Source: a bacterium (GTDB lineage Bacteria; Patescibacteriota; Minisyncoccia; Phycocordibacterales; UBA5272). From it: 64,000 bases of DNA. The notes beneath the pieces were generated by a model. That model searched no databases and was not told the DNA's origin. It saw nothing but the letters and a program-made list of their open reading frames with translations. The position numbers were made by a program, and so were the translations under genes. This document shows positions 1 to 64,000 of this stretch, piece after piece. The first letter of the stretch is position 1. The number at the start of each line of letters is the position of its first letter. The DNA lies in NCBI GenBank assembly GCA_027482685.1, contig JAIXVU010000008.1, forward strand, positions 4,652 to 68,651. The letters are read 5' to 3'.

Positions 1-43
1 GATAGCCTATAAAGAATATGAATATTCCTAAGCTATGTCACGT

Positions 44-1984
44 CTAAGCAATGAGAGTATAGTCAATGACACGTAGATCAAGATTTGCACTTTTTACCTG
101 TATTCTAACCGGTGTTCCTATTTTCCACTCTATGCCAGTTCTCTCACCAAACACCCTTCCTCCTTTTTGATCATAGTTATAAAAATCGTCCCCGAGATCA
201 CGTAATCGTATCATTCCTTCACACTTACTTGTTTTTTCTTCAACATATATACCCCATTCAGATACACCTGATACTATGCCATCAAATTGTTGCCCAATAC
301 GATATGACATATACTCAACTTGCTTGTATTTGATACTTCCACGTTCTGCATCACTTGCTTCCTTCTCACGGCGACTAGCCCGAAGACACAATGACTCATA
401 TAACCCTCGCTCATCTTCACGAGGATAGTCATCAGTAAGTACACGCATGAGGAGACGATGTGTCAGAACATCAGGATAACGACGAATAGGTGACGTGAAG
501 TGTGAGTAGTAGTCAAACGCGAGACCGTAGTGACCAACGTTGTTGGTACTATAGACTGCCTTTGCCATAGAACGTGTGATATGCACTTGGAGTAACTGCT
601 TCTCTGGTTTATCTCCCATTTTCACAAGAAGACTATTAAGATCTTGGGATGGAATGAGACCGTCCATGAACCGCACATGATAGCCGAGTCCTTTAATATA
701 AAGTTCTAGGTCATGCATTTTCTCACTATCAGGTTTATCATGGATACGATACACGCAGATGGCTTTGCCTTCACCATTTTTTTCCTCTTGTTTCTTTGTA
801 ATAAACTTACTCACATATTTATTAGCGAGAAGCATGTACTCCTCAACAAGTTTGTGTGTATCACCGCGAGTCTTGATATACACATCAACTGGCACACCAT
901 TCTCATCTAGCTTGAACTTTACTTCTTGAGTTTCTAGAGAAAGCGCGCCGTTCTCAAAACGAGCCTTATTGAGATTCTTTGCTATTTTGTTTAGTGTATC
1001 TAGCTCATCAAAAAAATCACCATTTTTGGTATCAAGAGTCGCCTGTGCATCCTCATAGGTATAGCGACGGTGTGAATTGATTAGTGAACGCCCGTACCAT
1101 TCGTTATGAACTATTCCTTCATCATTAAGTTCAAGCACGCATGACATCACGAGCCTATCCTCACCTTGTACGAGTGAACAGAGATCGTTAGATAACACTT
1201 CAGGCAACATCGGTATACATCTATCCACCAGATACACCGATGTCTGACGTGCGATTGCCTCATCATCAAGAGCCATATTAGGCAAAACATAATACGACAC
1301 ATCTGCGATATGGATACCAACTTCATAATGACCATTATCTAATTTTTGAAATGAAATAGCGTCATCAAAATCCTTTGCATCAATTGGGTCGATGGTGAAT
1401 GTAGGGATGGCACGAAAATCACGACGATTAGCCTTGTCCTCATCAGTTATACCGCGTAATTTGATAGCGTTTGCTTCTCCATTAACTTCCTTTGTATGTT
1501 CATCGCTAAATCCACGCTCAAGAGCGTACGCGAGCATCTCCGCATTGTTATCCCCTGGTTTACCAAGCACTGTCGTAACTTTTCCGAGCGGAGATTTCTT
1601 GGCATCAGTCCATTTGGTTAATGTGACGATCACTTTCATCCCGACTTTTGCTTCACCTAGCTCTTCTTTTGGAATTAGAATATCTGTATAAATACGTTTA
1701 TCATCAGGTACAAGGAAATACATTCCACCCTCCTCTTCTACCACTCCAGCATACCCAGTACGTGCACGATCAATTATTTTTGTAATTATGCCATAGAGTT
1801 CATCCTCACCTTTGGTATTCTTTTTTTTTCCAAGTAACTCAACCTCTACAATGTCCCCATGGAATGCAGTTGCAAGAGAATCATGTCCGACGAAAATCGC
1901 TCCCTCATGTTCTAGATCTTGTACTCGTACATATCCATCTTTCTTTGATGTAATACTAATCGTCCCTGTGTATAAACGTTGCAT
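44..1984 (-). CDS. rnr: Ribonuclease R / RNase II family exoribonuclease (RNB domain, C-terminal S1)
   Basis: RNB catalytic motif DPIDAKDFDDAIS is present, and the 646-aa length fits the family. Confidence 0.8.
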   Translation of the reverse strand: MQRLYTGTISITSKKDGYVRVQDLEHEGAIFVGHDSLATAFHGDIVEVELLGKKKNTKGEDELYGIITKIIDRARTGYAGVVEEEGGMYFLVPDDKRIYTDILIPKEELGEAKVGMKVIVTLTKWTDAKKSPLGKVTTVLGKPGDNNAEMLAYALERGFSDEHTKEVNGEANAIKLRGITDEDKANRRDFRAIPTFTIDPIDAKDFDDAISFQKLDNGHYEVGIHIADVSYYVLPNMALDDEAIARQTSVYLVDRCIPMLPEVLSNDLCSLVQGEDRLVMSCVLELNDEGIVHNEWYGRSLINSHRRYTYEDAQATLDTKNGDFFDELDTLNKIAKNLNKARFENGALSLETQEVKFKLDENGVPVDVYIKTRGDTHKLVEEYMLLANKYVSKFITKKQEEKNGEGKAICVYRIHDKPDSEKMHDLELYIKGLGYHVRFMDGLIPSQDLNSLLVKMGDKPEKQLLQVHITRSMAKAVYSTNNVGHYGLAFDYYSHFTSPIRRYPDVLTHRLLMRVLTDDYPREDERGLYESLCLRASRREKEASDAERGSIKYKQVEYMSYRIGQQFDGIVSGVSEWGIYVEEKTSKCEGMIRLRDLGDDFYNYDQKGGRVFGERTGIEWKIGTPVRIQVKSANLDLRVIDYTLIA

Positions 1985-2018
1985 AATTTACTGATTATAC
2001 CATAAAAGAACTTGGCTC

Positions 2019-4253
2019 TTACTTCGCGTAATCCTCTGCCTGTTTGAGGTTGATTGATAATAGTTTACTACCCCCATCAACTCCAAGCGTTACACCGTAT
2101 AACATATCACAGTGGTTCATTGTCTCGCGGTTATGTGTGATAACAAGGAGCTTACTTTTCTCAGCAAGACGCTTAAGCATCATTCCGTATTTACGGGCGT
2201 TAGACTCATCAAGTGGTGCATCAGTCTCATCAAGCACCATAAATGGAGGTGGTGTGATAGATGACATTGCAAAAAGTAGCGCGATAGACACCAGTGCGCG
2301 TTCCCCGCCTGAGAACATGCCAATCTCTCTCACTTTTTTATTTGGTAGCGATACATCAATATCGACACCATCTTCGTGATGCTCATTTCCTTCGTCATCA
2401 ATCTTTGTAAAGGTGACTTTTGTAAGTGAGGCAGATCCTCCTCCAAATACTTCTTGAAAAAATGAATTAAATACTTTAGAGACTTCATCTACCCCTTTCG
2501 CAAATTTAGTGGCAAGAGTATCGGTTAACTCAGTAATTAAATCTTGCAATTTTTCCTCACTTGCCTCAATATCTGCGAGTTCTTTTGTGAGATACTCATC
2601 ACGTTCACGTGTACTCTTGTATTCCTCAAGGACCTCTGTACGATTCGGAATAGTTGCTTCTTCTATGCGTATCTTTGACCTTTCTATGGCTCGCGTAAGA
2701 TCGTAGAGTGGTATTGTGAGATATTTCTCATCAATGTCAAGCTCGCGGTACCGGATTAAATCGCGACCAACAAGCATCACCCCTTCACGGAGTAACTCAT
2801 TAATTTTTTGTTTACGATTTTCCATAGACGCTTCCTCGTTCTTACGAAGAGTAATTGTCATTGCAAACTCACGAGACTTTGAGCGCAATTCTAGCAACTT
2901 CTTCTCTTCTTCATGGCGAGATAGTATCTTATCTCTTTTATCTTGCTGAAGTTTATCTAGTCTTGACGTATGAATGTCTACTTCGCTTTGAAGTAGTGAG
3001 AGAGTGTCTTCATACGCTCGTATACTCTCATCAAGAGATATAATAGATTGATCAAGTATTTCTTTTTTCTTATTTACATCTGTTCCTTGCGTATATTTAG
3101 TAAAAAACTCTTCTGTATATGTAGAAGCACTCTCTGTTGCATGCTTCGCTTTAGCTATATCACCTGAAGTGATTGCATTGTCTATCTGCTCAATATAGTG
3201 AGATGATGTAGCATGTGCATTAGTAAAATCATCCTGAGAAATAACAATATCTTTCTTTTCAAGAACTCGCTCTAAATCTCGTAATAGAAAATTTTTCTCA
3301 GCTTCTAGTCTACCAAGGGATTTAGTGGCGCTATCTTTTCTTTCATAAAAAGATCGTATCTCTACTTCAAGTGTTTCTTTTTCTAGATTATCAACATCTT
3401 TACTATCAGGTGTACCTTGCTCTAATAGCTCTATCTCTTTTGTGATAGAGCTTAAGATCTGAGCGAGAGACTCTGATGTGCCTGCTTCTTGTATCTTCTG
3501 CAACCCTTGTTCTACTTCTTTTTCTTCACGATTGAGATACGCAACAAGAAGTCTATGTAAGTTTTTACGCTCTTCCTCCTCTTTCTCTATTTTTTCTACC
3601 TGACGTTTGAGATGTGTAAGATGAGGTTGTATTTCTTTTTTGATAAGACTAACCTCATGTACATGGGATTTTACTTTCTCTAATTTACGCTTACTCTCAG
3701 TTAACCGCATGTGGTACACACGGAGTCCAAGAGCATCCTCAAGAGCTTCTTTTCTGTCGCGAGGATTGGCGAGTAGGATTCTATCGGCTTCACCTTGGTT
3801 AATAATTGTGTGCGCACTCCCCCCAATGCCAGCGAACGATAATAACTCTTGCACATCTTTTAAGCGAACCTTTGCATCATTTAATGTATAGTCACTTGTT
3901 CCATCTGCGTATATTGTACGGGCAAGTGTGAGCTCATCATACGCAAGGTACGGCGCAAGATCAGGGCTAATATGAGCACTTTCTACTTTTACTCTATTAT
4001 CAATCACCATAGTAACAGACGCACGAGATGATGGAGCAAGATGTTCTGAACCTTTCCAAATGATATCTGCGCCGATTTTTCCCCGCATAGTCTTCATAGA
4101 CTGTTCCCCTAATACGAAACGAATTGATTCTGCGATATTACTCTTACCACTTCCATTTGGACCAACTACACCAGTTACCTGATGTGTAACGTCTAGCGTA
4201 GTTTTTTTAGCAAATGATTTGAATCCTTGTACAGTAATGTGGGAGAGCTGCAT
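2019..4253 (-). CDS. smc: SMC-like chromosome segregation ATPase (shortened coiled coil)
   Basis: N-terminal Walker A (GPNGSGKSN) in an FKSF context and a C-terminal signature/Walker B/D-loop region (LSGGERALVSIALLFA...LDETDAPLD) are present; coiled-coil-rich middle, 744 aa is short for SMC. Confidence 0.65.
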   Translation of the reverse strand: MQLSHITVQGFKSFAKKTTLDVTHQVTGVVGPNGSGKSNIAESIRFVLGEQSMKTMRGKIGADIIWKGSEHLAPSSRASVTMVIDNRVKVESAHISPDLAPYLAYDELTLARTIYADGTSDYTLNDAKVRLKDVQELLSFAGIGGSAHTIINQGEADRILLANPRDRKEALEDALGLRVYHMRLTESKRKLEKVKSHVHEVSLIKKEIQPHLTHLKRQVEKIEKEEEERKNLHRLLVAYLNREEKEVEQGLQKIQEAGTSESLAQILSSITKEIELLEQGTPDSKDVDNLEKETLEVEIRSFYERKDSATKSLGRLEAEKNFLLRDLERVLEKKDIVISQDDFTNAHATSSHYIEQIDNAITSGDIAKAKHATESASTYTEEFFTKYTQGTDVNKKKEILDQSIISLDESIRAYEDTLSLLQSEVDIHTSRLDKLQQDKRDKILSRHEEEKKLLELRSKSREFAMTITLRKNEEASMENRKQKINELLREGVMLVGRDLIRYRELDIDEKYLTIPLYDLTRAIERSKIRIEEATIPNRTEVLEEYKSTRERDEYLTKELADIEASEEKLQDLITELTDTLATKFAKGVDEVSKVFNSFFQEVFGGGSASLTKVTFTKIDDEGNEHHEDGVDIDVSLPNKKVREIGMFSGGERALVSIALLFAMSSITPPPFMVLDETDAPLDESNARKYGMMLKRLAEKSKLLVITHNRETMNHCDMLYGVTLGVDGGSKLLSINLKQAEDYAK

Positions 4254-4400
4254 AGATAGATACTAGATTTTAGGAATTAGATGTTAGAGAGTACAAATAC
4301 ATAACACAGATTACATAAAGTGTACCACATGAATACTAATGAACTCATCTAATATCTATCATATAAAATCTAAAATCTCGTGGCATGATATACTCTCCCC

Positions 4401-5183
4401 ATGTTAGTACTGCATGCAATTATTTTAGGAATCCTTGAAGGGTTTACAGAATTTCTTCCAATATCTTCAACAGCACATCTTATACTTGCAAGTAAGCTCC
4501 TCAAAATACCAGAAAGTGACACTCTTACACTTTTTTTAATTACTGTACAAGTTGGTGCGATACTTGCGGTACTCGTATACTTTTATAAAAAGTTTTTTAG
4601 CGTTAAACTCTGGAAAAAGTTAATCATTGCATTTATCCCAACAGGTATTGCTGGGCTACTTATCTACCCATATATAAAATTTCTTCTTTCATCTCCGTGG
4701 ATACTGGTAGTTACTCTCTCTCTTGGTGGTGTTATCATGATAGCTGTTGAGAAATGGTACACCAAGAGATATCTCCATACGACTTCAGGAAATCTCTCTG
4801 ATATTTCATATAAGCAAAGCTTCTTACTTGGATGTTTCCAAGCTCTTGCTATCATTCCTGGTACGTCACGCTCAGGCGCTACAATTATTGGAGGTTTGAT
4901 GATGGGACTGAGACGTGAAGTGTTAACTGAGTTTACATTCTTACTTGCAGTGCCTACCATGATAGTAGCTACAGCGTATAGTGTCTATAAACAACGTGAA
5001 CTACTTGCACTTGATCATGTAGTAACACCGCTACTTGTTGGAACAACGCTATCGTTTATCGTAGCTCTCATTGTTATCAAATCATTCCTCGCGTACATCC
5101 GTACAAGGTCATTTGAAATCTTCGGCTGGTATCGTATCGTACTCGCTGTTGTTGTTGCACTTGTGCTTATGTATACAAATTAA
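4401..5183 (+). CDS. uppP: Undecaprenyl-diphosphatase
   Basis: It has the BacA/UppP N-terminal signature (EGFTEFLPISSTAHL), the GTSRSGATI motif and multiple TM segments. Confidence 0.85.
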   Translation: MLVLHAIILGILEGFTEFLPISSTAHLILASKLLKIPESDTLTLFLITVQVGAILAVLVYFYKKFFSVKLWKKLIIAFIPTGIAGLLIYPYIKFLLSSPWILVVTLSLGGVIMIAVEKWYTKRYLHTTSGNLSDISYKQSFLLGCFQALAIIPGTSRSGATIIGGLMMGLRREVLTEFTFLLAVPTMIVATAYSVYKQRELLALDHVVTPLLVGTTLSFIVALIVIKSFLAYIRTRSFEIFGWYRIVLAVVVALVLMYTN

Positions 5184-5596
5184 CGTTTATACTTCCGTGC
5201 AATCTTCACACGATTGAGTTCCTTTTCAACCAACCCTTCAAATACTCCAAAGTCTACATCATCATCCTTCTCCTCTCGCATCTTACGCGCCCGCTCAAGT
5301 GCCTCCTCTGCACGTTTATGGTCGAGCTCATCAACTCTCTCACCACGTTCAAGCAAGACCACGACTTCTGTTAAACCTTTACGATGAGGACGAACATTAA
5401 CGAGTCCTTTATATACTGCATATCCGATACCTGCTTTTCCTTTTCTAACCATTAACTCCCCTGCTTTAATAGTTGATACTATCGGAATATGTTTATCAAG
5501 CACCGTAATCACTCCCGTTGTTGTTGGGATGCTTAGACTATCGACTATTTCATCGACAATAATTGTATCTGGAGTGAGTACGCGGAGTTTTAACAT
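5180..5596 (-). CDS. atpC: F1 ATP synthase epsilon subunit
   Basis: Last gene of the atp operon; the epsilon N-terminal beta-sandwich pattern is recognisable; 138 aa. Confidence 0.8.
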   Translation of the reverse strand: MLKLRVLTPDTIIVDEIVDSLSIPTTTGVITVLDKHIPIVSTIKAGELMVRKGKAGIGYAVYKGLVNVRPHRKGLTEVVVLLERGERVDELDHKRAEEALERARKMREEKDDDVDFGVFEGLVEKELNRVKIARKYKR

Positions 5597-5680
5597 ATAT
5601 TGGATGGTTATTAGTAATTAGTTATTGGTTATTAGTTTGGTTCATAATGTATTGACTAATTACTAATTACAAATAACTAA

Positions 5681-7635
<1,955 letters not shown>

Positions 7636-7639
7636 ACGA

Positions 7640-8263
7640 TTATATGCTTGGTGTTATCTGTGATGGCTGAGTTTCAGTAGATGTGGCAACAGTTGGTGTT
7701 TGTCCTTCAGCAAATCCAAATATCATATCATGAAGTTTCGCTCTCTCATCTGTATTATTCGCTGCTCGTTCAAGAATTGGTAAAAGCTCTTTGTTACGTA
7801 TTTCAGAGGTCTTACGGAAATCCAAGAACTCATCAAAGGAAATAAGCTTAGGTGATATCTTATCCCCAGGATCCTCACGAACCGCTCCACCTTGTGTTAC
7901 ATTACGTGCAATAAAAAAATGATTATCCCCTATTACCCATCCATATGGAGCTACGAACCATTTGGTGAATGCTTCTGCTTTGTACCCAGCCTCAAGCTCA
8001 AGCTTAAACTTCGCAGTTCTCTCTGGTGAGTCTAACCCTTCGCAGTGTCCACCTGGAAGAGCGAGAAAAGGTGCCTGTCCTGGTTGCTCCTCTTGTAGCA
8101 CGAGTATCTTATCTTCTACAGTTGCGATAATAGTCACACAGTCCGCACGAGAAGCCGCCTCAAAGATAACAGTAGATCCATCAAAAAGTGTCTGCTCCCA
8201 TTGCCATACGTTATATCGTACGCCTTCAAACATTAGTCGTGCATTGTCAGGGAGTTTTTTCAT
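7640..8263 (-). CDS. NUDIX-fold paralog with degenerate Nudix box (possible pseudo-enzyme)
   Basis: Clear paralog of the 7069-7635 gene, with N-terminal MKK(I/L)PD...F(D/E)G...WEQ..FDGS conserved; the box GGHCEGLDSPERTAKFKLELEAGY has lost the REx2EE residues. Confidence 0.65.
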   Translation of the reverse strand: MKKLPDNARLMFEGVRYNVWQWEQTLFDGSTVIFEAASRADCVTIIATVEDKILVLQEEQPGQAPFLALPGGHCEGLDSPERTAKFKLELEAGYKAEAFTKWFVAPYGWVIGDNHFFIARNVTQGGAVREDPGDKISPKLISFDEFLDFRKTSEIRNKELLPILERAANNTDERAKLHDMIFGFAEGQTPTVATSTETQPSQITPSI

Positions 8264-8284
8264 AGTTCGTAGTATACACCAAGG

Positions 8285-9136
8285 TTAATTACTTAATGCC
8301 ATCGCACCAGAAGTTATCTCCGCAATCTCTTGGGTAACTTTTTCTTGGCGAGCACGGTTATAGTAGAGCTTAAGCTCATCCTGTAACTCTTTTGCATTAT
8401 CTGTTGCGCTCTTCATCGCAAACATTCGCGCAGAATGCTCTGACGCATAACTCTCAAGTATCGCACCATAAATAATGTTATGTAACATCATTGGGATGAT
8501 AGTTGATAGCACTGTCTCTTGATCAGGTTCGTAGGTGTAACGAGGTTCTCCTATAGTGTCGGGGTTACCATCTTCAGCACCAAATGGAAGTAGTTGTACA
8601 AGTTTTGGAGTAAAGACACTTCCTGAAGTGAAGTGTGTATAAAGTATTCGTACCGTGCCAACTTTCCTTTCTCTATACCAGTCTAGTATCATCTGCGTAG
8701 CGGTATGAGCATGATCTGAAGTAAGTTGTGGGTGAGTAAATGAAGCGAGGGTCTCAACGTGTAATTTTTTTGCAACTTTTTCGGAATATTTACCAAATGC
8801 AATTATCTTGAGATTCTTCCTTTCACTTTCATTATATGCCTCAAGTAATTTACGATATACGTTAACATTATAACTTCCACACAATCCTTTATTAGATGAT
8901 ATCAGGATTACTACTTCATCAGATTGACCATTATGTACGAGAAGTTCATGACGCACAAGAGGGTCAAGAGCAATATCTTCAAGTACAGCTTTCGCCTCCT
9001 CATAAAAAGGGCGAAGTGTATGAGCGCTATCTACAGATTTTTTCATCTTAGCAGCAGAAACCATCTCCATTGTCTTGGTGATTTTTTTAATACTGCCGAC
9101 ACTTTTTATTTTTTCCTTGATAACTTTTGTTTGCAT
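8285..9136 (-). CDS. atpG: F1 ATP synthase gamma subunit
   Basis: The N-terminus IKxKIxSVxxIxKITKTMEMVSAAKM is typical of gamma. Confidence 0.9.
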   Translation of the reverse strand: MQTKVIKEKIKSVGSIKKITKTMEMVSAAKMKKSVDSAHTLRPFYEEAKAVLEDIALDPLVRHELLVHNGQSDEVVILISSNKGLCGSYNVNVYRKLLEAYNESERKNLKIIAFGKYSEKVAKKLHVETLASFTHPQLTSDHAHTATQMILDWYRERKVGTVRILYTHFTSGSVFTPKLVQLLPFGAEDGNPDTIGEPRYTYEPDQETVLSTIIPMMLHNIIYGAILESYASEHSARMFAMKSATDNAKELQDELKLYYNRARQEKVTQEIAEITSGAMALSN

Positions 9137-9169
9137 GTATAAGTAAACGTAGCTCTTTATATTTTGAGG

Positions 9170-10666
9170 CTATGCTTTATGTGACTCTTGATAGGATGTT
9201 AGCACTTCTTTAAGTGATGCTTCTACTGATTCATCCCAACCCTTATCAATACCTGTGATAACAGATGCTCCGTTACGAACAATATACTCATGCATCCCTT
9301 TCTCCCACGCAACAACCTCATTTACTGGAATAGCATCAAGGAATCCGTTGTTCACTGCATAAATTGATGCAACCTGTAATGCTGTCGGTAACGGATTACC
9401 GTTTGCTTGCTTGAGCATCTCTTGAGTTCGCTTACCGCGTTCAATTGTACGCTTAGTATCAACATCAAGATCAGAATCAAACTGTGAGAAACTCTCAAGT
9501 TCACGATATTGCGCCATTGCAAGCTTCATCTTACCTGCATTTTTTTTCATACTCTTGGTCTGTGCTGATGAACCTACACGAGATACTGATGTACCAACAT
9601 CAATAGCAGGACGTACTCCTTTATAGAAAAGGTTAGCGTCAAGGAATATCTGCCCATCAGTAATAGAAATTACGTTAGTTGGAATGTACGCTGAGATATC
9701 ACCTGCTTGTGTTTCGATAATTGGAAGTGCGGTTATAGAACCACCTCCTGCTTCTTCGTTTCTACGACACGCACGTTCTAGTAATCGTGAGTGGAGATAG
9801 AACACATCTCCGGGATATGCCTCACGTCCTGGTGGACGCTTAAGAAGTAACGACATCTCACGATACGCAACAGCGTGCTTAGAAAGATCATCATAGACAA
9901 CAAGTACGTCTTTCTTTTGATTCATAAAATATTCTGCAATAGCAGACCCAGCATACGGTGCTAGATACGAGAGTGCGGCAGAGCGTGATGATCCTGCGAG
10001 CACGACGACAGTGTAGTCCATAGCGCCTGTTGCCTTTAGTTTCTCTACAATCTGCGCAACTTTAGACTCCTTCTGACCTATCGCAACATACACACAGATA
10101 ACACCATTACCTTTTTGGTTAATAATCGTATCTATCGCAACCGTGGTTTTACCTGTCTGACGGTCTCCGATAATAAGCTCACGCTGTCCACGACCAACTG
10201 GGATGATAGCATCAATTGCTTTTATGCCTGTCTGCATCGGCTGATTTACCGGCTCACGCTCCATAACTCCTGGGGCAATCTTCTCTACAAGTTCACGATG
10301 TTTCAGCCCTGTGAGCGCTTGACCATCTAGCGGATTAACTAGCGGGTCAACAACACGACCAAGTAGTTCATCTCCAACTGGAATAGATAAGACGTGACCC
10401 GTACGACGAACCTCCTCACCCTCATGCACACTATCTGCACCACTTACTACTACAATCCCAACCATCTCACTTTCTAGGTTAAGAGCAATACCACGGGCAC
10501 CGTGTGCGAACGTTACTTCTTCCATACTTGCAATCGATGATAGTCCCGTTACACGAGCAATACCGTCACTTACCGAAACAACAGTTCCGACATCTTGAAT
10601 GTCTATCTCGTTACTCATTTTCGATATTGTCTGCTCTAGCTCTTTGATTATTTTTTCTACTGACAT
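9170..10666 (-). CDS. atpA: F1 ATP synthase alpha subunit
   Basis: P-loop GDRQTGKT is present; 498 aa. Confidence 0.95.
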   Translation of the reverse strand: MSVEKIIKELEQTISKMSNEIDIQDVGTVVSVSDGIARVTGLSSIASMEEVTFAHGARGIALNLESEMVGIVVVSGADSVHEGEEVRRTGHVLSIPVGDELLGRVVDPLVNPLDGQALTGLKHRELVEKIAPGVMEREPVNQPMQTGIKAIDAIIPVGRGQRELIIGDRQTGKTTVAIDTIINQKGNGVICVYVAIGQKESKVAQIVEKLKATGAMDYTVVVLAGSSRSAALSYLAPYAGSAIAEYFMNQKKDVLVVYDDLSKHAVAYREMSLLLKRPPGREAYPGDVFYLHSRLLERACRRNEEAGGGSITALPIIETQAGDISAYIPTNVISITDGQIFLDANLFYKGVRPAIDVGTSVSRVGSSAQTKSMKKNAGKMKLAMAQYRELESFSQFDSDLDVDTKRTIERGKRTQEMLKQANGNPLPTALQVASIYAVNNGFLDAIPVNEVVAWEKGMHEYIVRNGASVITGIDKGWDESVEASLKEVLTSYQESHKA

Positions 10667-10685
10667 AGTTGAGAGTGTTAGTTAA

Positions 10686-11090
10686 TTAGTAATTATTGGT
10701 TAGTTGCTTGATGATACGTTCGGCACTTCCATCGTATACTTTTTCACGGAAACGTGCACGGAATCCTGCAAGGAGATTTTTATTAATAATTACAGTGTGT
10801 TGATTACTCTTTTGGTCGATATTAGTAATAATTTTTCTAATAGACGAATCAGATAGTGGAAAAGGTGTTTCAATAACGAGGGTGTCTTTTTTTATTTGTG
10901 CGGCATGAGCTATTTTTACAGTCCGTAGAATAGCAGGAAGCATACCGAGCAAATTGTACTTCTTAAGCATTGTTACGAGCTCTTCAACTGAGAGAGTTTC
11001 TTTGAGTATTTTATCTGCTAAAGCACGGCTAATGTTCATATGTTTGCTTGAATTATACCTGCATACGCGCGATAAGCGCATTATTCTCAT
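10686..11090 (-). CDS. atpH: F1 ATP synthase delta (OSCP) subunit; start probably at an internal Met
   Basis: Sits between atpF and atpA; the OSCP-like C-terminal half is recognisable; the annotated start overlaps atpF by 38 nt. Confidence 0.6.
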   Translation of the reverse strand: MRIMRLSRVCRYNSSKHMNISRALADKILKETLSVEELVTMLKKYNLLGMLPAILRTVKIAHAAQIKKDTLVIETPFPLSDSSIRKIITNIDQKSNQHTVIINKNLLAGFRARFREKVYDGSAERIIKQLTNNY

Positions 11091-11550
11091 CCTCTGTCAT
11101 TTCTTTTTGAAGAGTCTTAGCATACATACTCGCAACTAGTGATGGCGCTTTCTTACGGAATGCATTTTCAACTTTTTCCGCCAAATGCTCTTCTTCTTTT
11201 TTTAATGCTTGATGCTTTGCATTGATGTCACTCTCAGCGGACGCAACAAGTGATGCCGCTAGCTCAGCGCCTTTACTATGAGCATTGTTTAGTATGGATG
11301 TCTCTTCCTTACGTGCGTTTTTGATGATTTCACTTTTCGTTTCTTCAGCTTGTGCCAGGAGGATTTCACTATCACGTGCTTGATTGAGACCTTTTTCTAT
11401 TATCTCTTTACGAGTATCGATAACCTTACCGATTTTGCCAAAGAAAAACTTCTGAAGCAGAAAAAGGATAATGAGAAAGTTGAAAAAGTTAGCAAGAGCG
11501 ACATGCCAATTAAATCCAACTGTTCCTAGAATGTCGAGAATACTTTGCAT
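11053..11550 (-). CDS. atpF: Fo ATP synthase b subunit
   Basis: It has a single N-terminal TM segment followed by a long charged helix, at the expected operon position. Confidence 0.8.
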   Translation of the reverse strand: MQSILDILGTVGFNWHVALANFFNFLIILFLLQKFFFGKIGKVIDTRKEIIEKGLNQARDSEILLAQAEETKSEIIKNARKEETSILNNAHSKGAELAASLVASAESDINAKHQALKKEEEHLAEKVENAFRKKAPSLVASMYAKTLQKEMTEDENNALIARMQV

Positions 11551-11637
11551 ACGTACATACTGTTATTAGTAATTAGTAATTTGTTATTAGTTGAATGTAT
11601 ACGCACACACTAATTACTAATTACCAATAACTAATTA

Positions 11638-11856
11638 CTACCCAAGGAGGAAGAACGCTACGAGCGCGAATATAGCCGTTGTTTCTGTCATTGCAACCGC
11701 GATGATCATCTTTGAGAAGATAGATGCCTCAACATCTGGGTTACGTCCGATTGCTTCCATAGTCTTACCTACGAGGTATCCTTGTCCGATTGCTGTTCCT
11801 AGCATTGCTAGAATACACATTCCTTTTGCGATATAAATTGCTGCTTCTGGTGTCAT
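11638..11856 (-). CDS. atpE: Fo ATP synthase c subunit
   Basis: It is a two-TM hairpin with a conserved carboxylate (AMTETTAIFALV); 72 aa. Confidence 0.9.
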   Translation of the reverse strand: MTPEAAIYIAKGMCILAMLGTAIGQGYLVGKTMEAIGRNPDVEASIFSKMIIAVAMTETTAIFALVAFFLLG

Positions 11857-12060
11857 AAAATACTAGTTGTTAGTTTTTAGTAATTAGTTATTAGTTGAAT
11901 TCATAATACTGAACCCAAAAATATCCAACTACATTTCAATAAAAATTCGCCTTGCGGGCTGATAAAGGTATTATAGCAGAAAAATAAAAGTTTGTATTGT
12001 GGGCACGGTAAATGCTGTCAGTTACTTGATAGCCACCAGCTAATTGAATAATTTTCTAAA

Positions 12061-12885
12061 CTAATGCTCTTTCCCTTCTTTCTTTAGAACTAGTGAGTAA
12101 TATACCGTGACGAGTGCGACGAATACCACAGACTGCACAACGCCGACAAGGAGCCCCATCCCCATCCAGATAGCAGGCACACCAAACGCGAACGCTCCGA
12201 GCAATATGACAGTAAGCACCTCATGAGCGAACATGTTACCGAAAAGGCGCAGTGATAGTGATAACATCTTTGCAAATTCACTAATAATTTCGATTAGCCC
12301 CACCATAAATGAGATAAGCGCAGACATACCAGAACCTATGCCATGGCGAAAGCCCTTTATTACTTGCTTGATCTGGATGAAGTGTGAGAGATATCCGAAT
12401 ACCCCCTGCTCACGCATACCAACTATCTGCATCATGACAACAACCGCAACCGCAAGACCAAATGTTGTGTTAAAATCTGTCGTTGCCCCACGGAATAATA
12501 GTACGTGTTCACCTCCAATTGTGAGATGGAGACTGTTTAATCCAGGGATAAGAGGTAAGAGATTTGCGATAATCAGATACACCATTAATGCACCAACATA
12601 CGGGATTATTTTTTTTGCTTTTTCGTGTGTGCCAACTATCTGAGTAATGAACTTTGCGATTAGTTCATAAAAAATCTCCATAAGGTGTTGACTGCCTGAT
12701 GGAACAAGCTTGGCACGTGAACTCTTAATGATTAACATTACTACAAGAAACGTGATGAATACTGTGGTAAGAGTTGTTGTTGCAACAGAAAAAATACCAA
12801 TATCTCCAAGAATTGGGGCATTAATAGTAGGTATTGGTTCTTCTATACGAAAAAAAGAAGACTGTTCTCCGTGAGGTACTGCCAT
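12061..12885 (-). CDS. atpB: Fo ATP synthase a subunit
   Basis: The LSLSLRLFGNMFAHE motif containing the essential Arg is present. Confidence 0.85.
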   Translation of the reverse strand: MAVPHGEQSSFFRIEEPIPTINAPILGDIGIFSVATTTLTTVFITFLVVMLIIKSSRAKLVPSGSQHLMEIFYELIAKFITQIVGTHEKAKKIIPYVGALMVYLIIANLLPLIPGLNSLHLTIGGEHVLLFRGATTDFNTTFGLAVAVVVMMQIVGMREQGVFGYLSHFIQIKQVIKGFRHGIGSGMSALISFMVGLIEIISEFAKMLSLSLRLFGNMFAHEVLTVILLGAFAFGVPAIWMGMGLLVGVVQSVVFVALVTVYYSLVLKKEGKEH

Positions 12886-12939
12886 TTATGTTATGAAATA
12901 TAACAGAAGTATACCACACGACGTCATGCAGATGAAGTG

Positions 12940-13566
12940 CTACAGATTCTTTAAGTCTTGCTTTGCGAAACTGCCATCTTCTTCAGTTTTCGGCATTGGT
13001 TTATAAAAATGAAACAACACCCATAAACCAAACAATGATGTACATACAAGAATAATAAACTTAAAGTATATCCAACCACCTTCTGTCAAAACACGCCGCG
13101 CAACTTCATTTGAAAGTGCTATAGTGATTAAAAATACTATCCATGCACGAGTAATACTAACCCAAGCGCTATCAGGCATCTTAATGCTATGGCTAAACGC
13201 AGACTTCAAAAATAACTTACCGTGTACATATCCCCATGCAAGAGTAATGGCAAGCACAAGATCATACACCGTATCACGTATTTGGATATATTGGGGGTGA
13301 TGAAAGTATAAAGTCGACGCTCCAAAAATAAGGGTAATAAACGAAATGTAAAAGGAAAAATATGGTATTCTTTTTTCTACAATAATTGCAAAAAGCGATG
13401 TAAGCACTGTTGCAACCATAAACCATGAAGTTGCGGTATAAAAGTCACTAAGCTCAAATGCAATAATAAATACTAACGGTGGACTAAAGTCTAGAAGAGA
13501 ACCAGTAAGTAACTTAAAGAGTATTCTTTTTTCAAGGAGAGGATGCGCTTTGTTAAAAATGCTCAT
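12940..13566 (-). CDS. Intracellular septation protein A family (YciB/IspZ-like) membrane protein
   Basis: Two blocks align to E. coli YciB: LLDFSPPLVFIIAFELSDFYTAT and MPDSAWVSITRAW...GWIYFKFI. Confidence 0.55.
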   Translation of the reverse strand: MSIFNKAHPLLEKRILFKLLTGSLLDFSPPLVFIIAFELSDFYTATSWFMVATVLTSLFAIIVEKRIPYFSFYISFITLIFGASTLYFHHPQYIQIRDTVYDLVLAITLAWGYVHGKLFLKSAFSHSIKMPDSAWVSITRAWIVFLITIALSNEVARRVLTEGGWIYFKFIILVCTSLFGLWVLFHFYKPMPKTEEDGSFAKQDLKNL

Positions 13567-13598
13567 GATATACTAAAGAGTATACTATTATTAATTTT

Positions 13599-14345
13599 AT
13601 GCAACGTATGAGCCGTCTATCACATCAACTAAAAAACCTTTTTAATCACATTAAACACCCTCATCTTACAACTCCAGCTGCAGTTCTCCTCGGCGCTTTT
13701 ATTATTGGAGCAAGTATTATTGGATATGGATTTATTATGCGCGATACTGGCGCAAAAGAATCTAGTACAATGTTTACGGGAAGATCTATTGATGAAAAAG
13801 AAATACTGGAAGGAAAAGCAAAAAGCAAAGTTTTTGTTGTAGAGTACTCTGACCCAGAATGTCCATTCTGCGTAACGGTTCATCCAACACTTAAGCAATT
13901 ACGTAATGAATATGCTGATAAAATAACATTTGTTTATAGACACTACCCTCTGACACAGATTCACCCACGTGCATTTGATGAATCAAAAGCAATAGAATGC
14001 GCTAATACTCTTGGTGGTAACAAAAAGGCATTTGAATACATCGACGCTCTCTACGGTTATAAATCTAATCAGCAAACTACACAATTAGCCGCTAACGGAA
14101 AAGAAGACATAGCTAAGAATGTCGGTCTCGAGATGTCTGCGTTTACTGCATGTATGAATAGTCAGGCAACATCTGATACCATAAATGCAAGTATTAATGA
14201 TGGTATCGTTGCAGGGGTAACGGGAACACCGTCAACCTTTATCCTCGTAAAAACTCGTAAAGGTTACGAGGTGGTAAGCATGGTAGATGGAGCACGTCCA
14301 GCTGCATACTTCAAAGCAGCAATCGAAGAAGCCCTATCCCGATAA
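13599..14345 (+). CDS. DsbA-like thiol:disulfide oxidoreductase with N-terminal membrane anchor
   Basis: CPFC active site inside a thioredoxin fold (VEYSDPECPFCV). Confidence 0.75.
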   Translation: MQRMSRLSHQLKNLFNHIKHPHLTTPAAVLLGAFIIGASIIGYGFIMRDTGAKESSTMFTGRSIDEKEILEGKAKSKVFVVEYSDPECPFCVTVHPTLKQLRNEYADKITFVYRHYPLTQIHPRAFDESKAIECANTLGGNKKAFEYIDALYGYKSNQQTTQLAANGKEDIAKNVGLEMSAFTACMNSQATSDTINASINDGIVAGVTGTPSTFILVKTRKGYEVVSMVDGARPAAYFKAAIEEALSR

Positions 14346-14381
14346 ACCTAGAATTATTCTACGTTTTAGAATTAGAAAAAT

Positions 14382-14417
14382 ACACAGGGCGGCCTTCGGC
14401 CGCCCTGTGTATTTTTT
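14382..14417. terminator. Bidirectional rho-independent terminator
   Basis: Hairpin ACACAGGGCGGCC-TTCG-GGCCGCCCTGTGT followed by a T-run, between convergent genes. Confidence 0.8.
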
Positions 14418-14432
14418 ATTACCCCCCCTTCC

Positions 14433-15209
14433 CTACTTCACCTGGAAACTTGCTCGTACAATTGCAGTAACTTTTTTCTCAATAGTTGATGTGTCATAAC
14501 TTCCATAATCACTCACATCAGTACTGTTCTTTTGCGTAATCTGAAATATTCCTTGAGACGCATTAGTTACCCCACCTATACGACCTCCGGTAGATTTTGC
14601 AATAGCTTCTGCTCGTTCTTTTGCATTCTTCCCAGCTTCTTCTAATAATTCTACACGCAAACTAGCAAGATCTGTGTATAAGAAATCAACTGAATTTGTC
14701 TGCACCTGTGCACCAATAGTACTAAGATCATTAGGCGCGTTAAGAGCAAGCTCTCTGATCTTCTCTACATCACCTGATTCTATCAATATCATTTGACTTA
14801 GAGAGTATGTATAAAAACCTGAACATTGCTGACGACCAGAATTATCATAACTTACCTGATTTTGGGTCTGACAGACCACGGATGATGTAATTGGTTGTAT
14901 TGTTATTTCGTTTTCTTCTACCCCTTTAGATACTAAGTACTTACGTACAGCTATTGATATGGCGCTTAGTTGCTTAGACACAGGAGCATACTCAGTCTGA
15001 CTTGCGTTTTTTGTAACAGATAAAGTCCACTTTGCTCTATCGCTTTCTACGACTCTTTCAGCTGTTCCTGTCACACTAATAGTATCCCCACCTCGCAAGC
15101 TTCCTAATCCGTTAGCAAGCACAAAAGAGCTTGCTACCCACGCAACACTTATACATAGCCCAAAAATGACAATGTTATTCTTTACAGCAGTTGTTATGTT
15201 ATCTATCAT
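14433..15209 (-). CDS. SIMPL/DUF541-like secreted or periplasmic protein with N-terminal TM
   Basis: Size and C-terminal pattern resemble YggE/SIMPL family; weak call. Confidence 0.4.
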   Translation of the reverse strand: MIDNITTAVKNNIVIFGLCISVAWVASSFVLANGLGSLRGGDTISVTGTAERVVESDRAKWTLSVTKNASQTEYAPVSKQLSAISIAVRKYLVSKGVEENEITIQPITSSVVCQTQNQVSYDNSGRQQCSGFYTYSLSQMILIESGDVEKIRELALNAPNDLSTIGAQVQTNSVDFLYTDLASLRVELLEEAGKNAKERAEAIAKSTGGRIGGVTNASQGIFQITQKNSTDVSDYGSYDTSTIEKKVTAIVRASFQVK

Positions 15210-15438
15210 ACGATAATCTTCTAGTTACTAATATCTATAGAATACTCCTAGCTATATACTTTTACACGTTCGGCTGTACACATATTTACAAAAGAAACAC
15301 TATGTTGTAGAATTCTAACGTGCGTAGTAACGGGTATACACCGATAACCTACACACAACAAGAGGGGTGGTAATGGTCGCAAAAAACCATAACACCTCAT
15401 TTTTCAATCCTCAAAGCATGAGGAGAAGAGTAATGACT

Positions 15439-15771
15439 CAAGAAGTTCAAGCTGTCGCATCAACGCGAATCACAGGATCGGAAGCAGGAGACGTGATTGC
15501 GCTGAGTACCGAACGGCCAATTGGTATCTCCTTTCCAATCAAGCGTTGTGGCAACAACACCACAATTACCTACAAGAACATTGAAGCTTACCGAGTAAGT
15601 GTCATCATCCCATCTGATGGGATGATGACAGTAACCATTGATCAAAGGCGTTTGCAGCCTTACAGCTGGCAATGCCAAGCCAAATTTCTGAAGTGGCTTG
15701 CCAATGCCAAGGGCTGTCAGAAAAATGGAGGGGTCTATGGTCATCCCGACTGCGAGTTCGTAAAGATCTAA
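15439..15771 (+). CDS. Hypothetical small Cys-containing protein on a GC-elevated islet
   Basis: AGGAG RBS 8 nt before ATG; ~48% GC against a ~38% background; four Cys; terminator immediately downstream. Confidence 0.4.
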   Translation, partial: QEVQAVASTRITGSEAGDVIALSTERPIGISFPIKRCGNNTTITYKNIEAYRVSVIIPSDGMMTVTIDQRRLQPYSWQCQAKFLKWLANAKGCQKNGGVYGHPDCEFVKI

Positions 15772-15856
15772 GTCGAGCTGACTCTAGTCAGATGAACACG
15801 GGGCACACAAACCCCAGAAGCTTCTTCGTTCAGAACTGAGTTCTAGACGAGGAACG

Positions 15857-15886
15857 AAGGTGAGCTTGCGCTCACCTTTTTCTTTT
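15857..15886 (+). terminator. Rho-independent terminator
   Basis: Hairpin AAGGTGAGC-TTGC-GCTCACCTT followed by TTTTCTTTT. Confidence 0.75.
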
Positions 15887-15908
15887 GTCTAATTTTTATA
15901 TTCTACAT

Positions 15909-16364
15909 TTACTTCACATCCACTTTTACTTCCTCTGCATGAGATTTTACATTAACCTCTTCGTATATTTTCGCAATCTTACCTTGTTCGTCGATAAGAA
16001 AACTGGTGCGAGCTATTCCCATATACTCTCTCCCCATGAACTTTTTCTTTTGCCAGACGCCGTAGGCTTCACATACTTTCTTATCAACATCGGACAAAAT
16101 CGGAAAAGGTAACTCATATTTATCAGCAAACTTCTTATGGCTCTTTACATTATCTGCGCTTACCCCTAATATCACTAGTCCCATTTTCTGAAACTCATCA
16201 TGCCCATCACGAAAAGTACACGCTTCGGTAGTGCATCCTGGGGTATCGTCTTTTGGATAAAAATAGAGAAGTACTTTCTTTCCTTTATACATAGCAAGAC
16301 TGTGCTCGTTACCATCTTGATCTTGTAGTACAAAATCTGGTGCTTTTTCCTGTAATTTCATCAT
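15909..16364 (-). CDS. bcp: Peroxiredoxin, Bcp-type thiol peroxidase
   Basis: The active-site motif FYPKDDTPGCTTEAC is present. Confidence 0.85.
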   Translation of the reverse strand: MMKLQEKAPDFVLQDQDGNEHSLAMYKGKKVLLYFYPKDDTPGCTTEACTFRDGHDEFQKMGLVILGVSADNVKSHKKFADKYELPFPILSDVDKKVCEAYGVWQKKKFMGREYMGIARTSFLIDEQGKIAKIYEEVNVKSHAEEVKVDVK

Positions 16365-16380
16365 AGATTATAGTATAGCA

Positions 16381-17577
16381 TCATGCATGACTATGTGTAT
16401 GATGATGTGTGTGTGATGATGTTTCAGTAGTATCAAATTGCTTTCCCTTCATCAACAGTATAGCAATAAGTGTTGTCAGTGGGACAGCGCATAGTATGCC
16501 TATAGAACCCACAACTGCACGCACTATCTCAGTTGCTACACCCTCCCTGTTAATGAGCTCAAGAATAGGTGTCGTACTCGTATAGAGTAACAGCACAAGA
16601 GGAAGAGATGCACCAGTGTACGCAAGTATGAGCGTATTAATAACCGCACCGACATGATCTTTGCCTATTTTGATAGCTTTTGAATATACTTGTCCGAACG
16701 ACAATGACCCATTCATGCGAAGTATCTCTTGTACAACAGAGGCTTGCGTAATAGACGCGTCATCAATAACACCAATTACTCCAATAATAATCCCTCCGAT
16801 GAGGAGTGCGACAAAATCTAAGTTCCCTTGTGTTGCGATATTAAGGTAGACACTTTCCTCTTCTGAAAAACCAGTGAGGTTAGTTACCCATACTGCATAC
16901 TTTGCAAGAAGTACCGTGATAATAACTGCAATAGAACACCCGAGAAACGAAGCGGTTGTCATTCTGGTAAATCCATGCGTAAGGTACATCACCACAAAAA
17001 GAGACAGGAGTGCTCCTAATGTAGAAATAACAATAACATTACCGCCAGTTAAAAGCTCTGGAAAGAGAAACTTAAAAATTACCCCAAACGAAATAAAAAG
17101 CGCAATAAGTGCTAGAAATCCTTGCTTACCTCCTAACAATACCACTGCCACAATGAACACTACTAAAAGAAATATAAGTGCTGGTATTCTGTACGGTTCT
17201 TGAATAGAATAATACATCATGCCATTTGTGTATAAGTATTTTACGTAGACTTTATCGCCAACTTCAAGAGCAAATGCGGCGTCTTCTACTGTAATCTCTG
17301 TCCCTTTTTTTTCTTCACCTTGTAAAAACCTCACTTGTACTGTTTGGTATGTTGCCTTAGTGTTAGTGTTTGGCACTTCACGTACCTCTTTACTAAGAAT
17401 TTGTACAACTTCTCCTAAATACGTCCCCTCTCGTTCCTCATTACCATTCACTACGACTTTTACCGTTGATGTTGATATTCCACGGATGGTATCCAACGCG
17501 TGGGAAGGTACACCACCTACAAATGTGCTAAGTGCGACTACAAAAAACAGAGCAAGTCCTAGGCGCAATTTTTGCAT
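16381..17577 (-). CDS. Multi-pass membrane protein (YibE/F-like) with His-rich C-terminal tail
   Basis: Signal/TM, an extracytoplasmic domain, then 6 or more TM segments; tail HTHHHTHSHA; operonic with the Fur-family gene. Confidence 0.4.
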   Translation of the reverse strand: MQKLRLGLALFFVVALSTFVGGVPSHALDTIRGISTSTVKVVVNGNEEREGTYLGEVVQILSKEVREVPNTNTKATYQTVQVRFLQGEEKKGTEITVEDAAFALEVGDKVYVKYLYTNGMMYYSIQEPYRIPALIFLLVVFIVAVVLLGGKQGFLALIALFISFGVIFKFLFPELLTGGNVIVISTLGALLSLFVVMYLTHGFTRMTTASFLGCSIAVIITVLLAKYAVWVTNLTGFSEEESVYLNIATQGNLDFVALLIGGIIIGVIGVIDDASITQASVVQEILRMNGSLSFGQVYSKAIKIGKDHVGAVINTLILAYTGASLPLVLLLYTSTTPILELINREGVATEIVRAVVGSIGILCAVPLTTLIAILLMKGKQFDTTETSSHTHHHTHSHA

Positions 17578-17987
17578 AGTCCGTATATCTCCATTGAGTG
17601 CGTTGTTGTTTGTTTAAATTTTTTTGACTTTTTAAGCATTTTCTTAACAGTATCGTCAATCGAAATACCTTCAATTTTTTCAATAGTCTCACAGTTACTA
17701 CACACTAGCTGATGTGAAGCGCGCCCGGTTTCAAGTTCGTAATGTGCGTGTCCATGGTTAAAATCTAGTCTACGAAGTAATCCAGCTTCATGTAATGAAG
17801 CGAGATTTCGGTATACTGTTGCTTGATCAATGTTATCTTTCTTGCGAAGCGCATCCACGAGCTCATATACGGTTACAGGATTCTTAACTTTTGAAAGATA
17901 TCCAAGTACGGCCAGTCTGTGCCCTGTAACACGAAGTCCTGCTTCTTGTACCATTCCAGTCAATTCTTCTTGTGTGTAGGATGCCAT
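17559..17987 (-). CDS. Fur-family metalloregulator (Zur-like)
   Basis: Winged HTH (VYRNLASLHEAGLL), HxH, and CxxC...CxxC; divergent from the ZIP transporter gene. Confidence 0.8.
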   Translation of the reverse strand: MASYTQEELTGMVQEAGLRVTGHRLAVLGYLSKVKNPVTVYELVDALRKKDNIDQATVYRNLASLHEAGLLRRLDFNHGHAHYELETGRASHQLVCSNCETIEKIEGISIDDTVKKMLKKSKKFKQTTTHSMEIYGLCKNCA

Positions 17988-18079
17988 ATGAATACCATTA
18001 TATCATATACCAATATGCCTGCGAAGCATTTGCAAAAATTAAAAATATTTAACAAGAATAGCATTATCTATCCAGTATT

Positions 18080-18098
18080 AATGCAAATAACTTGCATT
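18080..18098. promoter_or_regulatory. Palindromic operator candidate (putative Zur box) overlapping a -10-like TATAAA
   Basis: AATGCAAATAACTTGCATT is a perfect 7-5-7 inverted repeat in the divergent zur/ZIP intergenic region. Confidence 0.5.
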
Positions 18099-18154
18099 TT
18101 ATAAAATCATACATTATAGTATACTTATCCTTCAACCACCTACGAGATAACGAT

Positions 18155-18853
18155 ATGACATCATCTCTAATTCTACTCATTATTAGTACAAGTGCACTCC
18201 CTTTACTATCTATAACTGCAGTAGTGCTTCGCCGTAACCTACTAGAAGGAAAATGGAAGCTGGTCTTTCTTGTACTTGGGTTAGCGCTTCTAATGTTCAG
18301 TGTTATAAGCGCATTTCACGACCACGGTGAAGAGCTTGGGCTTTCTGATATTGTAACAGGTGTGGTAACTGCGTTACTAACTTTTCTTATTCTTTCTCGA
18401 TTCAGTCATAAGCACAAACATGAAAAAGAGCTAGAAGGCGCAAAAGGTATTGTCATAAGTGAAGCATTCCACTCGCTTATTGACGGAGCTCTCATCGGAG
18501 CAACATTTCTGATAAGTCCAGTAGTTGGAAGTGCGGTAGCATTAGGGATACTTGTTCATGAATTACCAAAAATAATAGGCACACTAACTGTTCTTAGATC
18601 ACTTGGACTATCTACTAAGAAAACAATTCTCTACGGCACACTGGCACAAATCGGTGTCCCTATCGCCGCTCTGTTTGTATACCTACTCGGTAAAGAAATT
18701 AACCCTGAGCAATTTCACACACTTGAGATAGCGAGTATCTCATCTCTTGGAGCAATTGTACTTTGGATAATTTACCTTGAGATTAGATTCCATCGAAAGC
18801 ACGATCACAAACACAGTGAACGTGACGATAACGGAACAGCACATTCGCATTAA
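18155..18853 (+). CDS. ZIP-family metal (zinc) transporter; ORF-track start 18092 is a TTG inside the operator, ATG at 18155 preferred
   Basis: HELPKIIG motif, multiple TM segments, His-rich loop and tail (HKHKHEKE, HRKHDHKHSE). Confidence 0.7.
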   Translation: MTSSLILLIISTSALPLLSITAVVLRRNLLEGKWKLVFLVLGLALLMFSVISAFHDHGEELGLSDIVTGVVTALLTFLILSRFSHKHKHEKELEGAKGIVISEAFHSLIDGALIGATFLISPVVGSAVALGILVHELPKIIGTLTVLRSLGLSTKKTILYGTLAQIGVPIAALFVYLLGKEINPEQFHTLEIASISSLGAIVLWIIYLEIRFHRKHDHKHSERDDNGTAHSH

Positions 18854-18859
18854 GTTGCA

Positions 18860-18886
18860 AGCGGGCAAAATCACGCCCGCTTTTTA
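18860..18886 (+). terminator. Rho-independent terminator
   Basis: AGCGGGC-N8-GCCCGCT followed by TTTTT. Confidence 0.65.
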
Positions 18887-18909
18887 TATGCGAATAACTT
18901 GCATATAAT
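18887..18909 (+). promoter_or_regulatory. Second operator candidate overlapping a -10 TATAAT
   Basis: TATGCGAATAACTTGCATA-TAAT shares the core AATAACTTGCAT with the 18080 site. Confidence 0.5.
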
Positions 18910-18933
18910 TTATTTTTAAGCTAAGATATAGCT

Positions 18934-19770
18934 ATGAAAATTGCATTTGTAGGAAAAGGCGGTAGCGGGAAAAGCTCCGTATCATGGCTCGCTGTTAAAA
19001 CCCTAGAAGATATGGGTATTTCTACCCTTGCGATTGATGCTGACCATAACATGGACTTAACCAGCAACCTCGGGCTCGATCCAGAAAAGACGCCGCTCAT
19101 GCATAAGACTGAACGTGAGTTTATGGAAGCCGTTGGCCTTGGAGAGAACGATAGATTAGTAACACTTACAACAAAAGAGGGTTCACTACCTGAGTTTTCC
19201 TTTAACCCAAAAGATAGTTATACAGCCTCCATTACTACATCAATAAGTAAAACAGTAGACCTTATCAATATTGGCCTTGGAAGTCCAGATGTCCTATATA
19301 CAACAAAGTGCGCTCATGCTCTGTCTGGGCCGCTTAAATTCTATCTTGGTTTACTCAATGCAAAAGATGATGTTGTTATTATCGATAGTGTAGCAGGAAC
19401 AGACATGATGAATTATGGTTTGTATGCTGGTATTGATGCGGTGATAGGAGTAGTTGAACCTCATCGCAATAGTGTCAAGGTGTTCGAACAAATAGCTGAC
19501 CTCTGCAGAAAAGTAGATATCCCTTTCTTTGGGGTCATCAACAAGCCTACAGATAATGAGTTTTATCAAGGAGTAAAGGAAAAGTATGGTAAAAAAATAA
19601 TCGGAGAGATTCCATTTGATTCAGCTATCATGGAATATAACTTCACCAAACTTTCAACAGAAACCAAAGGGGCCATGAAAGCTGTGATGGAAAAACTCCA
19701 AGCATTACCAAAAAGAAATGGTCTTTCGAGCATTTACAAATTTCAACATTCTATCAAAGAAAATATTTAA
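18934..19770 (+). CDS. CooC/MinD/ParA-family P-loop ATPase (possible metallochaperone)
   Basis: Deviant Walker A (AFVGKGGSGKSS) and overall similarity to CooC-type maturation ATPases. Confidence 0.6.
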   Translation: MKIAFVGKGGSGKSSVSWLAVKTLEDMGISTLAIDADHNMDLTSNLGLDPEKTPLMHKTEREFMEAVGLGENDRLVTLTTKEGSLPEFSFNPKDSYTASITTSISKTVDLINIGLGSPDVLYTTKCAHALSGPLKFYLGLLNAKDDVVIIDSVAGTDMMNYGLYAGIDAVIGVVEPHRNSVKVFEQIADLCRKVDIPFFGVINKPTDNEFYQGVKEKYGKKIIGEIPFDSAIMEYNFTKLSTETKGAMKAVMEKLQALPKRNGLSSIYKFQHSIKENI

Positions 19771-19776
19771 TTTGCG

Positions 19777-20433
19777 TTGGCAACTATGTGCGGAGTATTT
19801 CCTCATATGGTTGCCAACGGAAGTTGGCACTTGCTCTTTCAACCAACTGGAGAAACAACCATGTGCGGAATCGTACACCGTCCCACTCGTCGGAAGGATC
19901 TCGATCCGTCCACGTTCCCCAAGCTCTCAGTGTCTGCTGTGAGCAAGATCGTAGCCGCCTGTGAAGATGTCCATATCCCACATCTGGCGACTGCGCTTGT
20001 CCTTCACTTTGCCAATCACATGGCAGGCAAGAAGTGCTTCACGCTGGAAGTGATCCCGTTTGCTCTCTACGAGGGTGATAAGCGGATTATCTCGCGTGAG
20101 AGCGTGGAGTCCGAGGCTGCGGTGATACATCTAGCCATGGCCAGCACTGTCCGCCGCACCATCAACGCAGAACTGGCTGAGGTGGGGCTTGTCTTCGAGC
20201 TTGGTCACTGCTGTGATATTCAGATGTGGGAGCTCACTCGTGAAGAGGAGGCGGCCACGATGTCTCATGACTGGAACATCTGGCGTGCTGATAAGCTCCG
20301 CATGCTGACGAAAGATGCGGAAGAGATCGTTTCGTCGGAGGAGTTCATCTCCATTGCCGGCAATTTCAACCGAGATCTGATCAGCACGATGATCTCACTC
20401 GCCAGTGAGCAGCTGACACATGTCGACCACTGA
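19777..20433 (+). CDS. Hypothetical Cys/His-containing protein, GC-rich (~52%)
   Basis: Coding-like; no recognisable domain; abrupt compositional shift from the flanks. Confidence 0.45.
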   Translation: MATMCGVFPHMVANGSWHLLFQPTGETTMCGIVHRPTRRKDLDPSTFPKLSVSAVSKIVAACEDVHIPHLATALVLHFANHMAGKKCFTLEVIPFALYEGDKRIISRESVESEAAVIHLAMASTVRRTINAELAEVGLVFELGHCCDIQMWELTREEEAATMSHDWNIWRADKLRMLTKDAEEIVSSEEFISIAGNFNRDLISTMISLASEQLTHVDH

Positions 20434-20791
20434 TAAGTCATTCAGTGCTTTTCTGGCTGAGAATGCAGGCCATTTCCTTGAGCTTTGTCTTTTGGAAGGG
20501 TTTGTGTTCTCGGTGAGAAAAAGTGCTCACCGTATTACAATACGCTGTGCTCTTCCAAGCGGGATTGTCCGATTCGTCATCTTTGACGATCATCGGGTAG
20601 CAAGCCCCCACGGTGGCAAGCCACATGTGTGCAATCAGTGGTACAAAGCAGTTGGTGATCCTCTTTCGTTTACGATGGGGGAAGAAGTCAACGATGCTTC
20701 ACGACTTCAAAGTGTGCTACGAGCAACCGCTGTCATGTGTCTCACACAAAGCGAGGCATACAACGACATGAAAGCTCGTATCTTCCCTTAA
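20420..20791 (+). CDS. Hypothetical protein, GC-rich, translationally coupled to the upstream ORF
   Basis: 14-nt overlap with the previous ORF; terminator follows. Confidence 0.4.
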   Translation: MSTTDKSFSAFLAENAGHFLELCLLEGFVFSVRKSAHRITIRCALPSGIVRFVIFDDHRVASPHGGKPHVCNQWYKAVGDPLSFTMGEEVNDASRLQSVLRATAVMCLTQSEAYNDMKARIFP

Positions 20792-20807
20792 CCAAGGGTT
20801 TCATTCC

Positions 20808-20839
20808 GAAAGGCGTCCTCGAGACGCCTTTTCTTTTTC
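20808..20839 (+). terminator. Rho-independent terminator
   Basis: AAAGGCGTC-CTCGA-GACGCCTTT followed by TTCTTTTTCTTT. Confidence 0.75.
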
Positions 20840-21086
20840 TTTATATTTGATAGTATTATACTCACTTGGCAATCAAGCCAAGAGGAGAATGCTTTGCCGA
20901 GTTCTCGAAACCAAAAGTACACAGTACCTCGGTGCACTCGCAAGAAGTACGAAAGAGATCGTGCAACACCAGCGCTCAATGAGCAGATGGCAAAGACCAT
21001 CATCATCGGCCGTGGGAGGCAAACCAACAACTAAGGTCTCATTCTTAAACTCAAAGATCGCTACATGCGATCTTTTGTCTTTCAAG

Positions 21087-22136
21087 TTAAACAATAATTC
21101 CCCCGCCAATGCAGAGATTATCATCATAGACAACAAGTGACTGCCCGCTTGTTGCGGTGAGTGACCCTTCAATAACTTTTACATGTGTGTCATCAATATA
21201 CTCTACAGTAGCAAGTGGGGCGCGATATCTAGCGCGTGCAGTGTACCTTCTACCGATTTCGAGAGGTTTTGTCCAGTTTACTTTATCTAAGACGATAACA
21301 TCCCCTGTTTTTTCTGCTGGTTGCGCATGTGATACTACTAGAATATTTTTCTCAATATCTTTTGCAATAATAAAATATGGTGTATCTTCTGTAGATTTTT
21401 TGGTAACAACAAAACCATGTCTTTCACCAAGAGTATAAAATGTTACACCTTCATGGTGTCCGATAACTTCTCCTTGCTCATTACACACATCACCCTTCTT
21501 TTCTTCAATATACTCTTTAAGTAATGTTTTGATATCTATTGTGCCTACGAAACATAATCCTTGACTGTCTTTCTTCTTTGCAACCGGCAACCCTGCTTGC
21601 AAAGCTATTGCACGGACCTCTGCTTTTTGTAATTCACCAACGGGAAATATGACCGACGAAAGAATGTCAGGTGAAAGCGTCCAAAGAAAATACGTCTGAT
21701 CTTTTTCTTGGTCTATGCTTTTTGCAAGAGAAAAAGTACTCTGTCGTTCTTCTATGCGAGCATAATGCCCTGTTGCAACAAACACATCTTTGTCTTGTTC
21801 TTTTGCCCATTTGTAAAATGCACCGAACTTCACCTCACGATTACACATAACATCTGGATTTGGTGTTCTACCACGTCTATACTCTTCTATCATGTAATCG
21901 ATCACCCCTTCTTTATATTCCTTTTCAAGATCAAGTGTGATGAATGGAATATCTAAATGGCTAGCAACTCGCATTGCGTCTAGCCTGTCTTCTTTCCAGG
22001 TACATTCTATAAAATCAGGCTGCCAAACTTTAATAAAAACTCCAGTTACATTATATCCAGTTTTTTTGAGTAAGTACGCAGAAACTGACGAATCTACTCC
22101 ACCAGAAAGCCCGACAAAAACTTTTTTCTTTAACAT
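21087..22136 (-). CDS. mnmA: tRNA-specific 2-thiouridylase
   Basis: The PP-loop VFVGLSGGVDSSV is present; start moved to the internal Met (MLKKKVF). Confidence 0.85.
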   Translation of the reverse strand: MLKKKVFVGLSGGVDSSVSAYLLKKTGYNVTGVFIKVWQPDFIECTWKEDRLDAMRVASHLDIPFITLDLEKEYKEGVIDYMIEEYRRGRTPNPDVMCNREVKFGAFYKWAKEQDKDVFVATGHYARIEERQSTFSLAKSIDQEKDQTYFLWTLSPDILSSVIFPVGELQKAEVRAIALQAGLPVAKKKDSQGLCFVGTIDIKTLLKEYIEEKKGDVCNEQGEVIGHHEGVTFYTLGERHGFVVTKKSTEDTPYFIIAKDIEKNILVVSHAQPAEKTGDVIVLDKVNWTKPLEIGRRYTARARYRAPLATVEYIDDTHVKVIEGSLTATSGQSLVVYDDNLCIGGGIIV

Positions 22137-22259
22137 ATTTATAAGTATTACTCTACCACGTAAGTGCATAGCATGGCTAGACATATGTTGCAAAGTGGTT
22201 TATTATACAGGCGGACCCATAAGGGATTCGTACATCTTGTACGCAACTAGGAGATACTC

Positions 22260-22601
22260 ATGATTCTCCGTATCGCAGCACTTTGCTTGCTGGCTTCTCT
22301 CCCTGTCTTATCTCAGGCTCAACTCCATGGACACCGTCACCATGGCAATCATGGTGGGGTAGATGTGTACATCACGTTTGGTGCTCCTGTATGGCAGCCT
22401 CGCATATGGGCACCACCAACTGTAGTGTATATACAGCCACCTCCTCCGCAAGCTTTCTACCGAGATGTGAGGTATCTCGCACCTCCGTCTATATATTACA
22501 GGCAGGTACCTGTGTATCAGCTAGCCCCTCCTTTTTGTCGTACAGTGGTCTACTACTGGATCGACAATATGGGGCAAGGGTGGCAAACCTGTTACCACTG
22601 A
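22260..22601 (+). CDS. Small secreted His/Pro/Tyr-rich protein, GC-elevated
   Basis: Signal peptide MILRIAALCLLASLPVLSQA; mature part rich in P, Y, V and H. Confidence 0.5.
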   Translation: MILRIAALCLLASLPVLSQAQLHGHRHHGNHGGVDVYITFGAPVWQPRIWAPPTVVYIQPPPPQAFYRDVRYLAPPSIYYRQVPVYQLAPPFCRTVVYYWIDNMGQGWQTCYH

Positions 22602-22613
22602 AGGAGGAAGGTC

Positions 22614-22781
22614 ATGAGCTCTCAAAGTTCTGTGAACAGACTTCCGATGAAACTCTCACCACGAAAAAGTATCTTCATCAGGTTCTTAGCACTTGTATGG
22701 GATGACGATGAATCATCCGCTGGACAGATCTACAACGACCTTATCTATCGTCTCCAAAATCCGTTCAACATTCTGAAATAA
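22614..22781 (+). CDS. Hypothetical 55-aa protein, in the same frame as the upstream ORF after a TGA stop
   Basis: Strong SD (AAGGAGGAAGG) 7 nt before ATG; below the ORF-track size cutoff. Confidence 0.35.
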   Translation: MSSQSSVNRLPMKLSPRKSIFIRFLALVWDDDESSAGQIYNDLIYRLQNPFNILK

Positions 22782-22851
22782 AGATGTATAGAAGAACTGC
22801 TTGGCGCTACGTTTGTAGTGCCTTTGTTTTTATCTAGAACCTTCTAAAAAA

Positions 22852-23403
22852 TTATGCACTCATCAGCTTCTTGTATATCTCAACAAGAGCACGAGTATCA
22901 GCAAGAGCGGTGTGTGCTTTGCTATTTTCAACTTTTAACAAATCACATAAAAAGCGTAGAGAAAACTTATCTGCAGATGGGACATCATACAGCCTAGCAA
23001 AAGCAATTGAAATCGTGTCTAATTTTGCATAATGCATTTGGTTATCCACCCCAGTCTCGTCGAAAGCTTTCATGACAAAGGCATAATCAAAAACAAGGTT
23101 ATGTGACACGAATGTACAACTTTGTGTCTTCTTAGCAAATTCTTGCATTGCTTTTTTCCTATCTACCGCAAACATCCAGTCAACTTCATTATAACCATTT
23201 ACTCGAAGAGCTTGCTCATCGGCTGTATTTATGTGTTCTGGTTTTATCTTCCATTCGGCTTCTTCAATAATTTCAATTGACGGACCTTTACCTTCACGTG
23301 TTACTTGTCTTGCGATAATAACAGCAAGTTCTATTATTTCATGTCTATTAGGATCTGTGCCTGTTGTTTCTGTGTCAATAAATGCAAGATTGTGTACTTT
23401 CAT
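22852..23403 (-). CDS. DEDDh 3'-5' exonuclease (DnaQ/RNase T-like)
   Basis: Exo I motif FIDTETTG; Exo III motif HTALADTRAL. Confidence 0.7.
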   Translation of the reverse strand: MKVHNLAFIDTETTGTDPNRHEIIELAVIIARQVTREGKGPSIEIIEEAEWKIKPEHINTADEQALRVNGYNEVDWMFAVDRKKAMQEFAKKTQSCTFVSHNLVFDYAFVMKAFDETGVDNQMHYAKLDTISIAFARLYDVPSADKFSLRFLCDLLKVENSKAHTALADTRALVEIYKKLMSA

Positions 23404-23484
23404 ATAATCTATTCTAGGACTAATAAGTAAATGTGGTGTTACCTAGCATACCACAACACATCATCAGTAACATAGGCATATATA

Positions 23485-24423
23485 TCACCTAAGGTATTTA
23501 TCGATATTCTTCTTATGTTCATCATAGGTCTTAGCATAGTACATATTGCCATCATTGCCAGTTATATAGTAAAGATAAGGACTTTCTGTCGGATATATCA
23601 CCGCCCGCATCGCAACAATACCAGGGTTATTAATAATACGAGCTGGTATCCCTTTGCGAGCATATGTTTCAAGAGCAACATCAACCTGTAATGGCATTCC
23701 TATCTCCAAGCGTTTCTTTAAAATACCTGATACGATTTTCATATCCACTTCTCCTTTCGCTTCCCCCTCAAGAATCGCAGCAAGGGATATGAGGTCACGT
23801 TTTGTATCAAGCCATGACGGAAGTGAGGTTGTACCAAACGCAATCGAATACTCTTTATCAAACGTATCCGTTAATATCTCGATGCTTTTTGATTCTGTTG
23901 TGGAAGGTAGCAGGAAGTAGGTTGATGGAAACAAAATACCTGTAGCTTTTTTTTCTATCACTGTATCTAAAAATTTCTGCTTGGAAAAGAGAGGTAAGGC
24001 GGATGCTAAAAGATTAGCAACCTCCTCATCAGTACTACCTTCAGGAATAGTGACAGCAACTAGTGGCTTCGTTGGACCAATAAGCGTCAACCTATCAACC
24101 AAAAGAGCAAGGGGTAACCTGGTATCAAAAAAATACTCCCCGAGCTGTACATGTCTATCTCTTTTTCCAAACGATACCCATATACGAAACACGAGTGCGG
24201 AGTGAGTATATCCTTCTGATTCTAATCGAGCGCTGACACTGCTTAAGCTTTCTCCTTCATTTACTATAAATGACTGGTTAATTGGAAATGCACTAGGTGC
24301 GGTAAAAAGACGAAAGATAAAATATATACACAATACTATACCTACTATACCAATCAAGTACTGTCGTAATCGCATAGCTCTATTGTGGGAGATTAACTGG
24401 TGCGACTCCCTTAGCACTATCAA
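23485..24423 (-). CDS. mltG: Endolytic murein transglycosylase MltG (YceG-like)
   Basis: N-terminal TM and a YceG C-terminal pattern (GIPARIINNPG...YYITGNDGNMYYA). Confidence 0.7.
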   Translation of the reverse strand: MIVLRESHQLISHNRAMRLRQYLIGIVGIVLCIYFIFRLFTAPSAFPINQSFIVNEGESLSSVSARLESEGYTHSALVFRIWVSFGKRDRHVQLGEYFFDTRLPLALLVDRLTLIGPTKPLVAVTIPEGSTDEEVANLLASALPLFSKQKFLDTVIEKKATGILFPSTYFLLPSTTESKSIEILTDTFDKEYSIAFGTTSLPSWLDTKRDLISLAAILEGEAKGEVDMKIVSGILKKRLEIGMPLQVDVALETYARKGIPARIINNPGIVAMRAVIYPTESPYLYYITGNDGNMYYAKTYDEHKKNIDKYLR

Positions 24424-25900
24424 TACGCGGAAGAGTAGGTGTTCCAGCTACTGCTCCAGGGAAGTGCCACAAGGTAGCGAGTTCCTCTAAATTTAAACAG
24501 CTAACCTCAGCATGCGGGTGATCAAAGGGATGAAATATGGATTCATATAACATACGAAACCTTTTACGAGCTTTTCCACCGTGCTCCCAAAAGAATATAT
24601 CCTCCCATTTATCAAGAGAATCACGAGGCCCTGCATGTGGAAAGAATCCTTCTCGTTCAACAAATGCCTCAAACATCTCTTCCTTACGCCACGGAACTCT
24701 TTTACCAAAAGTATTTTGCCAAGGAAAGTCATAATTATCTACAGTGCTTAAACTAAAAGCATTTCCAGGTGTATTTCCACTATTATTGAAATGTCTCATG
24801 ATAGCAAGTGTGGTTGGAATATACTGCCCCTTCACTACGTCTTTTTTTGCTATATAAATGAGGCGAATAATTGTACGCACGATAGGCTTGGATAATTTAC
24901 GATTTATTTGTTCTATTTCATCTTTTTCTTCTTGTGTTAACGATACCTCCCCTTTACTAACTTCTTTTGGTTTATCAAAATTATATGTAATTGGCTCTGA
25001 GCCAATAATTTTCCCATCAGCATCTTTTATATCTTTCGTTTTCGGATTGCCGTAGTCATCATAAACAGGGTCTCCTTTTTTAAGAACTGCCGCGGTTCGT
25101 ATTTGCTTCTTGCGTGCATTTGCCATGTCGGCAAGTGACATATGTTCGTGAGACTCCTCATTAAGGTATGTTTTTGGTAAAACTTTACCGTTATGTTTAC
25201 TATCATCCTGCACCAAAATCTGGAACCATCCATATTCATCTTTACTAAGTGAACCGAAAAATTCTAATAATGGTGTTATTGGATCAGTCTTAAACTCTTC
25301 TTTTGGATCTTTATCAAGTCCGTAATCAACATACGTTTTGAGAGGTAGGTAGTCTGCCTTCATTGTATAGTCCCCACCATCTTTTTTATACGTATTACCA
25401 TTTTTATCTCTTGGAGTCCAAGTTTTACTAAGTGGATACATATTCCCCCACATATCTACATCCTTAGAGAGATGATGATAACGAATTCTAGATGTATAAT
25501 CATCAGCTTCAATAATCTCTATGCCTGGATACTGCGCATAAAGGTTTGCCTCAATAAGTGAGCGAAATTTTTTATGTGTTCGTATGTAAAAATGTATCAC
25601 ACCCTCAAGAGAAGCTATCTCTAGTGAGAAAAAATTAAGCATTTGCCCCTTAACGTTGCGATCATACCACGTACCTACGCCACTATTCTGAAGAAGAGCA
25701 CTTAAAGCAACTTCCATAGCAAGTGGAGATTTGAAAATATCTCGAGGTAATTTAATCTCAAGCAAGATACAGTCTTTTTGATACTTATTCAACCATTTCT
25801 GATTGATATACATCTTCCAAAATCGCCAACACCATGCACACACAAGAAGAAATGCAAAAAGATAAAATAAAACAAGAGTTACATCAATTAGAAACTGCAT
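24380..25900 (-). CDS. Hypothetical membrane-anchored protein, 506 aa
   Basis: N-terminal TM; no confident domain; overlaps mltG by 44 nt. Confidence 0.5.
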   Translation of the reverse strand: MQFLIDVTLVLFYLFAFLLVCAWCWRFWKMYINQKWLNKYQKDCILLEIKLPRDIFKSPLAMEVALSALLQNSGVGTWYDRNVKGQMLNFFSLEIASLEGVIHFYIRTHKKFRSLIEANLYAQYPGIEIIEADDYTSRIRYHHLSKDVDMWGNMYPLSKTWTPRDKNGNTYKKDGGDYTMKADYLPLKTYVDYGLDKDPKEEFKTDPITPLLEFFGSLSKDEYGWFQILVQDDSKHNGKVLPKTYLNEESHEHMSLADMANARKKQIRTAAVLKKGDPVYDDYGNPKTKDIKDADGKIIGSEPITYNFDKPKEVSKGEVSLTQEEKDEIEQINRKLSKPIVRTIIRLIYIAKKDVVKGQYIPTTLAIMRHFNNSGNTPGNAFSLSTVDNYDFPWQNTFGKRVPWRKEEMFEAFVEREGFFPHAGPRDSLDKWEDIFFWEHGGKARKRFRMLYESIFHPFDHPHAEVSCLNLEELATLWHFPGAVAGTPTLPRIDSAKGVAPVNLPQ

Positions 25901-25975
25901 ATATGATAAAGTATACCAAAGTTAGGATATAGGGACTAGGGATTAAGGTTTAAGTGACTTGGATACAAAGATACA

Positions 25976-26003
25976 AAAAGCGACGCCTGCGGCGTCGCTT
26001 TTT
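25976..26003. terminator. Bidirectional rho-independent terminator
   Basis: AAAAAGCGACGCC-TGCG-GGCGTCGCTTTTT. Confidence 0.75.
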
Positions 26004-26034
26004 GACTAGTCCCTAACCTCTAACAATCTAGTAT

Positions 26035-27063
26035 CTAAATTAGAGTATACTCTCCTGCTATTTTTTTGAAGTGTTTTGCATTTTGTAGATTTACAAGTAC
26101 CGTGTTTGGCTTTACTACACGCTTTACAAGAACACGCTTGATTACTTCATCTTTTGGAAGAGGACGACCTGCTTCTTTGAGAACTTCCGTAATCACATCA
26201 CGAACAACTCCGCCTGTATGACCCCAATCCTTAAGACCGTACATTCCACGACCAACTAGTACAAAACGTGGATCCTTAATAAGCTCATTGTGACAGGTTG
26301 CAACGTGAGCCTTCTTACCAAAAGTCTTATTTATCTCTTGTGCAACTTCTTTAAAGTGCATAGGTCGATTAGCACGGCGCATAATGAGATACGCGTAATC
26401 CTTTATACCGCGAGCCTTCACATGAGGAGATGTCATGCGACCCCATTCGTTTAGCTGGTTCTTGCCGATTACTTTTGAAAGCGTAAGATAACGCTTGATG
26501 ATATCTTTGTTGTTTTTGTATTCACTTACAAGCTCTGTAAGATGTCCCATAAAGCGATTAAATACCTCTTCTTCGCTAATAAGATCTTCTTCTCCGATGC
26601 CGTCATGAAGTTTACCGAGTGATCCACGAACATGGTTACCGGTAACCTCATCAACACTAAAATGTGCGGTAAAGTTATCATCTTCCTTATGCTTTTTGAA
26701 ATCATCATGAAGCGCGAGATAGAGCATAATGTGATTCTGGATAATAGGATCTTTTGATATATATTTCATCAGATGATCCTCAGATACTACAGACCCTAAA
26801 TCCTTGATAATACTTTTGAGCTCATCAAACACAAAAGCATGCTCCTTGTAATCCTTTGACTTTCTGATAGAGGCAAGAGCAAAGTTCTCAATCTGACGAA
26901 CACGCTCACGTGTAATGTCGTATGTCTTACCGATTGCTTCAAGTGTCATACGGTTTTCCTTCTCGAGCCCATAACGATTAACCACAATCTCGCGAGTTCG
27001 CGGGTTAAGAGTTGTGAGCAGCTTTTTTGAAACAGCTTTTGGTTTAAATGTGATACCTGGCAT
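26035..27063 (-). CDS. Sigma-70 region-4-like HTH protein with C-terminal HARE-HTH domain(s)
   Basis: The N-terminus LEAIGKTYDITRERVRQIE resembles sigma-70 region 4; the C-terminus VLVGRGMYGLKDWG is a HARE-HTH signature. Confidence 0.5.
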   Translation of the reverse strand: MPGITFKPKAVSKKLLTTLNPRTREIVVNRYGLEKENRMTLEAIGKTYDITRERVRQIENFALASIRKSKDYKEHAFVFDELKSIIKDLGSVVSEDHLMKYISKDPIIQNHIMLYLALHDDFKKHKEDDNFTAHFSVDEVTGNHVRGSLGKLHDGIGEEDLISEEEVFNRFMGHLTELVSEYKNNKDIIKRYLTLSKVIGKNQLNEWGRMTSPHVKARGIKDYAYLIMRRANRPMHFKEVAQEINKTFGKKAHVATCHNELIKDPRFVLVGRGMYGLKDWGHTGGVVRDVITEVLKEAGRPLPKDEVIKRVLVKRVVKPNTVLVNLQNAKHFKKIAGEYTLI

Positions 27064-27134
27064 TTGGGTTTTTAATTTAGTAGTCTTATTCTACTATAAC
27101 TTGCCAAAAACGTCAAATTAGTATCAAATAAAAA

Positions 27135-29579
27135 TCAAAGAACGATATTAACAAGACGGTTTTTGACGAATATAATTTTCTTAGGTTCTGCATTTTCTAT
27201 ATATTTCTTATATATATCAAGGGTTTTTAGCAATTCTATAACTGCTTCTTCTTCTAAGTCTTTCGGTGTGATAAACGTCCCTCGTAACTTACCAGCTACC
27301 TGAAAAGCATATGTTACCTCACTTTCTATCATAAGAGACTCATCTGGAAGTGGCCAACCTGAGGTGTGGATAGAGGTCGTATAACCTAGATTCTTCCATA
27401 GTTCCTCGGTAATAAATGGTGCAAATGGTGCAAGAATCTTCAGGAACATTTCAAAGTCACCTTTCGCGATTTTGTCTTTCTTCTCAAACTCATTCACACA
27501 GATCATGAGGGACGATATCGCTGTGTTAAATGCAGTACTATCTATGTCACGGCTGACTTTTACAATGGTCTGATGGATTATAGGAAGAGACGGAGTATTC
27601 ACTACTACCTTACCTGCACACTTTTCTACTTTATCCATGAACCTACTCACTCCAACTATTGCCTTGTCATCCCATGCAACAGACTGATCAAAAGGACCTA
27701 TAAACATCTCATATACTCGCAGCACATCAGCACCATATTCTGTAATTATTTTATCTGGATTAACAACATTACCAAGTGACTTGCTCATCTTTACACCTCC
27801 TGCACCTAGTATCATTCCTTGAGATGTACGTTTATAGTATGGCTCGCTTGTTGGAACGATTCCGATATCAAAAAGGAACTTATACCAGAAACGTGAGTAC
27901 AGTAAGTGAAGCGTTGTATGCTCCATACCCCCGTTATACCAATCTACCGGCAACCATTTTGCAAGGAGATCCTTATCCCCTAACGCCTGATTATTCCTTG
28001 GATCAATATAACGCATAAAATACCATGATGAACCCGCCCACTGTGGCATTGTGTCAGTCTCACGACGAAATACTTCACCATTATCATCAGTTGTAAAATG
28101 CCCCGTAGAATCAATACGCCCTTTCACATTCACCCAGTCTGAGATTATCGCTAGCGGTGACTCACCATTATCTGTAGGTTCATATTTATCTACCATCGGT
28201 AACACTATTGGTAACTCACTCTCTGCAACTGGATACATAGTTCCATCCTTGTCGTATACAACTGGTATAGGCTCCCCCCAATATCGCTGACGAGCAAATA
28301 CCCAATCACGGAGTTTAGATTTGATGACAATCTTACCTCCAACTGCTTCAGTGATTTTCTTACGAGCAACTTCTGAAGTAAGTCCGTAGAAAACTCCCTC
28401 TTCAAAAACTTTTCCTTCTCCACAATAAGGTTTGTTGTTAACTAAATCTATAAATACTTGATCATCAACGAAAATAGCTTTCTTAATTGTAAGATTATAC
28501 TGCTTTGCGAATTCATAATCTCGCTCATCATGCGCTGGCACTGCCATGATTGCTCCTGTGCCATACTGAGGGAGAACATAGTCTGCGATGAAGACTGGAA
28601 CTTCTTCATTATTTGCAGGATTGATCGCAACTACACCTTCTAGCTTCACACCTGTTTTTTCTTTACCTTCTGCACTTCTATCAATATCCGTCTTTAATCG
28701 TGCGTTATCTTTGTATTCGGTCACCTCACTACTATTAGTAATAACATTATTAGAAAGCAACTCCATGACAAGCGGCTGTTCAGGTGCGAGCACGCAGTAC
28801 GTGCAACCAAAGAGCGTATCGGCACGAGTTGTAAAAATAGTAAAGGAACTTTCAAAAGACGCATCTTCAGATTTTATCTTAAAATCAATCTCACTCCCCT
28901 CTGATAGTCCGATCCAATTACGTTGTTGAGTTTTTATTTTTTCTAGATATGCTGTGTCATCAAGATCTTTATCTAGTCGCTCTGCATATTTGGTAATAGC
29001 AAGCATCCACTGTTCTTTGTTTTTCTTTTCAACCGTTGTGCCACAGCGCTCACATGCACCATCTACCACTTCTTCGTTAGCAAGCACACACTTATCCTTC
29101 GGACACCAGTTAACAGGCATCTCTTTTTTATATGCCAACCCCTTCTCATACATCTTTAGGAATATCCACTGAGTCCATTTATAATATTCTGGATCTGTAG
29201 TCTCGAACTTTCTCTCCCAATCAAATGAAAAACCGCAATCCATCATCTGACGCTCGAAGTTATCAATATTTTTGCGTGTCGTGATGCTTGGGTGTATACC
29301 AGTCTTGATAGCATAGTTTTCAGCTGGTAACCCAAAAGCGTCATACCCCATCGGAAAGAGCACTTCATACCCCTCACGACGTTTTTTGCGCGCTATAACA
29401 TCCATAGCGGTATAACTACGTACATGCCCAACATGAAGTCCTTCACCGGATGGATATGGAAACTCAACAAGTAAGAAAAGCTTCTTCTTATCTCTTGTTA
29501 CATCTGTACTATAGATACCATCATCCTTCCATTTCTTGGACCAGTAGTCACTTAGGGCTTTGTAATCTAGGTTACTCAT
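27135..29579 (-). CDS. leuS: Leucyl-tRNA synthetase
   Basis: HIGH motif (HVGHVRSY) and KMSKS (VKMSKSLGN) are both present; 814 aa. Confidence 0.95.
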   Translation of the reverse strand: MSNLDYKALSDYWSKKWKDDGIYSTDVTRDKKKLFLLVEFPYPSGEGLHVGHVRSYTAMDVIARKKRREGYEVLFPMGYDAFGLPAENYAIKTGIHPSITTRKNIDNFERQMMDCGFSFDWERKFETTDPEYYKWTQWIFLKMYEKGLAYKKEMPVNWCPKDKCVLANEEVVDGACERCGTTVEKKNKEQWMLAITKYAERLDKDLDDTAYLEKIKTQQRNWIGLSEGSEIDFKIKSEDASFESSFTIFTTRADTLFGCTYCVLAPEQPLVMELLSNNVITNSSEVTEYKDNARLKTDIDRSAEGKEKTGVKLEGVVAINPANNEEVPVFIADYVLPQYGTGAIMAVPAHDERDYEFAKQYNLTIKKAIFVDDQVFIDLVNNKPYCGEGKVFEEGVFYGLTSEVARKKITEAVGGKIVIKSKLRDWVFARQRYWGEPIPVVYDKDGTMYPVAESELPIVLPMVDKYEPTDNGESPLAIISDWVNVKGRIDSTGHFTTDDNGEVFRRETDTMPQWAGSSWYFMRYIDPRNNQALGDKDLLAKWLPVDWYNGGMEHTTLHLLYSRFWYKFLFDIGIVPTSEPYYKRTSQGMILGAGGVKMSKSLGNVVNPDKIITEYGADVLRVYEMFIGPFDQSVAWDDKAIVGVSRFMDKVEKCAGKVVVNTPSLPIIHQTIVKVSRDIDSTAFNTAISSLMICVNEFEKKDKIAKGDFEMFLKILAPFAPFITEELWKNLGYTTSIHTSGWPLPDESLMIESEVTYAFQVAGKLRGTFITPKDLEEEAVIELLKTLDIYKKYIENAEPKKIIFVKNRLVNIVL

Positions 29580-29661
29580 ATATACAACTATATCATTTCT
29601 CTATAAAAATAAGAAAAAGGCACCCCTTAGGGCGCCGTGTGATTTCTCCGAGTTTCTGATC

Positions 29662-30123
29662 TTATTTTCTGATAAGCTTGCAACGAAGTGCATTCCTTTC
29701 ATCCATCCATAGCTCACCGCACTTGTTCTGTCCTTTACCATCAGGACCGGAACCCCAAAATGCATCTGTTGTAGAAGCCTCACAGAGGCTGTGTGGGCAC
29801 GTTTCTAAGAGTACTTCGCACACCAGTGCATGCTGTTCGGTCTTGAGATGAATGAGTTCTCTCATTACGCCAACCTTGAGACATCCCCAATTATATCTCT
29901 TATTATGAGCATTCTTGGGATGATGCGCAATCCGCTTTGCTTCATATGGAGATGTTGCTGCGTGGATTGCGTTTATGATTTCTTGGTCGTCAAACTTTGC
30001 TGCTTGATACGCATGCTCAAGCGTTGGCCAAAGGCGTCCTCTGTACCGGATGGCAAACGGCGCAGTGTTATCGAGATAGTCAATTCTTGAAATATAGAAC
30101 TGCCCAGGTTTTTTGTTTGACAT
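29662..30123 (-). CDS. NADAR (YbiA/DUF1768) domain protein
   Basis: WPTLEHAYQAAKF matches the NADAR EHxxQxxKF motif; 153 aa; GC slightly elevated. Confidence 0.7.
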   Translation of the reverse strand: MSNKKPGQFYISRIDYLDNTAPFAIRYRGRLWPTLEHAYQAAKFDDQEIINAIHAATSPYEAKRIAHHPKNAHNKRYNWGCLKVGVMRELIHLKTEQHALVCEVLLETCPHSLCEASTTDAFWGSGPDGKGQNKCGELWMDERNALRCKLIRK

Positions 30124-30365
30124 TCGTCATTCTCCGAAAAATATATGAAATGGAACTACTATCCAAAAAAGATACTAAACTGTTTGAAGTCGAAAGTCAA
30201 AGAGTGGCGCCGTAGGCGCCACTCTTTGAAGAAATCTGCACAACAAATAGTTTTAAAATTATATTGGATACGCGAAGAGCAGATGTTTTTTGAAAGAAGA
30301 CATACTCAAACGTACGGCGACTGACGAAAACATCGCTCGACAAAGTAGACGAAGTGATTTTAGAA

Positions 30366-31469
30366 CTATTTCCCGTAGTACATGTCGGAGGATATAACAC
30401 GCTTAAAACAAGTCCTCTCTGCATCGTGATTCCAAAATGGTGACTGGTCGTACTCATAGTAATAGTTATTCGCAGAATAGAACTTAGACCCATCCATCTG
30501 CATACCACGACTATCTATTGCACGCTTAGTCTCAAATGTTGCACACAGCTCAAAGACTCCTTCTGTTACAAGTTCTTTTTTATTAAGTGTGAAGTTCATC
30601 TTAATCACAGGTTGCTGAATAACTTTATACTCATACGCATTTTTCGTAACTGGATCAACTGGTACAGAGAATCCTTGTAAAGCACTTGTCAACTCATCAA
30701 TAGTAAGTGGAAGCTTATCTGTTGTTTGGAAACGTCCTAATATTTGGCTTTGAATATTAGAGAGGTCGGTTAAACGAGTGCTGTCGATTTTCTTTGCTCG
30801 CATTTCGCTTGGAGTGCCTATTATCCTTACACTCCAGATGAGCGCACTTACCACTATAATAGCTGCAACAATACTTACAATAAACGGTATCTTTGTTTCC
30901 TTACTATAATCACGTTTCACTGAGTAGAAGTAATAACCAAACACAGAGAGCGCTACCGCAAATACAGAGAGCGCCTTATAGCCAAATCGTACTGACAACT
31001 CTCCTCCTAGATATGTATAGATGACAGAGACTAGTGTGCCAATAAGTGTACAGATAGTCACAAATATCGCAAGGTAGATCATTACCTTTCGTATGGTAAG
31101 GTCACGCTTGTATGTAAACTTTGCAATATCACGAGCAACATACCATGAAAGTCCAATATAAAGAGGGAACATGACAACAAGAGTTGCAATAGCCAACCTT
31201 ACATCGCTGTTGCTTGCATCGACATACTGCATGCCATTTAAGATATCAGGAAACTTTCTATCTATTGCTGTAAAAAGTATCGTAAGTAGATTCGTAACAC
31301 TCACTACAAGTGAAATACCGATACCTAGGTACACAAATACATCAAGTGCTTTTGTTTTTGTATCATTCATATATTTTTTTGAAAAGAAAAGTGAATAAAC
31401 CAATGTTCCAACTAATACGACGGGAACGAGAAGTGCTAAGATAACCCCAAATACTGCTGTTACTACCAT
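30366..31469 (-). CDS. Hypothetical multi-pass membrane protein with C-terminal soluble domain
   Basis: About 6 TM segments followed by a ~150-aa domain; no confident family. Confidence 0.5.
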   Translation of the reverse strand: MVVTAVFGVILALLVPVVLVGTLVYSLFFSKKYMNDTKTKALDVFVYLGIGISLVVSVTNLLTILFTAIDRKFPDILNGMQYVDASNSDVRLAIATLVVMFPLYIGLSWYVARDIAKFTYKRDLTIRKVMIYLAIFVTICTLIGTLVSVIYTYLGGELSVRFGYKALSVFAVALSVFGYYFYSVKRDYSKETKIPFIVSIVAAIIVVSALIWSVRIIGTPSEMRAKKIDSTRLTDLSNIQSQILGRFQTTDKLPLTIDELTSALQGFSVPVDPVTKNAYEYKVIQQPVIKMNFTLNKKELVTEGVFELCATFETKRAIDSRGMQMDGSKFYSANNYYYEYDQSPFWNHDAERTCFKRVISSDMYYGK

Positions 31470-31485
31470 TCCTCAATTCTACCAC

Positions 31486-32016
31486 TTGTATGATATAGTG
31501 GGAAGTATGAGTATTTCCCCTTCACAAAACCCCATAGAAAAGCTTGAAAATATGGCAATATCTCTAACTCGAGGTATAGGATCCATATGGTCAGTGATCA
31601 TCCATACACTCCTTTTCGCAAGTGCTTTTATTTCTATTCTATTGGGGGCAGATGTCGACAGGGTGCTGCTTGTTCTTACTACCATTGTCTCACTCGAAGC
31701 AATTTATCTCTCAATATTCATCCAGATGAGTGTCAACAACCAGGCAAAAGCTATAGCAAGTGTAGAGAAGGATATTGATGAAATTTCTCATGATGTAGAA
31801 GAAATTGCAGAGGATGTGGAAGGCATCGCAGAAGATGTTGAGGAAATTGCTGAAGACGTTGAAGAAATTGCTGAAGATGTAGAGGACATCCAAGAAGACA
31901 TGGAAGAGATTCAAGAAGATGTAGAAGGCATCCAAGAGGATATCGATGAGATACAGGAGGATGTTGAAGAGATTCAAGAGGCAGAGGATGACTCAGAAAA
32001 GAAACTTACTGCCTAG
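31486..32016 (+). CDS. Two-TM membrane protein (DUF1003-like) with acidic heptad-repeat tail
   Basis: TM hairpin followed by ~10 repeats of (E/H)D(V/I)(E/D)EI(A/Q). Confidence 0.5.
   Translation: MYDIVGSMSISPSQNPIEKLENMAISLTRGIGSIWSVIIHTLLFASAFISILLGADVDRVLLVLTTIVSLEAIYLSIFIQMSVNNQAKAIASVEKDIDEISHDVEEIAEDVEGIAEDVEEIAEDVEEIAEDVEDIQEDMEEIQEDVEGIQEDIDEIQEDVEEIQEAEDDSEKKLTA
31771..31980 (+). repeat. Coding 21-bp imperfect tandem repeat (~10 units)
   Basis: gatgt(a/t)ga(a/g)ga(a/g)at(t/c)gc(a/t)ga(a/g) units encode the EDVEEIA heptads. Confidence 0.8.
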
Positions 32017-32752
32017 TCTTTGTTATAGTGGCGACTATTGCCATATGATCACTTACACCGTCAACAAGCTTAACATCTGAAGCGCTATACTCAGGTGTAG
32101 TGAATAATCCATCAACCATAAACTGAAGACCTTTTACACGATGAAGATTCTGGTCAAGGCTTGTAGTATAGTGCTTAGGAATGTTATCTTTATACTTTTC
32201 TACAATTTTTGTAAATGTTGCGTTTCCACGTGGTGCATTAAAATCTCCTACAAGGACAACCCCCTGTAACGAGTCCAAGTACTTAGACAAAGGTTCTACT
32301 ATCTCAAGCTGATGTGGAGTTGACTCTCCGCGAACCGTAACAGGAAAATGAGTGTTTGCAATAGTGTATACCTGACCGTCTTCTCCTAGCATACTAACGT
32401 GTACAACTACATAATTTTTCTGTAGATTTTCATCTTTATTATATTCATCAAACACGATACTTACATTCTCTTCCCTGCCCCAGTAAAAGCAATAACCGCT
32501 ATGTAGTATGTTCTTTGCAAAAATAGCATTCCCCTGTTTCTTGCCATGTTTATTTTTATAATGCTCTAAGTTCGAATTCTCATACATAAAAGCTTTATAA
32601 ACCCCTTCCATTCCTAACCGTTCCTTAATTACAAGAAAGTCATCTTCAAGTACTTCCTGTAAACAGATTATATCCGCATTCTCTTTCTCAAAAAATGGAA
32701 AAATTAAATCGTAGTGAAAATCTGTTTCTATGTTAAGTGAAATTAGCCTCAT
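32006..32752 (-). CDS. Endonuclease/exonuclease/phosphatase (EEP) family protein
   Basis: N-terminus LISLNIE...ADIICLQEV and C-terminus VSDHMAIV are both EEP hallmarks. Confidence 0.75.
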   Translation of the reverse strand: MRLISLNIETDFHYDLIFPFFEKENADIICLQEVLEDDFLVIKERLGMEGVYKAFMYENSNLEHYKNKHGKKQGNAIFAKNILHSGYCFYWGREENVSIVFDEYNKDENLQKNYVVVHVSMLGEDGQVYTIANTHFPVTVRGESTPHQLEIVEPLSKYLDSLQGVVLVGDFNAPRGNATFTKIVEKYKDNIPKHYTTSLDQNLHRVKGLQFMVDGLFTTPEYSASDVKLVDGVSDHMAIVATITKTRQ

Positions 32753-32791
32753 GTTTCAAAATAATTTTAGTAACATAGCACCATCCATAAA

Positions 32792-33130
32792 CTACTCAAA
32801 CATATGCAGTACCCAATTGATAAGTGAAAGAACTATAGAAAAATAAATTGCATACAAAAAAGACGGGATAACAAATCCGGGAACAATATAGCTTGCAAGT
32901 ACAATCATTGCACCATTAATAACAAATGAAAATAAGCCTAGTGTGATAGCTGTTATTGGAAGCGATATTATTGATATAATAGGCTTAATCGTTGTATTAA
33001 TCACCGCAAGCACGAGCGCCACAACAAATGCCGTCCACCCTGTAGCTAGCGTAAAAGTAATCGGTACACCAACCTTAGTAATATAACTTGTTGCAAGAAC
33101 TGATAATGTACGAATGATAAAATATCTCAT
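32792..33130 (-). CDS. Phage-holin-4_2/DUF360-family small membrane protein
   Basis: Four-TM protein with PILILLTLPLTILTLGLF-like and VPGF motifs. Confidence 0.55.
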   Translation of the reverse strand: MRYFIIRTLSVLATSYITKVGVPITFTLATGWTAFVVALVLAVINTTIKPIISIISLPITAITLGLFSFVINGAMIVLASYIVPGFVIPSFLYAIYFSIVLSLINWVLHMFE

Positions 33131-33139
33131 AGTAATTAG

Positions 33140-33523
33140 TTAGGATTGAAGTAATCTCTGCACTTCTTCAAGTTCTTCTGTCGATGCTTTGTATACATTA
33201 GACTTATCAAAATCACCTGGCGTGTTCGCTGGTACCAGATGAACATGGGCATGTGGAATACCAAAGCCTTCAATAAAAACACAAACACGTTCACATTTAA
33301 GTTGCGCCCTCATAACTTGCGCAATATATCTCACACGATGCATCATGTGGTCAAACATTTTTTCTTCAATGTCAAAAAACTGATCAACTTCTACCTTTGG
33401 GACGACGAGCACATGACCTTTTTTAATCGGATTGATGTCTAGGAATGCACACACATAGTCATCCTCATAAATTTTATATCCAGGAATCTCTTCATTAATA
33501 ATTTGTGTAAAGATAGATGCCAT
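33140..33523 (-). CDS. HIT-family nucleotide hydrolase
   Basis: Histidine-triad motif GIPHAHVHLVP. Confidence 0.8.
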   Translation of the reverse strand: MASIFTQIINEEIPGYKIYEDDYVCAFLDINPIKKGHVLVVPKVEVDQFFDIEEKMFDHMMHRVRYIAQVMRAQLKCERVCVFIEGFGIPHAHVHLVPANTPGDFDKSNVYKASTEELEEVQRLLQS

Positions 33524-33541
33524 ATTCGAAAGTATACATCT

Positions 33542-33931
33542 TTATGCTATTTCTTGAAACTCCATACAGACAGAATTCATACAATACCTTTTACCTGTAT
33601 CTGTTGGACCATCATCAAAGATATGACCAAGATGGGCATGACAAGTTGCGCACCTCACCTCAGTTCGCGTCATACCAAACTGTGTGTCGTCTACATATTC
33701 AACAGCGTTTGGTAATGCTTGGTCAAATGATGGCCAGCCAGTATCGGAATCAAACTTAGCATGTGATGCAAAAAGTTGGGTATTACATACTTTACAACAG
33801 AACATTCCGTCACGGTGTTCATTTAATAGTTTACCGCTAAAAGGCGCTTCAGTGCCACCATTAAATAACACATGCTTCTCCTCATTTGTTAAAACCTTTT
33901 TCTTTTCTTCAACAATTTTTTCTATATCCAT
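33542..33931 (-). CDS. msrB: Methionine-R-sulfoxide reductase MsrB
   Basis: CxxC...CxxC zinc site and the catalytic RYCMNS motif. Confidence 0.9.
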   Translation of the reverse strand: MDIEKIVEEKKKVLTNEEKHVLFNGGTEAPFSGKLLNEHRDGMFCCKVCNTQLFASHAKFDSDTGWPSFDQALPNAVEYVDDTQFGMTRTEVRCATCHAHLGHIFDDGPTDTGKRYCMNSVCMEFQEIA

Positions 33932-34037
33932 ATATCTATAGTAGCAATCAATTAGTAAACAGCAAATAGTAGAGAACGGAGGGCGGCCTTCGGCCGCCCT
34001 CGCTACTTCCCCATTTACCCTATACTAATTACTTTAT

Positions 34038-34577
34038 CTACCTACTCCATACTATATTTTTCTCCTCACGTATCTGACATGTCTTATTAACAAATGCTTC
34101 ACGTCCGCTCCCTTGTCTATACATCCCATAACGAAGTGGGTTCTTCTCTGCGTAATCCTGATGATATTCTTCTGCTTTATAAAACGACTTCCGTGGGAGA
34201 ATGTCCACAACAGACGGTGTATCGTACACATAACTATCATTTAACTCTTTGATAACCCCTTCTGCAGTTATCTTTTCTTCATCACTTTCATAATATATTG
34301 CACTCTTGTAGCTATCACCTCTATCACCGAACTGCCCACCAGCATCAGTTGGATCTATGTGGTCTATGAAGTGTTGTAGTAATTTCTTATACGACGTCAT
34401 TTCATCATCATATGTTACCTCTATAACTTCACGATGACCTTTATGGTCCTCATATGTTGGTGAGGTTATCTCACCGCCTGAATACCCAGATGTAACAGTC
34501 ACGACACTCTCTGCCTCTCGCATATCATGCTCTACACACCAGAAGCACCCCCCTGCTAAAATCAATGTCTTTATCAT
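34038..34577 (-). CDS. msrA: Methionine-S-sulfoxide reductase MsrA
   Basis: The GCFWC active site is present. Confidence 0.9.
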   Translation of the reverse strand: MIKTLILAGGCFWCVEHDMREAESVVTVTSGYSGGEITSPTYEDHKGHREVIEVTYDDEMTSYKKLLQHFIDHIDPTDAGGQFGDRGDSYKSAIYYESDEEKITAEGVIKELNDSYVYDTPSVVDILPRKSFYKAEEYHQDYAEKNPLRYGMYRQGSGREAFVNKTCQIREEKNIVWSR

Positions 34578-34598
34578 ATATGCAAAGTATATCTTACA

Positions 34599-35204
34599 TC
34601 AATTTTTCAAGAAAGTTTTTAAGAAGCTCTTTCTGTGATGATCAGTTACACCATAACTCTTGATAGCATCATAGTGAGCTTTTGTTCCATACCCTACATG
34701 ACTATCAAATCCATAGTGTGGAAATTCTTTTGCAAGCTCTCTCATCTTTGTGTCGCGGTAGACTTTTGCAATGATTGACGCAAGAGCTATCTGTCCAATC
34801 TTCTCATCGCCTTTAATTATCGTCTCTTGGTTAGAATACTCTGTAGGCGCATATAGTGAACCATCAAGATACACTTTTGTCTCTTTTGAAATATCGTGAG
34901 CATGCAGTACATCTAGAGATTTTTGCATCGCGGTTTTTATTGCGACAGAAAGTCCAAGTGTATCTATTTGATGAGCTGTCATTTCACCCAGTCCGTAGAT
35001 AATAGAACCCTCTTCAACTAATCCGTCTACTTTGTTTGCTATCTCTATGCGAACTTTTTCTGATAACTTTTTACTATCTTTAAGAACGCCTTTTGGAAAT
35101 AACGAAAGAATATCTACATCATGTCGCACCGCGCACGCGCACACAACAAGAGGTCCGGCTATCGGACCCCTCCCTACTTCATCAATACCAATTACGTATG
35201 TCAT
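34599..35204 (-). CDS. rnhB: Ribonuclease HII
   Basis: The N-terminal motif IGIDEVGRGPIAGPLV is present. Confidence 0.9.
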   Translation of the reverse strand: MTYVIGIDEVGRGPIAGPLVVCACAVRHDVDILSLFPKGVLKDSKKLSEKVRIEIANKVDGLVEEGSIIYGLGEMTAHQIDTLGLSVAIKTAMQKSLDVLHAHDISKETKVYLDGSLYAPTEYSNQETIIKGDEKIGQIALASIIAKVYRDTKMRELAKEFPHYGFDSHVGYGTKAHYDAIKSYGVTDHHRKSFLKTFLKN

Positions 35205-35272
35205 TAAATTTTAGTATACAGAAAATAGGCATACAAATGAAAACTAGACTTAAACTAAAGTTTAGTTTCTGT

Positions 35273-35300
35273 TGTGCGCCGGGGTTGGAATTTCACAACC
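35273..35300 (-). repeat. Diverged partial copy of the tRNA-Tyr 3' end (T-arm plus acceptor 3' strand)
   Basis: tgcgccggggttggaatttcacaacc versus the tRNA's tgcgccgggttggatttgaaccaacg. Confidence 0.6.
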
Positions 35301-35407
35301 TTCATTCGCTTCACTCATTACGGTTTAGAAGACCGCTGCGGTTTCTATTCTTCCGCTACGGGAAACTAAACACGTTTCCCGACCCTTTTCCTTATTTAAA
35401 TCCAGCC

Positions 35408-35450
35408 GACAGTAAAAATAAAACAACAATGAAAAGCTTTTCATTGTTGT
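35408..35450. terminator. Long perfect palindrome downstream of tRNA-Tyr
   Basis: AAATAAAACAACAATGAAAAGC/TTTTCATTGTTGTTTTATTT gives a ~20-bp stem with flanking T-run. Confidence 0.6.
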
Positions 35451-35462
35451 TTTATTTCTATG

Positions 35463-35545
35463 TGCGCCGGGTTGGATTTGAACCAACGAAGGCTAAAGCC
35501 ATCTGATTTACAGTCAGACCTCGTTGACCACTTGAGTACCGACGC
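35463..35545 (-). tRNA. tRNA-Tyr (anticodon GTA), type II with long variable arm
   Basis: Acceptor GCGTCGG/CCGGCGC, anticodon loop CTGTAAA, T-arm GTTGG-TTCAAAT-CCAAC. Confidence 0.85.
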
Positions 35546-35624
35546 ATAAAGGTCACCGTCACCTGCACATGCCGTGACAGCGAAATACATAATATCAAAA
35601 ATTAGGCCATTTTGCAAAAGAAAT

Positions 35625-35653
35625 ACACGACGCCGTAGGCGTCGTGTATTTTC
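35625..35653 (-). terminator. Rho-independent terminator of clpB
   Basis: ACACGACGCC-GTAG-GCGTCGTGT with a T-rich tract on the minus-strand side. Confidence 0.6.
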
Positions 35654-35695
35654 TATCCCCTAATTTGCTTTTTACTATTTGCTAACTGCTTAGAA

Positions 35696-38401
35696 TTATT
35701 TCTCCTTCTTCTCCACTTCTCGCAAGTTACTATTAAGCGGACTTGGGATCTTCTTCGGTTTCTTTGCTTCAACTAATATCTCTCCTTTTTTATCAAGCGA
35801 CACATATGCAATTCCTCCTTTCATGAATTTCTTTGTGAGCATGAGTGACGCAACTTGGTTAAGGATAGTTGTCTGCATGAAGCGTTTGATAGGTCGTGCG
35901 CCATAGTGTGGGTCGTAGGACTTATCTGCAATATATGCAACTGCATCATCAGTAACTTCTAGTACTATCTCTTTATCTGCAAGTCTTTTGCCGAGTGATG
36001 CAACCTGTAGCCCGACAATACTTTTAACTTCACCCTTAGACAGTACATCAAAGATAATGGTCTCATCTAATCGATTCAAGAACTCAGGTTTGAAGTATTC
36101 CTTGAGTGCATCCATCACCTTTTCTTTTACTTGCACGTACTCTCCACCAACTTCGTTATTACTGAATCCTATTTGCTCCATCTTCTGAATATACTGACTT
36201 CCGATGTTAGAAGTCATGATGATGATAGTATTCTTGAAGTTAACTACACGGCCCTTACTATCAGTTAGGCGTCCTTCATCTAATACTTGAAGGAGTAGGT
36301 TAAATACTTCAGGGTGAGCTTTCTCTACCTCATCAAACAAAATCACTGAGTATGGTCTGTGACGTACTGCTTCTGATAATTGCCCTGACTCATCATACCC
36401 AACGTACCCTGGGGGTGAGCCAATTAGTTTACTAGTACTATGCTTCTCCATGTACTCGCTCATGTCGACTTTAATAAGTGCTTTTTCATCATTGAACATG
36501 AACTCAGCAAGTGCCTTGGTAAGTTCGGTCTTCCCTACACCAGTTGGACCTAAGAACATGAAACTTCCTATCGGTCTCTCTGGATCATTAATTCCAGCAC
36601 GAGAACGTCGCACTGCACCAGATATCTTAGCAATAGCATCGCGTTGTGCTATTACTCTCTTACCTAACTCTTCTTCCATACGGCCTAGCTTCTCTTGTTC
36701 TTCTTCGAGCATGCGAACAACAGGAATTCCTGTCCAACGAGCAACGACAGATGCGATATCTTCTTCATTGATTTCTTCTTTGAGAATACGACGAGTTTTT
36801 TGTAACTTCTTAAGTTTGTCCATCTTATCATTAAGCTCTTTTGTAAGCTCTGGTATTTGGCCATAACGAATTTCTGCGACACGTGTTAGATCTGCGCGAA
36901 GCTCCGCGTTATCACTTTCAGTACGTAGCGCTTCAAGTGTTTTCTTTATCTCACCAATCTCTGTTAATGTTTTCTTTTCATTCTTCCACTTAAGTTCTAG
37001 TTCGTGAGTCTTCTCCTTCACGTTTGCAATTTCTTCTTCTATTGCTTTGATACGTTTAAGAGTAGACGTGTCATCATCGTCATCATGAGCAACCACTTCT
37101 TTAATAAGTGCCTCTTTTTCTATTTCAAGACGCATTATTTTACGATGTGCTTCATCTAATACTGGAGGTTTGTTCTCAAGAGCGATACGAAGTGACGATG
37201 CGGCCTCGTCTATAAGGTCAATCGCTTTATCTGGAAGGAAGCGTGATGTGATGTAACGAGTAGAGAGGTTCACTGCAGAATGTAACGCATCATCAGTAAT
37301 ACGCACACCGTGGAAGAGCTCATACTTTTCTTTTAGGCCACGCAAGATAGCAAGAGCGTCTTCTTCTGATGGCTCTTCTACAAACACTGGTTGGAAACGA
37401 CGCGCAAGCGCTGGATCTTTCTCAATATGCTTCTGATACTCTTTTAGTGTTGTAGCGCCGATTGCGCGGAGCTCACCTCGTGAGAGTGCAGGCTTGAGTA
37501 AGTTCGCAGCATCTGCTGATCCTTCAGTTGCTCCCGCGCCAACAATTGTATGTATCTCATCAATGAAAAGAATGATACCACCTTCTGATCGTTCAATTTC
37601 TTTCATGATTGCTTTGAGACGCTCTTCGAATTCTCCACGGAACTTAGTACCGGCAATTAACATTCCAAGATCAAGCGACACAAGTTCTTTATCTTTCAAA
37701 CTCTCTGGCACATCCCCCTTTGCCATACGAATTGCGAGACCTTCTACTACAGCAGTCTTACCTACTCCCGCTTCACCAATAAGTATTGGATTATTCTTCG
37801 TACGACGTGAAAGTATCTGCATAAGACGCATGATCTCAGTATCTCGCCCGATAACTGGATCGAGCTTGTCTGCTCGTGCCATGTCTGTGAAGTTACGAGT
37901 GTACTTTGCAAGAGCTTTATTTTTCTTTGCAGACTGAGCTTCTGTAATGTTTTGTGAACGTAGTTCTTCTAGCACGTGTTGCGCTTGGTCTTTGTCGATT
38001 CTGAAACGCGCAAGAAGTTCACGCACTTGCCCAGTGGACTCTAGGAGTGCGAGGAAGAGATGCTCGGTTGAAACGAACTCATCATTCATGCTCTGCGCAA
38101 CTTTGAGAGATGCTTCGAGTGTTGTTGCAAGATCTGGCGTTAGATACATCTGGTATGACTGGCTCATCGTTGCTGATCCGCCTGGCACTTCTATCGCATC
38201 TACTATGCTGTCTGTGAGGTGTACGATATCAACTTCTAAGCGTTCAAGTATGGCATGCACAAGTGACTCTTCTTGTGTGAGAAGTGCTCCCATGAGGTGC
38301 AGTGAGTTCACCTGATTCTGCCCACGCTCAACAGCGAGTTCGTGTGCTCGACGAATGACTTCTTTTGCTTTTGTTGTGAAATTGTTAAATGATGGAGGCA
38401 T
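35696..38401 (-). CDS. clpB: AAA+ disaggregase ClpB
   Basis: Clp_N, two AAA modules ([18 protein letters not shown]) and a long coiled-coil M-domain. Confidence 0.9.
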
Positions 38402-38750
38402 ACTAGATAGTTATTAGCTTATAGGCGATAGCCGTTAGCTAATTCAAATTACAAATTGAATTAAAGAAACTAATTACAAATTACTAATAACCAATTACTA
38501 CATATACAGTGTATCAGTATTCCGGCATTCGGTCGTGGTGGATAAGCGGACAATTCGGGAATGGTGAGGAGTTGGTTCAGTCGAATTTTTTGAGTACAAA
38601 AAATTCGACACTTTTACTCCATCACCTCCCCTAACAATGCCAAAATGTAACATCTGAGTCAACTTGACATTTTTATATAAAGTAGTAGTATGATGAAGTC
38701 GTTCATTTCATCAACATTGCCTAAAAAGCAGTCAAACAGTAGAGGAATCA

Positions 38751-39031
38751 ACATGAAGCAATTTTTGAGGGACTTTCGAAATACCTTTTTGCTGCTCTTC
38801 CCTTTTTTGACGTACTACGTGCTCTTCGTAGTTGTTGAAAAGGAAGGGCGAGTCTTTGATGCTCAAGCGGCATTTTTGTCCGTTCTAATCGGCGCTGCTG
38901 TCGGTGCAATATTTGGCTGTATCCTTGCTTATCTTTGTGCTTTTCTTTGGGGTTGGCTGAACAAGCACAAGAAAAGGTACAGTGGGAAGCAATCCACTGA
39001 TATTGACGAACTTCGTCAGCGTTCTCCCTGA
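38751..39031 (+). CDS. Small membrane protein (start likely the internal Met of ORF 38690-39031)
   Basis: TTGACA at ~38666 with a -10-like element overlapping the 38690 ATG; one or two TM segments. Confidence 0.4.
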
Positions 39032-39051
39032 GGACAAAAATCAAAACAATC

Positions 39052-39084
39052 AAGCGCGCCGTAGGCGCGCTTTTCTCATTTTTA
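39052..39084 (+). terminator. Rho-independent terminator
   Basis: AAGCGCGCC-GTAG-GCGCGCTT followed by a T-run. Confidence 0.75.
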
Positions 39085-39224
39085 TATTTCACCAGATTCC
39101 AGATAAGCGAGGAAATTGGTTTAGATGCAAGGCGCAGAATGTTTTTGCTACTAAGGCGTACTCAAATGTACAACGCATGGAGCAAAAATATTCTGCAACA
39201 TGGCAGATGAACTAATTTATTCGC

Positions 39225-39785
39225 TTAAATCCTCTCTTCCACTGCATGCCAGTCGATTGATGACATGAAAGCGTTAATATAATCCGCTCGCTTGATCCCA
39301 TAATCAATCATAAACGCATGCTCCCATACATCCATCACAAGGAGTGGTGTTCCACCGACGAGATGCCCATCTTCATGCTCACGAATCCATACATTAAATA
39401 ACTTACCTTCACGTTTATCATGTGCGAGCACGACCCACCCCACACCGCGCATGGAAGCCATCCCACGGAATTCCTTCTCCCAATTCTCCACAGATCCCCA
39501 TGTCTCTACAATCAATTTCTTAAGAGTTCTGTCACTAAGCGATACTCCACCTTTTGCCATGTTGCCGAAGTAGAGCTCATGCATACGCATACCATTCCAT
39601 TCCCATCCGAAACGACGATGAAGCTCAGCAAACTCTGGAGTACCAGGTTCTTTAGTCTTCATCTCGTCCACCAACTTATTCGTATTGGTAACATACCCTT
39701 GGTAGAGCGTAAAGTGGTTGTTAAGAAGTGTGTCACTGAAACCAGTGAGCCCTAGTAAATGTGAAAAATCTTTTGCTTGGTACAT
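39225..39785 (-). CDS. sod: Fe/Mn superoxide dismutase
   Basis: The C-terminal DVWEHAF(Y) motif is present. Confidence 0.85.
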   Translation of the reverse strand: MYQAKDFSHLLGLTGFSDTLLNNHFTLYQGYVTNTNKLVDEMKTKEPGTPEFAELHRRFGWEWNGMRMHELYFGNMAKGGVSLSDRTLKKLIVETWGSVENWEKEFRGMASMRGVGWVVLAHDKREGKLFNVWIREHEDGHLVGGTPLLVMDVWEHAFMIDYGIKRADYINAFMSSIDWHAVEERI

Positions 39786-39809
39786 AGTAAATAGTTAATA
39801 AGTTAATAG

Positions 39810-40187
39810 TTAATGGTTGTCCTCTTTATTTGAGTTAATGAGCTTAGTTAACATCTTCATAATACTTTCTAACTCAGAAAACAATTCAACAAATTGCTTC
39901 TCAGAAATATAATCCAAGTTTTTTGCTATTGTCAGTTGGGTTTCTATCTCAGCGCCAGATCCTTGGGCTATTCTAAGGAAATGCATAAACTCTTTCTTCG
40001 AACCTCTCTTGCTTCCTTCTGCAATATTTGAAGAAATTGAAACAACCGCTCTTCGTAATTGAGAAGACAACCCATATAATTCTGCCTGAGGAAAACGAAT
40101 CGTAACTTTATAAACATTCGTTACAAATGCGATTGCATTTTGCCAGACAATTAAATCACGAAACGTCTTCATATTCTCAGTATACAA
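39810..40187 (-). CDS. Four-helix-bundle protein (TIGR02436; 23S rRNA intervening-sequence protein family)
   Basis: WQxA...FPxxElYGLSSQLRRAxVSISSNIAEG...EFxxFLxIAxGSxxEIETQL matches the family consensus; TTG start. Confidence 0.75.
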   Translation of the reverse strand: MYTENMKTFRDLIVWQNAIAFVTNVYKVTIRFPQAELYGLSSQLRRAVVSISSNIAEGSKRGSKKEFMHFLRIAQGSGAEIETQLTIAKNLDYISEKQFVELFSELESIMKMLTKLINSNKEDNH

Positions 40188-40222
40188 TGAATTTAGTATT
40201 CGCAGTTATTAACCATTAACTA

Positions 40223-41584
40223 TTAACCATTGACCCTACTCGTATACTTTTCTCCCACTTCCTTCATCGCTTCCACCAACCGCTCTATATCTTTCTTCGT
40301 TGTACTACGTCCGAATGTTATACGAATATTCTCTAGTGCTTCTTTCTTATCCACACCGAGTGCTTCTATGACATAACTACCATCAGTCTCACTAGACGCA
40401 CACGCGCTCTTGTGTGACACCGCGAATCCAAGCGCATCTAACCGTAGTATCATCTCTTCGCTACTTATGCCAGGTACTCTACAGTTAATGTTATTAGGCA
40501 GTCGCTTCATCGTGCGGCCTGTTATATGAGATTCCATTGCATCATTTCGTGGAAGTGGTTGCTCTTCACCATCTTTAACAGGCTTGCCATGTTTAACTTC
40601 ATCAAATACCCCATAGTAAGTTATGGATGGAATTTCTTTTGTAAGTTCAGTTCTACAAAAATCATTTAAGAGTTGTAGGCGCCATACTTCGCGCTCTTGT
40701 AGTTCCTTTGCTTCGCGTAATGCTACACCAAACGCATAACATAGTGGCACTGCTTCAGTCCCACTGCGTAGCTGTCTCTCTTGCCCGCCTCCATAGGTAA
40801 TCGGCTCTACACGTACCCCTTCACGTTTATACAGTAGTGCTATTCCTTTCGGACCATAACATTTACTACTATTCACTGTCATTAGATGCACACGTAGACG
40901 CACGACATCTAAGTTACAATAGTTCGCTGCCTGACATGCATCGATATGATAGTACGGATATGCAGTGTGCGTACGTGTGTGCTCCTTCTTCCATTCTTCT
41001 ATCGCGCGACCAATTTCTTTTACAGGCTGTAGCGTTCCTATCTCATTATTCGCATACATTACACTCACTAGTATTGTGTCTTCAGTTAATGACTCACGAA
41101 TAGTTTGTACTTTTACAATACCGCTAGCATCTACTGGGATGTATGTCACGCGAACTTTACCTGCACGTTCTAGATTTCGAATTGGTTCAAGCACCGCTGA
41201 GTGTTCTATTACAGTTGTAATGATGTGGGGTAGCACATCTGTGTCCCCTTCTTGCTGTTTACTACTTACTACGTGCTTCTTGTACCCTTCATATGTCCCC
41301 ATAACCGCAAGGTTACAAGATTCAGTACCAGATGATACAAAATATATTTCATATGCATGTGCATTCAGTACTGTTGCGCACATACCGCGTGCTCTATCTA
41401 ATACTACCCCTGCTTCTACTCCTTCTCTATGAATACCAGAAGCATTACCGTATGTAATCATCGTTTCAATGAGCGCAGCTTCAGAGAGAGCGCTCACAGG
41501 TGTTGCTCCTGCATAGTCCATGTACACACGATGATGCTTTTTCCACATCTGTAACAAGTTCTTCATATACGTTAACTCTACCAT
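40223..41584 (-). CDS. Class V aminotransferase / cysteine desulfurase (NifS/IscS-like)
   Basis: PLP-lysine region NSSKCYGPKG and the catalytic-Cys loop HKSACASS. Confidence 0.7.
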   Translation of the reverse strand: MVELTYMKNLLQMWKKHHRVYMDYAGATPVSALSEAALIETMITYGNASGIHREGVEAGVVLDRARGMCATVLNAHAYEIYFVSSGTESCNLAVMGTYEGYKKHVVSSKQQEGDTDVLPHIITTVIEHSAVLEPIRNLERAGKVRVTYIPVDASGIVKVQTIRESLTEDTILVSVMYANNEIGTLQPVKEIGRAIEEWKKEHTRTHTAYPYYHIDACQAANYCNLDVVRLRVHLMTVNSSKCYGPKGIALLYKREGVRVEPITYGGGQERQLRSGTEAVPLCYAFGVALREAKELQEREVWRLQLLNDFCRTELTKEIPSITYYGVFDEVKHGKPVKDGEEQPLPRNDAMESHITGRTMKRLPNNINCRVPGISSEEMILRLDALGFAVSHKSACASSETDGSYVIEALGVDKKEALENIRITFGRSTTKKDIERLVEAMKEVGEKYTSRVNG

Positions 41585-41679
41585 GTGGGTGGTTAATAGT
41601 TAATGGTAAATAGTTAATAGTTAATAGTAAACAGTTAATTGCAAACATCTATACTTCAAATTTCAAATATAAAAAAGAA

Positions 41680-42110
41680 AGTGCCCGCCAACAGAGTTGG
41701 CGGGCTGGGTTGAGACGAAGCTCAAGGTTCCCTACGGCATCAGGGGCATGCCGATGGGCGTACCGGATCGGAAATCGATCGGGCGCAGCAGGTGTCTCAT
41801 TGAGTCTCCTGGATGCGTCGGGCCGAGATGGGCCGACAGGTTGTTGGCGCGGCCGTCATGGTCACGCTCAGTCGAGCGAACCGCTCATGTTTGAGCGAGG
41901 CGGGCAAACGTCACGTGGACGTCGCCAGCCTGCCGCAAGCGGTTGGCTCTCGTGCCCGTGCCGATCAGGCGTGGGTGGTGGCGGCCAGCGTGGCCGAGGT
42001 CGTGTAGGCCGCGGCGCAGGTGCCGGCGGTATCTTGCAACACCAAACTTGCATGGCTCGCCTGCCTGATCACGTTAACCAGTATAGCAGGTATTATGATT
42101 TTGTTAAGTA
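41680..42110. other. ~430-bp GC-rich (~65%) apparently non-coding foreign fragment
   Basis: Only overlapping junk ORFs in several frames; abrupt GC shift; flanked by GTTAATAGTTAATGG repeats; minus-strand terminator-like hairpin GCCCGCCAAC-AGAG-TTGGCGGGC at its left edge. Confidence 0.5.
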
Positions 42111-42273
42111 CTAGACACGGTTTATGGTTAATAGTCAATGGTTACTAGTTAGAATGCTTTATAAATAAAGTAGTTTTAGAAAAAATAAAGTTAGAACCAT
42201 AAACTCACAACTAGAAACTAGTCTAATATGCTACACTTTTACGTATTCATATCTGGTATCCAACCATTAACTA

Positions 42274-42774
42274 TTGACCATTGACCAGCTACTACCCATG
42301 TCCTACATCCCCCAACTATTCCTCACCTACCCCACTATTCCGATTGCTTTTGCTTTTGGTGTTATTCTTATTTATGTTATTTATCTACATTATCGGTTGC
42401 GCATGCTTACTCGTGGAAATGGTGCAGCATCTCTTGAGTCCACCATTCATACCGCACTTGCTCATGCAAAAGAAATCCACGAAGAGAACAAACTCATCCG
42501 TGAACACGCTATATCACTAGATAAACGTGTATCTCATGCACTTCGTAATGCGCAGACAATACGCTATAAAGCATTTGAGACAAATGGTTCTAATCAAAGC
42601 TTTTCTGTTGCCCTTGTGAATGAACTTGGTTCTGGTGTTGTTATTACCTCTCTTCATGCACGAGATCGTCTCACTACATTTGCAAAACCGATAGAAAAAT
42701 ACACAAGTAGTTATGAACTAACTGAAGAAGAGCAAAATGTTCTAGAAGACGCACGGAATGCTCATACAATGTAA
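42274..42774 (+). CDS. Membrane-anchored protein (DUF4446-like)
   Basis: N-terminal TM; weak family resemblance. Confidence 0.4.
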   Translation: MTIDQLLPMSYIPQLFLTYPTIPIAFAFGVILIYVIYLHYRLRMLTRGNGAASLESTIHTALAHAKEIHEENKLIREHAISLDKRVSHALRNAQTIRYKAFETNGSNQSFSVALVNELGSGVVITSLHARDRLTTFAKPIEKYTSSYELTEEEQNVLEDARNAHTM

Positions 42775-42802
42775 TTGGTTATTAGTAATTTGTAATTAGT
42801 TG

Positions 42803-42833
42803 CAATGCATGACGCCTACAGCGTCATGCATTG
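42803..42833 (+). terminator. Hairpin, weak terminator
   Basis: CAATGCATGACGC-CTACA-GCGTCATGCATTG with a poor T-run. Confidence 0.45.
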
Positions 42834-42919
42834 TGTATCCCAGCTAATTACTAATAACAAATTACTAATTACCGTCTAGGCTTCTTTACAAAATCATGCT
42901 ATAATTGCGTAATTAAATT

Positions 42920-44437
42920 ATGTCAAAAACCCCAGCAAAAATGGAGGCAGTTCCACGTCAGCCTGTAATAGCAGTACTAGGCCATGTTGACCATGGGAAA
43001 TCCTCTCTCCTTGATTTCATCCGTAAGTCTAACGTTGTAGATGGCGAAGCAGGTGGTATCACCCAGCGTATATCAGCATACGAGGTACAGCACAAAATGC
43101 CAGATGGCAGTACAAAAGCTATCACATTCTTGGATACCCCAGGACATGCTGCATTCCAGAGCATGCGTGAACGTGGAGTAGAGATTGCAGATATCGCGAT
43201 ACTCATAGTGTCAGCAGAAGATGGTGTAAAGGCTCAGACACTAGAAGCGTGGAAGACAATTGATGCACGTAAACTTCCATACGTTGTAGCTATCAATAAA
43301 ATTGACAAGCCGGGTGCAGACATTCAGAAGACAAAGAACTCCCTAGTTGAAAATGGAATCTATATCGAAGGGTACGGAGGTGACGTCCCTTGTGTAGAAA
43401 TATCAGCAAAAGTTGGTACCGGTATTCCAGATTTACTTGAGACACTTCTACTTGTCGTTGATATGAACGCACTTACCGCTAATCTAGAGACCGAAGCAAC
43501 AGGAGTTGTTCTTGAAAGTTTCATGGATCCAAAGCGTGGAATATCAGCAACACTTGTTATCAAGGATGGTACACTACCAAGCTCTGGTGCAATCGTAGCA
43601 GGTACAGCTCTTTCTCCTATTCGTATCATAGAGGACTTTGCAGGACGTACCATCAAATCCCCTCATGCAGGTCAGCCAGTAAAAGTTACAGGGTTTGATG
43701 AGATTCCGGCGTCCGGTGCAATATTCGTCTCATCATCAGATAAGAAAGCAATGGAAAATCTTCAATCAGAGACCAAAAGCGCTACCCCAAAGGAAGTACT
43801 TGACCCGCGTATTTATAGAAATGCAAAAGTTGTTGTTCCAGTTGTTATTAAGGCTGATTCACTCGGGACTTTGGACGCTGTTAAACGTGAGCTCAAGAAA
43901 CGCGAGACCGATGATGTGAAAATAAAGATAATCGCAGAAGGTGCAGGCTCGCTCTCTGAAGGTGATATCATGCTCGCCTCATCTGATGAAAAAACAGTAG
44001 TGATAGGATTCGCTATCAAGCTAGAGCCTAAGGCTCGCGATCAGGCGGAACGTTTCAAGATAGAGCCACATCTATTTGATGTTATTTATAAACTATCAGA
44101 ATGGTTCGATACATTAGTCGAGAGTCGTATGCCATACGAGGAGAAAGAAGTTGTTTTAGGAACGCTCAAGATCTTACGTACATTTAGTTCACAAAAGGAT
44201 AAACATGTTATCGGAGGAAAAGTTGAGACAGGTAAGCTAACTAATACATCAGTCGTTAAGATAGTCCGTCGTGGTGTAGAACTTGGTCGTGGCAAAATAG
44301 TAGAACTACAATCACAAAAAATAAAGACCGCCGTAGTGAATGAAGGCAACGAATGTGGTCTCATGATTGAAAGTAAGATAGAAATGATTCCATCTGATGT
44401 GCTTGAGGCGGTAGAGATTGAGAAGACAAGAATCTAA
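42920..44437 (+). CDS. infB: Translation initiation factor IF-2 (short form)
   Basis: G-domain GHVDHGKSSLLD, DTPGHAAF and NKIDK motifs. Confidence 0.9.
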   Translation: MSKTPAKMEAVPRQPVIAVLGHVDHGKSSLLDFIRKSNVVDGEAGGITQRISAYEVQHKMPDGSTKAITFLDTPGHAAFQSMRERGVEIADIAILIVSAEDGVKAQTLEAWKTIDARKLPYVVAINKIDKPGADIQKTKNSLVENGIYIEGYGGDVPCVEISAKVGTGIPDLLETLLLVVDMNALTANLETEATGVVLESFMDPKRGISATLVIKDGTLPSSGAIVAGTALSPIRIIEDFAGRTIKSPHAGQPVKVTGFDEIPASGAIFVSSSDKKAMENLQSETKSATPKEVLDPRIYRNAKVVVPVVIKADSLGTLDAVKRELKKRETDDVKIKIIAEGAGSLSEGDIMLASSDEKTVVIGFAIKLEPKARDQAERFKIEPHLFDVIYKLSEWFDTLVESRMPYEEKEVVLGTLKILRTFSSQKDKHVIGGKVETGKLTNTSVVKIVRRGVELGRGKIVELQSQKIKTAVVNEGNECGLMIESKIEMIPSDVLEAVEIEKTRI

Positions 44438-44465
44438 TCTTCACATGTAACTTTTTACTAGTATC

Positions 44466-44870
44466 ATGGATGCAAATAAACCAAAATCAGAAAGGCAGTT
44501 AAAAGTAGAACAGGAGGTCCTCGCTATCACGCAGGACTTCTTTCAGCGTGAATCTTCGGGTGCGAGCATGATAACCATCACTCGTACAGATATATCTCGT
44601 GATATGAAGCATGGGACTATTTTCATGACAGTGCTGCCTGAGAACAAGGAAGAAGCGGCGATTAACTTCGCCAAGCGTATGCGCAGTGAACTGCGTCATT
44701 ATGTTATGAAGAGACTTCCTGTGAAAGTGATTCCATTTTTTGAAGTAGAGATTGACTACGGAGAGAAGAACCGTTTGCATGTAGAGTCCCTCCTAAGACA
44801 AGATAAAGAAAAGCAAAAAGCTATCGAGGAATTACGTGAACAGAAACAGAAAGAATTAGAGGATAATTAA
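44466..44870 (+). CDS. rbfA: Ribosome-binding factor A
   Basis: Immediately follows infB; KH-like RbfA pattern. Confidence 0.8.
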   Translation: MDANKPKSERQLKVEQEVLAITQDFFQRESSGASMITITRTDISRDMKHGTIFMTVLPENKEEAAINFAKRMRSELRHYVMKRLPVKVIPFFEVEIDYGEKNRLHVESLLRQDKEKQKAIEELREQKQKELEDN

Positions 44871-44925
44871 AAATAGAGACTTCGAGGCATTCAGTCTTGC
44901 ATTAATACAAATGTCTATACAAAAA

Positions 44926-44954
44926 ACGGGGAACGCTTGCGCGTTCCCCGTGTT
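44926..44954 (+). terminator. Rho-independent terminator
   Basis: ACGGGGAACGC-TTGC-GCGTTCCCCGT followed by TTT. Confidence 0.55.
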
Positions 44955-44990
44955 TACCAAGCCAGCCCTCCCGAGCTGCTTGGCGTATTG

Positions 44991-46064
44991 TCAGTGCACT
45001 GTGGCACCTGCAGCCGTCTGAGCGGCTGCGGTCACGACCGGCGCCTGTGGCGCCGGCTCTTCGTCAGCCTCGACCACATCGGCGTTGCCGTTGGCAATCG
45101 ACGCGGCGACTTGGTCGACCTCGTCCTCGTCCCAGAGCGGACGGAGGATGCTGGCGATGATGCTTGCGGCCGGATTCGAGTGCCCGGACTTGAGCAGTTG
45201 GTATGTCGGGATGTAGTTCCCGACCACCAGCCCTTCCGGGGCGCCGAGCGGTGCCACCGTCAGCTTGAGCGCGTGGATCATCGTGGCCCGCTCGCCCTTC
45301 CCTACCGGCACGAAGCAGGTCTGGAAGATGAGAGGCTTGTCACCGACGTTGAAGCCGAACGTGCCGACCTCGTCCTGGTCCATCACTTTCAAGAGTGAGC
45401 TCCCGATCTCGCCTGCAGCGATCTGCTCCCGCAGACCATCCATGGCCTCGCGGATGTTGATCGCTTCGGCGCCACCGGCGACCTCGATTGCACGCAGAAG
45501 TACGTCCATGACGGCCTTCTTCGTGTTTTCGAACTGCTGGTTGACCTCACGGTCACCAGTGCTCGCCCGCTGGAAGTACCGGCGCTTAGCCGGGTCGTCG
45601 TGCGAAGCGATTGATCGCAACTCATCGAAAAAGATGAAGAAGCCGACCGGCACCTTCCCGTTCTCCGAGCCGATCACCTTGGCCGCTTGGCGGTTGCCGC
45701 GCGGATTCGTGATAGTCGTACACTCGAAGAGGACATCTTCGAAGTAGAGATTCTCGACATCGCCGAAGGCGAAGAGAAGAAAATCCTCCGTGGCCTGCAA
45801 CCGGATGGCTGCGTTCTTGAGCGTCTCCTTGACGGGGTCACTCGTGGCAGACGTGCGCTCGACCATAACAGTCAGGTCGGGGTTGTTGCCGGCGGCCGTG
45901 GCCAACTGCGACGCGATGTCACCATGCGTCAGAGCGCTCCTGCCGGTGCGGCCGGTGTGGCCGCGGCGACCGGTGCGGCGAGCACGGCCGTTTGTTTCGT
46001 CGTCGTTGCTGTCGTCACGGAAATTCTGCTTGCCCATGTCGGGACTCCTTATTTGAGAATTCAT
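44991..46064 (-). CDS. Hypothetical protein, GC-rich (~62%) island gene A, basic Arg/Gly-rich N-terminus
   Basis: Strong coding signal; no recognisable domain. Confidence 0.55.
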   Translation of the reverse strand: MNSQIRSPDMGKQNFRDDSNDDETNGRARRTGRRGHTGRTGRSALTHGDIASQLATAAGNNPDLTVMVERTSATSDPVKETLKNAAIRLQATEDFLLFAFGDVENLYFEDVLFECTTITNPRGNRQAAKVIGSENGKVPVGFFIFFDELRSIASHDDPAKRRYFQRASTGDREVNQQFENTKKAVMDVLLRAIEVAGGAEAINIREAMDGLREQIAAGEIGSSLLKVMDQDEVGTFGFNVGDKPLIFQTCFVPVGKGERATMIHALKLTVAPLGAPEGLVVGNYIPTYQLLKSGHSNPAASIIASILRPLWDEDEVDQVAASIANGNADVVEADEEPAPQAPVVTAAAQTAAGATVH

Positions 46065-46150
46065 TACAGGGAACTACGGCGGCTATTCGGTTTTTGCTAC
46101 CCAATCAGGGTGAACGCGATTAGTCGTCGGCGTATTATAGCATAATTAAG

Positions 46151-46209
46151 TACTTTGTCAATATCATCACAGGCACTTAACTTGACAAAAGTACAAAATA
46201 GTGTATACT
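46151..46209. promoter_or_regulatory. Divergent promoter region with palindromic -35 pair
   Basis: GTACTTTGTCAA-N20-TTGACAAAAGTAC; rightward promoter TTGACA-N16-TATACT at 46182-46209. Confidence 0.6.
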
Positions 46210-46307
46210 ATATTCACTGGACTATTGGGGAAGTAAAAACCTTGATAGAGATCCGGTAAGTTCATTGACTTTTCCCGCATTTACTGTAGCGGGTCAGGAG
46301 AAAATTC

Positions 46308-47483
46308 ATGCCGAAGAACAAGGGTGCTGACGGACGCGGTGACAGCAAGAGCATCGCTGAACGCGAAAAGCAGTCGCAGGACGCGAAGCTCCGTCGAAAG
46401 AAAGTCGCCGCTGTCGAAGGCGGTGCGGTCAAGTCGTTCGCCGACCTGACCGCTCTGCCGGTCGAGAAGGTTGTCGTTGCGACGGCGACCATCGACGACA
46501 TGATCAACGGCCGCGTGGCCACTGGCCACGTCATCGGTGTCGGGGAGGGCAACCTCTTCGAGGTCACCCAGAAGGGCCTGACCCTTCGCGCAGCGGAAGA
46601 CCAGGCTCTCACCGGCTACACCACGCGGGGAGAGAACATCTTCCTTCCCTTGTGGTCGCTCACGCTGGACGAGTTCACCTCGCCGCTTCGTAACGGAGCG
46701 AAGAACCAGTTTTTCGCCGACAAGCAGGAAGCGATGTGGAAGCACATCGCTTCGGAGATGACTGACGAGCAGACCCGCGCGCTCAAGAAGCGCTTGGATG
46801 ACGAGAAGGAGTCCGGCAAGTACGTCGGCGAAGATCGCGAAATCTTCGCCCGAGCGAACCGGAACATCAGCGACGCGTTCGAGGCACTCACCCTCGAGAA
46901 CTGCTTCGTGGAGTTCCGGATCGGCAACGATCTCGAGAAGAGCATCGTCGTCGGCGTTAGCGTCAGCAACGGCGCACTCGAGCTTCGCTTCGGCCACGTC
47001 GGTGGCGGGCATGAGCTCGCTGGCAAGGTGATCAAGGGCACCGTCCTCTGGGCTTCCGGCGGGCTGTTGCCCGAGACCTTGAGCGAGGCTCAGCTCAACT
47101 CGGTCTTTGGACCGTCGCTCACCGCCATGCGGTCTGTGCTGCTGAACGGCACCCACCGTGAGGTGGTAATATCCGGGCTCCTGGCTGCCCACCAGCGCCT
47201 CCGCAAGGAAGGGCGGGCAAATCAGAAGGTGGCATCGGTACTCACACTGGTCCCCTCCAAGAAGGTCGAGACTCCGGTCGCTCAGACCGTCGCCCCGACC
47301 CCTGCCCCCAAGCCGGTCGCGCAACCCGCACCGGTGATGACCGGAACGGTCTCTCCCGAACAGGACAACATCACCCAGCTCATCAAGAGCTTGCGTGAAG
47401 CCGGTATGAGCCCGAAGGATATCGGCGAAGCCATTGCGGGCTACAACACCAACAAGGCCAGCTCCGGCAGCAAGTCTGCCTGA
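46308..47483 (+). CDS. Hypothetical protein, GC-rich island gene B (basic N-terminus, Pro-rich linker, small C-terminal domain)
   Basis: Strong coding signal; no recognisable domain. Confidence 0.55.
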   Translation: MPKNKGADGRGDSKSIAEREKQSQDAKLRRKKVAAVEGGAVKSFADLTALPVEKVVVATATIDDMINGRVATGHVIGVGEGNLFEVTQKGLTLRAAEDQALTGYTTRGENIFLPLWSLTLDEFTSPLRNGAKNQFFADKQEAMWKHIASEMTDEQTRALKKRLDDEKESGKYVGEDREIFARANRNISDAFEALTLENCFVEFRIGNDLEKSIVVGVSVSNGALELRFGHVGGGHELAGKVIKGTVLWASGGLLPETLSEAQLNSVFGPSLTAMRSVLLNGTHREVVISGLLAAHQRLRKEGRANQKVASVLTLVPSKKVETPVAQTVAPTPAPKPVAQPAPVMTGTVSPEQDNITQLIKSLREAGMSPKDIGEAIAGYNTNKASSGSKSA

Positions 47484-47520
47484 TCGGCCAAGTGGCTCGT
47501 GCAATGCGAGCCACAAACAC

Positions 47521-47560
47521 GCTCCACCCCGACTAACCGTCGTGCGGTGGAGCTTTTTTA
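47521..47560 (+). terminator. Rho-independent terminator
   Basis: GCTCCACC...GGTGGAGC followed by TTTTTTATTT. Confidence 0.7.
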
Positions 47561-47638
47561 TTTGTAATGCATTTTCAGTATTCGCAAAAAATACATTTTT
47601 ACGCTATAATCTCTTAACAGTTTTCAAAAAGTAAATAT

Positions 47639-47722
47639 GCCCGGGTGGCGAAATTGGTAGACGCACTTGCCTTAGGAGCAAGCGAGGCAACTCATGAAGG
47701 TTCAAGTCCTTTCCCGGGCACC
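47639..47722 (+). tRNA. tRNA-Leu (anticodon TAG)
   Basis: GCCCGGG acceptor, D-arm GGCGAAATTGGTAGACGC, anticodon loop CTTAGGA, long variable arm, T-arm, CCCGGGC-A; own promoter TTCGCA...TATAAT upstream. Confidence 0.9.
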
Positions 47723-49339
47723 CTTTAGTACATTTTGATTCTCAAGAGAGTCAAAAGGTGGATTAAGTGTTTGTTTATAAGGTTTTTTATCCTTAACATA
47801 AAAGTTCAAGAAGATTTTCCTCATTATATAGTCTAAATCACTCATTTGTGTCATTTTAGGTATGTTTTCTGGGACTTTTTCCATAAGTTTAATAAATTCA
47901 GAATAAGTAATAATTCCATCTTTTTCGTTGTCTAATAACTTTTTAAGTTTAGTTATCTCTTTTTCTTTATCTTTAATACTTGCCTCAATCTTTACAATGT
48001 CATTTCTATAATAATCTTTTATATTATCCGACTCATTTCCTACAAGTAAATCTTTCACTTGTTCAAACCTTTCCTTTAAATAGTTTATTTGTTTTGATAA
48101 CACCAAAATGTTATTTTTCAATATCCCAGAATTTTTTGATAAAACATTTTTCATCTCATTAACAAAATGGTCATAACTCCCTTTACTTGAAAAAGGTTTT
48201 TGTTCTAGATAGTCAGTTGCAAATCCTATTATCTCTTTAGCTCTTATAGATTTATTTCTTTGAGGGCATTCCACTGTATCACATCTGTAATAAAAGTACC
48301 CCTCAGAGCCGTTCTTTAGTTTTTTGCTTGTTATTCCAGGTGTTAACGCTTCATTGCAGTCACCACAAATAATCATTCCAGTCATTAAATTAGCTTTCTT
48401 GTTATCTCCTTTTTTATATCTCTTGGAAAGTTTAATAAATTCTGAATTACCAGTTAGTTTATTTATTCTAAAAAATTCATCAACTGTAATCATAGGAATG
48501 AAGCCTTGTATTTTTATGAGATTAACAACCACACCTTTTCCATACATAAGAATGCCTGTATATACTGGGTCTTTCATTATTGTTAACAACCTTTGTTTGG
48601 TCATTCCATAAACTTTAGGAGATGTTTCTGTATTTGAGTGATAATAGTTATTATCCTTTAAGTAATCACATATTTCATCAAAAGTCTTTCCTTCAAGGCG
48701 AAGCTGAAAAGCGTTTTGCAACAAAACAAAGTTTTCACCATTTGGTATAAGATTACTATTTCTATCTTTGAAATAACCATTCTTTGCTTTGTTTACATAA
48801 GCACCTCTTTCAATACTTTTTTCATTGCCACGCATAACATCATCTGATAATTTATCGGAGTATTCTTTTGAGAGAACAAAAGTAATGCCTAGTAACATTT
48901 TTCCACTCGTATCATTCGTAAATGAAAAACTAGGAAACTTCAAATCTGCTATGATGTGCTTATCAAGCAAATCTATAACCTCTCCCGCCTCTTTCATATT
49001 TCTGGATAACCTATCTGGATGCCAAGCAATTATTCCGTCGTACTTACCACTTTTTAATCCATTTAACATTTCTCTAAAAATGGGTCGTATATCTGGCTCT
49101 TTAGCAGACCTTTTTTCTATAAGAATATCCACCTTCTTTAATTCGTTTCTTTCAGCAAATTCAACACATTTATCAACCTGGTCCTCAATTGAAAAAACTT
49201 GTTTACTTTCTTCATCCGTTGACTTTCTTGCATAGATTACATATTTCAATTTTGCTGTGTCTACATCTCTGCCGTTTATTGGTATTGCTAACCTCAATAA
49301 TTCAGCTAACTCTTCAGGTGTTTTTGGAAAATCTGACAT
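47702..49339 (-). CDS. Large serine recombinase (resolvase catalytic domain, recombinase domain, zinc-ribbon, coiled coil)
   Basis: N-terminal YARKSTDEE...DRLSR; 545 aa; stop codon lies inside the tRNA-Leu T-arm. Confidence 0.85.
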   Translation of the reverse strand: MSDFPKTPEELAELLRLAIPINGRDVDTAKLKYVIYARKSTDEESKQVFSIEDQVDKCVEFAERNELKKVDILIEKRSAKEPDIRPIFREMLNGLKSGKYDGIIAWHPDRLSRNMKEAGEVIDLLDKHIIADLKFPSFSFTNDTSGKMLLGITFVLSKEYSDKLSDDVMRGNEKSIERGAYVNKAKNGYFKDRNSNLIPNGENFVLLQNAFQLRLEGKTFDEICDYLKDNNYYHSNTETSPKVYGMTKQRLLTIMKDPVYTGILMYGKGVVVNLIKIQGFIPMITVDEFFRINKLTGNSEFIKLSKRYKKGDNKKANLMTGMIICGDCNEALTPGITSKKLKNGSEGYFYYRCDTVECPQRNKSIRAKEIIGFATDYLEQKPFSSKGSYDHFVNEMKNVLSKNSGILKNNILVLSKQINYLKERFEQVKDLLVGNESDNIKDYYRNDIVKIEASIKDKEKEITKLKKLLDNEKDGIITYSEFIKLMEKVPENIPKMTQMSDLDYIMRKIFLNFYVKDKKPYKQTLNPPFDSLENQNVLKGARERT

Positions 49340-49446
49340 GCTGTTATATTATCACAATACAAAAGAGAAAAGACGGCTAGAAAATAAAGCTGAAGCACTC
49401 TTGGTTGTTCCAAAATTGACCATTATTAATAAAAAGAGTACTTTGT

Positions 49447-49911
49447 TTAGCGTTTTACACTACCCCATTTATCAAGCATATCTAGCGCTTTCTTTTTTTG
49501 TTCTTTAATTTTTAATATGTTTGCCTCAGAATCATAGTATAAATTACTTGAATCTTGTGGCATTACTCTTGGTTTTCCATATAGACGGTCAAAGAAAATT
49601 TGAATAGCCTTTATGTCACCATTTCTTGCTTTGTTTATAAGTTGAATAAGTATAATTTGTTCAATATCTATATCTTCCAAAGTAAATTTATCTTTATGTG
49701 TTTCGTTATATTGATTTACATAATTTATAGCAATTCTTTCCATTGCCAAATCTATGAGAGTGCTATAATTTCTCACCCCTTTTTGTCTTCCATTCGGGTT
49801 GCCTGACTGACCCTTTTGGAAAGGTTTCAAGTTACTTTTACTTTTAGGATTACTTCCCCGCAAAGTACCGTCTTTTGATATTGTTTCACTATTTCTTTCA
49901 CTGCTTTGCAT
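49447..49911 (-). CDS. Phage-associated DUF5681-like protein
   Basis: GNPNGRQKG motif near the N-terminus. Confidence 0.45.
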   Translation of the reverse strand: MQSSERNSETISKDGTLRGSNPKSKSNLKPFQKGQSGNPNGRQKGVRNYSTLIDLAMERIAINYVNQYNETHKDKFTLEDIDIEQIILIQLINKARNGDIKAIQIFFDRLYGKPRVMPQDSSNLYYDSEANILKIKEQKKKALDMLDKWGSVKR

Positions 49912-49996
49912 ATGTATATCATAATAAAAAATAACAAAATAATACAGAGAAAGTGTATATGTTTATTCTTTGAGCAAATTCATTAGTACCCGTAAA

Positions 49997-50758
49997 TTAC
50001 TCTGGCATAGTTTCTTCTGTGAGAATCACAGGGGGTTGAGCGCTCTGTACAATTTCTACCAACTTTGCTTTTTTCTTTAGCTCGGTCTTTGCTTTTGGCT
50101 TAGAAACATCTAAGGTTGTAGTAATTATTTGGTAAACAGATTCTAAAATATCTTCACTAGAAAAGTTTACCCCTGTCTTACTTTTTAGGTTTTTCTTTAG
50201 AAGCTTAATAACCGACTCATCAAATAAGTATTTTGATAATGAAACTGGCGACAAACTGTCAACTTTTTTCCAATAAATATCAAGTAAATTCTTTGAAATA
50301 GCTTTTTTAGTAATAAGTTCAAACAAAGTAAAACAGTCTTTGTAATCTTTTTCATTGAGTAAATCTAAATCAAAAACAAGTTTTGTGTAGACTGGCTTTG
50401 CAAACATAACCTTATAGAGCTGAAACTGTTTACCATTTAAGAGTAGTATCCAGTCTATACCCTCACTAGCTGAGTAACCCAAACTTTGCCTTAGGTGATT
50501 TTCATTTAGTTTTATACCTAGCGACTTAACTTCTACAACCATCCTCTTTTTCTTACCTGTTTGAATAACATAATCAGCATAACCACCACTTATTTCATAC
50601 TCAGTTTTAATCTCTTCATTTTGAGAGTATCCGAGTACGTTTCTTAAAAAATCATTTATAAGTAATCTAGTGCCAGACTCGTTTAATTTTGGGTTATTTT
50701 TATATGCCAAAACTAAATCTTTCTTATAATCCTTAATAGCATCTTTATGGTTTTTCAT
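49997..50758 (-). CDS. PD-(D/E)XK nuclease-fold protein (HsdR-N/Mrr-like core)
   Basis: GYADYVIQ...VVEVK reads as a D...E-x-K motif. Confidence 0.5.
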   Translation of the reverse strand: MKNHKDAIKDYKKDLVLAYKNNPKLNESGTRLLINDFLRNVLGYSQNEEIKTEYEISGGYADYVIQTGKKKRMVVEVKSLGIKLNENHLRQSLGYSASEGIDWILLLNGKQFQLYKVMFAKPVYTKLVFDLDLLNEKDYKDCFTLFELITKKAISKNLLDIYWKKVDSLSPVSLSKYLFDESVIKLLKKNLKSKTGVNFSSEDILESVYQIITTTLDVSKPKAKTELKKKAKLVEIVQSAQPPVILTEETMPE

Positions 50759-50765
50759 AAGACTG

Positions 50766-51212
50766 TTAGCGAGTTTTATCTTTTAGTTCATCTAATAATT
50801 TTTTCAACTTGTAAGGATTAGCAACGTTCCTTAACACCACTTCTTGCCCCCCAGTTCCAGCAGTATCAATAGAAATAATCCCCGATTTGGTAAAGACTCT
50901 TTGTAGGAATGGTTCAGAAACATACGTATCAGTTATCTTGTTGTAGTCAATACTCACCAAACTTGTTGACAACCATCCTCGGTGGATTAAAACTCTTTTA
51001 TTAGTAAAAGCATAGACATTTGCTCGTTTAACGTAAAATAAGAAGTAGAATAAAACAAAAAGAGGAGCCCCTATTGTGAAAAATGGTAAAGATATAACTA
51101 ACCAAATAATCATATAAAAAATTCTATATTTATCACCGACTGAAAACTCTTCTTTAACTTCTTCACTGTTACCTAAAACTTTCTTCCAAATATCTTGATT
51201 TACTGTATTCAT
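50766..51212 (-). CDS. Membrane-anchored bacterial PH-domain protein (bPH_2/DUF304)
   Basis: TM hairpin followed by a YdbS/YdbT-like PH domain. Confidence 0.55.
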   Translation of the reverse strand: MNTVNQDIWKKVLGNSEEVKEEFSVGDKYRIFYMIIWLVISLPFFTIGAPLFVLFYFLFYVKRANVYAFTNKRVLIHRGWLSTSLVSIDYNKITDTYVSEPFLQRVFTKSGIISIDTAGTGGQEVVLRNVANPYKLKKLLDELKDKTR

Positions 51213-51284
51213 ATTATTAAGTTGTTAAAATTAATTTTTAAGAGCTATATAAAAAACAAAATAGGCACCCCATATAGCGGAGTG

Positions 51285-51405
51285 CCCAAAAACCAATAGA
51301 TTAACTACTGATTATGTTCTCCGCATAGGATGCCTATGCTGTACACAATCAGTAGTTAACCCTTGTGGGTTTTTGATTTATTTCTTATTGGTTTTTGGGC
51401 AGTTT
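51285..51405. repeat. Long imperfect palindrome inside the integrative element
   Basis: GCCCAAAAACCAATAGATTAACTACTGATT...AATCAGTAGTTAAC...TATTGGTTTTTGGGC. Confidence 0.6.
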
Positions 51406-51759
51406 AATTATATCACATAGAGGAAAACACCTTATTACTACTATATAATAAGTTCAATAACTCCTTTGTATATACAAAACTATCTCTTTTCTATTCCAAG
51501 AGTTACAACTCTCCCATCCCCACTTGTTACTTGCTGTGGCAAAGTACCTGTACTTACTGGAGTTTTTGGAAGATGTTGAACTACATCTGTTAAGTTGTCT
51601 TTTCTCATATACTAAAAGTATACCATGCTTAATAAGTAATAATTAGAGTGTCTTTGGCATACTCTTTAGACAGAAACTCTTTCATAGACTTATTCCAAAT
51701 CTTTACTACTTCAAGGTTATTTATTAGTATTTCAAAAAGTTCAAGTGTGGTATGATACT

Positions 51760-51815
51760 CTGCACAGAATAATAAATACCCATACTGTAATCAGTATGGG
51801 TATTTATTATTCTGT
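51760..51815. repeat. Perfect 24-bp-arm palindrome
   Basis: CACAGAATAATAAATACCCATACTG-TAATC-AGTATGGGTATTTATTATTCTGTG. Confidence 0.8.
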
Positions 51816-51822
51816 GAGCATT

Positions 51823-51911
51823 TGAAGCATGTGACCTGCGTCACATGCGGAAGGACTTGAATAGAGGTCGCGAAACTTTATCGACGAGCTTGCGAGGAGA
51901 AGTTTTGTGAC
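51823..51911 (+). repeat. tRNA-associated structured module copy 1 ending in the tRNA-Leu 3'-end duplicate
   Basis: Hairpin GCATGTGAC-CTGC-GTCACATGC, core GGTCGCGAAAC...GTTTTGTGACC, then caagtcctttcccgggcac. Confidence 0.7.
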
Positions 51912-52003
51912 CAAGTCCTTTCCCGGGCACATAAATACAAAAGACAGACTTTCAAGGTCTGTCTTTTGTATTGACTGTGTTTCTATAGAAGCAAACAAAC
52001 TTG

Positions 52004-52082
52004 CTTTGTTTGCGGAAGGACTTGAATACGAGGTCACGAAACCACTTCGAGCAGAGCGAGGTAGTTTTGTGACCAAGTCCTT
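52004..52082 (+). repeat. tRNA-associated structured module copy 2 (degraded 3' end)
   Basis: GCGGAAGGACTTGAATACGAGGTCACGAAAC...GTTTTGTGACCAAGTCCTT. Confidence 0.65.
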
Positions 52083-52104
52083 ATGATTAAGGTATAATAT
52101 AAAT

Positions 52105-52476
52105 ATGAATAGATTTGAACAAACATCACCCACAATACAACAAGCCGAAAGTCCTTTTAAAAATACATTTGAGAATTCTGAGTTCAAAATAAAACTAGAT
52201 AAAGCTGTAAGTGATTTTTCAAAATCACACATTAATCTCTCCGATACAAATAATGCCAAATGGCAGTGTTTGGAAGTATCTTGGGAGTTCATTAAATTTT
52301 TAAATGATACTGAGGTAATTACACCTGAAATGATTGAGCAAGGTGTGGTTGGAGTTTCTCATGCTAATATCAAAGGAACACCTCACACAGTAGCAAAAGT
52401 CGGGGATAAATTAATTGATTGGACTTATAGACAATTTGAACCCGAAAGCCCATTTCCATATATTCATACCCTTTAA
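52105..52476 (+). CDS. Hypothetical protein
   Basis: 123-aa ORF; host-like composition; no domain. Confidence 0.4.
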   Translation: MNRFEQTSPTIQQAESPFKNTFENSEFKIKLDKAVSDFSKSHINLSDTNNAKWQCLEVSWEFIKFLNDTEVITPEMIEQGVVGVSHANIKGTPHTVAKVGDKLIDWTYRQFEPESPFPYIHTL

Positions 52477-52533
52477 TTTATTTTATAAATCTTTGTAATT
52501 GCTGTATAGAAGATTTGATATCATTACTATATA

Positions 52534-53262
52534 ATGAAAATTCAGAAAGACACAATATTGGGGCACGCTATGATTATCCCTATTATATTCGAGGATAACA
52601 ATATATTAGTTATCGATAAACCCTCAGGTCTTGTTGTGCATCCGTTTGATTTTTCTGATGAGTCAACACTTATTGATTTTTTACGTATTCATATACCAGA
52701 ATCTTTTTCTATAAATAACACTATAACGCTTCAAGATGGCCGTGAGATAGCCCTTGGTGGTATCGTACATAAACTCGACCGTGATACCTCTGGTGTGATG
52801 GTGGTTGCGAAAAACCAGCAATCATTTGATGCGCTTCAAAAGCAGTTCCAGAGAAAAGACGGAGCACAGCCTGTTACAAAAGTATACGTTGCAGTAGTCG
52901 AGAGAATTATTAAAGAAGACTCTTTTACAATTGATGCACCACTGGGGAGAGAAAAGAAAGGCTACAAGCAAGTGGTCAATCCTAGCAACCCTCGTGGAGA
53001 ACTGCGCGATGCTGTAACTAAAGTTAAGGTGATACAAAGAAATGCGGAAACAACGCTCGTAGAGCTACACCCCGTCACTGGTAGGACACATCAGTTACGT
53101 GCACACATGTCATCAATCGGACATGCTATTGTTGGTGACATCGCATATGGTAGCACCTTCCCTGCTACACGAATCATGCTACACGCACAATCACTATCGT
53201 TTATGGTTGATGGGAAGGAATATATTTTTGAGGCAAAGGTGCCGGACGGGTTTACTGTCTAA
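52534..53262 (+). CDS. RluA-family pseudouridine synthase
   Basis: HKLDRDTSGVMVVAKN carries the catalytic Asp. Confidence 0.8.
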   Translation: MKIQKDTILGHAMIIPIIFEDNNILVIDKPSGLVVHPFDFSDESTLIDFLRIHIPESFSINNTITLQDGREIALGGIVHKLDRDTSGVMVVAKNQQSFDALQKQFQRKDGAQPVTKVYVAVVERIIKEDSFTIDAPLGREKKGYKQVVNPSNPRGELRDAVTKVKVIQRNAETTLVELHPVTGRTHQLRAHMSSIGHAIVGDIAYGSTFPATRIMLHAQSLSFMVDGKEYIFEAKVPDGFTV

Positions 53263-53280
53263 AAATATTTCTACAAGAAG

Positions 53281-53877
53281 TTATCGTAATAGATACGCAA
53301 CGAGAAGCGTTGATACAATATCTCCTGCGAAGAGATACGGCGCTATCTGTCTAAATGGCACTTTACCAAACGCGAGACCAACGAGCAAGATATCATTAGG
53401 GGCTGGGAAGAACGCACTATAACAAAAGATGAATATATGTAACATCCAGTCAGGCAGTATCTTTATTGCTCTTGCTGTAAAGTCTGTTACTTTTTTCCAA
53501 TGCCTATCTATAATATATGTACTTCTACTTATGACATAATAGAAAATAAAATCACTCAGACATACACCAAGGCCACCTGTGATACCAAGTAGAAGCGGAT
53601 TAGCCCCACCTTTTGCAAGGGCTCCGATTGTGACGTAAAAGGTCGTACTGGTAATGGATGAAAATCCGCAAATAGCCGAGACAATAAACGCAACTAAGTA
53701 TGAATTTTGTATGCCAATCTTCTGCACTAGCGAATCAGGAGAAACGAAATGAAAGAATATTCCCCATCCGATAGTAATGAGTACTATAAGTATGATAGGT
53801 CCATAAAACTTAAGCCAAGAGATAGTAATTTCTCTTTGCATACTAGTTGTAATATTTAGCAAGAAGAACCCTTGCAC
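53281..53877 (-). CDS. DedA/SNARE-associated (VTT domain) membrane protein; alternative start at 53841
   Basis: Multi-TM with a DedA-like G-rich motif. Confidence 0.55.
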   Translation of the reverse strand: MQGFFLLNITTSMQREITISWLKFYGPIILIVLITIGWGIFFHFVSPDSLVQKIGIQNSYLVAFIVSAICGFSSITSTTFYVTIGALAKGGANPLLLGITGGLGVCLSDFIFYYVISRSTYIIDRHWKKVTDFTARAIKILPDWMLHIFIFCYSAFFPAPNDILLVGLAFGKVPFRQIAPYLFAGDIVSTLLVAYLLR

Positions 53878-53916
53878 ACATGAGACTTATCAAGACTACA
53901 CCATAGGTTGTAGTCA

Positions 53917-54540
53917 TTACCGTATTTCAATTAACACTTCGTTACGAGTCATCCATGGTGGAGTCCATGGTGCGTTATACCCCGCATATGATGGCTTCCC
54001 AATGATCTCTATTGTATCTTTAGATAATAGATCAAGTAATTTCTTTTCCATCGTCTCTATACGAGTATCAGTTCTGTATCCAGAAAATCTAATTACAGCA
54101 ACTTGTTTGGCTGGAACTTCGACAATCTTAACCCTTTCATCAGTTGGTGTAGGAAGAGTATCTGGTGTATATGACTTTGGCATCCCAAAAGATATTGTCC
54201 TTGTTTCTTTTTCGTTACCTACGACAACAGGTGCAGTCATTGCAATTTTCTCTGATCCTCCTTCTTGCATAACTACAGGAGATGTCATTGCAATATTTTG
54301 CTTTTTTGTATTTGCTCCGAATATATAGCTAGCGACGATGGTGAAGCCTTTGTTCATCGACTCACTATATGATCCAGTCACTGTGGTTTGAGCCACAATG
54401 TGTGATGGATAACTTCGTATCTCGTATTCTTTTTCATTTTTCACAACTGAATATTCCGCCTGCTCAACACGTGAAGCAAAGTAACTGTATATAGACCAAA
54501 TAACAAGCACAAGGACGATAACAAACAAAGTTATTATCAT
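53917..54540 (-). CDS. SOUL/HBP heme-binding family protein with N-terminal TM
   Basis: YEIRSYP...TSPV pattern. Confidence 0.55.
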   Translation of the reverse strand: MIITLFVIVLVLVIWSIYSYFASRVEQAEYSVVKNEKEYEIRSYPSHIVAQTTVTGSYSESMNKGFTIVASYIFGANTKKQNIAMTSPVVMQEGGSEKIAMTAPVVVGNEKETRTISFGMPKSYTPDTLPTPTDERVKIVEVPAKQVAVIRFSGYRTDTRIETMEKKLLDLLSKDTIEIIGKPSYAGYNAPWTPPWMTRNEVLIEIR

Positions 54541-54611
54541 ACTAATCAGTATAGCAGTTATGTTCTAAAAGAAGGCATAAAAGATGTACCTTAGGATTTA
54601 GCTATAATTTG

Positions 54612-54805
54612 ATAGTGCCCAGGGCGGGACTCGGCTACAAGTTTTCTTTCGCCGACGCCCAAGAAACTCGCAGCCCGCCCCTCGTGGTTTCGCTTGCTAG
54701 CGAAACATCACTGCGGCCCTTCAAGCCTCAACGCACACCAAGCAGTTGGTGTGCTCCCTGGGCACTATGTAAAAAATACGTACATATGTGTACGTATTTT
54801 TTACA
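54612..54805 (-). repeat. tRNA-Leu(TAA)-associated structured module
   Basis: A 22-nt duplicate of the tRNA 3' end lies at 54612-54633; hairpin GCACACCAA-GCAG-TTGGTGTGC; a 29-bp perfect palindrome (54755-54816) runs into the tRNA acceptor 3' strand. Confidence 0.7.
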
Positions 54806-54808
54806 TAG

Positions 54809-54890
54809 TGCCCAGGGCGGGACTCGAACCCGCACGCACAATGTGCTGAGGATTTTAAGTCCTCTATGTCTACCATTCCATCACCCGGGC
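54809..54890 (-). tRNA. tRNA-Leu (anticodon TAA)
   Basis: GCCCGGG acceptor, anticodon loop CTTAAAA, long variable arm, T-arm GCGGG-TTCGAGT-CCCGC. Confidence 0.85.
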
Positions 54891-54945
54891 AAATCTAGAG
54901 TGCTTGACTATTCTAACAAATTTTCTGAAACAAAGGAATCGATAA

Positions 54946-55548
54946 TTACTTTACAACCTTTAATGTGAATAATCCAATAGTTGATACAAATATCGCACCG
55001 AGTGTGTCCATCAGCATATCCTTTTGTGCATCCCATATATCCCCTTGAGATCCGAGGAATGCGATACCAGCCTCACCCCCTGCCTTAACCGCGTACTGCC
55101 ATTCAATAAGTTCATAGACCATAGCAAGAGTGCCAATGAAGCATACAGAGAGAAAGAATGCCCAGAACTTCGTAGCTACTTTCTTATATTTCAAAACATA
55201 CTCCATGAGTCCATATGCAAAGAAGCCTGTCGTGAAGTGCCCAACCCTATCGAACATATTTCTCTCAAACCCGAAAAAATTATTAAACCAGTCAAACGGC
55301 ACACGCTCAAATGTATAGTGTCCGCCTATTGTATGAAGAAACGGCAAAATGAACATAAAGAAATATGCGAGATTAGAAAATCTAATACCACGAATATAGA
55401 GAACAACGAGGAATAGGACAATCGCTACAATCGGAAGATTTTCTGCATACCACACATCACGTGAATACGGGTTGATACCAAGTGCGATGAATTCAACAAC
55501 ATAAATACTTAGTAATAAATGTGGAAAATACTTTTGTATGAAGGTCAT
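54946..55548 (-). CDS. Multi-pass membrane protein (DUF2238/YjdF-like)
   Basis: Six TM segments; weak family resemblance. Confidence 0.4.
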   Translation of the reverse strand: MTFIQKYFPHLLLSIYVVEFIALGINPYSRDVWYAENLPIVAIVLFLVVLYIRGIRFSNLAYFFMFILPFLHTIGGHYTFERVPFDWFNNFFGFERNMFDRVGHFTTGFFAYGLMEYVLKYKKVATKFWAFFLSVCFIGTLAMVYELIEWQYAVKAGGEAGIAFLGSQGDIWDAQKDMLMDTLGAIFVSTIGLFTLKVVK

Positions 55549-55721
55549 ATTAAAAGTATAGCAAGAGGATAGAGAGTACTATATAGATACTGTGGTCACG
55601 AGTTACTAACTGCACTAATCGCACCGCGTGTGAGTTGCTCGTAAGTACTCGCAGCCCCGCATCGCACGTTTTAGAAAAGTAAGAAATTCAAACTTTTCTA
55701 AAACATTGCTGCGGCTGGCAC

Positions 55722-55800
55722 AACAGTGCAAAAGCAAAGAAGTTTGCTTTCTAGAACAAAAGCACTTGGCCTACCAAGCGCTTTGTTCTACTGTTGTGCC
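55722..55800. repeat. Nested three-way-junction structure
   Basis: The outer 11-bp stem GGCACAACAGT/ACTGTTGTGCC encloses AAAGCAAA-GAAGT-TTTGCTTT and AGAACAAAAGCACTTGG-CCTA-CCAAGCGCTTTGTTCT. Confidence 0.6.
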
Positions 55801-55898
55801 CCCAGTAGGGAGTTCGGTCACAAAACTACCTCGCGTTGCTCGAAGTAGTTTCGCGACCCCTATTCGATCCCTTACGCAAATGAAGCAGTTCATTTGCT
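55795..55898 (-). repeat. tRNA-Lys-associated structured module copy 3 ending in the tRNA-Lys 3'-end duplicate
   Basis: Reading the minus strand: hairpin GCAAATGAA-CTGC-TTCATTTGC, core GGTCGCGAAACTACTTCGAGCAACGCGAGGTAGTTTTGTGACC, then ccctactgggggcac. Confidence 0.7.
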
Positions 55899-55956
55899 CT
55901 GTTGTCGCTGATAATAAAAACACTTCCCATGATTACAAGGTAAGTGTTTTTATTAT

Positions 55957-56031
55957 GGTGCCCCCAGTAGGGATCGAACCTACGACCTGCGGATTAAGAG
56001 TCCGATGCTCTACCAGCTGAGCTATAGGGGC
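55957..56031 (-). tRNA. tRNA-Lys (anticodon CTT), CCA encoded
   Basis: GCCCCTA acceptor, anticodon loop CTCTTAA, T-arm GTAGG-TTCGATC-CCTAC, ending ACCA. Confidence 0.85.
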
Positions 56032-56134
56032 ATTTATGTGAGACATACTATACCATGCAATGGTAAATTATTCTAGAGTCTCCTGAGAAAATATGTTAGA
56101 ATGAAAAAACTTTTTGAAATGTGATTTCAAGAAA

Positions 56135-56154
56135 GAATGATGCAGTGGCGAAAA
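56135..56154 (+). repeat. 20-nt direct duplicate of the tRNA-Cys 5' end plus upstream 6 nt
   Basis: aagaatgatgcagtggcgaa recurs at 56251-56270. Confidence 0.7.
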
Positions 56155-56256
56155 GGTCCATGAGCGCAGCGAAATGTATGAAATAGCTCTGCGGTTAAAC
56201 CGTAGCGTTAGGATGCAGAAGTAAGAAATAGTTGTTAGAATATTTGAATAAAGAAT

Positions 56257-56330
56257 GATGCAGTGGCGAAGAGGCCTAACGCTGCGGTTTGCAAAACCGC
56301 CATTCGCGGGTTCGACTCCCGCCTGCATCT
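56257..56330 (+). tRNA. tRNA-Cys (anticodon GCA)
   Basis: GATGCAG acceptor, anticodon loop TTGCAAA, T-arm GCGGG-TTCGACT-CCCGC, discriminator U. Confidence 0.85.
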
Positions 56331-56332
56331 CA

Positions 56333-56514
56333 AAAAATAGCGAAGCGTTTTTTAAGGCGCAGGAAGACAGCACCTGCGTGCTGTCTGTCGAGAGTCGAAG
56401 CGCGGAGCTATATTTTTCTACCAAGAAAAATAGCGAGCGGCGGTCGGTGAGAAACTTCTGCGACGGCAAAAGTTTACTTGTCGAAGAATCTCCCGCCTGC
56501 ATCTCTAACAAATA
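56333..56514 (+). repeat. tRNA-Cys-associated structured module ending in a 25-nt near-identical copy of the tRNA 3' end plus trailer
   Basis: Hairpin AGACAGCAC-CTGC-GTGCTGTCT; ctcccgcctgcatctc(a/t)aa(a/c)aaatag repeated at 56317-56341 and 56490-56514. Confidence 0.65.
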
Positions 56515-56737
56515 GAATCAAAAATGAATACAGAAGAGGCGCCTTCGGCGCCTTATTTGTATTCTATCTAACATAATTTTAATAACACAACTAATTTGCA
56601 AATATGTCTATGGTATGAGAGGATAAGGTCGGAAATATCTTTTTGCTCTTTTACAAAAAAAGCAAGCAATTCAACTCATCTCTATTGAAAGGGTAATCAT
56701 GCGTATCACAAAAGCGTAAGGTTGTGTCATCGCTCTT

Positions 56738-57892
56738 GTGATGACGTCAATCTCGATGTATTTCTATCTGCTGTACTTCACAGGGTCACCGTTTCAACAA
56801 GCGAGTTACCACTGGGGAACATGGTTCTTTCTTGCTGGGCTGCTCTTTAGTAGATTCGGCGTGAATGATGTTGGGTCACATGGCTACCTTGCCTTTTTCG
56901 GTAAGGCGGTTCGTCATGCTGATGGCTCATATGTGAAGTGGGGAGATGGTATGTACCTTATCCCCACACTTTTCCCTCCATTTAATGTCATTGGCGTCCC
57001 TCTTGGTTGGACGATGAAGCACGCAAGTACAAGTGAGATCCCTATCCGTCCGGTAACACCACAAGAAGATAATTATGTCTTCTTGGATCATCGCTTGCCA
57101 CGTTACAACATCAATTCAACGGTTGGGTATTGGCAACAGACCTTCGCGAGGCTAACTGAGAATTTTATTAGTTGGGTCTTTAGCTACAACCCACAGAGCG
57201 AACTACGCTACCAGAAGATTGGTAGTATTCTCATGGTAATCGGTCTTGCGTTAGGGTGGTTCATGCAACAGCGACAGGGATACTTCCCCCAAACTGAACA
57301 AGTGATCACATATCAATCTGGTGAACAAAGTGCGGCAAAGGCCAAGATGATAACTAATAATAATCGCCAGCCGCAAGTAGTAGAGAGTGCGGCTACAATG
57401 CCTCGCCAACAACCTCCTGTCATCAATGGGTATACCGTCAACCTTGCTGTGGGGCAAGTGCCGAGATATCCATCACGTGCAGACTTCATGGAGGTGGTCA
57501 AGACCTCAGGAGTGCAGTACTACTACCGAGATGTAGACGGTCTCAAATACTTCTGGTATGTAGAAGGTGAAAGTGAAGCACCTGTTACCCTACCTCCATC
57601 ATCCTGCAAGATAGTGCCTGCAGGAAAAGAGGTAAGGCTATCCTCCAGTGTTCCACCACGGTACGTCATCAACATGGAAGAGTCCATTCTATACCGTGTG
57701 AAGAGCGCATACCTTCCCGAGAACGAACGCAGTCTGTTGTTCCCCAATAGTTCACAACTACGCAAGGGCACCTGGGGCATACTCCGTGCCAACTGGAACA
57801 CCTATGACAGGCAGAGTGACGGTATATTGGCGCGTACCCTTCCACAAGGCTCATTACCTTCGTCACAGTATGGTGGGCTTGTTTGTTTCTGA
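56738..57892 (+). CDS. Hypothetical protein, GC-elevated (~50%) island
   Basis: Long ORF with an N-terminal hydrophobic segment; no domain. Confidence 0.4.
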   Translation: MMTSISMYFYLLYFTGSPFQQASYHWGTWFFLAGLLFSRFGVNDVGSHGYLAFFGKAVRHADGSYVKWGDGMYLIPTLFPPFNVIGVPLGWTMKHASTSEIPIRPVTPQEDNYVFLDHRLPRYNINSTVGYWQQTFARLTENFISWVFSYNPQSELRYQKIGSILMVIGLALGWFMQQRQGYFPQTEQVITYQSGEQSAAKAKMITNNNRQPQVVESAATMPRQQPPVINGYTVNLAVGQVPRYPSRADFMEVVKTSGVQYYYRDVDGLKYFWYVEGESEAPVTLPPSSCKIVPAGKEVRLSSSVPPRYVINMEESILYRVKSAYLPENERSLLFPNSSQLRKGTWGILRANWNTYDRQSDGILARTLPQGSLPSSQYGGLVCF

Positions 57893-57928
57893 TCTCATAT
57901 GACTAGCGATGCAGGTCTAGTCTTTGCA

Positions 57929-57968
57929 CAGCCACGAGGTGAAAACTTCGTGGCTGTTTTCTTTTTTA
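57929..57968 (+). terminator. Rho-independent terminator
   Basis: CAGCCACGA-GGTGAAAACT-TCGTGGCTG followed by a T-run. Confidence 0.75.
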
Positions 57969-57995
57969 TATGATATCAGAGACCTATACGAAAGC

Positions 57996-58024
57996 TTGAC
58001 AAAAAAGTGTAAATAGTGTAAGAT
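57996..58024 (+). promoter_or_regulatory. Sigma-70-like promoter nearly identical to the 46182 promoter
   Basis: TTGACAAAAAAGTGTAAATAGTG-TAAGAT versus TTGACAAAAGTACAAAATAGTG-TATACT. Confidence 0.6.
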
Positions 58025-58089
58025 AGTAAACAGATGTTGTTTGAATGTTGTATAAGTTTAAGCAACTAATTCCACCGTTTGGAGGAAAG

Positions 58090-58479
58090 ATGAATGATGA
58101 AAAAAATCCTGAGGCGCCAAAAGTAGTTCTCGATGAACTACTTGGGAAGCTGGGGGTTGGAAAGGTGCCCAGCACCACCCCAACCCTCACGCTACCACCG
58201 GCCCCGACTGTGAGACATGCTACCGATTCGTCACGTGACATTGGTGGATATGCCTCACCCCCTCCGTCATCGGTCACCGATGGCAAGAAAGAAGAAAACA
58301 GCGCATTTGATCTGAAGGGGTTTCTCTTCAGGTTTGGAGTGAGCTCAGTTTTTTGGCTTGTTGTTGTGGGAGGAATGATACTCTACTTTGACAACAAAAG
58401 AGTCATTGCAGAATCATCCTCTCAAGTCGCAGCACCGAAGGGTGCATCGCGACAAATTCCTATCCCGCCCTCCAGGTGA
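58090..58479 (+). CDS. Hypothetical Pro-rich protein with C-terminal TM, GC-rich
   Basis: GGAGGAAAG RBS before ATG at 58090. Confidence 0.4.
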   Translation: MNDEKNPEAPKVVLDELLGKLGVGKVPSTTPTLTLPPAPTVRHATDSSRDIGGYASPPPSSVTDGKKEENSAFDLKGFLFRFGVSSVFWLVVVGGMILYFDNKRVIAESSSQVAAPKGASRQIPIPPSR

Positions 58480-58508
58480 AGGCACATCAACTACAGGAGA
58501 GAAAAAAC

Positions 58509-58880
58509 ATGGCTGGACTCCCCACAACCGTTGGCAGTAGGTCTGCCGCACCGGCATCGGCAACAAAGAGCAACAACGCCACCCAGGTGTTCGTTGTCGG
58601 CGTTCTCGTGGCGATGCTCGTCATTTTCCTCCACCTCTGGGGGAAGTATGACACTGATGCGCGCACCCAGCGCGCACAAGAATACAGTCAGACGGATGGA
58701 GCTCGTGAAGAACGAGCCTACCGTCTCGCGCTTGAAAGACTCGAAGCGGAAAAACTTCGTGCGCAAGCAGACTTGGAGAGGGCAAAACGGCTCGACGGCC
58801 GCACTGTTCTGATCCCGCCCAATGGAGCTGTCTGCCAAGACGGCTACCCATGGTCATCAACCACCGGATGTAACCGGTAG
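58509..58880 (+). CDS. Hypothetical single-TM protein with coiled-coil segment, GC-rich (~58%)
   Basis: AGGAGA RBS before ATG at 58509. Confidence 0.4.
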   Translation: MAGLPTTVGSRSAAPASATKSNNATQVFVVGVLVAMLVIFLHLWGKYDTDARTQRAQEYSQTDGAREERAYRLALERLEAEKLRAQADLERAKRLDGRTVLIPPNGAVCQDGYPWSSTTGCNR

Positions 58881-58891
58881 AAAGGATAAGC

Positions 58892-59170
58892 ATGTCTGAC
58901 CCAGCACCAAAGGCCGGAGGTCTAAAGCCCGGCGCAATCCTGCTCATCATCGGAGCGGTCGTTATCGGTGTCATCCTCATCGGGGTCGCCATCGAGGAAT
59001 TCCTCTTGTCCATTGCACGAGGAATCGGCAACGCATCCACCGAGCTCGCTCGTCGAGCGGGAGATATCAGTGTGGCAAAGCTGATCGCCCACGACATCGG
59101 AACCTGGATTGCAACAGCAATTGTTGTCCTGCTCTTCATTGGGTGGGCGGCGAAAAAGCTGAGGGAGTAG
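58892..59170 (+). CDS. Hypothetical two-TM small membrane protein, GC-rich
   Basis: 92 aa; two hydrophobic helices. Confidence 0.45.
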   Translation: MSDPAPKAGGLKPGAILLIIGAVVIGVILIGVAIEEFLLSIARGIGNASTELARRAGDISVAKLIAHDIGTWIATAIVVLLFIGWAAKKLRE

Positions 59171-59334
59171 CATCCCCTCCGTGATGACAACACGTAAAAA
59201 TCACCGAAGGCTACCCGCTTTCGTGTACATAGAATGTGTTCTCGTTTTACCGCGAGACCACAACCTCATGTGCGCGGAAAGAACGGGTAGCCTTCTTTTG
59301 TTTTGTATTGAAGTCGTATTGTTAGCCATCTCCA

Positions 59335-59420
59335 ACCCCGCCTTTTCAAAGCCTTGTGTAGTGCGACGGCGCAGAAGAGAGATAATTTCTAGCAAGAAAT
59401 TTACGTGCCTTGAAATGGTG
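59335..59420 (+). repeat. Structured repeat family B, copy 1 (upstream of dprA)
   Basis: CCTTTTCAAAGCC...TGCGACGGCGCA...AATTTCTAGCAAGAAATT...GCCTTGAAATGG: an outer stem plus two inner hairpins. Confidence 0.65.
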
Positions 59421-59538
59421 GGTTACAAAAAAATATGATAAGTTTTTATACAAGATATCTTACGTATCGAACCCCTCATTTTCGAAAAATGAACCCATTT
59501 TTACACCCCATTTCATTTCCTATATACTTAACTTTACA

Positions 59539-60438
59539 ATGACCCCTTCAGAAATAATCTGTATAGAACAAAAAGACTTCCATTCCCATCCTCTGCTTGC
59601 CCGATTACTTCAGCTTCATGATATACCGAAGCAACTATACATTCGTGGCACCCTACCTAATGTAACAATAGACGAGTACGGTCGTGCAACACCTCGCGTC
59701 CTCACTGTTGTAGGCTCACGCAAGCATACTCGTTATGGTAAACTCGCACTTGAAAAAATCATCTCGTCCCTTAACAAGGAAGAGGTCATCATACTTTCTG
59801 GACTAGCTCTTGGTATTGATAGCCTCGCGCATCAGTCAGCTCTTAGTAATACTCTACAAACCATCGCAGTCCCAGGGAGCGGTATCGCAACAACTGCTAT
59901 CTACCCTGCCTCACACAAGCACCTTGCCGAGAACATACTAGACCAGGGTGGTGTTCTTCTCTCTGAGTTTCCACCAGACACAAAAGCTGCTCCATGGACA
60001 TTCCCTGCACGCAACCGAGTGATGGCAGCATTATCTGACGCTGTACTTGTAGCAGAAGCAGAAGAAAAATCTGGCACGTTAATCACTGCACGACAAGCAC
60101 TTGAACTTGGTCGTGATATAGGAGCCATCCCTGGAGAGATACTTTCACCAACATCACTTGGTACCAATCTCCTTATCCGTGATGGAGCATATATGATAGC
60201 TACTACAGATGATATATATTCTCTTCTCCATCTTACGAAAAAAGAAAAAGGTGATGAAGATATAGAACTAACAGCTGATGAAAAAAGTATCGTCATACAT
60301 CTCACAGAACCACTAGAAAAAGACGCTCTTCTTATTCGCTCTAAGCTTGCACCGGATGTGTTTATGATGACACTTTCTACACTTGAACTTAAAGGAATTA
60401 TAGAAGAGACATTTGGCGAAGTACGAAAGATAGTGTAG
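59539..60438 (+). CDS. dprA: DNA processing protein DprA (Smf)
   Basis: Rossmann-like core VVGSRKHTRYG...SGLALGIDSLAHQ; start moved to the internal Met. Confidence 0.8.
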   Translation: MTPSEIICIEQKDFHSHPLLARLLQLHDIPKQLYIRGTLPNVTIDEYGRATPRVLTVVGSRKHTRYGKLALEKIISSLNKEEVIILSGLALGIDSLAHQSALSNTLQTIAVPGSGIATTAIYPASHKHLAENILDQGGVLLSEFPPDTKAAPWTFPARNRVMAALSDAVLVAEAEEKSGTLITARQALELGRDIGAIPGEILSPTSLGTNLLIRDGAYMIATTDDIYSLLHLTKKEKGDEDIELTADEKSIVIHLTEPLEKDALLIRSKLAPDVFMMTLSTLELKGIIEETFGEVRKIV

Positions 60439-60585
60439 TATTCTAGGGCTTAGACTTTAGGGACTAGGGTCTAGCTACTACAAAAATACAGTATATGTTA
60501 AAAAAATAATGTATACTTATGTATACTTCGCTAAGTCAACAAATCTCTAAACTGCCTAACCCCTAGTCCCTAACACCTAGTTTTT

Positions 60586-62802
60586 ATGAAACTCCTCATC
60601 GTAGAAAGCCCCTCAAAGGCGAAAACTATTGCAAAGTACCTAGATGGTGCGTACGAAGTACGTGCCTCTGTTGGACATGTACGAGATCTTCCAAAGAGTA
60701 ACAAGAAAGCAGTGGATATAGAAGCAGGATTCGTCCCTCACTACGAAGTGAGTGTAGGCAAAGAAAAGGTTATATCAGACATTAAGTCTCTTGCAAAAAA
60801 ATCAAACGAAGTCATCCTCGCAACCGACCCCGACCGTGAAGGAGAAGCAATAGCATGGCATATCCGTGAAGCGTGTAACTTACACAATGCTAAGCGTGTA
60901 ACATTCAATGAGATTACCGAGAAAGCAGTAAAGGAAGCCCTCAAGCACCCACGCGATATCGACATGAACCTAAAAGAAGCTCAAGAAGCTCGTCGAGTGC
61001 TTGACCGTCTCGTGGGATATGACTTATCAGGTATCATCTGGCAAAAGGTACGTTATGGGCTCTCAGCAGGCCGTGTGCAATCCCCTGCGCTACGTATCAT
61101 CATGGAACGTGAACGTGAGATACGAGCATTCATCCCAGAAACATATTACGTTATCGCAGGAGAGTTCGGAACCGTTGGCAGGATGAAAGAAAGTAAAAGT
61201 TACACACTGTTACTTGAATGTGATATACAACCAAAAGAAAAGACAGAGGCTGAGAGAATTGTAAAAGCTGGTCGTGCGAACAGTTGGGAAGTTGTAGCTG
61301 TTGAAAGTACAGAAGTTAGTCGTTCACCAAAAGCTCCTTTTACAACGTCTACACTACAGCAGGCGGCATCATCACGGCTCGGATACGCTCCATCACGTAC
61401 GATGGGTATCGCACAAAAATTATACGAGAAAGGATTGATTACGTACATGCGTACTGATAGTACTACTATTTCAAAAGATGCTCTTGGTGAGATTGGTAAG
61501 GTGATAGAAAAAAACTTCGGTCATGACGTATTGCAAATTCGTCAGTACAAGACAAAGTCCAAGAATGCCCAAGAAGCCCATGAAGCAATCCGTCCAACAC
61601 ATGCAATGACAAGAAGTGGCGGGAGTACAGATGACGAGAAGCGACTCTACTCTCTCATCTGGGAGAGAACAGTGTCGAGTCAGATGAAAGATGCGAAACT
61701 CAAACGTAGCAAGGTAAGTGCTAACATAACCAATAAAAGCATACCGAATTTTTCTGTGACTGGTTCTGTTGTTGTATATCCTGGATGGTTGTTAGTTGAT
61801 CAGGATGCTCGCGGAGATGATGTCATCTTACCGGAACTCAAAGTCGGGGATGAACTCAATCTCAAAACTCTTCAATCAATAGAAAAGCAGACTGAACCTC
61901 CACATCGCTACACCGAGGCAGGACTAGTAAAGGAACTTGAGAAGCGTGGTATTGGCCGTCCTTCGACCTATGCATCCATCATTTCGACAATCGAAGCACG
62001 CGGCTACGTTGATAAGATAAACAAGTCCCTTCATCCGACGGATACCGGTGAAGTTGTTATCTCATTTCTAGAGGACCATTTTGCGTCATACATTAGCGAC
62101 ACCTTCACTGCGGATATGGAAGACAAGCTAGATACAATTGCAGAAGGTAAAGCAACATACCTAAAAATATTAAAAGATTTTTACGGACCATTTATTAAAG
62201 ATGTAAAATCAAAAGCAAAACTAGAAAAAGCGACTAACATGGGTGACGCACCAGAAGACATCCTCTGTCCACTGTGTAACTCTCCAATGGTTGTTAAGCT
62301 TTCAAAAAATGGTAAGTTCTACTCATGTTCAAAATACCCAGATTGTATGGGCGCGCGAAAGTTAGACGGTAGCGTAATGGAAGGACCGAAGAAGTTAGAC
62401 AAGAAATGTCCAAAGTGTGAAAAAGGAGACCTCATGGAACGAGATGGCCGTTATGGTAAGTTCATCGCATGCTCTAACTATCCGAAATGTAAATATATAG
62501 AACAAGATGAGGAGATGCGCAAAGCGAACTCAACAGGAGTAAGTTGTAACAAGTGTAAAGATGGATACATGGAAGAACGAAAAGGACGTTTTGGGGTATT
62601 CTATTCTTGTTCTAACTATCCTGACTGTAAACATATCGTAAAAACAAGACCAACGGGTAATCGTTGTACATGGAAAAAGGTTGACGGCACTCTTTGTGGA
62701 GAACTCATGATGGAAGGGACAAAGACTATCCCTGAGCGATGCTCTGATAAGTTGTGTCCGAATCATAATCCTCACAAATTAGATAAAGTTGAGAAGAAGT
62801 AA
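60586..62802 (+). CDS. topA: DNA topoisomerase I
   Basis: TOPRIM N-terminus (LLIVESPSKAKTI) and four C-terminal CxxC zinc ribbons. Confidence 0.95.
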   Translation: MKLLIVESPSKAKTIAKYLDGAYEVRASVGHVRDLPKSNKKAVDIEAGFVPHYEVSVGKEKVISDIKSLAKKSNEVILATDPDREGEAIAWHIREACNLHNAKRVTFNEITEKAVKEALKHPRDIDMNLKEAQEARRVLDRLVGYDLSGIIWQKVRYGLSAGRVQSPALRIIMEREREIRAFIPETYYVIAGEFGTVGRMKESKSYTLLLECDIQPKEKTEAERIVKAGRANSWEVVAVESTEVSRSPKAPFTTSTLQQAASSRLGYAPSRTMGIAQKLYEKGLITYMRTDSTTISKDALGEIGKVIEKNFGHDVLQIRQYKTKSKNAQEAHEAIRPTHAMTRSGGSTDDEKRLYSLIWERTVSSQMKDAKLKRSKVSANITNKSIPNFSVTGSVVVYPGWLLVDQDARGDDVILPELKVGDELNLKTLQSIEKQTEPPHRYTEAGLVKELEKRGIGRPSTYASIISTIEARGYVDKINKSLHPTDTGEVVISFLEDHFASYISDTFTADMEDKLDTIAEGKATYLKILKDFYGPFIKDVKSKAKLEKATNMGDAPEDILCPLCNSPMVVKLSKNGKFYSCSKYPDCMGARKLDGSVMEGPKKLDKKCPKCEKGDLMERDGRYGKFIACSNYPKCKYIEQDEEMRKANSTGVSCNKCKDGYMEERKGRFGVFYSCSNYPDCKHIVKTRPTGNRCTWKKVDGTLCGELMMEGTKTIPERCSDKLCPNHNPHKLDKVEKK

Positions 62803-62889
62803 AAACTTCAATTATTTTAGAAAAAATCTTTTCTTAGATACGGCAAGTATTTCGTGAAATAATTTTATTAAAGTTTTCTTTTTAACCCT

Positions 62890-62975
62890 ACACTTTCAAA
62901 GCACGACAATTTCTTGCTAGAAATTGTCTCTGTTCCGCGCCGTCGCGCTTCCACGCGGCTTTGAAAGGCTGGGGT
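62890..62975 (-). repeat. Structured repeat family B, copy 2 (downstream of topA, inverted relative to copy 1)
   Basis: ~80% identical to copy 1, with compensatory stem changes. Confidence 0.65.
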
Positions 62976-63167
62976 TAGGTGTAGCTGAAATACAAATGCT
63001 GTACTTTTACTTGTAACTAACTTTGCTACTAAGGAGTGTTGTGTGAACACTCATATACTTAACTTATTAATTCTCGGTAAAAGCGCTACACAACATCCTC
63101 TGTAGCGCTCTTCATTTCATTAAATAAATACTAGAAACTCTACCCTACTATATGGTATTGTTAATAG

Positions 63168-64000
63168 ATGGACACTGTAACTATTCACAACACCGACCCG
63201 AACCGTATATTTGCGCTACTTCCTGACATTGGAGACGCTGATAAGCATTTGATAACTCGTGCATGCAAATTTGCAGAAAAGGCCCATGAAGGTCAACTTC
63301 GCAAATCTGGTGAACCATATTATAACCATGTGTTTGAGACAGGGGTTAACTTAGCAATGCTTAAGATGGACGCTGATACGATTGCAGCCGGTATCATGCA
63401 TGATGTACTAGAAGATACTAATGTAACAGATGTTGAAATGTCTAAAGAGTTCGGTGAGCATATTACTAAACTTGTAGAAGGTGTGACGAAACTTGGTAAG
63501 TTACGCTATACCGGTGCTGAGCGTCACGTAGAGTCACTGCGTAAGTTCTTCGTTGCAATGGCTGATGATATACGTGTTGTTGTTATAAAACTCTGCGATA
63601 GATTACACAACATACAGACACTTCAGTATGTATCCCCTGAGAAGCAGAAACGTATCGCACTTGAAACGCTTGAGATACACGCTCGCCTCGCTGACCGCTT
63701 AGGTATGGGACGACTCAAGACCCAACTAGAAGACGCGGCCTTCCCCTATGTCTATCCAGATGATTACAAAAAGACAGTGGAACTTTTTGAAAGCATCAAG
63801 CCAATATCAGATGAACAATTAGAAAAAATAGTTACTGCGCTTGGTGAAGAACTCACTATTTTTGATGTTGAGATAGAACGTATCGACTACCGTGTAAAGC
63901 ATTTGTATTCTCTTTGGCAGAAGCTCAAACGTTATAAGATGGATATTAGCAAGGTTCACGATGTTGTTGCACTTCGTATCATCGTGCCTACAGTTGGTGA
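63168..64000 (+). CDS. RelA/SpoT-family (p)ppGpp synthetase/hydrolase, 5' partial (HD domain); runs off the window
   Basis: MDTVTIHNTDP...IAAGIMHDVLEDT carries the HD motif; no stop before the window end. Confidence 0.8.
   Translation, partial: MDTVTIHNTDPNRIFALLPDIGDADKHLITRACKFAEKAHEGQLRKSGEPYYNHVFETGVNLAMLKMDADTIAAGIMHDVLEDTNVTDVEMSKEFGEHITKLVEGVTKLGKLRYTGAERHVESLRKFFVAMADDIRVVVIKLCDRLHNIQTLQYVSPEKQKRIALETLEIHARLADRLGMGRLKTQLEDAAFPYVYPDDYKKTVELFESIKPISDEQLEKIVTALGEELTIFDVEIERIDYRVKHLYSLWQKLKRYKMDISKVHDVVALRIIVPTVG

What the first reader, a model, noticed from the sequence alone, without database searches (positions are those of the whole stretch)
51823..55898. Conserved-structure module recurs downstream of different tRNA genes, each ending in a copy of that tRNA's 3' end
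Four loci share one architecture in the same order relative to the tRNA. The loci are Leu-TAG at 51823-51911, Leu-TAA at 54612-54805, Lys at 55795-55898 and Cys at 56333-56514. A degraded fifth sits at Tyr, 35273-35450. Each reads: tRNA, then a long palindrome, then a 9-bp hairpin closed by a CTGC/GCAG tetraloop, then a core of nested stems, then a 16-26-nt direct copy of the 3' end of the adjacent tRNA. The hairpin stems differ completely in sequence but keep the same form: GCATGTGAC, GCACACCAA, GCAAATGAA and AGACAGCAC. The core long-range stem GGTCGCGAAAC/GTTTTGTGACC carries a G to A change that converts a G-U wobble to A-U. In each copy the 5' flank of the core is complementary to the T-arm of its own tRNA: GGAAGGACTTGAA for Leu, GTAAGGGATCGAA for Lys. 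A structure conserved without sequence conservation, tailored to different tRNAs, is the signature of a functional RNA or of recombination-site families of related integrative elements. I cannot name a known element with this layout.
Basis: seen in the sequence. Interest (0 to 1): 0.8.

Follow-up and report, generated by a model that had tools for sequence, protein, structure and literature searches.

The report
Structured cassettes behind tRNA genes
Every tRNA gene in this window is followed by a small gene-less cassette: a terminator, a hairpin, a conserved folded core flanked by an inverted and a direct copy of that tRNA's last ~20 bases; about a hundred such cassettes follow tRNA and tmRNA genes in related candidate-phyla (Paceibacteria-type) genomes and match nothing in Rfam or the searchable literature.

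Summary
All five tRNA genes in the window carry the module, and there are six copies because Leu-TAG has two in tandem. The only four perfect 9-bp CTGC hairpins in 64 kb lie in these modules. The Leu-TAG module is 4.1 kb from its tRNA because an unrelated large-serine-recombinase island sits between them.

In about 50 loci the core starts 43-104 nt after a tRNA of almost any identity. Two copies follow tmRNA genes.

The hairpin covaries at 8 of 9 pairs. The core's closing helix GGUCG/UGACC keeps a G.U wobble, which points to a single-stranded sense-strand form. Rfam, IMG/VR and the paper searches returned nothing.

Modules come and go at orthologous tRNAs and form tandem arrays. They are at least as conserved (74-87%) as coding DNA (65-78%).

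My best reading (0.4) is a tiny gene-less insertion cassette family targeting the T-loop-to-3'-end segment of tDNAs, with hairpins that act in single-stranded form. The main rival (0.33) is a tRNA-linked structured RNA. The function is not shown.

The parts
47703..47721 (+). Live tRNA-Leu(TAG) positions 56-73 (T-A segment), the sequence repeated at 51912-51930
47724..51765 (-). NOT part of the module: interposed low-GC island. It carries a large serine recombinase 47702-49339, DUF5681, an HSDR_N_2/PD-(D/E)XK protein and a bPH_2 protein. Its conserved right end is 51734-51765 and ends in GCAC.
51766..51813 (+). Leu-TAG_a: terminator-like palindrome P (25-nt perfect arms)
51827..51848 (+). Leu-TAG_a: hairpin h, GCATGTGAC-CTGC-GTCACATGC
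51849..51861 (+). Leu-TAG_a: T' (reverse complement of T loop + T-stem 3' strand), followed by bulge TAGA
51866..51912 (+). Leu-TAG_a: type-1 core hairpin GGTCGCGAAAC...GTTTTGTGACC
51912..51930 (+). Leu-TAG_a: 19-nt direct copy of tRNA-Leu(TAG) positions 56-73
51931..51975 (+). Leu-TAG_b: second palindrome P
51991..52013 (+). Leu-TAG_b: hairpin h (9 bp, loop CTTGC)
52014..52074 (+). Leu-TAG_b: T' (52014-52026), bulge, and type-1 core with the G-to-A change (52032-52074)
52074..52083 (+). Leu-TAG_b: decayed partial copy CAAGTCCTTA. The acceptor part is lost, and the region now overlaps a promoter-like site for the 123-aa ORF.
54756..54817 (-). Leu-TAA: 62-nt perfect palindrome made of the tRNA's acceptor 3' strand, the terminator, and its complement A'
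54733..54754 (-). Leu-TAA: hairpin h, GCACACCAA-CTGC-TTGGTGTGC
54633..54732 (-). Leu-TAA: T'-like segment (54720-54732) and two-hairpin core (54633-54719). The last hairpin GGCTGCGAG../..CTTGTAGCC is homologous to the type-1 core.
54613..54633 (-). Leu-TAA: 21-nt direct copy of the tRNA 3' end (live copy 54806-54826)
55912..55955 (-). Lys: terminator-like palindrome P
55876..55897 (-). Lys: hairpin h, GCAAATGAA-CTGC-TTCATTTGC
55816..55875 (-). Lys: T' (55863-55875), bulge TAGG, and type-1 core (55816-55858)
55796..55816 (-). Lys: copy of tRNA-Lys positions 56-73 with a 2-nt insertion (CGA[AC]TCCCTACTGGGGGCAC). The live copy is 55958-55976.
56332..56364 (+). Cys: short A-run/T-run palindrome and A'-like segment
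56365..56386 (+). Cys: hairpin h, AGACAGCAC-CTGC-GTGCTGTCT
56387..56489 (+). Cys: T' (56387-56399) and two-hairpin core. Orthologues are in L003 and L117.
56490..56505 (+). Cys: 16-nt direct copy of the tRNA-Cys 3' end (live copy 56316-56331)
35414..35459 (-). Tyr: terminator-like palindrome P
35293..35406 (-). Tyr: T'-like segment (35395-35406) and three-hairpin core closed by GGGTCG../..GGTTGTGA. There is no hairpin h. The orthologue is in L100.
35274..35292 (-). Tyr: copy of the tRNA-Tyr 3' end with a 1-nt insertion (live copy 35462-35478)

Best explanation
The modules are a family of tiny (about 110-190 nt), gene-less insertion cassettes that occupy the 3' flank of tRNA and tmRNA genes.

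One unit reads: tDNA positions 56-73 (T-A), a terminator P (often extended by A', the complement of the acceptor 3' strand), hairpin h, T' (the complement of the T loop plus T-stem 3' strand), the bulge AATA(C)GG, and a core hairpin. A unit therefore sits between two direct copies of the tDNA's last ~18-21 nt. That is the geometry of a regenerated target plus displaced fragment that marks genomic islands in tDNAs.

Shown:
- the architecture;
- its spread to about 25 tRNA identities and to tmRNA;
- the copy starting at C56;
- tandem arrays;
- gain, loss and type turnover at orthologous tDNAs;
- within-genome homogenisation of the core;
- the hairpins being constrained on the sense strand only.

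Inferred:
- The unit is gained and lost by recombination through the T-A repeat. This could be a trans-acting recombinase working on a folded single strand, in which T'/T and A'/A rebuild a duplex copy of the target. That is the logic of integron attC sites and the CTX phage attP. It could equally be homologous recombination after DNA uptake, using the conserved tDNA as an anchor.
- P serves to terminate the tRNA transcript in front of the cassette.
- h and the core are the cis-acting structures that are recognised.

No enzyme was identified and no movement was observed.
For: 1. Direct repeat of the tDNA 3' end. 53 of 135 tRNAs in the fetched loci have a <=3-mismatch copy of their last 16 nt within 400 nt downstream, against 2 of 127 upstream. 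The copy starts at C56 and ends at N73. PMC4383910 states that islands in tRNA/tmRNA genes are marked by a regenerated target and a displaced fragment.
2. Both tRNA and tmRNA genes are targets.
3. Presence, absence and type turnover at orthologous Lys/Cys/Leu-TAA tDNAs in ten genomes.
4. A filled/empty relation at tRNA-Leu(TAG). The window has units a+b. In L117 unit b follows the tRNA directly. L038 and L031 have unit a.
5. Tandem arrays in which the distal copy is usually the more decayed: window a/b, L031, L003, L119.
6. Each T-A copy, live or displaced, is followed by a terminator-like palindrome of the genome's ordinary style. The cassette thus lies behind a terminator and has no evident promoter.
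7. The same core type sits at different tDNAs. The Leu-TAA-type core is 87% identical to one at tRNA-Asp in L012. Near-identical core apices sit at three or four tDNAs within one genome. Chimeric modules exist in L003, L058 and L103.
8. No gene is consistently linked to the modules.
9. The window encodes DprA, which fits DNA uptake.
10. The contig of the same strain breaks inside cores, so they behave as dispersed repeats.
Against: - No recombinase was found. The only one nearby, the LSR, is excluded. 30 window ORFs show no tyrosine recombinase or HUH enzyme.
- No empty site at strain level and no free form was seen. The only other contig is identical.
- A mobile cassette would need a matched T'/A'/T-A set for every tDNA. 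How that arises is unexplained.
- Conserved G.U wobbles (93/100 and 76/100 copies), the invariant loop and the invariant bulge are what a functional RNA would show.
- Orthologous copies are as conserved as, or more conserved than, coding DNA. For a selfish element that requires repeated horizontal replacement.
- The short-P variants lack a convincing terminator, so read-through transcription is possible.
- None were found in IMG/VR.
Confidence: 0.4

Rival explanations
1. A host structured RNA, one per tRNA or tmRNA. It would be transcribed on the tRNA strand, by read-through or from a promoter embedded in P.

It folds as a tRNA-shaped three-way junction:
- an acceptor-like stem A'/A;
- hairpin h in place of the D and anticodon arms;
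- a T-like stem T'/T with the conserved core inserted in place of the T loop.

The constant parts (h loop CUGC, bulge AAUA(C)GG, helix GGUCG/UGACC with its G.U) would bind a protein. The tRNA-specific parts would either mimic the cognate tRNA's acceptor/T minihelix, for example as a processing or insulator signal for RNase P/Z, or pair with the tRNA's 3' third.
For: - Sense-strand constraint. G.U versus A.C counts are 203:9 in the core and 16:6 in h.
- The sense covariance-model hits score about 100 bits against about 25 bits for antisense.
- h covaries at 8 of 9 pairs with 97.5% pairing.
- The closing helix keeps G.U at pair 5 in 27 of 32 copies that were not selected by the search pattern, while distal pairs covary.
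- Unpaired motifs are conserved.
- Module identity between genomes is 74-87%, against 65-78% for coding DNA.
- Predicted folds are cloverleaf-like with 10-14-bp acceptor-like stems.
- T' stays complementary to the live tRNA where the right-hand copy has diverged, in about 14 cases.
- Short-P variants lack a real terminator.
Against: - Most copies lie behind a strong terminator of the genome's normal type.
- The promoter scan is at background: 14 sites found against 14.3 expected.
- The acceptor part of the copy often decays while A' persists, so the tRNA-like fold is not maintained (L001, L077, L083, L097).
- T'/T mismatches are not compensated.
- Modules are absent from some orthologous tRNAs, so they are not essential.
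- Several different core types occupy the same tRNA in different genomes.
- There are no expression data.
- No reason is known why each tRNA would need its own RNA in this lineage only.
Confidence: 0.33
2. The modules are the att-site ends, or non-autonomous derivatives, of the large-serine-recombinase islands that target tRNA genes in these genomes.
For: - An LSR gene (Resolvase + Recombinase + Zn_ribbon_recom) lies between tRNA-Leu(TAG) and module a in the window, and likewise in L122.
- Its ORF runs antisense through the tRNA's last 20 nt.
- The family is widespread in CPR and always abuts a tRNA.
Against: - The island's right end is conserved between the window and L122 and stops before P. 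It shares only GCAC/GGCAC with the tRNA end.
- Islands in L001-L003 have no Leu-type module at their far end.
- The sampled LSRs sit only at Leu and Ala tRNAs, whereas modules sit at about 25 tRNA identities, usually with no LSR in the 8-kb locus.
Confidence: 0.04
3. The modules are independently decayed remnants (scars) of ordinary kilobase-sized integrative elements, with no function or identity of their own.
For: - The direct repeat of the tDNA 3' end is the classical scar.
- Real islands with cargo do sit at these tDNAs: the LSR island in the window, an R-M pair in L121, and a methyltransferase in L012.
Against: - About 100 copies share the same ordered architecture and a near-invariant core across tRNA types and genomes.
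- h keeps its structure through compensatory changes.
- Independent decay cannot converge on this layout.
Confidence: 0.03
4. Some other DNA-level host function of the arrangement direct copy, inverted copy, direct copy. Examples are a decoy attachment site that diverts integrating islands away from the tRNA, or a hairpin/cruciform that protects the tDNA's 3' end.
For: - These tDNAs are heavily targeted by islands.
- Each displaced copy followed by a terminator reproduces the tRNA-end context that the LSR islands use.
- A' and T' are kept complementary to the live tDNA.
Against: - In the window and in L122 the LSR island went into the live tRNA end, not the decoy.
- The idea does not explain the conserved core and the h loop.
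- It is purely inferential.
Confidence: 0.1

Closest known systems
Genomic islands / integrative elements in tRNA and tmRNA genes (as catalogued by Islander, PMC4383910) and their integrase-less derivatives (CIMEs; from my own knowledge)
   Same: - They sit at the 3' side of tDNAs, tmRNA included.
- They are bounded by the intact gene and a displaced direct copy of its 3' end.
- The repeat runs from the T loop to the end of the gene.
- They form tandem arrays.
- Their presence varies among relatives.
   Different: - The modules are 110-190 nt with no gene at all, against kilobases for islands.
- They carry an inverted copy of the target (T', A').
- They have two conserved hairpins with sense-strand wobble pairs.
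- They occupy a large share of the sampled tDNAs: all 5 in the window, and 53 of 135 in loci that were themselves chosen for carrying a module.
- No integrase was found.
Integron attC sites and the folded attP(+) of CTX phage (from my own knowledge)
   Same: - Structure is conserved while sequence varies.
- Imperfect inverted repeats fold one strand into a duplex copy of the recombination site.
- Bulged bases lie on one arm.
- There is a variable terminal hairpin.
- Some cassettes carry no gene.
   Different: - There are no RYYYAAC/GTTRRRY core sites.
- No IntI or attI platform is present.
- Each copy sits at a different tDNA rather than in one array.
- The stem sequence equals the neighbouring tDNA.
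Bacterial MITEs / REPIN-type repeats (Correia, REP/BIME; from my own knowledge)
   Same: - They are short, gene-less, hairpin-forming intergenic repeats.
- They lie next to terminators.
- They are present in many copies and are homogenised within a genome.
   Different: - The module's 'terminal inverted repeat' differs at every locus and equals the flanking tDNA.
- The direct repeat is 16-21 nt rather than 2-10.
- The target is strict (tDNA 3' end).
- There is no associated transposase or RAYT.
tRNA-like RNA domains (tmRNA tRNA-like domain, YrlA, viral TLS, mascRNA; from my own knowledge)
   Same: - An acceptor-like stem is coaxial with a T-like stem.
- The sequence ends at the discriminator position.
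- The predicted fold is a three-way junction.
   Different: - The T loop is replaced by a long helix and core.
- There is no D/T-loop elbow.
- The acceptor part is often decayed.
- One version exists per tRNA, encoded right behind it.

Membership tests
Any Rfam 15 family | Covariance-model score at or above the family's gathering threshold | tested here: not met
   In the whole window only the five tRNAs pass. A permissive E-value scan of 51700-56700 gives only tRNAs and generic miRNA-like hairpin noise on the palindromes.
Genomic island in a tDNA (Islander definition) | Intact tRNA/tmRNA gene plus a displaced fragment of its 3' end as a direct repeat bounding the insert | tested here: met
   definition from PMC4383910
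Genomic island in a tDNA (Islander definition) | Integrase gene inside the bounded segment | tested here: not met
   The 110-190-nt units contain no ORF. No recombinase family recurs in the 8-kb loci.
Large-serine-recombinase att site | The module lies at the junction created by the LSR and is present wherever the LSR island is | tested here: not met
   The island ends before P and shares a 4-6-bp core. L001-L003 islands lack the module.
Integron cassette / attC | Inverse core RYYYAAC and core GTTRRRY at the ends of the folded site | tested here: not met
   A direct reading of the 45-sequence alignment shows arm ends of ..TCGAA / CGA.., with no such consensus.
Integron cassette / attC | Array next to an intI gene and attI | tested here: not met
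   Copies are dispersed, one tDNA each. No tyrosine recombinase was seen among 30 scanned window ORFs, but the rest of the genome was not scanned.
MITE | Constant terminal inverted repeats and a short target-site duplication | tested here: not met
   The inverted arms (A'/T' versus T-A) change with the tRNA, and the direct repeat is 16-21 nt.
IS200/IS605-derived PATE | Subterminal hairpins recognised by a Y1 transposase, insertion 3' of a short target that pairs with an internal guide | tested here: inconclusive
   Hairpins and a segment (T') that pairs with the sequence 3' of the core hairpin are present. No Y1 transposase was found in the window or the loci. The two hairpins are unlike each other.
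Ordinary intrinsic terminator / tRNA trailer | Nothing conserved beyond a stem-loop and a T run after the gene | tested here: not met
   P alone fits the genome's terminator style. However h, T', the core and the copy follow it, and they are conserved across tRNAs and genomes.
tRNA-like domain (tmRNA TLD type) | T loop and acceptor stem able to form the tRNA elbow, with a maintained acceptor helix | tested here: not met
   The T loop is replaced by T'/T pairing plus the core. The acceptor copy has decayed in many modules that keep A'. Rfam tRNA/tmRNA models do not hit the modules.
CRISPR or TIGR-type guide array | Tandem short-period repeat-spacer units next to effector genes | tested here: not met
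   There are single units or arrays of 2-3 units with a period of about 165 nt, and no linked protein family.
Transcribed ncRNA gene | Own promoter and terminator, and a detectable transcript | not testable with these tools
   The promoter-like scan is at background. No expression data are available.

The most novel reading that the evidence does not exclude
The modules are the visible part of a single-strand, structure-guided system dedicated to tDNAs. There are two forms this could take.
(a) An integron-like cassette platform. The T loop of every tRNA/tmRNA gene plays the role of attI. The folded T'-core-T hairpin plays the role of attC. A still unidentified structure-specific recombinase does the exchange.
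(b) A set of tRNA-specific scaffold-plus-guide RNAs. The constant core and hairpin bind one protein. The flanking antisense (T', A') and sense (T-A) segments address both strands of the cognate tDNA, or the tRNA's 3' third.
Either form would be a new class of tRNA-directed machinery in candidate-phyla bacteria.
Probability: 0.25. Interest if true: 0.92.

Novelty: new variant of a known kind. Interest (0 to 1): 0.8.

Why it matters
Paceibacteria-type CPR bacteria have genomes of about 1 Mb, which I state from general knowledge. Yet 53 of the 135 tRNA genes sampled here are followed by a copy of their own 3' end, and about 100 modules were recovered in roughly 0.8 Mb of fetched loci.

If the modules are mobile, they are the smallest tDNA-integrating elements described. 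Their targeting logic rebuilds the target as a folded duplex, which would be of interest for understanding, and perhaps engineering, site-specific insertion at tRNA genes. They would also explain assembly breaks and rearrangements between tRNA loci in these genomes.

If they are RNAs, they are a large unannotated family of tRNA-cognate RNAs in a lineage with very reduced RNA-processing machinery.

Either way there are practical consequences:
- A covariance model now exists (R1) to annotate them.
- They mislead island finders that use 'tDNA plus displaced fragment' as a signature.
- They mark a lineage-specific feature that can be tested directly with existing groundwater metatranscriptomes.

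Tried and rejected
1. LSR as the module's integrase. Rejected on junction mapping and on islands that lack modules.
2. 'Cargo' between the tRNA and the module (LSR island, the R-M pair in L121, a methyltransferase in L012, a 160-aa ORF in L073) as evidence for autonomous versions. Rejected, because these are independent islands whose own right ends mimic the tRNA end.
3. Rfam at gathering and at permissive thresholds. Nothing found.
4. IMG/VR scan for the core. 0 hits.
5. Five literature searches ran. The other four found no description. The nearest papers are on group I introns in Patescibacteria tRNAs (PMC13011429) and Islander (PMC4383910).
6. A promoter inside P (TTGTAA-16-TATTAT at Lys). 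It is not consistent across loci, and the scan is at background.
7. A kink-turn in the core apex. The sequence does not fit the bulge-GA-AG rule when written out. Only a tandem G.A-like motif with one G-C to A-U covariation remains.
8. A linked protein found by clustering ORFs of 72 CPR loci. Only syntenic housekeeping genes recur.
9. Strain-level polymorphism through exact-protein look-up. The only other contig is 100% identical and breaks inside cores.
10. A test of whether T' tracks the right-hand copy or the live tRNA. My first two scripts had register errors. The usable result is qualitative: about 14 cases favour the live tRNA. A gap-tolerant count shows T' 92%, T copy 95% and acceptor copy 83% identity.
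11. Group I/II intron, retron, DGR, box C/D or H/ACA guide, and T-box. Each was considered from memory and dropped, because a defining part (catalytic domains, an RT gene, guide pockets, a specifier or antiterminator) is absent from 110-190 nt.

Full report
**What is in the window**

ARAGORN and Rfam agree on five tRNA genes: Tyr 35462-35545(-), Leu-TAG 47638-47723(+), Leu-TAA 54808-54890(-), Lys 55956-56031(-) and Cys 56257-56331(+). I read the sequence and mapped the parts. Each tRNA is followed on its own strand by the same ordered set:
- a terminator-like palindrome, P;
- in four of the five loci, a perfect 9-bp hairpin with loop CTGC, h;
- a segment that is the reverse complement of the tRNA's T loop and T-stem 3' strand, T';
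- a folded core;
- a direct copy of tRNA positions 56-73, T-A.

The four CTGC hairpins are the only perfect hairpins of that kind in 64 kb. About 0.0015 are expected from 381 loop sites. The quoted core occurs three times, against none in 100 shuffles.

Two additions are needed. There is a sixth copy, Leu-TAG_b at 51931-52083, with loop CTTGC. The cores also fall into types:
- Leu-TAG a/b and Lys share one hairpin, GGTCRCGAAAC..GTTTTGTGACC.
- Leu-TAA and Cys share a two-hairpin core whose last hairpin, GGCTGCGAG../..CTTGTAGCC, is a covarying homologue of that hairpin.
- Tyr has three hairpins inside the same closing helix.

**The Leu-TAG locus and the serine recombinase**

The Leu-TAG module is 4.1 kb from its tRNA. 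The interval 47724-51765 has GC 0.30-0.33, against about 0.40 elsewhere. It encodes a 545-aa large serine recombinase (Resolvase + Recombinase + Zn_ribbon_recom), a DUF5681 protein, an HSDR_N_2/PD-(D/E)XK protein and a bPH_2 protein.

Homologues of the recombinase are common in Parcubacteria/Paceibacterota. In every context I fetched they abut a tRNA gene: Leu-TAG, Leu-GAG or Ala.

BLAST shows that island homology ends at 51765. From 51762 onward the sequence is homologous to the stretch 'tRNA end + palindrome + hairpin + core' found elsewhere.

In L122 the same layout recurs. The island's right end there, AAAAAGTTCAAGTGCTGTATGATAGCGGGCAC, matches window 51734-51765 and is followed by a palindrome and a module. 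Islands in L001-L003 have no Leu-type module at their far end.

The island is therefore a separate insertion between the tRNA end and the module. It shares only GCAC/GGCAC with the tRNA. It is not the module's recombinase.

**The family outside the window**

A scan of one genome per species for GGTCRCGAAAC-N15-35-GTTTYGTGAC stopped at its cap with 118 stretches. Most come from Paceibacterota, Nomurabacteria, Parcubacteria or 'Saccharibacteria'-labelled MAGs, often several per genome. The hits in GC-rich non-CPR genomes lack the module context.

In about 50 loci the core starts 43-104 nt downstream of a same-strand tRNA, most often 92-104 nt. The tRNAs are Val, Arg (four anticodons), Glu, Met, Ile, Pro, Asp, Ser, Leu (four), Lys, Tyr, Trp, Thr, Gln and Cys. 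Two further copies follow tmRNA genes.

Of 135 tRNAs in these loci, 53 have a copy of their last 16 nt (three or fewer mismatches) within 400 nt downstream, against 2 of 127 upstream. 27 of the 53 lie beside other core types.

A covariance model built from 45 copies finds about 100 full-length sense-strand matches in the CPR loci and none of full length in the non-CPR loci. In the window it finds only the known copies.

Rfam at permissive thresholds, IMG/VR and four paper searches returned nothing that describes the module.

**Structure**

In the 45-sequence alignment, hairpin h has double compensatory changes at 8 of its 9 pairs, and 97.5% of its cells are paired. For the structure as a whole, none of 500 shuffles reaches the observed measures, and sliding the 3' partners drops pairing to about 40%.

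The T'/T pairs also 'covary', but trivially, because both arms copy the tRNA.

The invariance of the core in that set is forced by the search pattern. In 32 model-detected copies that do not match the pattern:
- the first five pairs of the closing helix stay G-C, G-C, U-A, C-G, G.U (27 of 32);
- the next wobble alternates with A-U or G-C;
- the distal pairs covary.

Across 100 copies, G.U outnumbers A.C by 203:9 in the core and by 16:6 in h. Antisense model hits score about 25 bits, against about 100 for sense. The hairpins are therefore constrained on the tRNA-sense strand as a single strand. These data cannot say whether that strand is RNA or DNA.

**Evolutionary behaviour**

The relatives fetched are only 65-78% identical to the window in coding DNA. 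Module-only alignments reach 74-87%.

Modules are present, absent or of a different type at the orthologous Lys/Cys/Leu-TAA tDNAs of ten genomes.

At tRNA-Leu(TAG) the window has units a and b. L117 has b directly behind the tRNA. L038 and L031 have a.

In most arrays the distal copy is the more decayed.

Core apices are nearly identical at three or four different tDNAs within a genome but differ between genomes. The Leu-TAA-type core is 87% identical to one at tRNA-Asp in another genome. Chimeric modules exist in L003, L058 and L103.

Where the right-hand copy has diverged, often by a 1-3-nt insertion after CGA, T' still matches the live tRNA, and the change is not compensated. A gap-tolerant count gives 92% for T', 95% for the T part of the copy and 83% for its acceptor part.

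A' is usually contiguous with P. It pairs with the live tRNA's acceptor strand even when the right-hand acceptor copy is gone.

P has the style of this genome's ordinary bidirectional terminators. The short-P variants (A run, about 10 nt, T run, then A') are not convincing terminators.

No protein family recurs next to the modules. 30 window ORFs include DprA but no tyrosine recombinase or HUH enzyme.

**Interpretation**

These features are the signature of insertion at a tDNA (PMC4383910):
- an intact tDNA plus a displaced 3' fragment that starts in the T loop;
- tmRNA as a target as well;
- tandem arrays;
- turnover between genomes;
- a terminator in front of each unit;
- no linked gene.

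The conserved hairpins show these are not random scars but a defined element. I therefore favour, at 0.4, a family of gene-less cassettes gained and lost through the T-A repeat. Their T'/T and A'/A arms rebuild the target as a folded duplex, as attC sites and the CTX attP do. Uptake and homologous recombination anchored on the conserved tDNA is an alternative route.

Against this reading:
- no enzyme, free form or strain-level polymorphism was found;
- the matching of every cassette to its tDNA is unexplained;
- the wobble conservation and the high inter-genome identity are what a functional RNA would show.

The RNA reading, a tRNA-shaped partner RNA with a constant protein-binding scaffold, gets 0.33. 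It is weakened by several points:
- the terminator in front of most copies;
- the lack of a promoter;
- the decay of the acceptor copy;
- the uncompensated T'/T changes;
- the dispensability of the module at orthologous tRNAs.

The remaining readings together get about 0.17: LSR att sites, plain scars, and a decoy or protective DNA structure.

**Verdict**

This is a real, widespread and apparently undescribed tDNA-linked structured element. Its mechanism is unresolved. Expression data and population-level junction data would settle the question.

Noticed in passing
window 47702-49339 (-), with tRNA-Leu(TAG) 47638-47723; L001-L003, L122, L124: The large serine recombinase ORF runs antisense through the last ~20 nt of the tRNA. 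Its stop codon TGA is the complement of T55-C56-A57 of a TTCAAGT T loop. The same overlap is kept in homologues at Leu-TAG and Leu-GAG tRNAs that are only 50-70% identical. The island's right end (51734-51765) mimics the tRNA's T loop-to-3' end.
   Followed up: partly
L126-L129 (homologue P0043): A related serine recombinase overlaps almost a whole tRNA-Ala(TGC). In L127 two recombinase genes sit between two inverted tRNA-Ala copies (5431-5506 + and 11609-11683 -).
   Followed up: no
window 45001-47500: GC content jumps to 0.55-0.63 in a genome of about 0.40. Two ORFs there (44991-46064 -, 357 aa; 46308-47483 +, 391 aa) have no Pfam match. The segment lies immediately upstream of tRNA-Leu(TAG).
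   Followed up: no
window 56115-56250: An extra ~130 nt lies between tRNA-Lys and tRNA-Cys and is absent from L003. It is a partial duplicate of the tRNA-Cys 5' region, including 6 nt upstream (AAGAATGATGCAGTGGCGAA occurs twice). It has a shortened anticodon-arm-like hairpin and ends in GGATGCAG. This looks like a 5'-side pseudo-tRNA or a displaced 5' fragment.
   Followed up: no
window 55560-55795 (-), between the Lys module and the DUF2238 gene: A further structured non-coding stretch has a long-range stem GGCACAACAGT/ACTGTTGTGCC and a hairpin TTTTAGAAAAG../..CTTTTCTAAAA. It is 78% identical to L002 658-823 and partly to L093. It has no Rfam match. It could be a leader of the DUF2238 gene or another decayed module.
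   Followed up: partly
L057 6128-6686; L118 5689-6220: tmRNA genes are followed by the same module, with T' and the copy matching the tmRNA's T arm and acceptor end. Several other modules follow tRNA-like 3' ends that ARAGORN and Rfam do not call (L005, L014, L016, L040). These may be intron-containing tRNAs of the kind described in PMC13011429.
   Followed up: partly
L121 (tRNA-Ser 6846-6935 -), L012 (tRNA-Asp 1585-1659 -), L073 (tRNA-Tyr 5617-5701 -): Small islands lie between the tRNA and a module whose copy is still a perfect match. They are a restriction enzyme plus cytosine methyltransferase pair (2.1 kb), a methyltransferase, and a 160-aa P-loop protein flanked by ~70-nt direct repeats. 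None carries an integrase.
   Followed up: partly
L130 (Logan SRR16126875 contig, = window 51885-55891): An independent assembly of the same strain is 100% identical and ends inside type-1 cores at both ends. The modules therefore act as assembly-breaking repeats.
   Followed up: yes
T' of modules at tRNAs with T loop TTCGAGT (L036, L038, L042, L048, L058, L062, L068, L081): T' reads GACGAGAA instead of the exact complement GACTCGAA. Opposite CGAG this gives a C-G / G.A / A.G / G-C arrangement (tandem G.A). The exact complement also exists at the same loop type (L002, L071, L091, L094).
   Followed up: no
L003 13150-13473 (-) and 14023-14350 (+): Two inverted copies of a Lys-type module flank the Lys-Cys-Leu(TAA) tRNA cluster. 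Their palindromes have the loop flipped (GCAAAAC versus GTTTTGC). Gene order around the cluster is inverted relative to the window, which suggests that modules mediate rearrangements.
   Followed up: no
window 52069-52104: The decayed end of module Leu-TAG_b supplies a promoter-like site (GTGACC-18-TATAAT). It ends 6 nt before the ATG of the 123-aa ORF at 52105.
   Followed up: no

Follow-up and report, generated by a model that had tools for sequence, protein, structure and literature searches.

Two nearly identical promoters lie 11.8 kb apart in the window, by which is meant the whole 64-kb stretch of DNA analysed here, from a MAG of Candidatus Paceibacterota (Patescibacteria) with ~40% GC. 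The MAG is placed there, as a Nomurabacteria-type member, by its TopA relatives, the best of which is 87% identical. The reading favoured here, with moderate confidence, is that both belong to a small class, conserved across the clade, of complete primary-sigma promoters close to the consensus, which define a few self-contained and probably very strongly expressed cassettes. The promoter itself is of a known kind; what is new is its shifted extension and its exclusive pairing with cassettes that are leadered, dependent on a Shine-Dalgarno (SD) sequence, GC-rich and fast-evolving. It is how this lineage uses the promoter, and not the promoter sequence, that appears to be special.

The mechanism proposed is a simple one. 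Primary-sigma RNA polymerase would read the -35 with region 4 and the -10, together with its upstream extension, with regions 2 and 3, and would start ~7 nt downstream of the -10; that the sigma factor is the primary one and that the units of the class are highly expressed is judged from sequence. The transcript would begin with a 60-110-nt leader carrying a canonical SD, continue through GC-rich ORFs and end at a terminator of its own. The likeness of the two promoters would come from both lying close to one optimum of a shared polymerase; they would be neither recent copies nor joint arrivals, and the decamer that they share would need no regulator. The cassettes would be self-contained, leadered and SD-dependent units at fixed chromosomal loci across the clade, in genomes whose default would be leaderless expression from extended -10 promoters.

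The two promoters and the units behind them

The promoter of a membrane-protein cluster, TTGACAAAAAAGTGTAAATAGTGTAAGAT (57996-58024, forward strand), is made up of TTGACA, a 17-nt spacer ending in T-A-G-T-G, and TAAGAT. That of gene B, TTGACAAAAGTACAAAATAGTGTATACT (46182-46209, forward strand), has TTGACA, a 16-nt spacer with the same T-A-G-T-G ending, and TATACT. Both are read directly in the window and are present exactly as an earlier note on this DNA had quoted them. The -35 matches the consensus at six of six positions at both sites and the -10 at four of six (TAAGAT) or five of six (TATACT), and the sites share with sigma-70-type promoters a near-TTGACA -35, a TAnnnT -10 and a spacing within 16-18 bp. 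Each stands, suitably oriented, upstream of a transcription unit and is kept at orthologous loci, and the SD and ATG of GC-rich ORFs follow 58-91 nt downstream of each. Exact copies of the decamer AAATAGTGTA are found in the 64-kb window at these two sites and nowhere else.

The earlier note had placed the 57996 promoter before a four-gene cluster of small membrane proteins; the position ahead of such a cluster stands, the count of four does not, there being three ORFs. Transcription of the cluster would start near 58031, with a putative leader of ~58 nt (58031-58089, forward strand) that carries the SD GGAGG at 58081-58085. The leader is followed on the same strand by m1 (58090-58479; 129 aa, one predicted transmembrane helix, GC ~0.5, no family match), m2 (58509-58880; 123 aa, one transmembrane helix, a coiled-coil-like segment, GC 0.57, with a homologue in the relative L199) and m3 (58892-59170; 92 aa, two to three hydrophobic segments, GC 0.57). 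Each of the three has its own SD and hydrophobic helices, and the GC content of the cluster is 49-57% against ~40% for the window. Just upstream of dprA there is a hairpin element of ~100 nt that ends in a T-run (59197-59312, forward strand) and is conserved in L199, L135 and L152. It probably terminates the cluster transcript, and an ORF at 59181-59438, which overlaps this conserved hairpin or terminator, is probably not a gene. Rfam holds no match for the hairpin element at 59.2 kb or for a GC-rich unit at 41.7-42.1 kb. The latter is a related third unit, 61% GC and on the reverse strand (41681-42080), with a terminator at 41681-41707 and a reverse-strand promoter at 42080-42107 that reads TTAACA, 16 nt and TGC-TATACT; relatives show a perfect TTGACA at the position of this promoter.

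Gene B (46308-47483, forward strand) encodes 391 aa, with 62% GC and a GC3 of 0.81. Its putative 5′ leader of ~91 nt (46216-46307, forward strand) contains a TTCATT box, the SD AGGAG at 46296-46300 and a small, weakly supported hairpin at 46274-46293. Back to back with the gene B promoter is a third consensus promoter, the divergent promoter of gene A (46134-46161, reverse strand), in which TTGACA and TGC-TATAAT, 16 nt apart, match the consensus at 12 of 12 positions and the canonical TGn is present; its orthologue in L002 has the same TGC-TATAAT form and that in L211 the GTG form. Gene A (44991-46037, reverse strand; 348 aa, 62% GC, GC3 0.79) has its start ATG at 46037 behind the SD AAGGAG, and its annotation should start there. 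The intrinsic terminator of gene A (44926-44951, reverse strand) is conserved in L002, and gene B is followed by a weak terminator-like hairpin with a T-run (47536-47556, forward strand), ahead of tRNA-Leu (47638-47723). An antisense ORF of 411 aa over gene B is a shadow ORF.

Substitutions in genes A and B are ranked 3 > 1 > 2 by codon position and many identical residues are specified by different codons, which argues that both encode real proteins. The gene B protein opens with a basic N-terminal tail, which is followed by the core and by a linker rich in Pro and Ala; its C-terminal helical motif is conserved, ends in KSA and takes the form L..LREAG.S..EIG.AVAAY...KSA in the family. A HMMER search over 1.84 billion representative proteins gave the gene B family 21 relatives, which share this architecture, and every one whose context was examined falls within this lineage. 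The AlphaFold model of gene B has a mean pLDDT of 78 with a confident core; Foldseek with this model detected no similar fold in PDB or BFVD, and a sequence-profile search of PDB with the family returned nothing significant. For gene A, the relatives of which are a handful, the model (4 sequences) has a pLDDT of 40. Genes A and B might, speculatively, encode an encapsulin shell and its cargo. Searches of Pfam, PHROG and PADLOC gave zero matches for genes A and B, m1-m3 and the neighbouring gene p384. In most genomes the gene in the slot upstream of tRNA-Leu belongs to a single superfamily that evolves fast, and hhalign relates the gene B family to a second, BLAST-unalignable slot group with 96% probability.

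The promoter class and its genomic background

The class alignment comprises 24 promoters from orthologous loci in the window, L002, L131-L162, L199-L202 and L209-L211, a set selected partly by the GTG feature, although those of L209-L211 and L138 were added later by position and mostly fit; the sampled relatives are biased to ~20 kb around topA. The class form is TTGACA(AA), a 16-17-bp spacer, T(-17) A G T G(-13) abutting the -10, and TAnnnT. Information in the 24 promoters peaks at the -35 with its two additional A residues, at -21 to -13 and at the -10, and nowhere else. The stretch from -21 to -13 is W-rich and then has T(-17) in 20, A(-16) in 15, G(-15) in 22, T(-14) in all 24 and G(-13) in 23 of the 24; the -10 is TAnnnT, then A-T, and positions -26 to -22 of the spacer carry ~0-0.4 bits. 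Since the middle of the spacer is free, the conserved positions are taken to be RNA polymerase contacts, and beyond these contacts the class contains no dyad or repeat of the sort expected of an operator or regulon. A canonical TGn would have T at -15 and G at -14; the TG of the class is at -14/-13.

More than 15 related genomes keep these promoters at the corresponding loci, although identity between the ORFs is down to 25-50%. Orthologues of the 57996 promoter are present in L199, L145, L146, L200, L162, L132 and L209, and those of the 46182 promoter in L209, L210, L211, L144 and L002; over 34 nt the 46182 site is 94% identical to its orthologue in L209, and the ORFs of the two are ~35% identical as protein. 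Among relaxed promoter-like matches the GTG type is paired with a perfect TTGACA in 17 of 21 cases. In relatives, those TTGACA-N16/17-TAnnnT matches that have GTG as the last bases of the spacer mark the 5′ edges of independently found GC-elevated segments, with a downstream GC excess of +0.107 against +0.013 for other TTGACA-N16/17-TAnnnT matches (p=3.5e-7). All four perfect-TTGACA promoters of the compact relative L209 precede its only GC-rich units. The association has exceptions: in L210, at -1278, a class promoter (TTGACAAAAATATAAAAATAGTGTAATGT) is ahead of a gene of ordinary GC, and there are GC-rich genes without a perfect -35, for instance at 19861 in the window and in L150. Outside the clade, metagenomes of the gut, the sea and other biomes contain the exact motif TTGACAAA-N9/10-TAGTGTATAMT on at least 120 contigs, where the mean downstream GC shift is 0.006 and where, among the matches listed, none is at these loci. 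Given these unrelated occurrences and the lack of any effect on GC, the motif is, as sequence, an ordinary near-consensus bacterial (sigma-70) promoter.

The background against which the class stands out is that of the ordinary flanking genes, among them those for IF-2, RbfA, DprA, topoisomerase I, ClpB, SodA, ATP synthase and RNase R. None of the ~52 ordinary genes in the window has a class promoter, and the promoters of tRNA, IF-2, clpB, sod and topA are of the TGn-extended -10 type with a weak -35, topA carrying ATG-TATACT. The earlier note had reasoned that a motif common before ordinary host genes would be just the generic promoter; in the 64-kb window the motif is not common upstream of such genes, and this supports a regulon-like class. 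Of the 52 ordinary genes, 22 have a -10-like hexamer, frequently TGn-TATACT or TGn-TATAAT, the end of which is 4-10 nt and most often 6-7 nt upstream of the start codon, a placement from which we infer leaderless transcripts for ~40% of ordinary genes; further ordinary genes have unusual leaders of the TAACTA(A/T)T(T/A)AC type.

Ribosome binding signals are divided along the same line. Strong SD sequences (GGAGG, AGGAG, AAGGAG) are found in the window at genes A and B and at m1-m3, that of m3 being the weaker AAGGA, and the rest of the window has only 4-base matches: the GC-rich ORF at 19861 is preceded by GGAG, and two ordinary genes have a match of this length. It is at gene A, gene B and the m1-m3 operon that an SD, a 60-110-nt leader and a full -35/-10 occur jointly. 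The same split between SD and leaderless signals is seen with independent gene calls in L209, L211 and L002. An automated survey of 686 ORFs from close relatives, with a noisy gene model that includes wrong strands and wrong starts, gave a GC3 excess of 0.10 for SD-bearing ORFs and of 0.01 for the rest (p=4e-18), and a leaderless signature in 41% of ordinary and 15% of GC-rich ORFs; main reliance is placed on the manual tables.

GC-rich resident genes have a GC3 of 0.5-0.8 against 0.2-0.35 for the genome, and GC steps up from the ATG on, the leaders being host-like at 0.39. ATP synthase, clpB and IF-2 are of ordinary GC3, and so promoter strength alone does not explain the GC-richness of long-resident genes. 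Transcription-coupled mutational bias was considered as a cause of the high GC and set aside as unlikely, given the host-like leaders, the step at the ATG and no marked strand skew. Codon or mRNA selection, GC-biased conversion at recombining loci and repeated replacement of the ORFs are candidate causes.

Explanations for the likeness of the two sites

Right alignment of the two spacers gives 11 identities in 16 positions, with the 8 nt immediately ahead of the -10 all matching, and against 40,640 promoter-like sequence pairs from related genomes the empirical P is 0.005 for the spacer likeness and 7e-4 for the last 8 nt; the description of the two promoters as near-identical is borne out. 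Chance, in the sense that two good promoters in an AT-rich genome will resemble each other through TTGACA, TAnnnT and an A-rich spacer, is a very improbable source of this likeness, those P values apart. A two-block weight matrix trained solely on 22 promoters from relatives, with none from the window, picks exactly the 46182 and 57996 sites from both strands of the 64-kb window, with scores of 36.6 and 25.4 bits respectively; the next best, the divergent gene A promoter, scores 15.3 bits, all remaining matches are at or below 15, and 20 locally shuffled windows yielded no score above 20.6 bits. It is this result, together with the presence of the same features at orthologous loci in more than 15 genomes, that disfavours chance. 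There is nevertheless something to be said on its side. From the class column frequencies two members would share the full AAATAGTG octamer, all eight positions, with a probability of ~0.04 once class membership is given, the window has no excess of the decamer when one mismatch is allowed (12 seen, 7.8 expected), and a loose form of the pattern has more than 120 matches in viral contigs and the strict form at least 120 in metagenomes. The ‘extended motif’ of the earlier note is the class consensus plus modest luck. A different source of the likeness would be a dedicated regulator or an alternative sigma factor that reads T-A-G-T-G together with the TTGACAAA -35 and switches the GC-rich genes as a regulon. 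This is considered unlikely, even though the TG is one base off the TGn of ordinary genes, the class is within the clade near-exclusive to GC-rich, SD-led units, and several members with a TATACT -10 contain the near-palindrome TAGTGT/ATACTA. The palindrome is lost in members in which the -10 is TATAAT, TAGTGT or TAAGAT, conservation is limited to polymerase-contact positions with the mid-spacer free, and TTGACA/TAnnnT is the primary-sigma consensus. Moreover gene A, which belongs to the A/B module, has the canonical TGC-TATAAT in L002 as it does in the window, topA has ATG-TATACT, and unrelated metagenomes commonly contain the very same motif, there without any association with GC. A common regulator reading the decamer, as the earlier note had suggested, thus found no backing in a motif whose information is only at polymerase contacts and which at least 120 unrelated contigs carry with no GC shift.

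That the two promoters are copies of one sequence, duplicated or brought in by the same or by related mobile GC-rich elements, is also judged improbable. Such an origin would suit the make-up of the units, each a self-contained promoter-ORF-terminator module of deviant composition reminiscent of phage morons, and it would suit the rbfA-dprA region, which is an integration hot spot with several tRNA-end duplications. It would suit as well the occurrence of the m cluster between p384 and dprA in only some relatives, and a slot before tRNA-Leu that in some genomes holds at least one sequence-unrelated family, there being a third slot group with no detectable relation to the gene B family. Insertions have pushed the A/B unit and the m cluster 11.8 kb apart in the window, and in compact L209 the rbfA-to-dprA stretch is only ~7 kb; one of the insertions is a 4.2-kb, 31%-GC element with a large serine recombinase and a 19-bp repeat of the tRNA-Leu 3′ end (47703-47721 and 51912-51930). 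That element has repeats of its own, but genes A and B are on the 5′ side of tRNA-Leu and not at the 3′-end attachment site, which puts gene B outside it. No repeats or integrase flank the m cluster, and neither unit has the tRNA 3′-end insertion, direct repeats and integrase of an island. The likeness of the two window sites is confined to the 29-nt core, with no shared repeat found in the flanks, and each is nearer its orthologue elsewhere than its partner in the window. GC3 differs consistently between slot 1 (~0.7-0.8) and the cluster (~0.5-0.65) in the window and in L209. No homologues were found outside the clade, and relatives of genes A and B were absent from phage and plasmid collections (blastn, tblastn) and from IMG/VR (protein scans).

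Gene order argues in the same direction. The order sod, csd, GC-rich unit, DUF4446, IF-2, rbfA, gene A/gene B, tRNA-Leu and rluA, then further genes, p384 and/or the small membrane-protein cluster, and dprA-topA, is conserved on the contigs that carry close relatives of IF-2 and relatives of gene B and of TopA, and both loci with their promoters are at the same syntenic positions in relatives with TopA 76-87% identical. The gene B slot is syntenic throughout. A p384 homologue is present in 13 other genomes, 12 of which have no m cluster between it and dprA; L150 alone has an insert there, and the cluster precedes dprA in 7 further relatives. The picture in the earlier note of two foreign islands with a common origin finds no support, given the synteny, the clade-restricted family and promoters closer to their orthologues than to each other, and both units appear to be old residents rather than co-acquired foreign DNA.

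Relation to known systems

No description of this pattern was found in the literature and, to our knowledge, Patescibacteria are mostly uncultured and almost nothing is known of how their gene expression is organised. Sigma-70 promoters are recognised by their -35 and -10 elements and include extended -10 forms with TGn. The class resembles them in its perfect TTGACA, 16-17-bp spacer, TAnnnT and T-R..TG upstream of the -10; it has an A/T-rich upstream flank and sits 60-110 nt ahead of an SD and ATG. It is unlike them in that its TG, at -14/-13 and not at -15/-14, is directly against the hexamer, and in that the complete form is rare in this lineage, where only one special set of genes has it. 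The Gram-positive ‘-16 region’ TRTG, reportedly described by Voskuil and Chambliss in 1998, offers a partial parallel: T(-17) (20/24) and A(-16) (15/24) fit its T-R, and the TG is displaced by one base.

Phage morons, as reportedly set out by Juhala, Hendrix and others in 2000, are independent promoter-ORF-terminator units of deviant base composition. The units discussed here are likewise self-contained, with a consensus promoter, an intrinsic terminator and deviant composition, and the m cluster is patchy in its distribution. They differ from morons in being outside any prophage, with rbfA, tRNA-Leu, p384 and dprA as neighbours, in being syntenic across the clade and in encoding proteins with no PHROG matches and no relatives in the phage collections. 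Leaderless genes with a -10 box directly before the start codon have been described for Actinobacteria and Deinococcus, and the ordinary genes here, with a -10 some 6-9 nt before the ATG and no SD, are similar; what is dissimilar is that the units of the class are, against that background, a minority with leaders and SD sequences. Genes for S-layer and other major surface proteins combine a strong promoter with a long, stabilising 5′ leader, and their sequences evolve fast and are specific to a lineage. As a lead only, the strong promoter, long hairpin leader and rapid divergence of the present units are reminiscent of these, but genes A and B have basic N-terminal tails and no signal peptide, and no S-layer domain or fold was detected in them.

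It is a tentative and somewhat doubtful extension that these Paceibacterota run two gene-expression channels. The default may be one of extended -10 promoters, leaderless or SD-less mRNAs and AT-rich codons, and the minority channel may combine -35-dependent consensus promoters, the shifted TG, long leaders, SD sequences and GC-rich codons. The latter may serve a few fast-evolving, clade-specific proteins such as those of the A/B module, the membrane cassettes and the short GC-rich ORFs, and it could be switched as a block, for instance by modulation of sigma region 4 or of anti-SD availability. If so, the GC-richness of these genes would be kept by mRNA or codon selection and would not be a relic of transfer.

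Should the pattern of promoter, leader and cassette prove genome-wide, it would provide a usable promoter and ribosome-binding-site model for a clade in which most genes look leaderless. TTGACA, 16/17 bp, TAGTG-TAnnnT, a leader, an SD and GC-rich ORFs would form a simple signature, one that flags the proteins that are probably the most expressed and the fastest evolving and which are candidates for functions at the surface or in interaction with a host. Deviant GC would then not equate with recent horizontal transfer in these genomes, a distinction that matters for methods of island prediction.

Start signals of the ordinary genes

Throughout the window, no Shine-Dalgarno site precedes the ordinary genes, that is, the host genes that are not GC-rich (n = 52). 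In 22 of the 52 a -10-like hexamer ends 4-10 nt ahead of the start codon, with the distance between the two peaking at 6-7 nt, and such start-proximal hexamers are frequently TGn-TATACT or TGn-TATAAT (examples are at 4401, 7640-8263, 15909-16364, 33140-33523, 34599-35204, 53917-54540 and 54946-55548). The positioning of these hexamers so near to start codons, together with the absence of Shine-Dalgarno sites, suggests a default of leaderless mRNAs in this lineage.

A recurrent leader motif, TAACTA(A/T)T(T/A)AC or ACTAATTACTAAT, is found directly 5′ of start codons (41588-41640, 39797-39822, 5624, 33142, 42125-42160 and 42265-42290), and the window has 14 matches to motifs of this type versus approximately 2 expected. 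The genes that have it are host genes, operon-internal or leadered, for which it may be a translation-initiation signal that is independent of Shine-Dalgarno pairing.

GC-rich units and promoters of the TTGACA class

Between csd and DUF4446 there is a unit of 61% GC on the minus strand (41681-42107) with its own promoter, in which TTAACA and TGC-TATACT are separated by 16 nt, and a strong terminator at 41681-41707. Rfam has no match for the unit, which may encode either a peptide or an RNA. At the equivalent position in relatives, a perfect TTGACA-16-TGC-TATAMT promoter is followed by short GC-rich ORFs, the sequences of which are unrelated.

Two additional promoters of the type present ahead of gene B and the small membrane-protein cluster m1-m3 are found in contigs of related genomes, L210 and L211. 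That of L210 (TTGACAAAAATATAAAAATAGTGTAATGT), at 1278 on the minus strand, lies ahead of a 213-aa gene of ordinary GC content (within 558-1278), and that of L211, TTGACA-17-TATAAT at 6203, ahead of a trypsin-like protease gene (within 6203-6993) that is Shine-Dalgarno-led and has a GC3 of 0.53.

Antisense to the GC-rich gene B is an ORF of 411 aa (46281-47516, minus strand) that exceeds gene B itself in length. It is a shadow ORF, with a GC2 that equals its GC3 (~0.62), a by-product of the GC-rich sequence that gene callers could wrongly choose.

p384, a stem-loop ahead of dprA, and other genes

The 384-aa protein p384 (56738-57892) has no family match. Its gene is syntenic in many relatives, immediately 5′ of dprA, yet full-length identity is only 22-32%, and so p384 is a further fast-evolving, lineage-specific gene. 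Between m3 and dprA there is a conserved stem-loop of ~100 nt that has a T-run at its end (59197-59312) and is also 5′ of dprA in the related contigs L199, L135 and L152. In the RNAalifold prediction the element has 33 pairs, of which 3 show compensatory changes, and Rfam has no match for it.

Two GC-elevated ORFs, 19861-20433 and 20420-20791 (GC3 0.63 and 0.44, respectively), also lack a family match, and neither has a promoter with a perfect -35. The hairpin GTTGGCAAC...GTTGCCAAC is 5′ of the pair, and a GGAG box is ahead of the first. At 39810-40187 is the gene for a four-helix-bundle protein that belongs to the 23S rRNA intervening-sequence family; the protein's bAvd-like match is sub-threshold, and no reverse transcriptase or repeat pair indicating a diversity-generating retroelement was seen nearby.

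Integration at tRNA ends

An integrated element of 4.2 kb and 31% GC (47703-51930) has at its boundaries a direct repeat of 19 bp, CAAGTCCTTTCCCGGGCAC, the sequence of the tRNA-Leu(tag) 3′ end. Among the element's products are a large serine recombinase of 545 aa (47702-49339, minus strand), an HSDR_N/PD-(D/E)XK-like protein and one with DUF5681. An additional 20-bp repeat is at 51901-51920 and 52063-52082. tRNA-Leu(taa), tRNA-Lys and tRNA-Cys have duplicates of their 3′ ends 160-190 bp distant (54612-54633/54805-54826, 55786-55811/55948-55973 and 56316-56331/56490-56505), and an inverted repeat of 43 nt, with arms that are 91% complementary, extends over 3.7 kb (52032-52074/55816-55858). These duplications and the inverted repeat look like traces of recurrent integration and excision in the tRNA cluster.

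Follow-up and report, generated by a model that had tools for sequence, protein, structure and literature searches.

Several classes of described intergenic repeats and recombination sites resemble the hairpin element reported here. REP/BIME sequences and REPINs, which are mobilised by RAYT (an IS200/IS605-like Y1 transposase), are likewise intergenic, noncoding and hairpin-forming, lie mostly past gene 3' ends, and occur in either orientation, often as abutting inverted pairs, with the folded single strand thought to be the form that is recognised. However, REPs are simple, imperfect palindromes of 20–40 nt in which the stem sequence and a 5' tetranucleotide are conserved, occur in hundreds of copies and are accompanied by a RAYT (Y1 HUH) gene, which REPs often flank, whereas the present element covers 100–160 nt, carries a conserved, branched three-way-junction apex on variable stems, has a modest copy density and showed no RAYT in the 8-kb pieces around its copies. 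Bacterial MITEs (Correia/NEMIS, ERIC, RUP, BOX and the Rickettsia palindromic elements) share with it their size range, noncoding and foldable nature, local clustering and presence/absence polymorphism between related genomes, but they possess terminal inverted repeats in common with a parent IS and target-site duplications, whereas the terminal arms of this element differ between most copies and no transposase was found nearby. Similarly, integron attC sites (60–140 nt) conserve stem structure over sequence and function as one folded strand; in these, however, the hairpin base (R and L boxes) is conserved while the apex varies, and the sites form co-oriented cassette arrays beside intI, whereas here the apex is conserved, the family consensus contains no conserved base corresponding to the R''/R' boxes (RYYYAAC...GTTRRRY), copies stand alone or as inverted pairs, and an integrase is absent nearby. 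Lastly, the att sites of tRNA-targeting integrative elements (T-loop sublocation) resemble a tRNA-linked subtype of the element in having a direct repeat that spans the tRNA from its T-loop to its 3' end and invariably lies downstream, but such elements carry an integrase and cargo, while in the tRNA-linked subtype the DNA between the repeats is only about 120–190 nt and has neither.

Two copies, B1 and B2, are present in opposite orientation in the window (the whole stretch of DNA analysed, 64,000 nt in length), at the positions given in an earlier sequence-only reading, with true extents slightly beyond those first proposed, namely 59334–59425 (B1, + strand) and 62883–62977 (B2, − strand). 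The identity of about 80% noted then was borne out at 72 of 88 positions (82%) in a global alignment of 59335–59420 against the reverse complement of 62890–62975, and in each copy an outer stem (P1) encloses two hairpins (P2 and P3), as had been described. The P1 arms of B1 are ACCCCGCCTTTTCAAAGC (5' arm, 59335–59352) and GCCTTGAAATGGTGGGTT (3' arm, 59407–59424), all B1 features being on the + strand, and its conserved core (59352–59410), which matches the family covariance model, consists of a purine internal loop, P2, a junction, P3 and GUG; P2 reads GUGC-GACG-GCGC in the family register, with one G.U pair (59361–59372), and the P3 apex is AATTTCT-AGCA-AGAAATT (59384–59401), of which the AGCA loop is invariant across the family. 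In B2, for which all features are on the − strand and arms are given in the element's sense, P1 is formed by TAACCCCAGCCTTTCAAAGC (5' arm, 62958–62977) and GCTTTGAAAGTGTAGGGTTA (3' arm, 62883–62902), the core matching the model lies at 62900–62957, P2 is GCGC-GACG-GCGC (62937–62948) and the 18-mer of the P3 apex is identical to that of B1 (62908–62925). The ends of B2 resemble, by eye, AAC...GTTAGGT. Scored with the family covariance model, B2 reached 59.4 bits (E 4e-11) and B1 52.3 bits (E 2e-9), and a search of the 64-kb window with filters off identified no third copy. The likeness between the two is far above chance, as the 18-mer and 20-mer core patterns occur only at B1 and B2 against an expectation of 0.02–0.23.

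The two copies are not equally well preserved. B2 is well paired, with folding z-scores of −6.1 and −5.0 and a fold of −43 kcal/mol, whereas B1 (z-scores of −2.3 and −2.8) has mismatches where B2 pairs, of which two interrupt the 10-bp outer stem and two more the base of the second hairpin; B1 is thus a decayed copy, more degraded than B2. The differences between them had been thought compensatory, which is not the case: in the register backed by 112 family members the P2 difference is a one-sided change from C-G to U.G, and the A/G difference that had been paired with it falls within the conserved internal loop. B1 has simply decayed further, and the real covariation is found at the level of the family rather than between these two. 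B1 is located about 30 nt past a conserved terminator, upstream of dprA (59539–60438, + strand), and B2 in the spacer between topA (60586–62802, + strand) and a relA/spoT-like ORF that runs off the window (63168–64000, + strand; read by eye and by synteny with RelA_SpoT genes of relatives), 81 nt past the topA stop; these genes are context and lie outside the element, and no tRNA gene was found beside B1 or B2. In four relatives (TopA 86–91% identical) the repeat is absent from the orthologous loci (L002–L006) by both blastn-short and the covariance model, and a role as a cis-element of dprA or topA was consequently rejected.

B1 and B2 are diverged copies, outer stem included, of a family of hairpin elements of Patescibacteria (CPR). 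Such a dispersed ncRNA or REP-like family was the only one of the four initial readings to gain support, since the proposed search for further copies and for covariation beyond the pair returned more than 100 copies, in other Patescibacteria genomes, with strong family-level covariation. Scanning 185,579 species genomes with the 18-nt apical hairpin identified at least 119 loci, nearly all in Patescibacteria MAGs, several of which hold two to five copies among the matches listed; the sample was ascertained by the exact 18-mer, and the family is known from 8-kb pieces around the matches rather than from whole-genome copy counts. The family covariance model (R1) recovered 112 copies at E<1e-5, many without the exact 18-mer. 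Across the 112 copies 96.3% of cells were paired, compared with 77.6% in shuffles and 35–54% in slid controls, and double changes were observed at 14 of 16 pairs. Furthermore, RNAalifold on the whole element in 13 copies returned 40 pairs, 28 with compensatory changes, the outer stem included. The architecture is that of a long P1 of variable sequence, with arms unique to most copies, closing a conserved three-way junction from which two hairpins emerge. One, of 4–5 bp, has a GNCG loop and adjoins a 3x2 internal loop rich in purines; the other, of 10–15 bp, ends in the invariant AGCA loop.

Rfam families share with the element conserved loops and covarying helices, but none in Rfam 15 matches it, either at gathering thresholds on the whole window, at E<=10 on 59.1–63.2 kb (which holds B1 and B2) or at E<=1 on eight canonical loci, these searches yielding only tRNAs, one rRNA and noise. 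Similarly, no description of such an element was found in the literature on the hairpin sequence, CPR repeats or structured RNAs, nor any paper on comparable repeats or structured RNAs in the tiny, streamlined genomes of Patescibacteria. The element spans many Patescibacteria lineages with covariation support on a par with that of curated RNA families, yet it is absent from Rfam, and its alignment and model could seed a new family entry. It also explains contig breaks in assemblies. A metagenome scan with TTTCAAAGCN{8,13}GCGACGGCGC produced at least 120 matches, those listed being chance hits in GC-rich contigs rather than members of the family, and an association with phages was rejected, as 2.9 million viral contigs contained four weak matches only. 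TIGR arrays are tandem, alternating repeats of 8–12 nt with 9-nt spacers beside a Nop-domain Tas gene (PMC12045711), and this published description sets the element apart from them, since it shows neither an array nor a recurrent neighbouring gene; no tandem array is present in L109.

Copies occur singly or as inverted pairs between housekeeping genes, with local clustering, mostly just past gene 3' ends and beside tRNA genes. By the counts of a crude ORF caller, 27 occupy convergent spacers, 20 and 22 lie sense and antisense in tandem spacers, and only eight are in divergent spacers, indicating depletion from divergent promoter spacers. The element has no gene of its own: no recurrent neighbouring protein (transposase, RT or integrase) was found within the 8-kb pieces around matches, where the largest neighbour clusters were housekeeping genes at five loci. 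The strands are not equivalent, as the P1 helices contain 52 G.T against 18 A.C oppositions (p = 6e-5), a bias seen in every gene-context class. A sigma-70 promoter of its own was rejected, as a conserved upstream match occurred in 2 of 29 copies, equal to shuffles, and an intrinsic terminator was likewise rejected, a T-run following the stem in only 5 of 46 copies.

Approximately 21 copies adjoin a tRNA gene, and all of these follow the tRNA on the same strand. In seven of them, a stretch of 12–19 nt from the tRNA 3' end, running from T-loop to discriminator, recurs as a direct repeat immediately past the core, compared with a longest match of 8–10 nt in shuffled controls, and the 5' arm of P1 pairs with the T-loop/T-stem part of this second copy; the feature does not apply to B1 and B2. 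The DNA between the repeats is 120–190 nt of noncoding sequence comprising the folded element and sometimes a terminator. Simple co-transcription with the tRNA is argued against by the canonical terminators that separate tRNA and element in L062, L028 and L075, and an interrupted or duplicated tRNA gene was rejected, there being no tRNA homology upstream of the T-arm-like P1 arm. Should the element be mobile, these 3'-end duplications represent a concrete mechanistic lead. Elsewhere, flank repeats of the general form X-X'-core-X were rejected (eight versus five in the control), and a flanking GCGAGCGAG direct repeat is present in a few copies but is not general.

Comparison of related genomes revealed that the element is gained or lost as a whole unit. 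Between L026 and L120 a precise filled/empty site of 130 nt spans the whole hairpin, with a reciprocal gain at another spacer, and orthologous spacers of three other genomes contain 1/0/2 and 2/2/0 copies; additionally, near-identical copies occur inside single MAGs (L083, L015/L045), and a Logan contig from the same strain as the window ends within B2. As the empty site is clean and lacks both arms, the whole hairpin must have moved. Two other routes, in which a bare core enters a hairpin already present or a flank is duplicated in inverted form, were rejected, surviving as a possibility for the tRNA-linked subtype only. Conversely, some copies are kept at one syntenic spot across quite divergent MAGs, for example between a peptidase gene and prfA (five or six MAGs), between tRNA-Arg and tRNA-Gly, and next to tRNA-Leu(gag), which suggests long-term retention, or function; retained copies show compensatory changes in situ.

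The most probable reading is that the element is a non-autonomous, strand-specific structured mobile repeat of Patescibacteria. A complete hairpin unit would be inserted into, and lost from, intergenic DNA, with the fold presumably being needed in the single-stranded form of one particular strand, which may be an ssDNA or an RNA intermediate, and an enzyme supplied in trans would recognise the conserved apex of that form. Such recognition would account for a fixed apex sequence on stems that need only pair, and the two window copies would then occupy two insertion-tolerant spacers. In favour of this reading are the family-wide structure and covariation, the absence of the element from orthologous loci of close relatives, the insertion polymorphism and near-identical copies within MAGs, the contig break inside B2, the lack of cargo or a partner gene, the distribution over spacers, the strand asymmetry with its tRNA association, and the lack of a conserved promoter. 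Against this stand the lack of any transposase or recombinase in the 8-kb pieces around matches, the lack of a clear target-site duplication at the one clean filled/empty site (where the L026/L120 flanks are AT-rich and diverged), P1 arms that, as terminal inverted repeats, are not conserved between most copies as they are in ordinary MITEs, the syntenic copies in divergent MAGs, and conserved loops and a purine internal loop that are typical of protein-binding RNAs. If mobile, the element gives a way into the study, in uncultivated bacteria, of genome dynamics and of an enzyme for structure-specific recombination or transposition.

The extensive covariation in all helices, the invariant loop nucleotides and the G.U excess on one strand speak for a primarily functional structured RNA, either a 3' trailer or 3' UTR module or a family of small RNA genes, which we consider possible but clearly the less probable account. 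A conserved protein might then bind the element through its AGCA hairpin and purine internal loop, with a role in 3'-end processing, termination or transcript stabilisation, and the strict co-orientation with upstream tRNA genes, the enrichment at gene 3' ends with depletion in divergent promoter spacers and the retention of syntenic copies in divergent MAGs, with in situ compensatory changes, are in agreement with this. At the window locus no canonical + strand terminator was found in the topA-relA spacer, where B2 folds strongly, and B2 could conceivably be the sole strong 3' structure past topA. However, the element is antisense to flanking protein-gene transcription as often as sense (22 versus 20), lacks a conserved promoter upstream and a general U-tract past the stem, is separated from the tRNA by terminators in several cases, is missing from the same loci in close relatives and matches no Rfam family. 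If it does act as RNA, it becomes a candidate for a new motif of protein binding or processing.

A further tentative view, which cuts across the mobile-repeat and RNA readings, is that the family represents an undescribed, Patescibacteria-specific structured class, being either a new kind of mobile element recognised as a single strand or a new RNA, catalytic or protein-binding, whose copies have multiplied in the manner of a repeat. The three-way-junction apex (AGCA hairpin, GNCG hairpin and purine loop) might then constitute the recognition module, and the outer stem might evolve freely and, beside tRNA genes, derive from a duplicate of the T-arm and 3' end of the tRNA. An outer stem of that origin hints that T-loop-like hairpins are insertion targets or recombination partners.

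It is unlikely that the family represents miniature elements with site-specific integration, akin to the attC sites of integrons or to att sites in tRNA genes. In such a scheme a recombinase would join the folded hairpin to a target, for instance the T-loop of a tRNA, and the 3' end of that tRNA would be left in two copies. The direct repeats of the tRNA-linked copies and the pairing of P1 with the second tRNA copy fit this, and we take these repeats to match the identity block of T-loop-type integration by tRNA-targeting integrases; strand-specific G.T tolerance is expected of a folded single strand, and variable stems with a conserved structure are attC-like. However, no integrase or cassette array accompanies the copies, flanking direct repeats around those between protein genes stay at the control level, tRNA homology upstream of P1 is absent and conservation resides in the apex instead of the hairpin base, the reverse of attC.

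Finally, that B1 and B2 are recombination sites inverting or mobilising the dprA-topA segment, or competence-linked DNA-uptake signals, as was also proposed from the sequence, is highly improbable: only the inverted placement around a competence and topology gene pair speaks for it. Synteny contradicts inversion or mobilisation, as the four relatives without the repeat keep the same gene order and orientation (small gene - dprA - topA - ... - relA), and a Pfam scan of the ORFs around 56.7–63 kb detected DprA and topoisomerase domains only and no recombinase. Two copies in 64 kb with a folded 60-nt conserved core are unlike the short words of DUS/USS (hundreds to thousands of copies per genome), B1 is degraded, and elsewhere the family adjoins unrelated housekeeping genes. 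The inverted arrangement around dprA-topA is incidental and marks no switch or cassette boundary, and inverted copies around genes call for caution against switch readings.

Repeat comparison and folding placed two copies of the element, on opposite strands as the sequence-only reading had proposed, at approximately 59334-59425 (B1, + strand) and 62977-62883 (B2, - strand), and their identity, which had been put at about 80%, was 72 of 88 positions (82%) over the coordinates of that reading. An outer stem around two hairpins was likewise recovered on folding both copies, and no tRNA gene adjoins either of them. The 18-mer of the apical hairpin (AATTTCTAGCAAGAAATT) and a 20-mer from the first hairpin occur in the 64 kb solely at B1 and B2, against a chance level of 0.02-0.23 matches in shuffled sequence. 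Folding z-scores were -6.1 (+ strand) and -5.0 (- strand) for B2 and only -2.3 and -2.8 for B1. Two positions of the 10-bp CTTTCAAAGC/GCTTTGAAAG stem are mismatched in B1, as are two at the foot of the second hairpin; of the two copies, B1 has decayed further. The compensatory T-A to C-G change claimed between the copies requires a helix register other than that of the family, so that the repeat is real and the two-copy covariation is not; in the family register the difference consists of C-G to U.G and a substitution within a conserved internal loop.

A scan for the 18-mer across 185,579 species, each represented by a single genome, matched at least 119 stretches, where an estimated few tens were expected by chance. 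Nearly all matches listed lie in Patescibacteria MAGs, labelled by their depositors as Paceibacterota, Nomurabacteria, Kaiserbacteria, Adlerbacteria, Zambryskibacteria, Minisyncoccia and 'Saccharibacteria', while in the few listed from other phyla the remainder of the motif is mostly missing. A covariance model built from 47 sequences identified, with filters off, no window copy besides B1 and B2; in 83 loci it identified 112 copies at E<1e-5 (E-values being rough, from a shortened calibration), bearing out the suggestion of a dispersed family with further copies. The sample was seeded with the exact 18-mer and covered 8 kb around each match; many of the 112 copies lack the exact 18-mer and are thus free of that ascertainment. 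No Rfam 15 family matches the element, no paper describing it was found in the literature searched, and a single metagenome scan yielded chance matches. Copies are often present at two to five per 8 kb, some as abutting inverted pairs. Such opposite-orientation pairs are frequent, both head-to-head and tail-to-tail, and form a larger palindrome (loci L026, 4737-4919; L048, 1966-2174; L049, 5508-5685; L095, 732-917; L058, 6827-7015; L042, 4620-4822); the second member of the L026 pair is a recent insertion beside an older one.

Support for the structure is strong at the level of the family. The architecture common to the flanks comprises a self-complementary outer stem (P1), then a G-N-A/G-A purine internal loop, a hairpin (P2) whose 4-5-bp stem carries a GNCG loop, a junction rich in G and A, a second hairpin (P3), conserved at its apex, with an AGCA loop and frequently a bulged A, and finally GUG or GUA before the P1 3' arm. 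In the 112-copy alignment, paired cells amount to 96.3%, compared with 77.6% after column shuffling and 35-54% in the slid controls; double changes occur in 14 of 16 pairs, and 310 cells are doubly changed where 83 are expected. Of the 112 copies, 105 have the AGCA loop and 80 have GACG or GUCG. For 13 full-length copies of one subtype, RNAalifold predicted 40 pairs, 28 of them with compensatory changes, the outer stem being the most variable part; its arms (median approximately 27 nt, up to approximately 45 nt) differ between most copies. Variant architectures (L008, L013, L039, L043, L098, and L021, L022, L041, L072) have the AGCA hairpin alone in common: it comes first, and the hairpin after it is of another kind (frequently with a CUGCAG-type apex, or GC-rich), both being enclosed by a very long outer stem that can reach approximately 30 bp. 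The AGCA hairpin thus looks like a module reused across several element types.

P1 helices contain 52 G.T against 18 A.C pairs (p = 6e-5), and as this bias is present in every gene-context class (14 versus 4 for elements antisense to both neighbours), the fold is under selection on a single strand of the element itself, that reading AAUUUCUAGCAAGAAAUU. By a crude ORF caller, rather than a gene finder, the elements are intergenic and occupy convergent (27), tandem (20 sense, 22 antisense) and, rarely, divergent (8) spacers, indicating a location beyond gene 3' ends in both orientations. No recurrent protein family adjoins the elements, no T-run follows the stem, and sigma-70-like promoters are not enriched upstream.

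Among relatives at approximately 85% amino-acid identity (L026 and L120), one orthologous spacer holds two elements in L026 and one in L120, the alignment showing a precise 130-nt indel of exactly one whole hairpin including its arms, while in another spacer L120 holds a copy absent from L026. Since both lineage-specific copies have the outer arms in common, the moving unit is the whole hairpin. Further signs of gain and loss are the counts in orthologous spacers of L042, L058 and L095 (1/0/2 and 2/2/0 copies), the outer stem common to B1 and B2, and the break of a same-strain Logan contig (L001, 7 kb), which ends mid-B2 at window position 62922, as expected if near-identical copies exist elsewhere in the genome. 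The best-supported reading, which we consider probable, is a mobile repeat of Patescibacteria that is structured, strand-specific and non-autonomous; copies B1 and B2 would have landed in, or been duplicated into, two permissive spacers. Some sites are old, which counts against a purely selfish picture: a peptidase-element-prfA arrangement recurs in five or six divergent MAGs, and particular tRNA genes retain the element across MAGs. This syntenic retention, together with the conserved loops and the purine internal loop, favours a role primarily as RNA, whether in 3'-end processing, in stabilisation or as a small-RNA family, a possible if somewhat doubtful explanation that constitutes a serious rival or an added layer.

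In one subtype, approximately 21 copies follow a tRNA gene 19-112 nt downstream, all on its strand; canonical terminator hairpins intervene in several cases, so that co-transcription is not the obvious reason for the common orientation. In seven of these, 12-19 nt of the tRNA, from T-loop to discriminator, are directly repeated immediately after the GTGAC of the core (longest match in shuffled controls, 8-10 nt), and the T-loop/T-stem portion of the second tRNA copy forms pairs with the P1 5' arm. Others among the tRNA-linked copies have 6-7-nt repeats, and no further tRNA homology was found upstream in the tRNA-linked copies. In T-loop-type integrase att sites the repeated stretch spans the T-loop to the 3' end, as it does here, whereas the 'island' in the tRNA-linked copies is only 120-190 nt; a miniature site-specific integrating element is an improbable variant, albeit worth testing. 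The tRNA 3'-end repeats represent the best mechanistic lead. In L100, ARAGORN called a tRNA with anticodon UUA (stop-codon reading) at 863-936, directly upstream of two copies.

The neighbouring genes all lie on the + strand: hypothetical genes (56738-59170), dprA (59539-60438) between B1 and topA, topA (60586-62802) between dprA and B2, and beyond B2 a relA/spoT-like ORF (from 63168) cut off by the window edge. Judged by its TopA homologues, the organism belongs to Patescibacteria/CPR and groups with MAGs of Paceibacterota and Nomurabacteria. In the orthologous loci of relatives whose TopA is 91%, 89% and 86% identical, gene order and orientation are unchanged (small gene, dprA, topA, variable genes, relA), and neither blastn-short nor the covariance model detected a trace of the repeat there, which rules out a conserved cis-element of dprA/topA and argues against the suggested invertible or mobilisable segment. 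Inversion or mobilisation of dprA-topA, like the uptake-related sites also proposed, is effectively excluded.

Several other features were observed. Between a 92-aa hypothetical gene and B1 lies a conserved non-coding region (59183-59305) with two conserved hairpins, ending in a terminator (stem 59209-59217/59284-59296, then TTCTTTTGTTTT); it is alignable in L002, L004 and L005 with some compensatory changes, has no Rfam match, and may represent a small RNA or an element of a 3' UTR together with its terminator. The topA-relA spacer holds different genes in each relative, and at 62990-63090 TAAGGAGTGTTGTGTGAACACTC aligns with the RBS and start of a 423-aa gene of L002; only this stub remains here, suggesting that the spacer has lost genes. 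The four + strand ORFs at 56738-59170, upstream of B1, lack Pfam matches and have raised G+C (45-49%), and dprA in relatives is preceded by similar small hypothetical genes. In the 86% relative (L005/L006, 2349-3947), a large serine recombinase and an HTH gene lie approximately 6 kb upstream of dprA and are absent from the equivalent region of the window, marking this neighbourhood as variable. Furthermore, G+C reaches 52% at 44-48 kb (44000-48000), with long ORFs overlapping on both strands, and falls to 31-33% at 48-52 kb (48000-52000), the rest of the window being approximately 40%; these shifts may reflect foreign DNA or an unusual gene.
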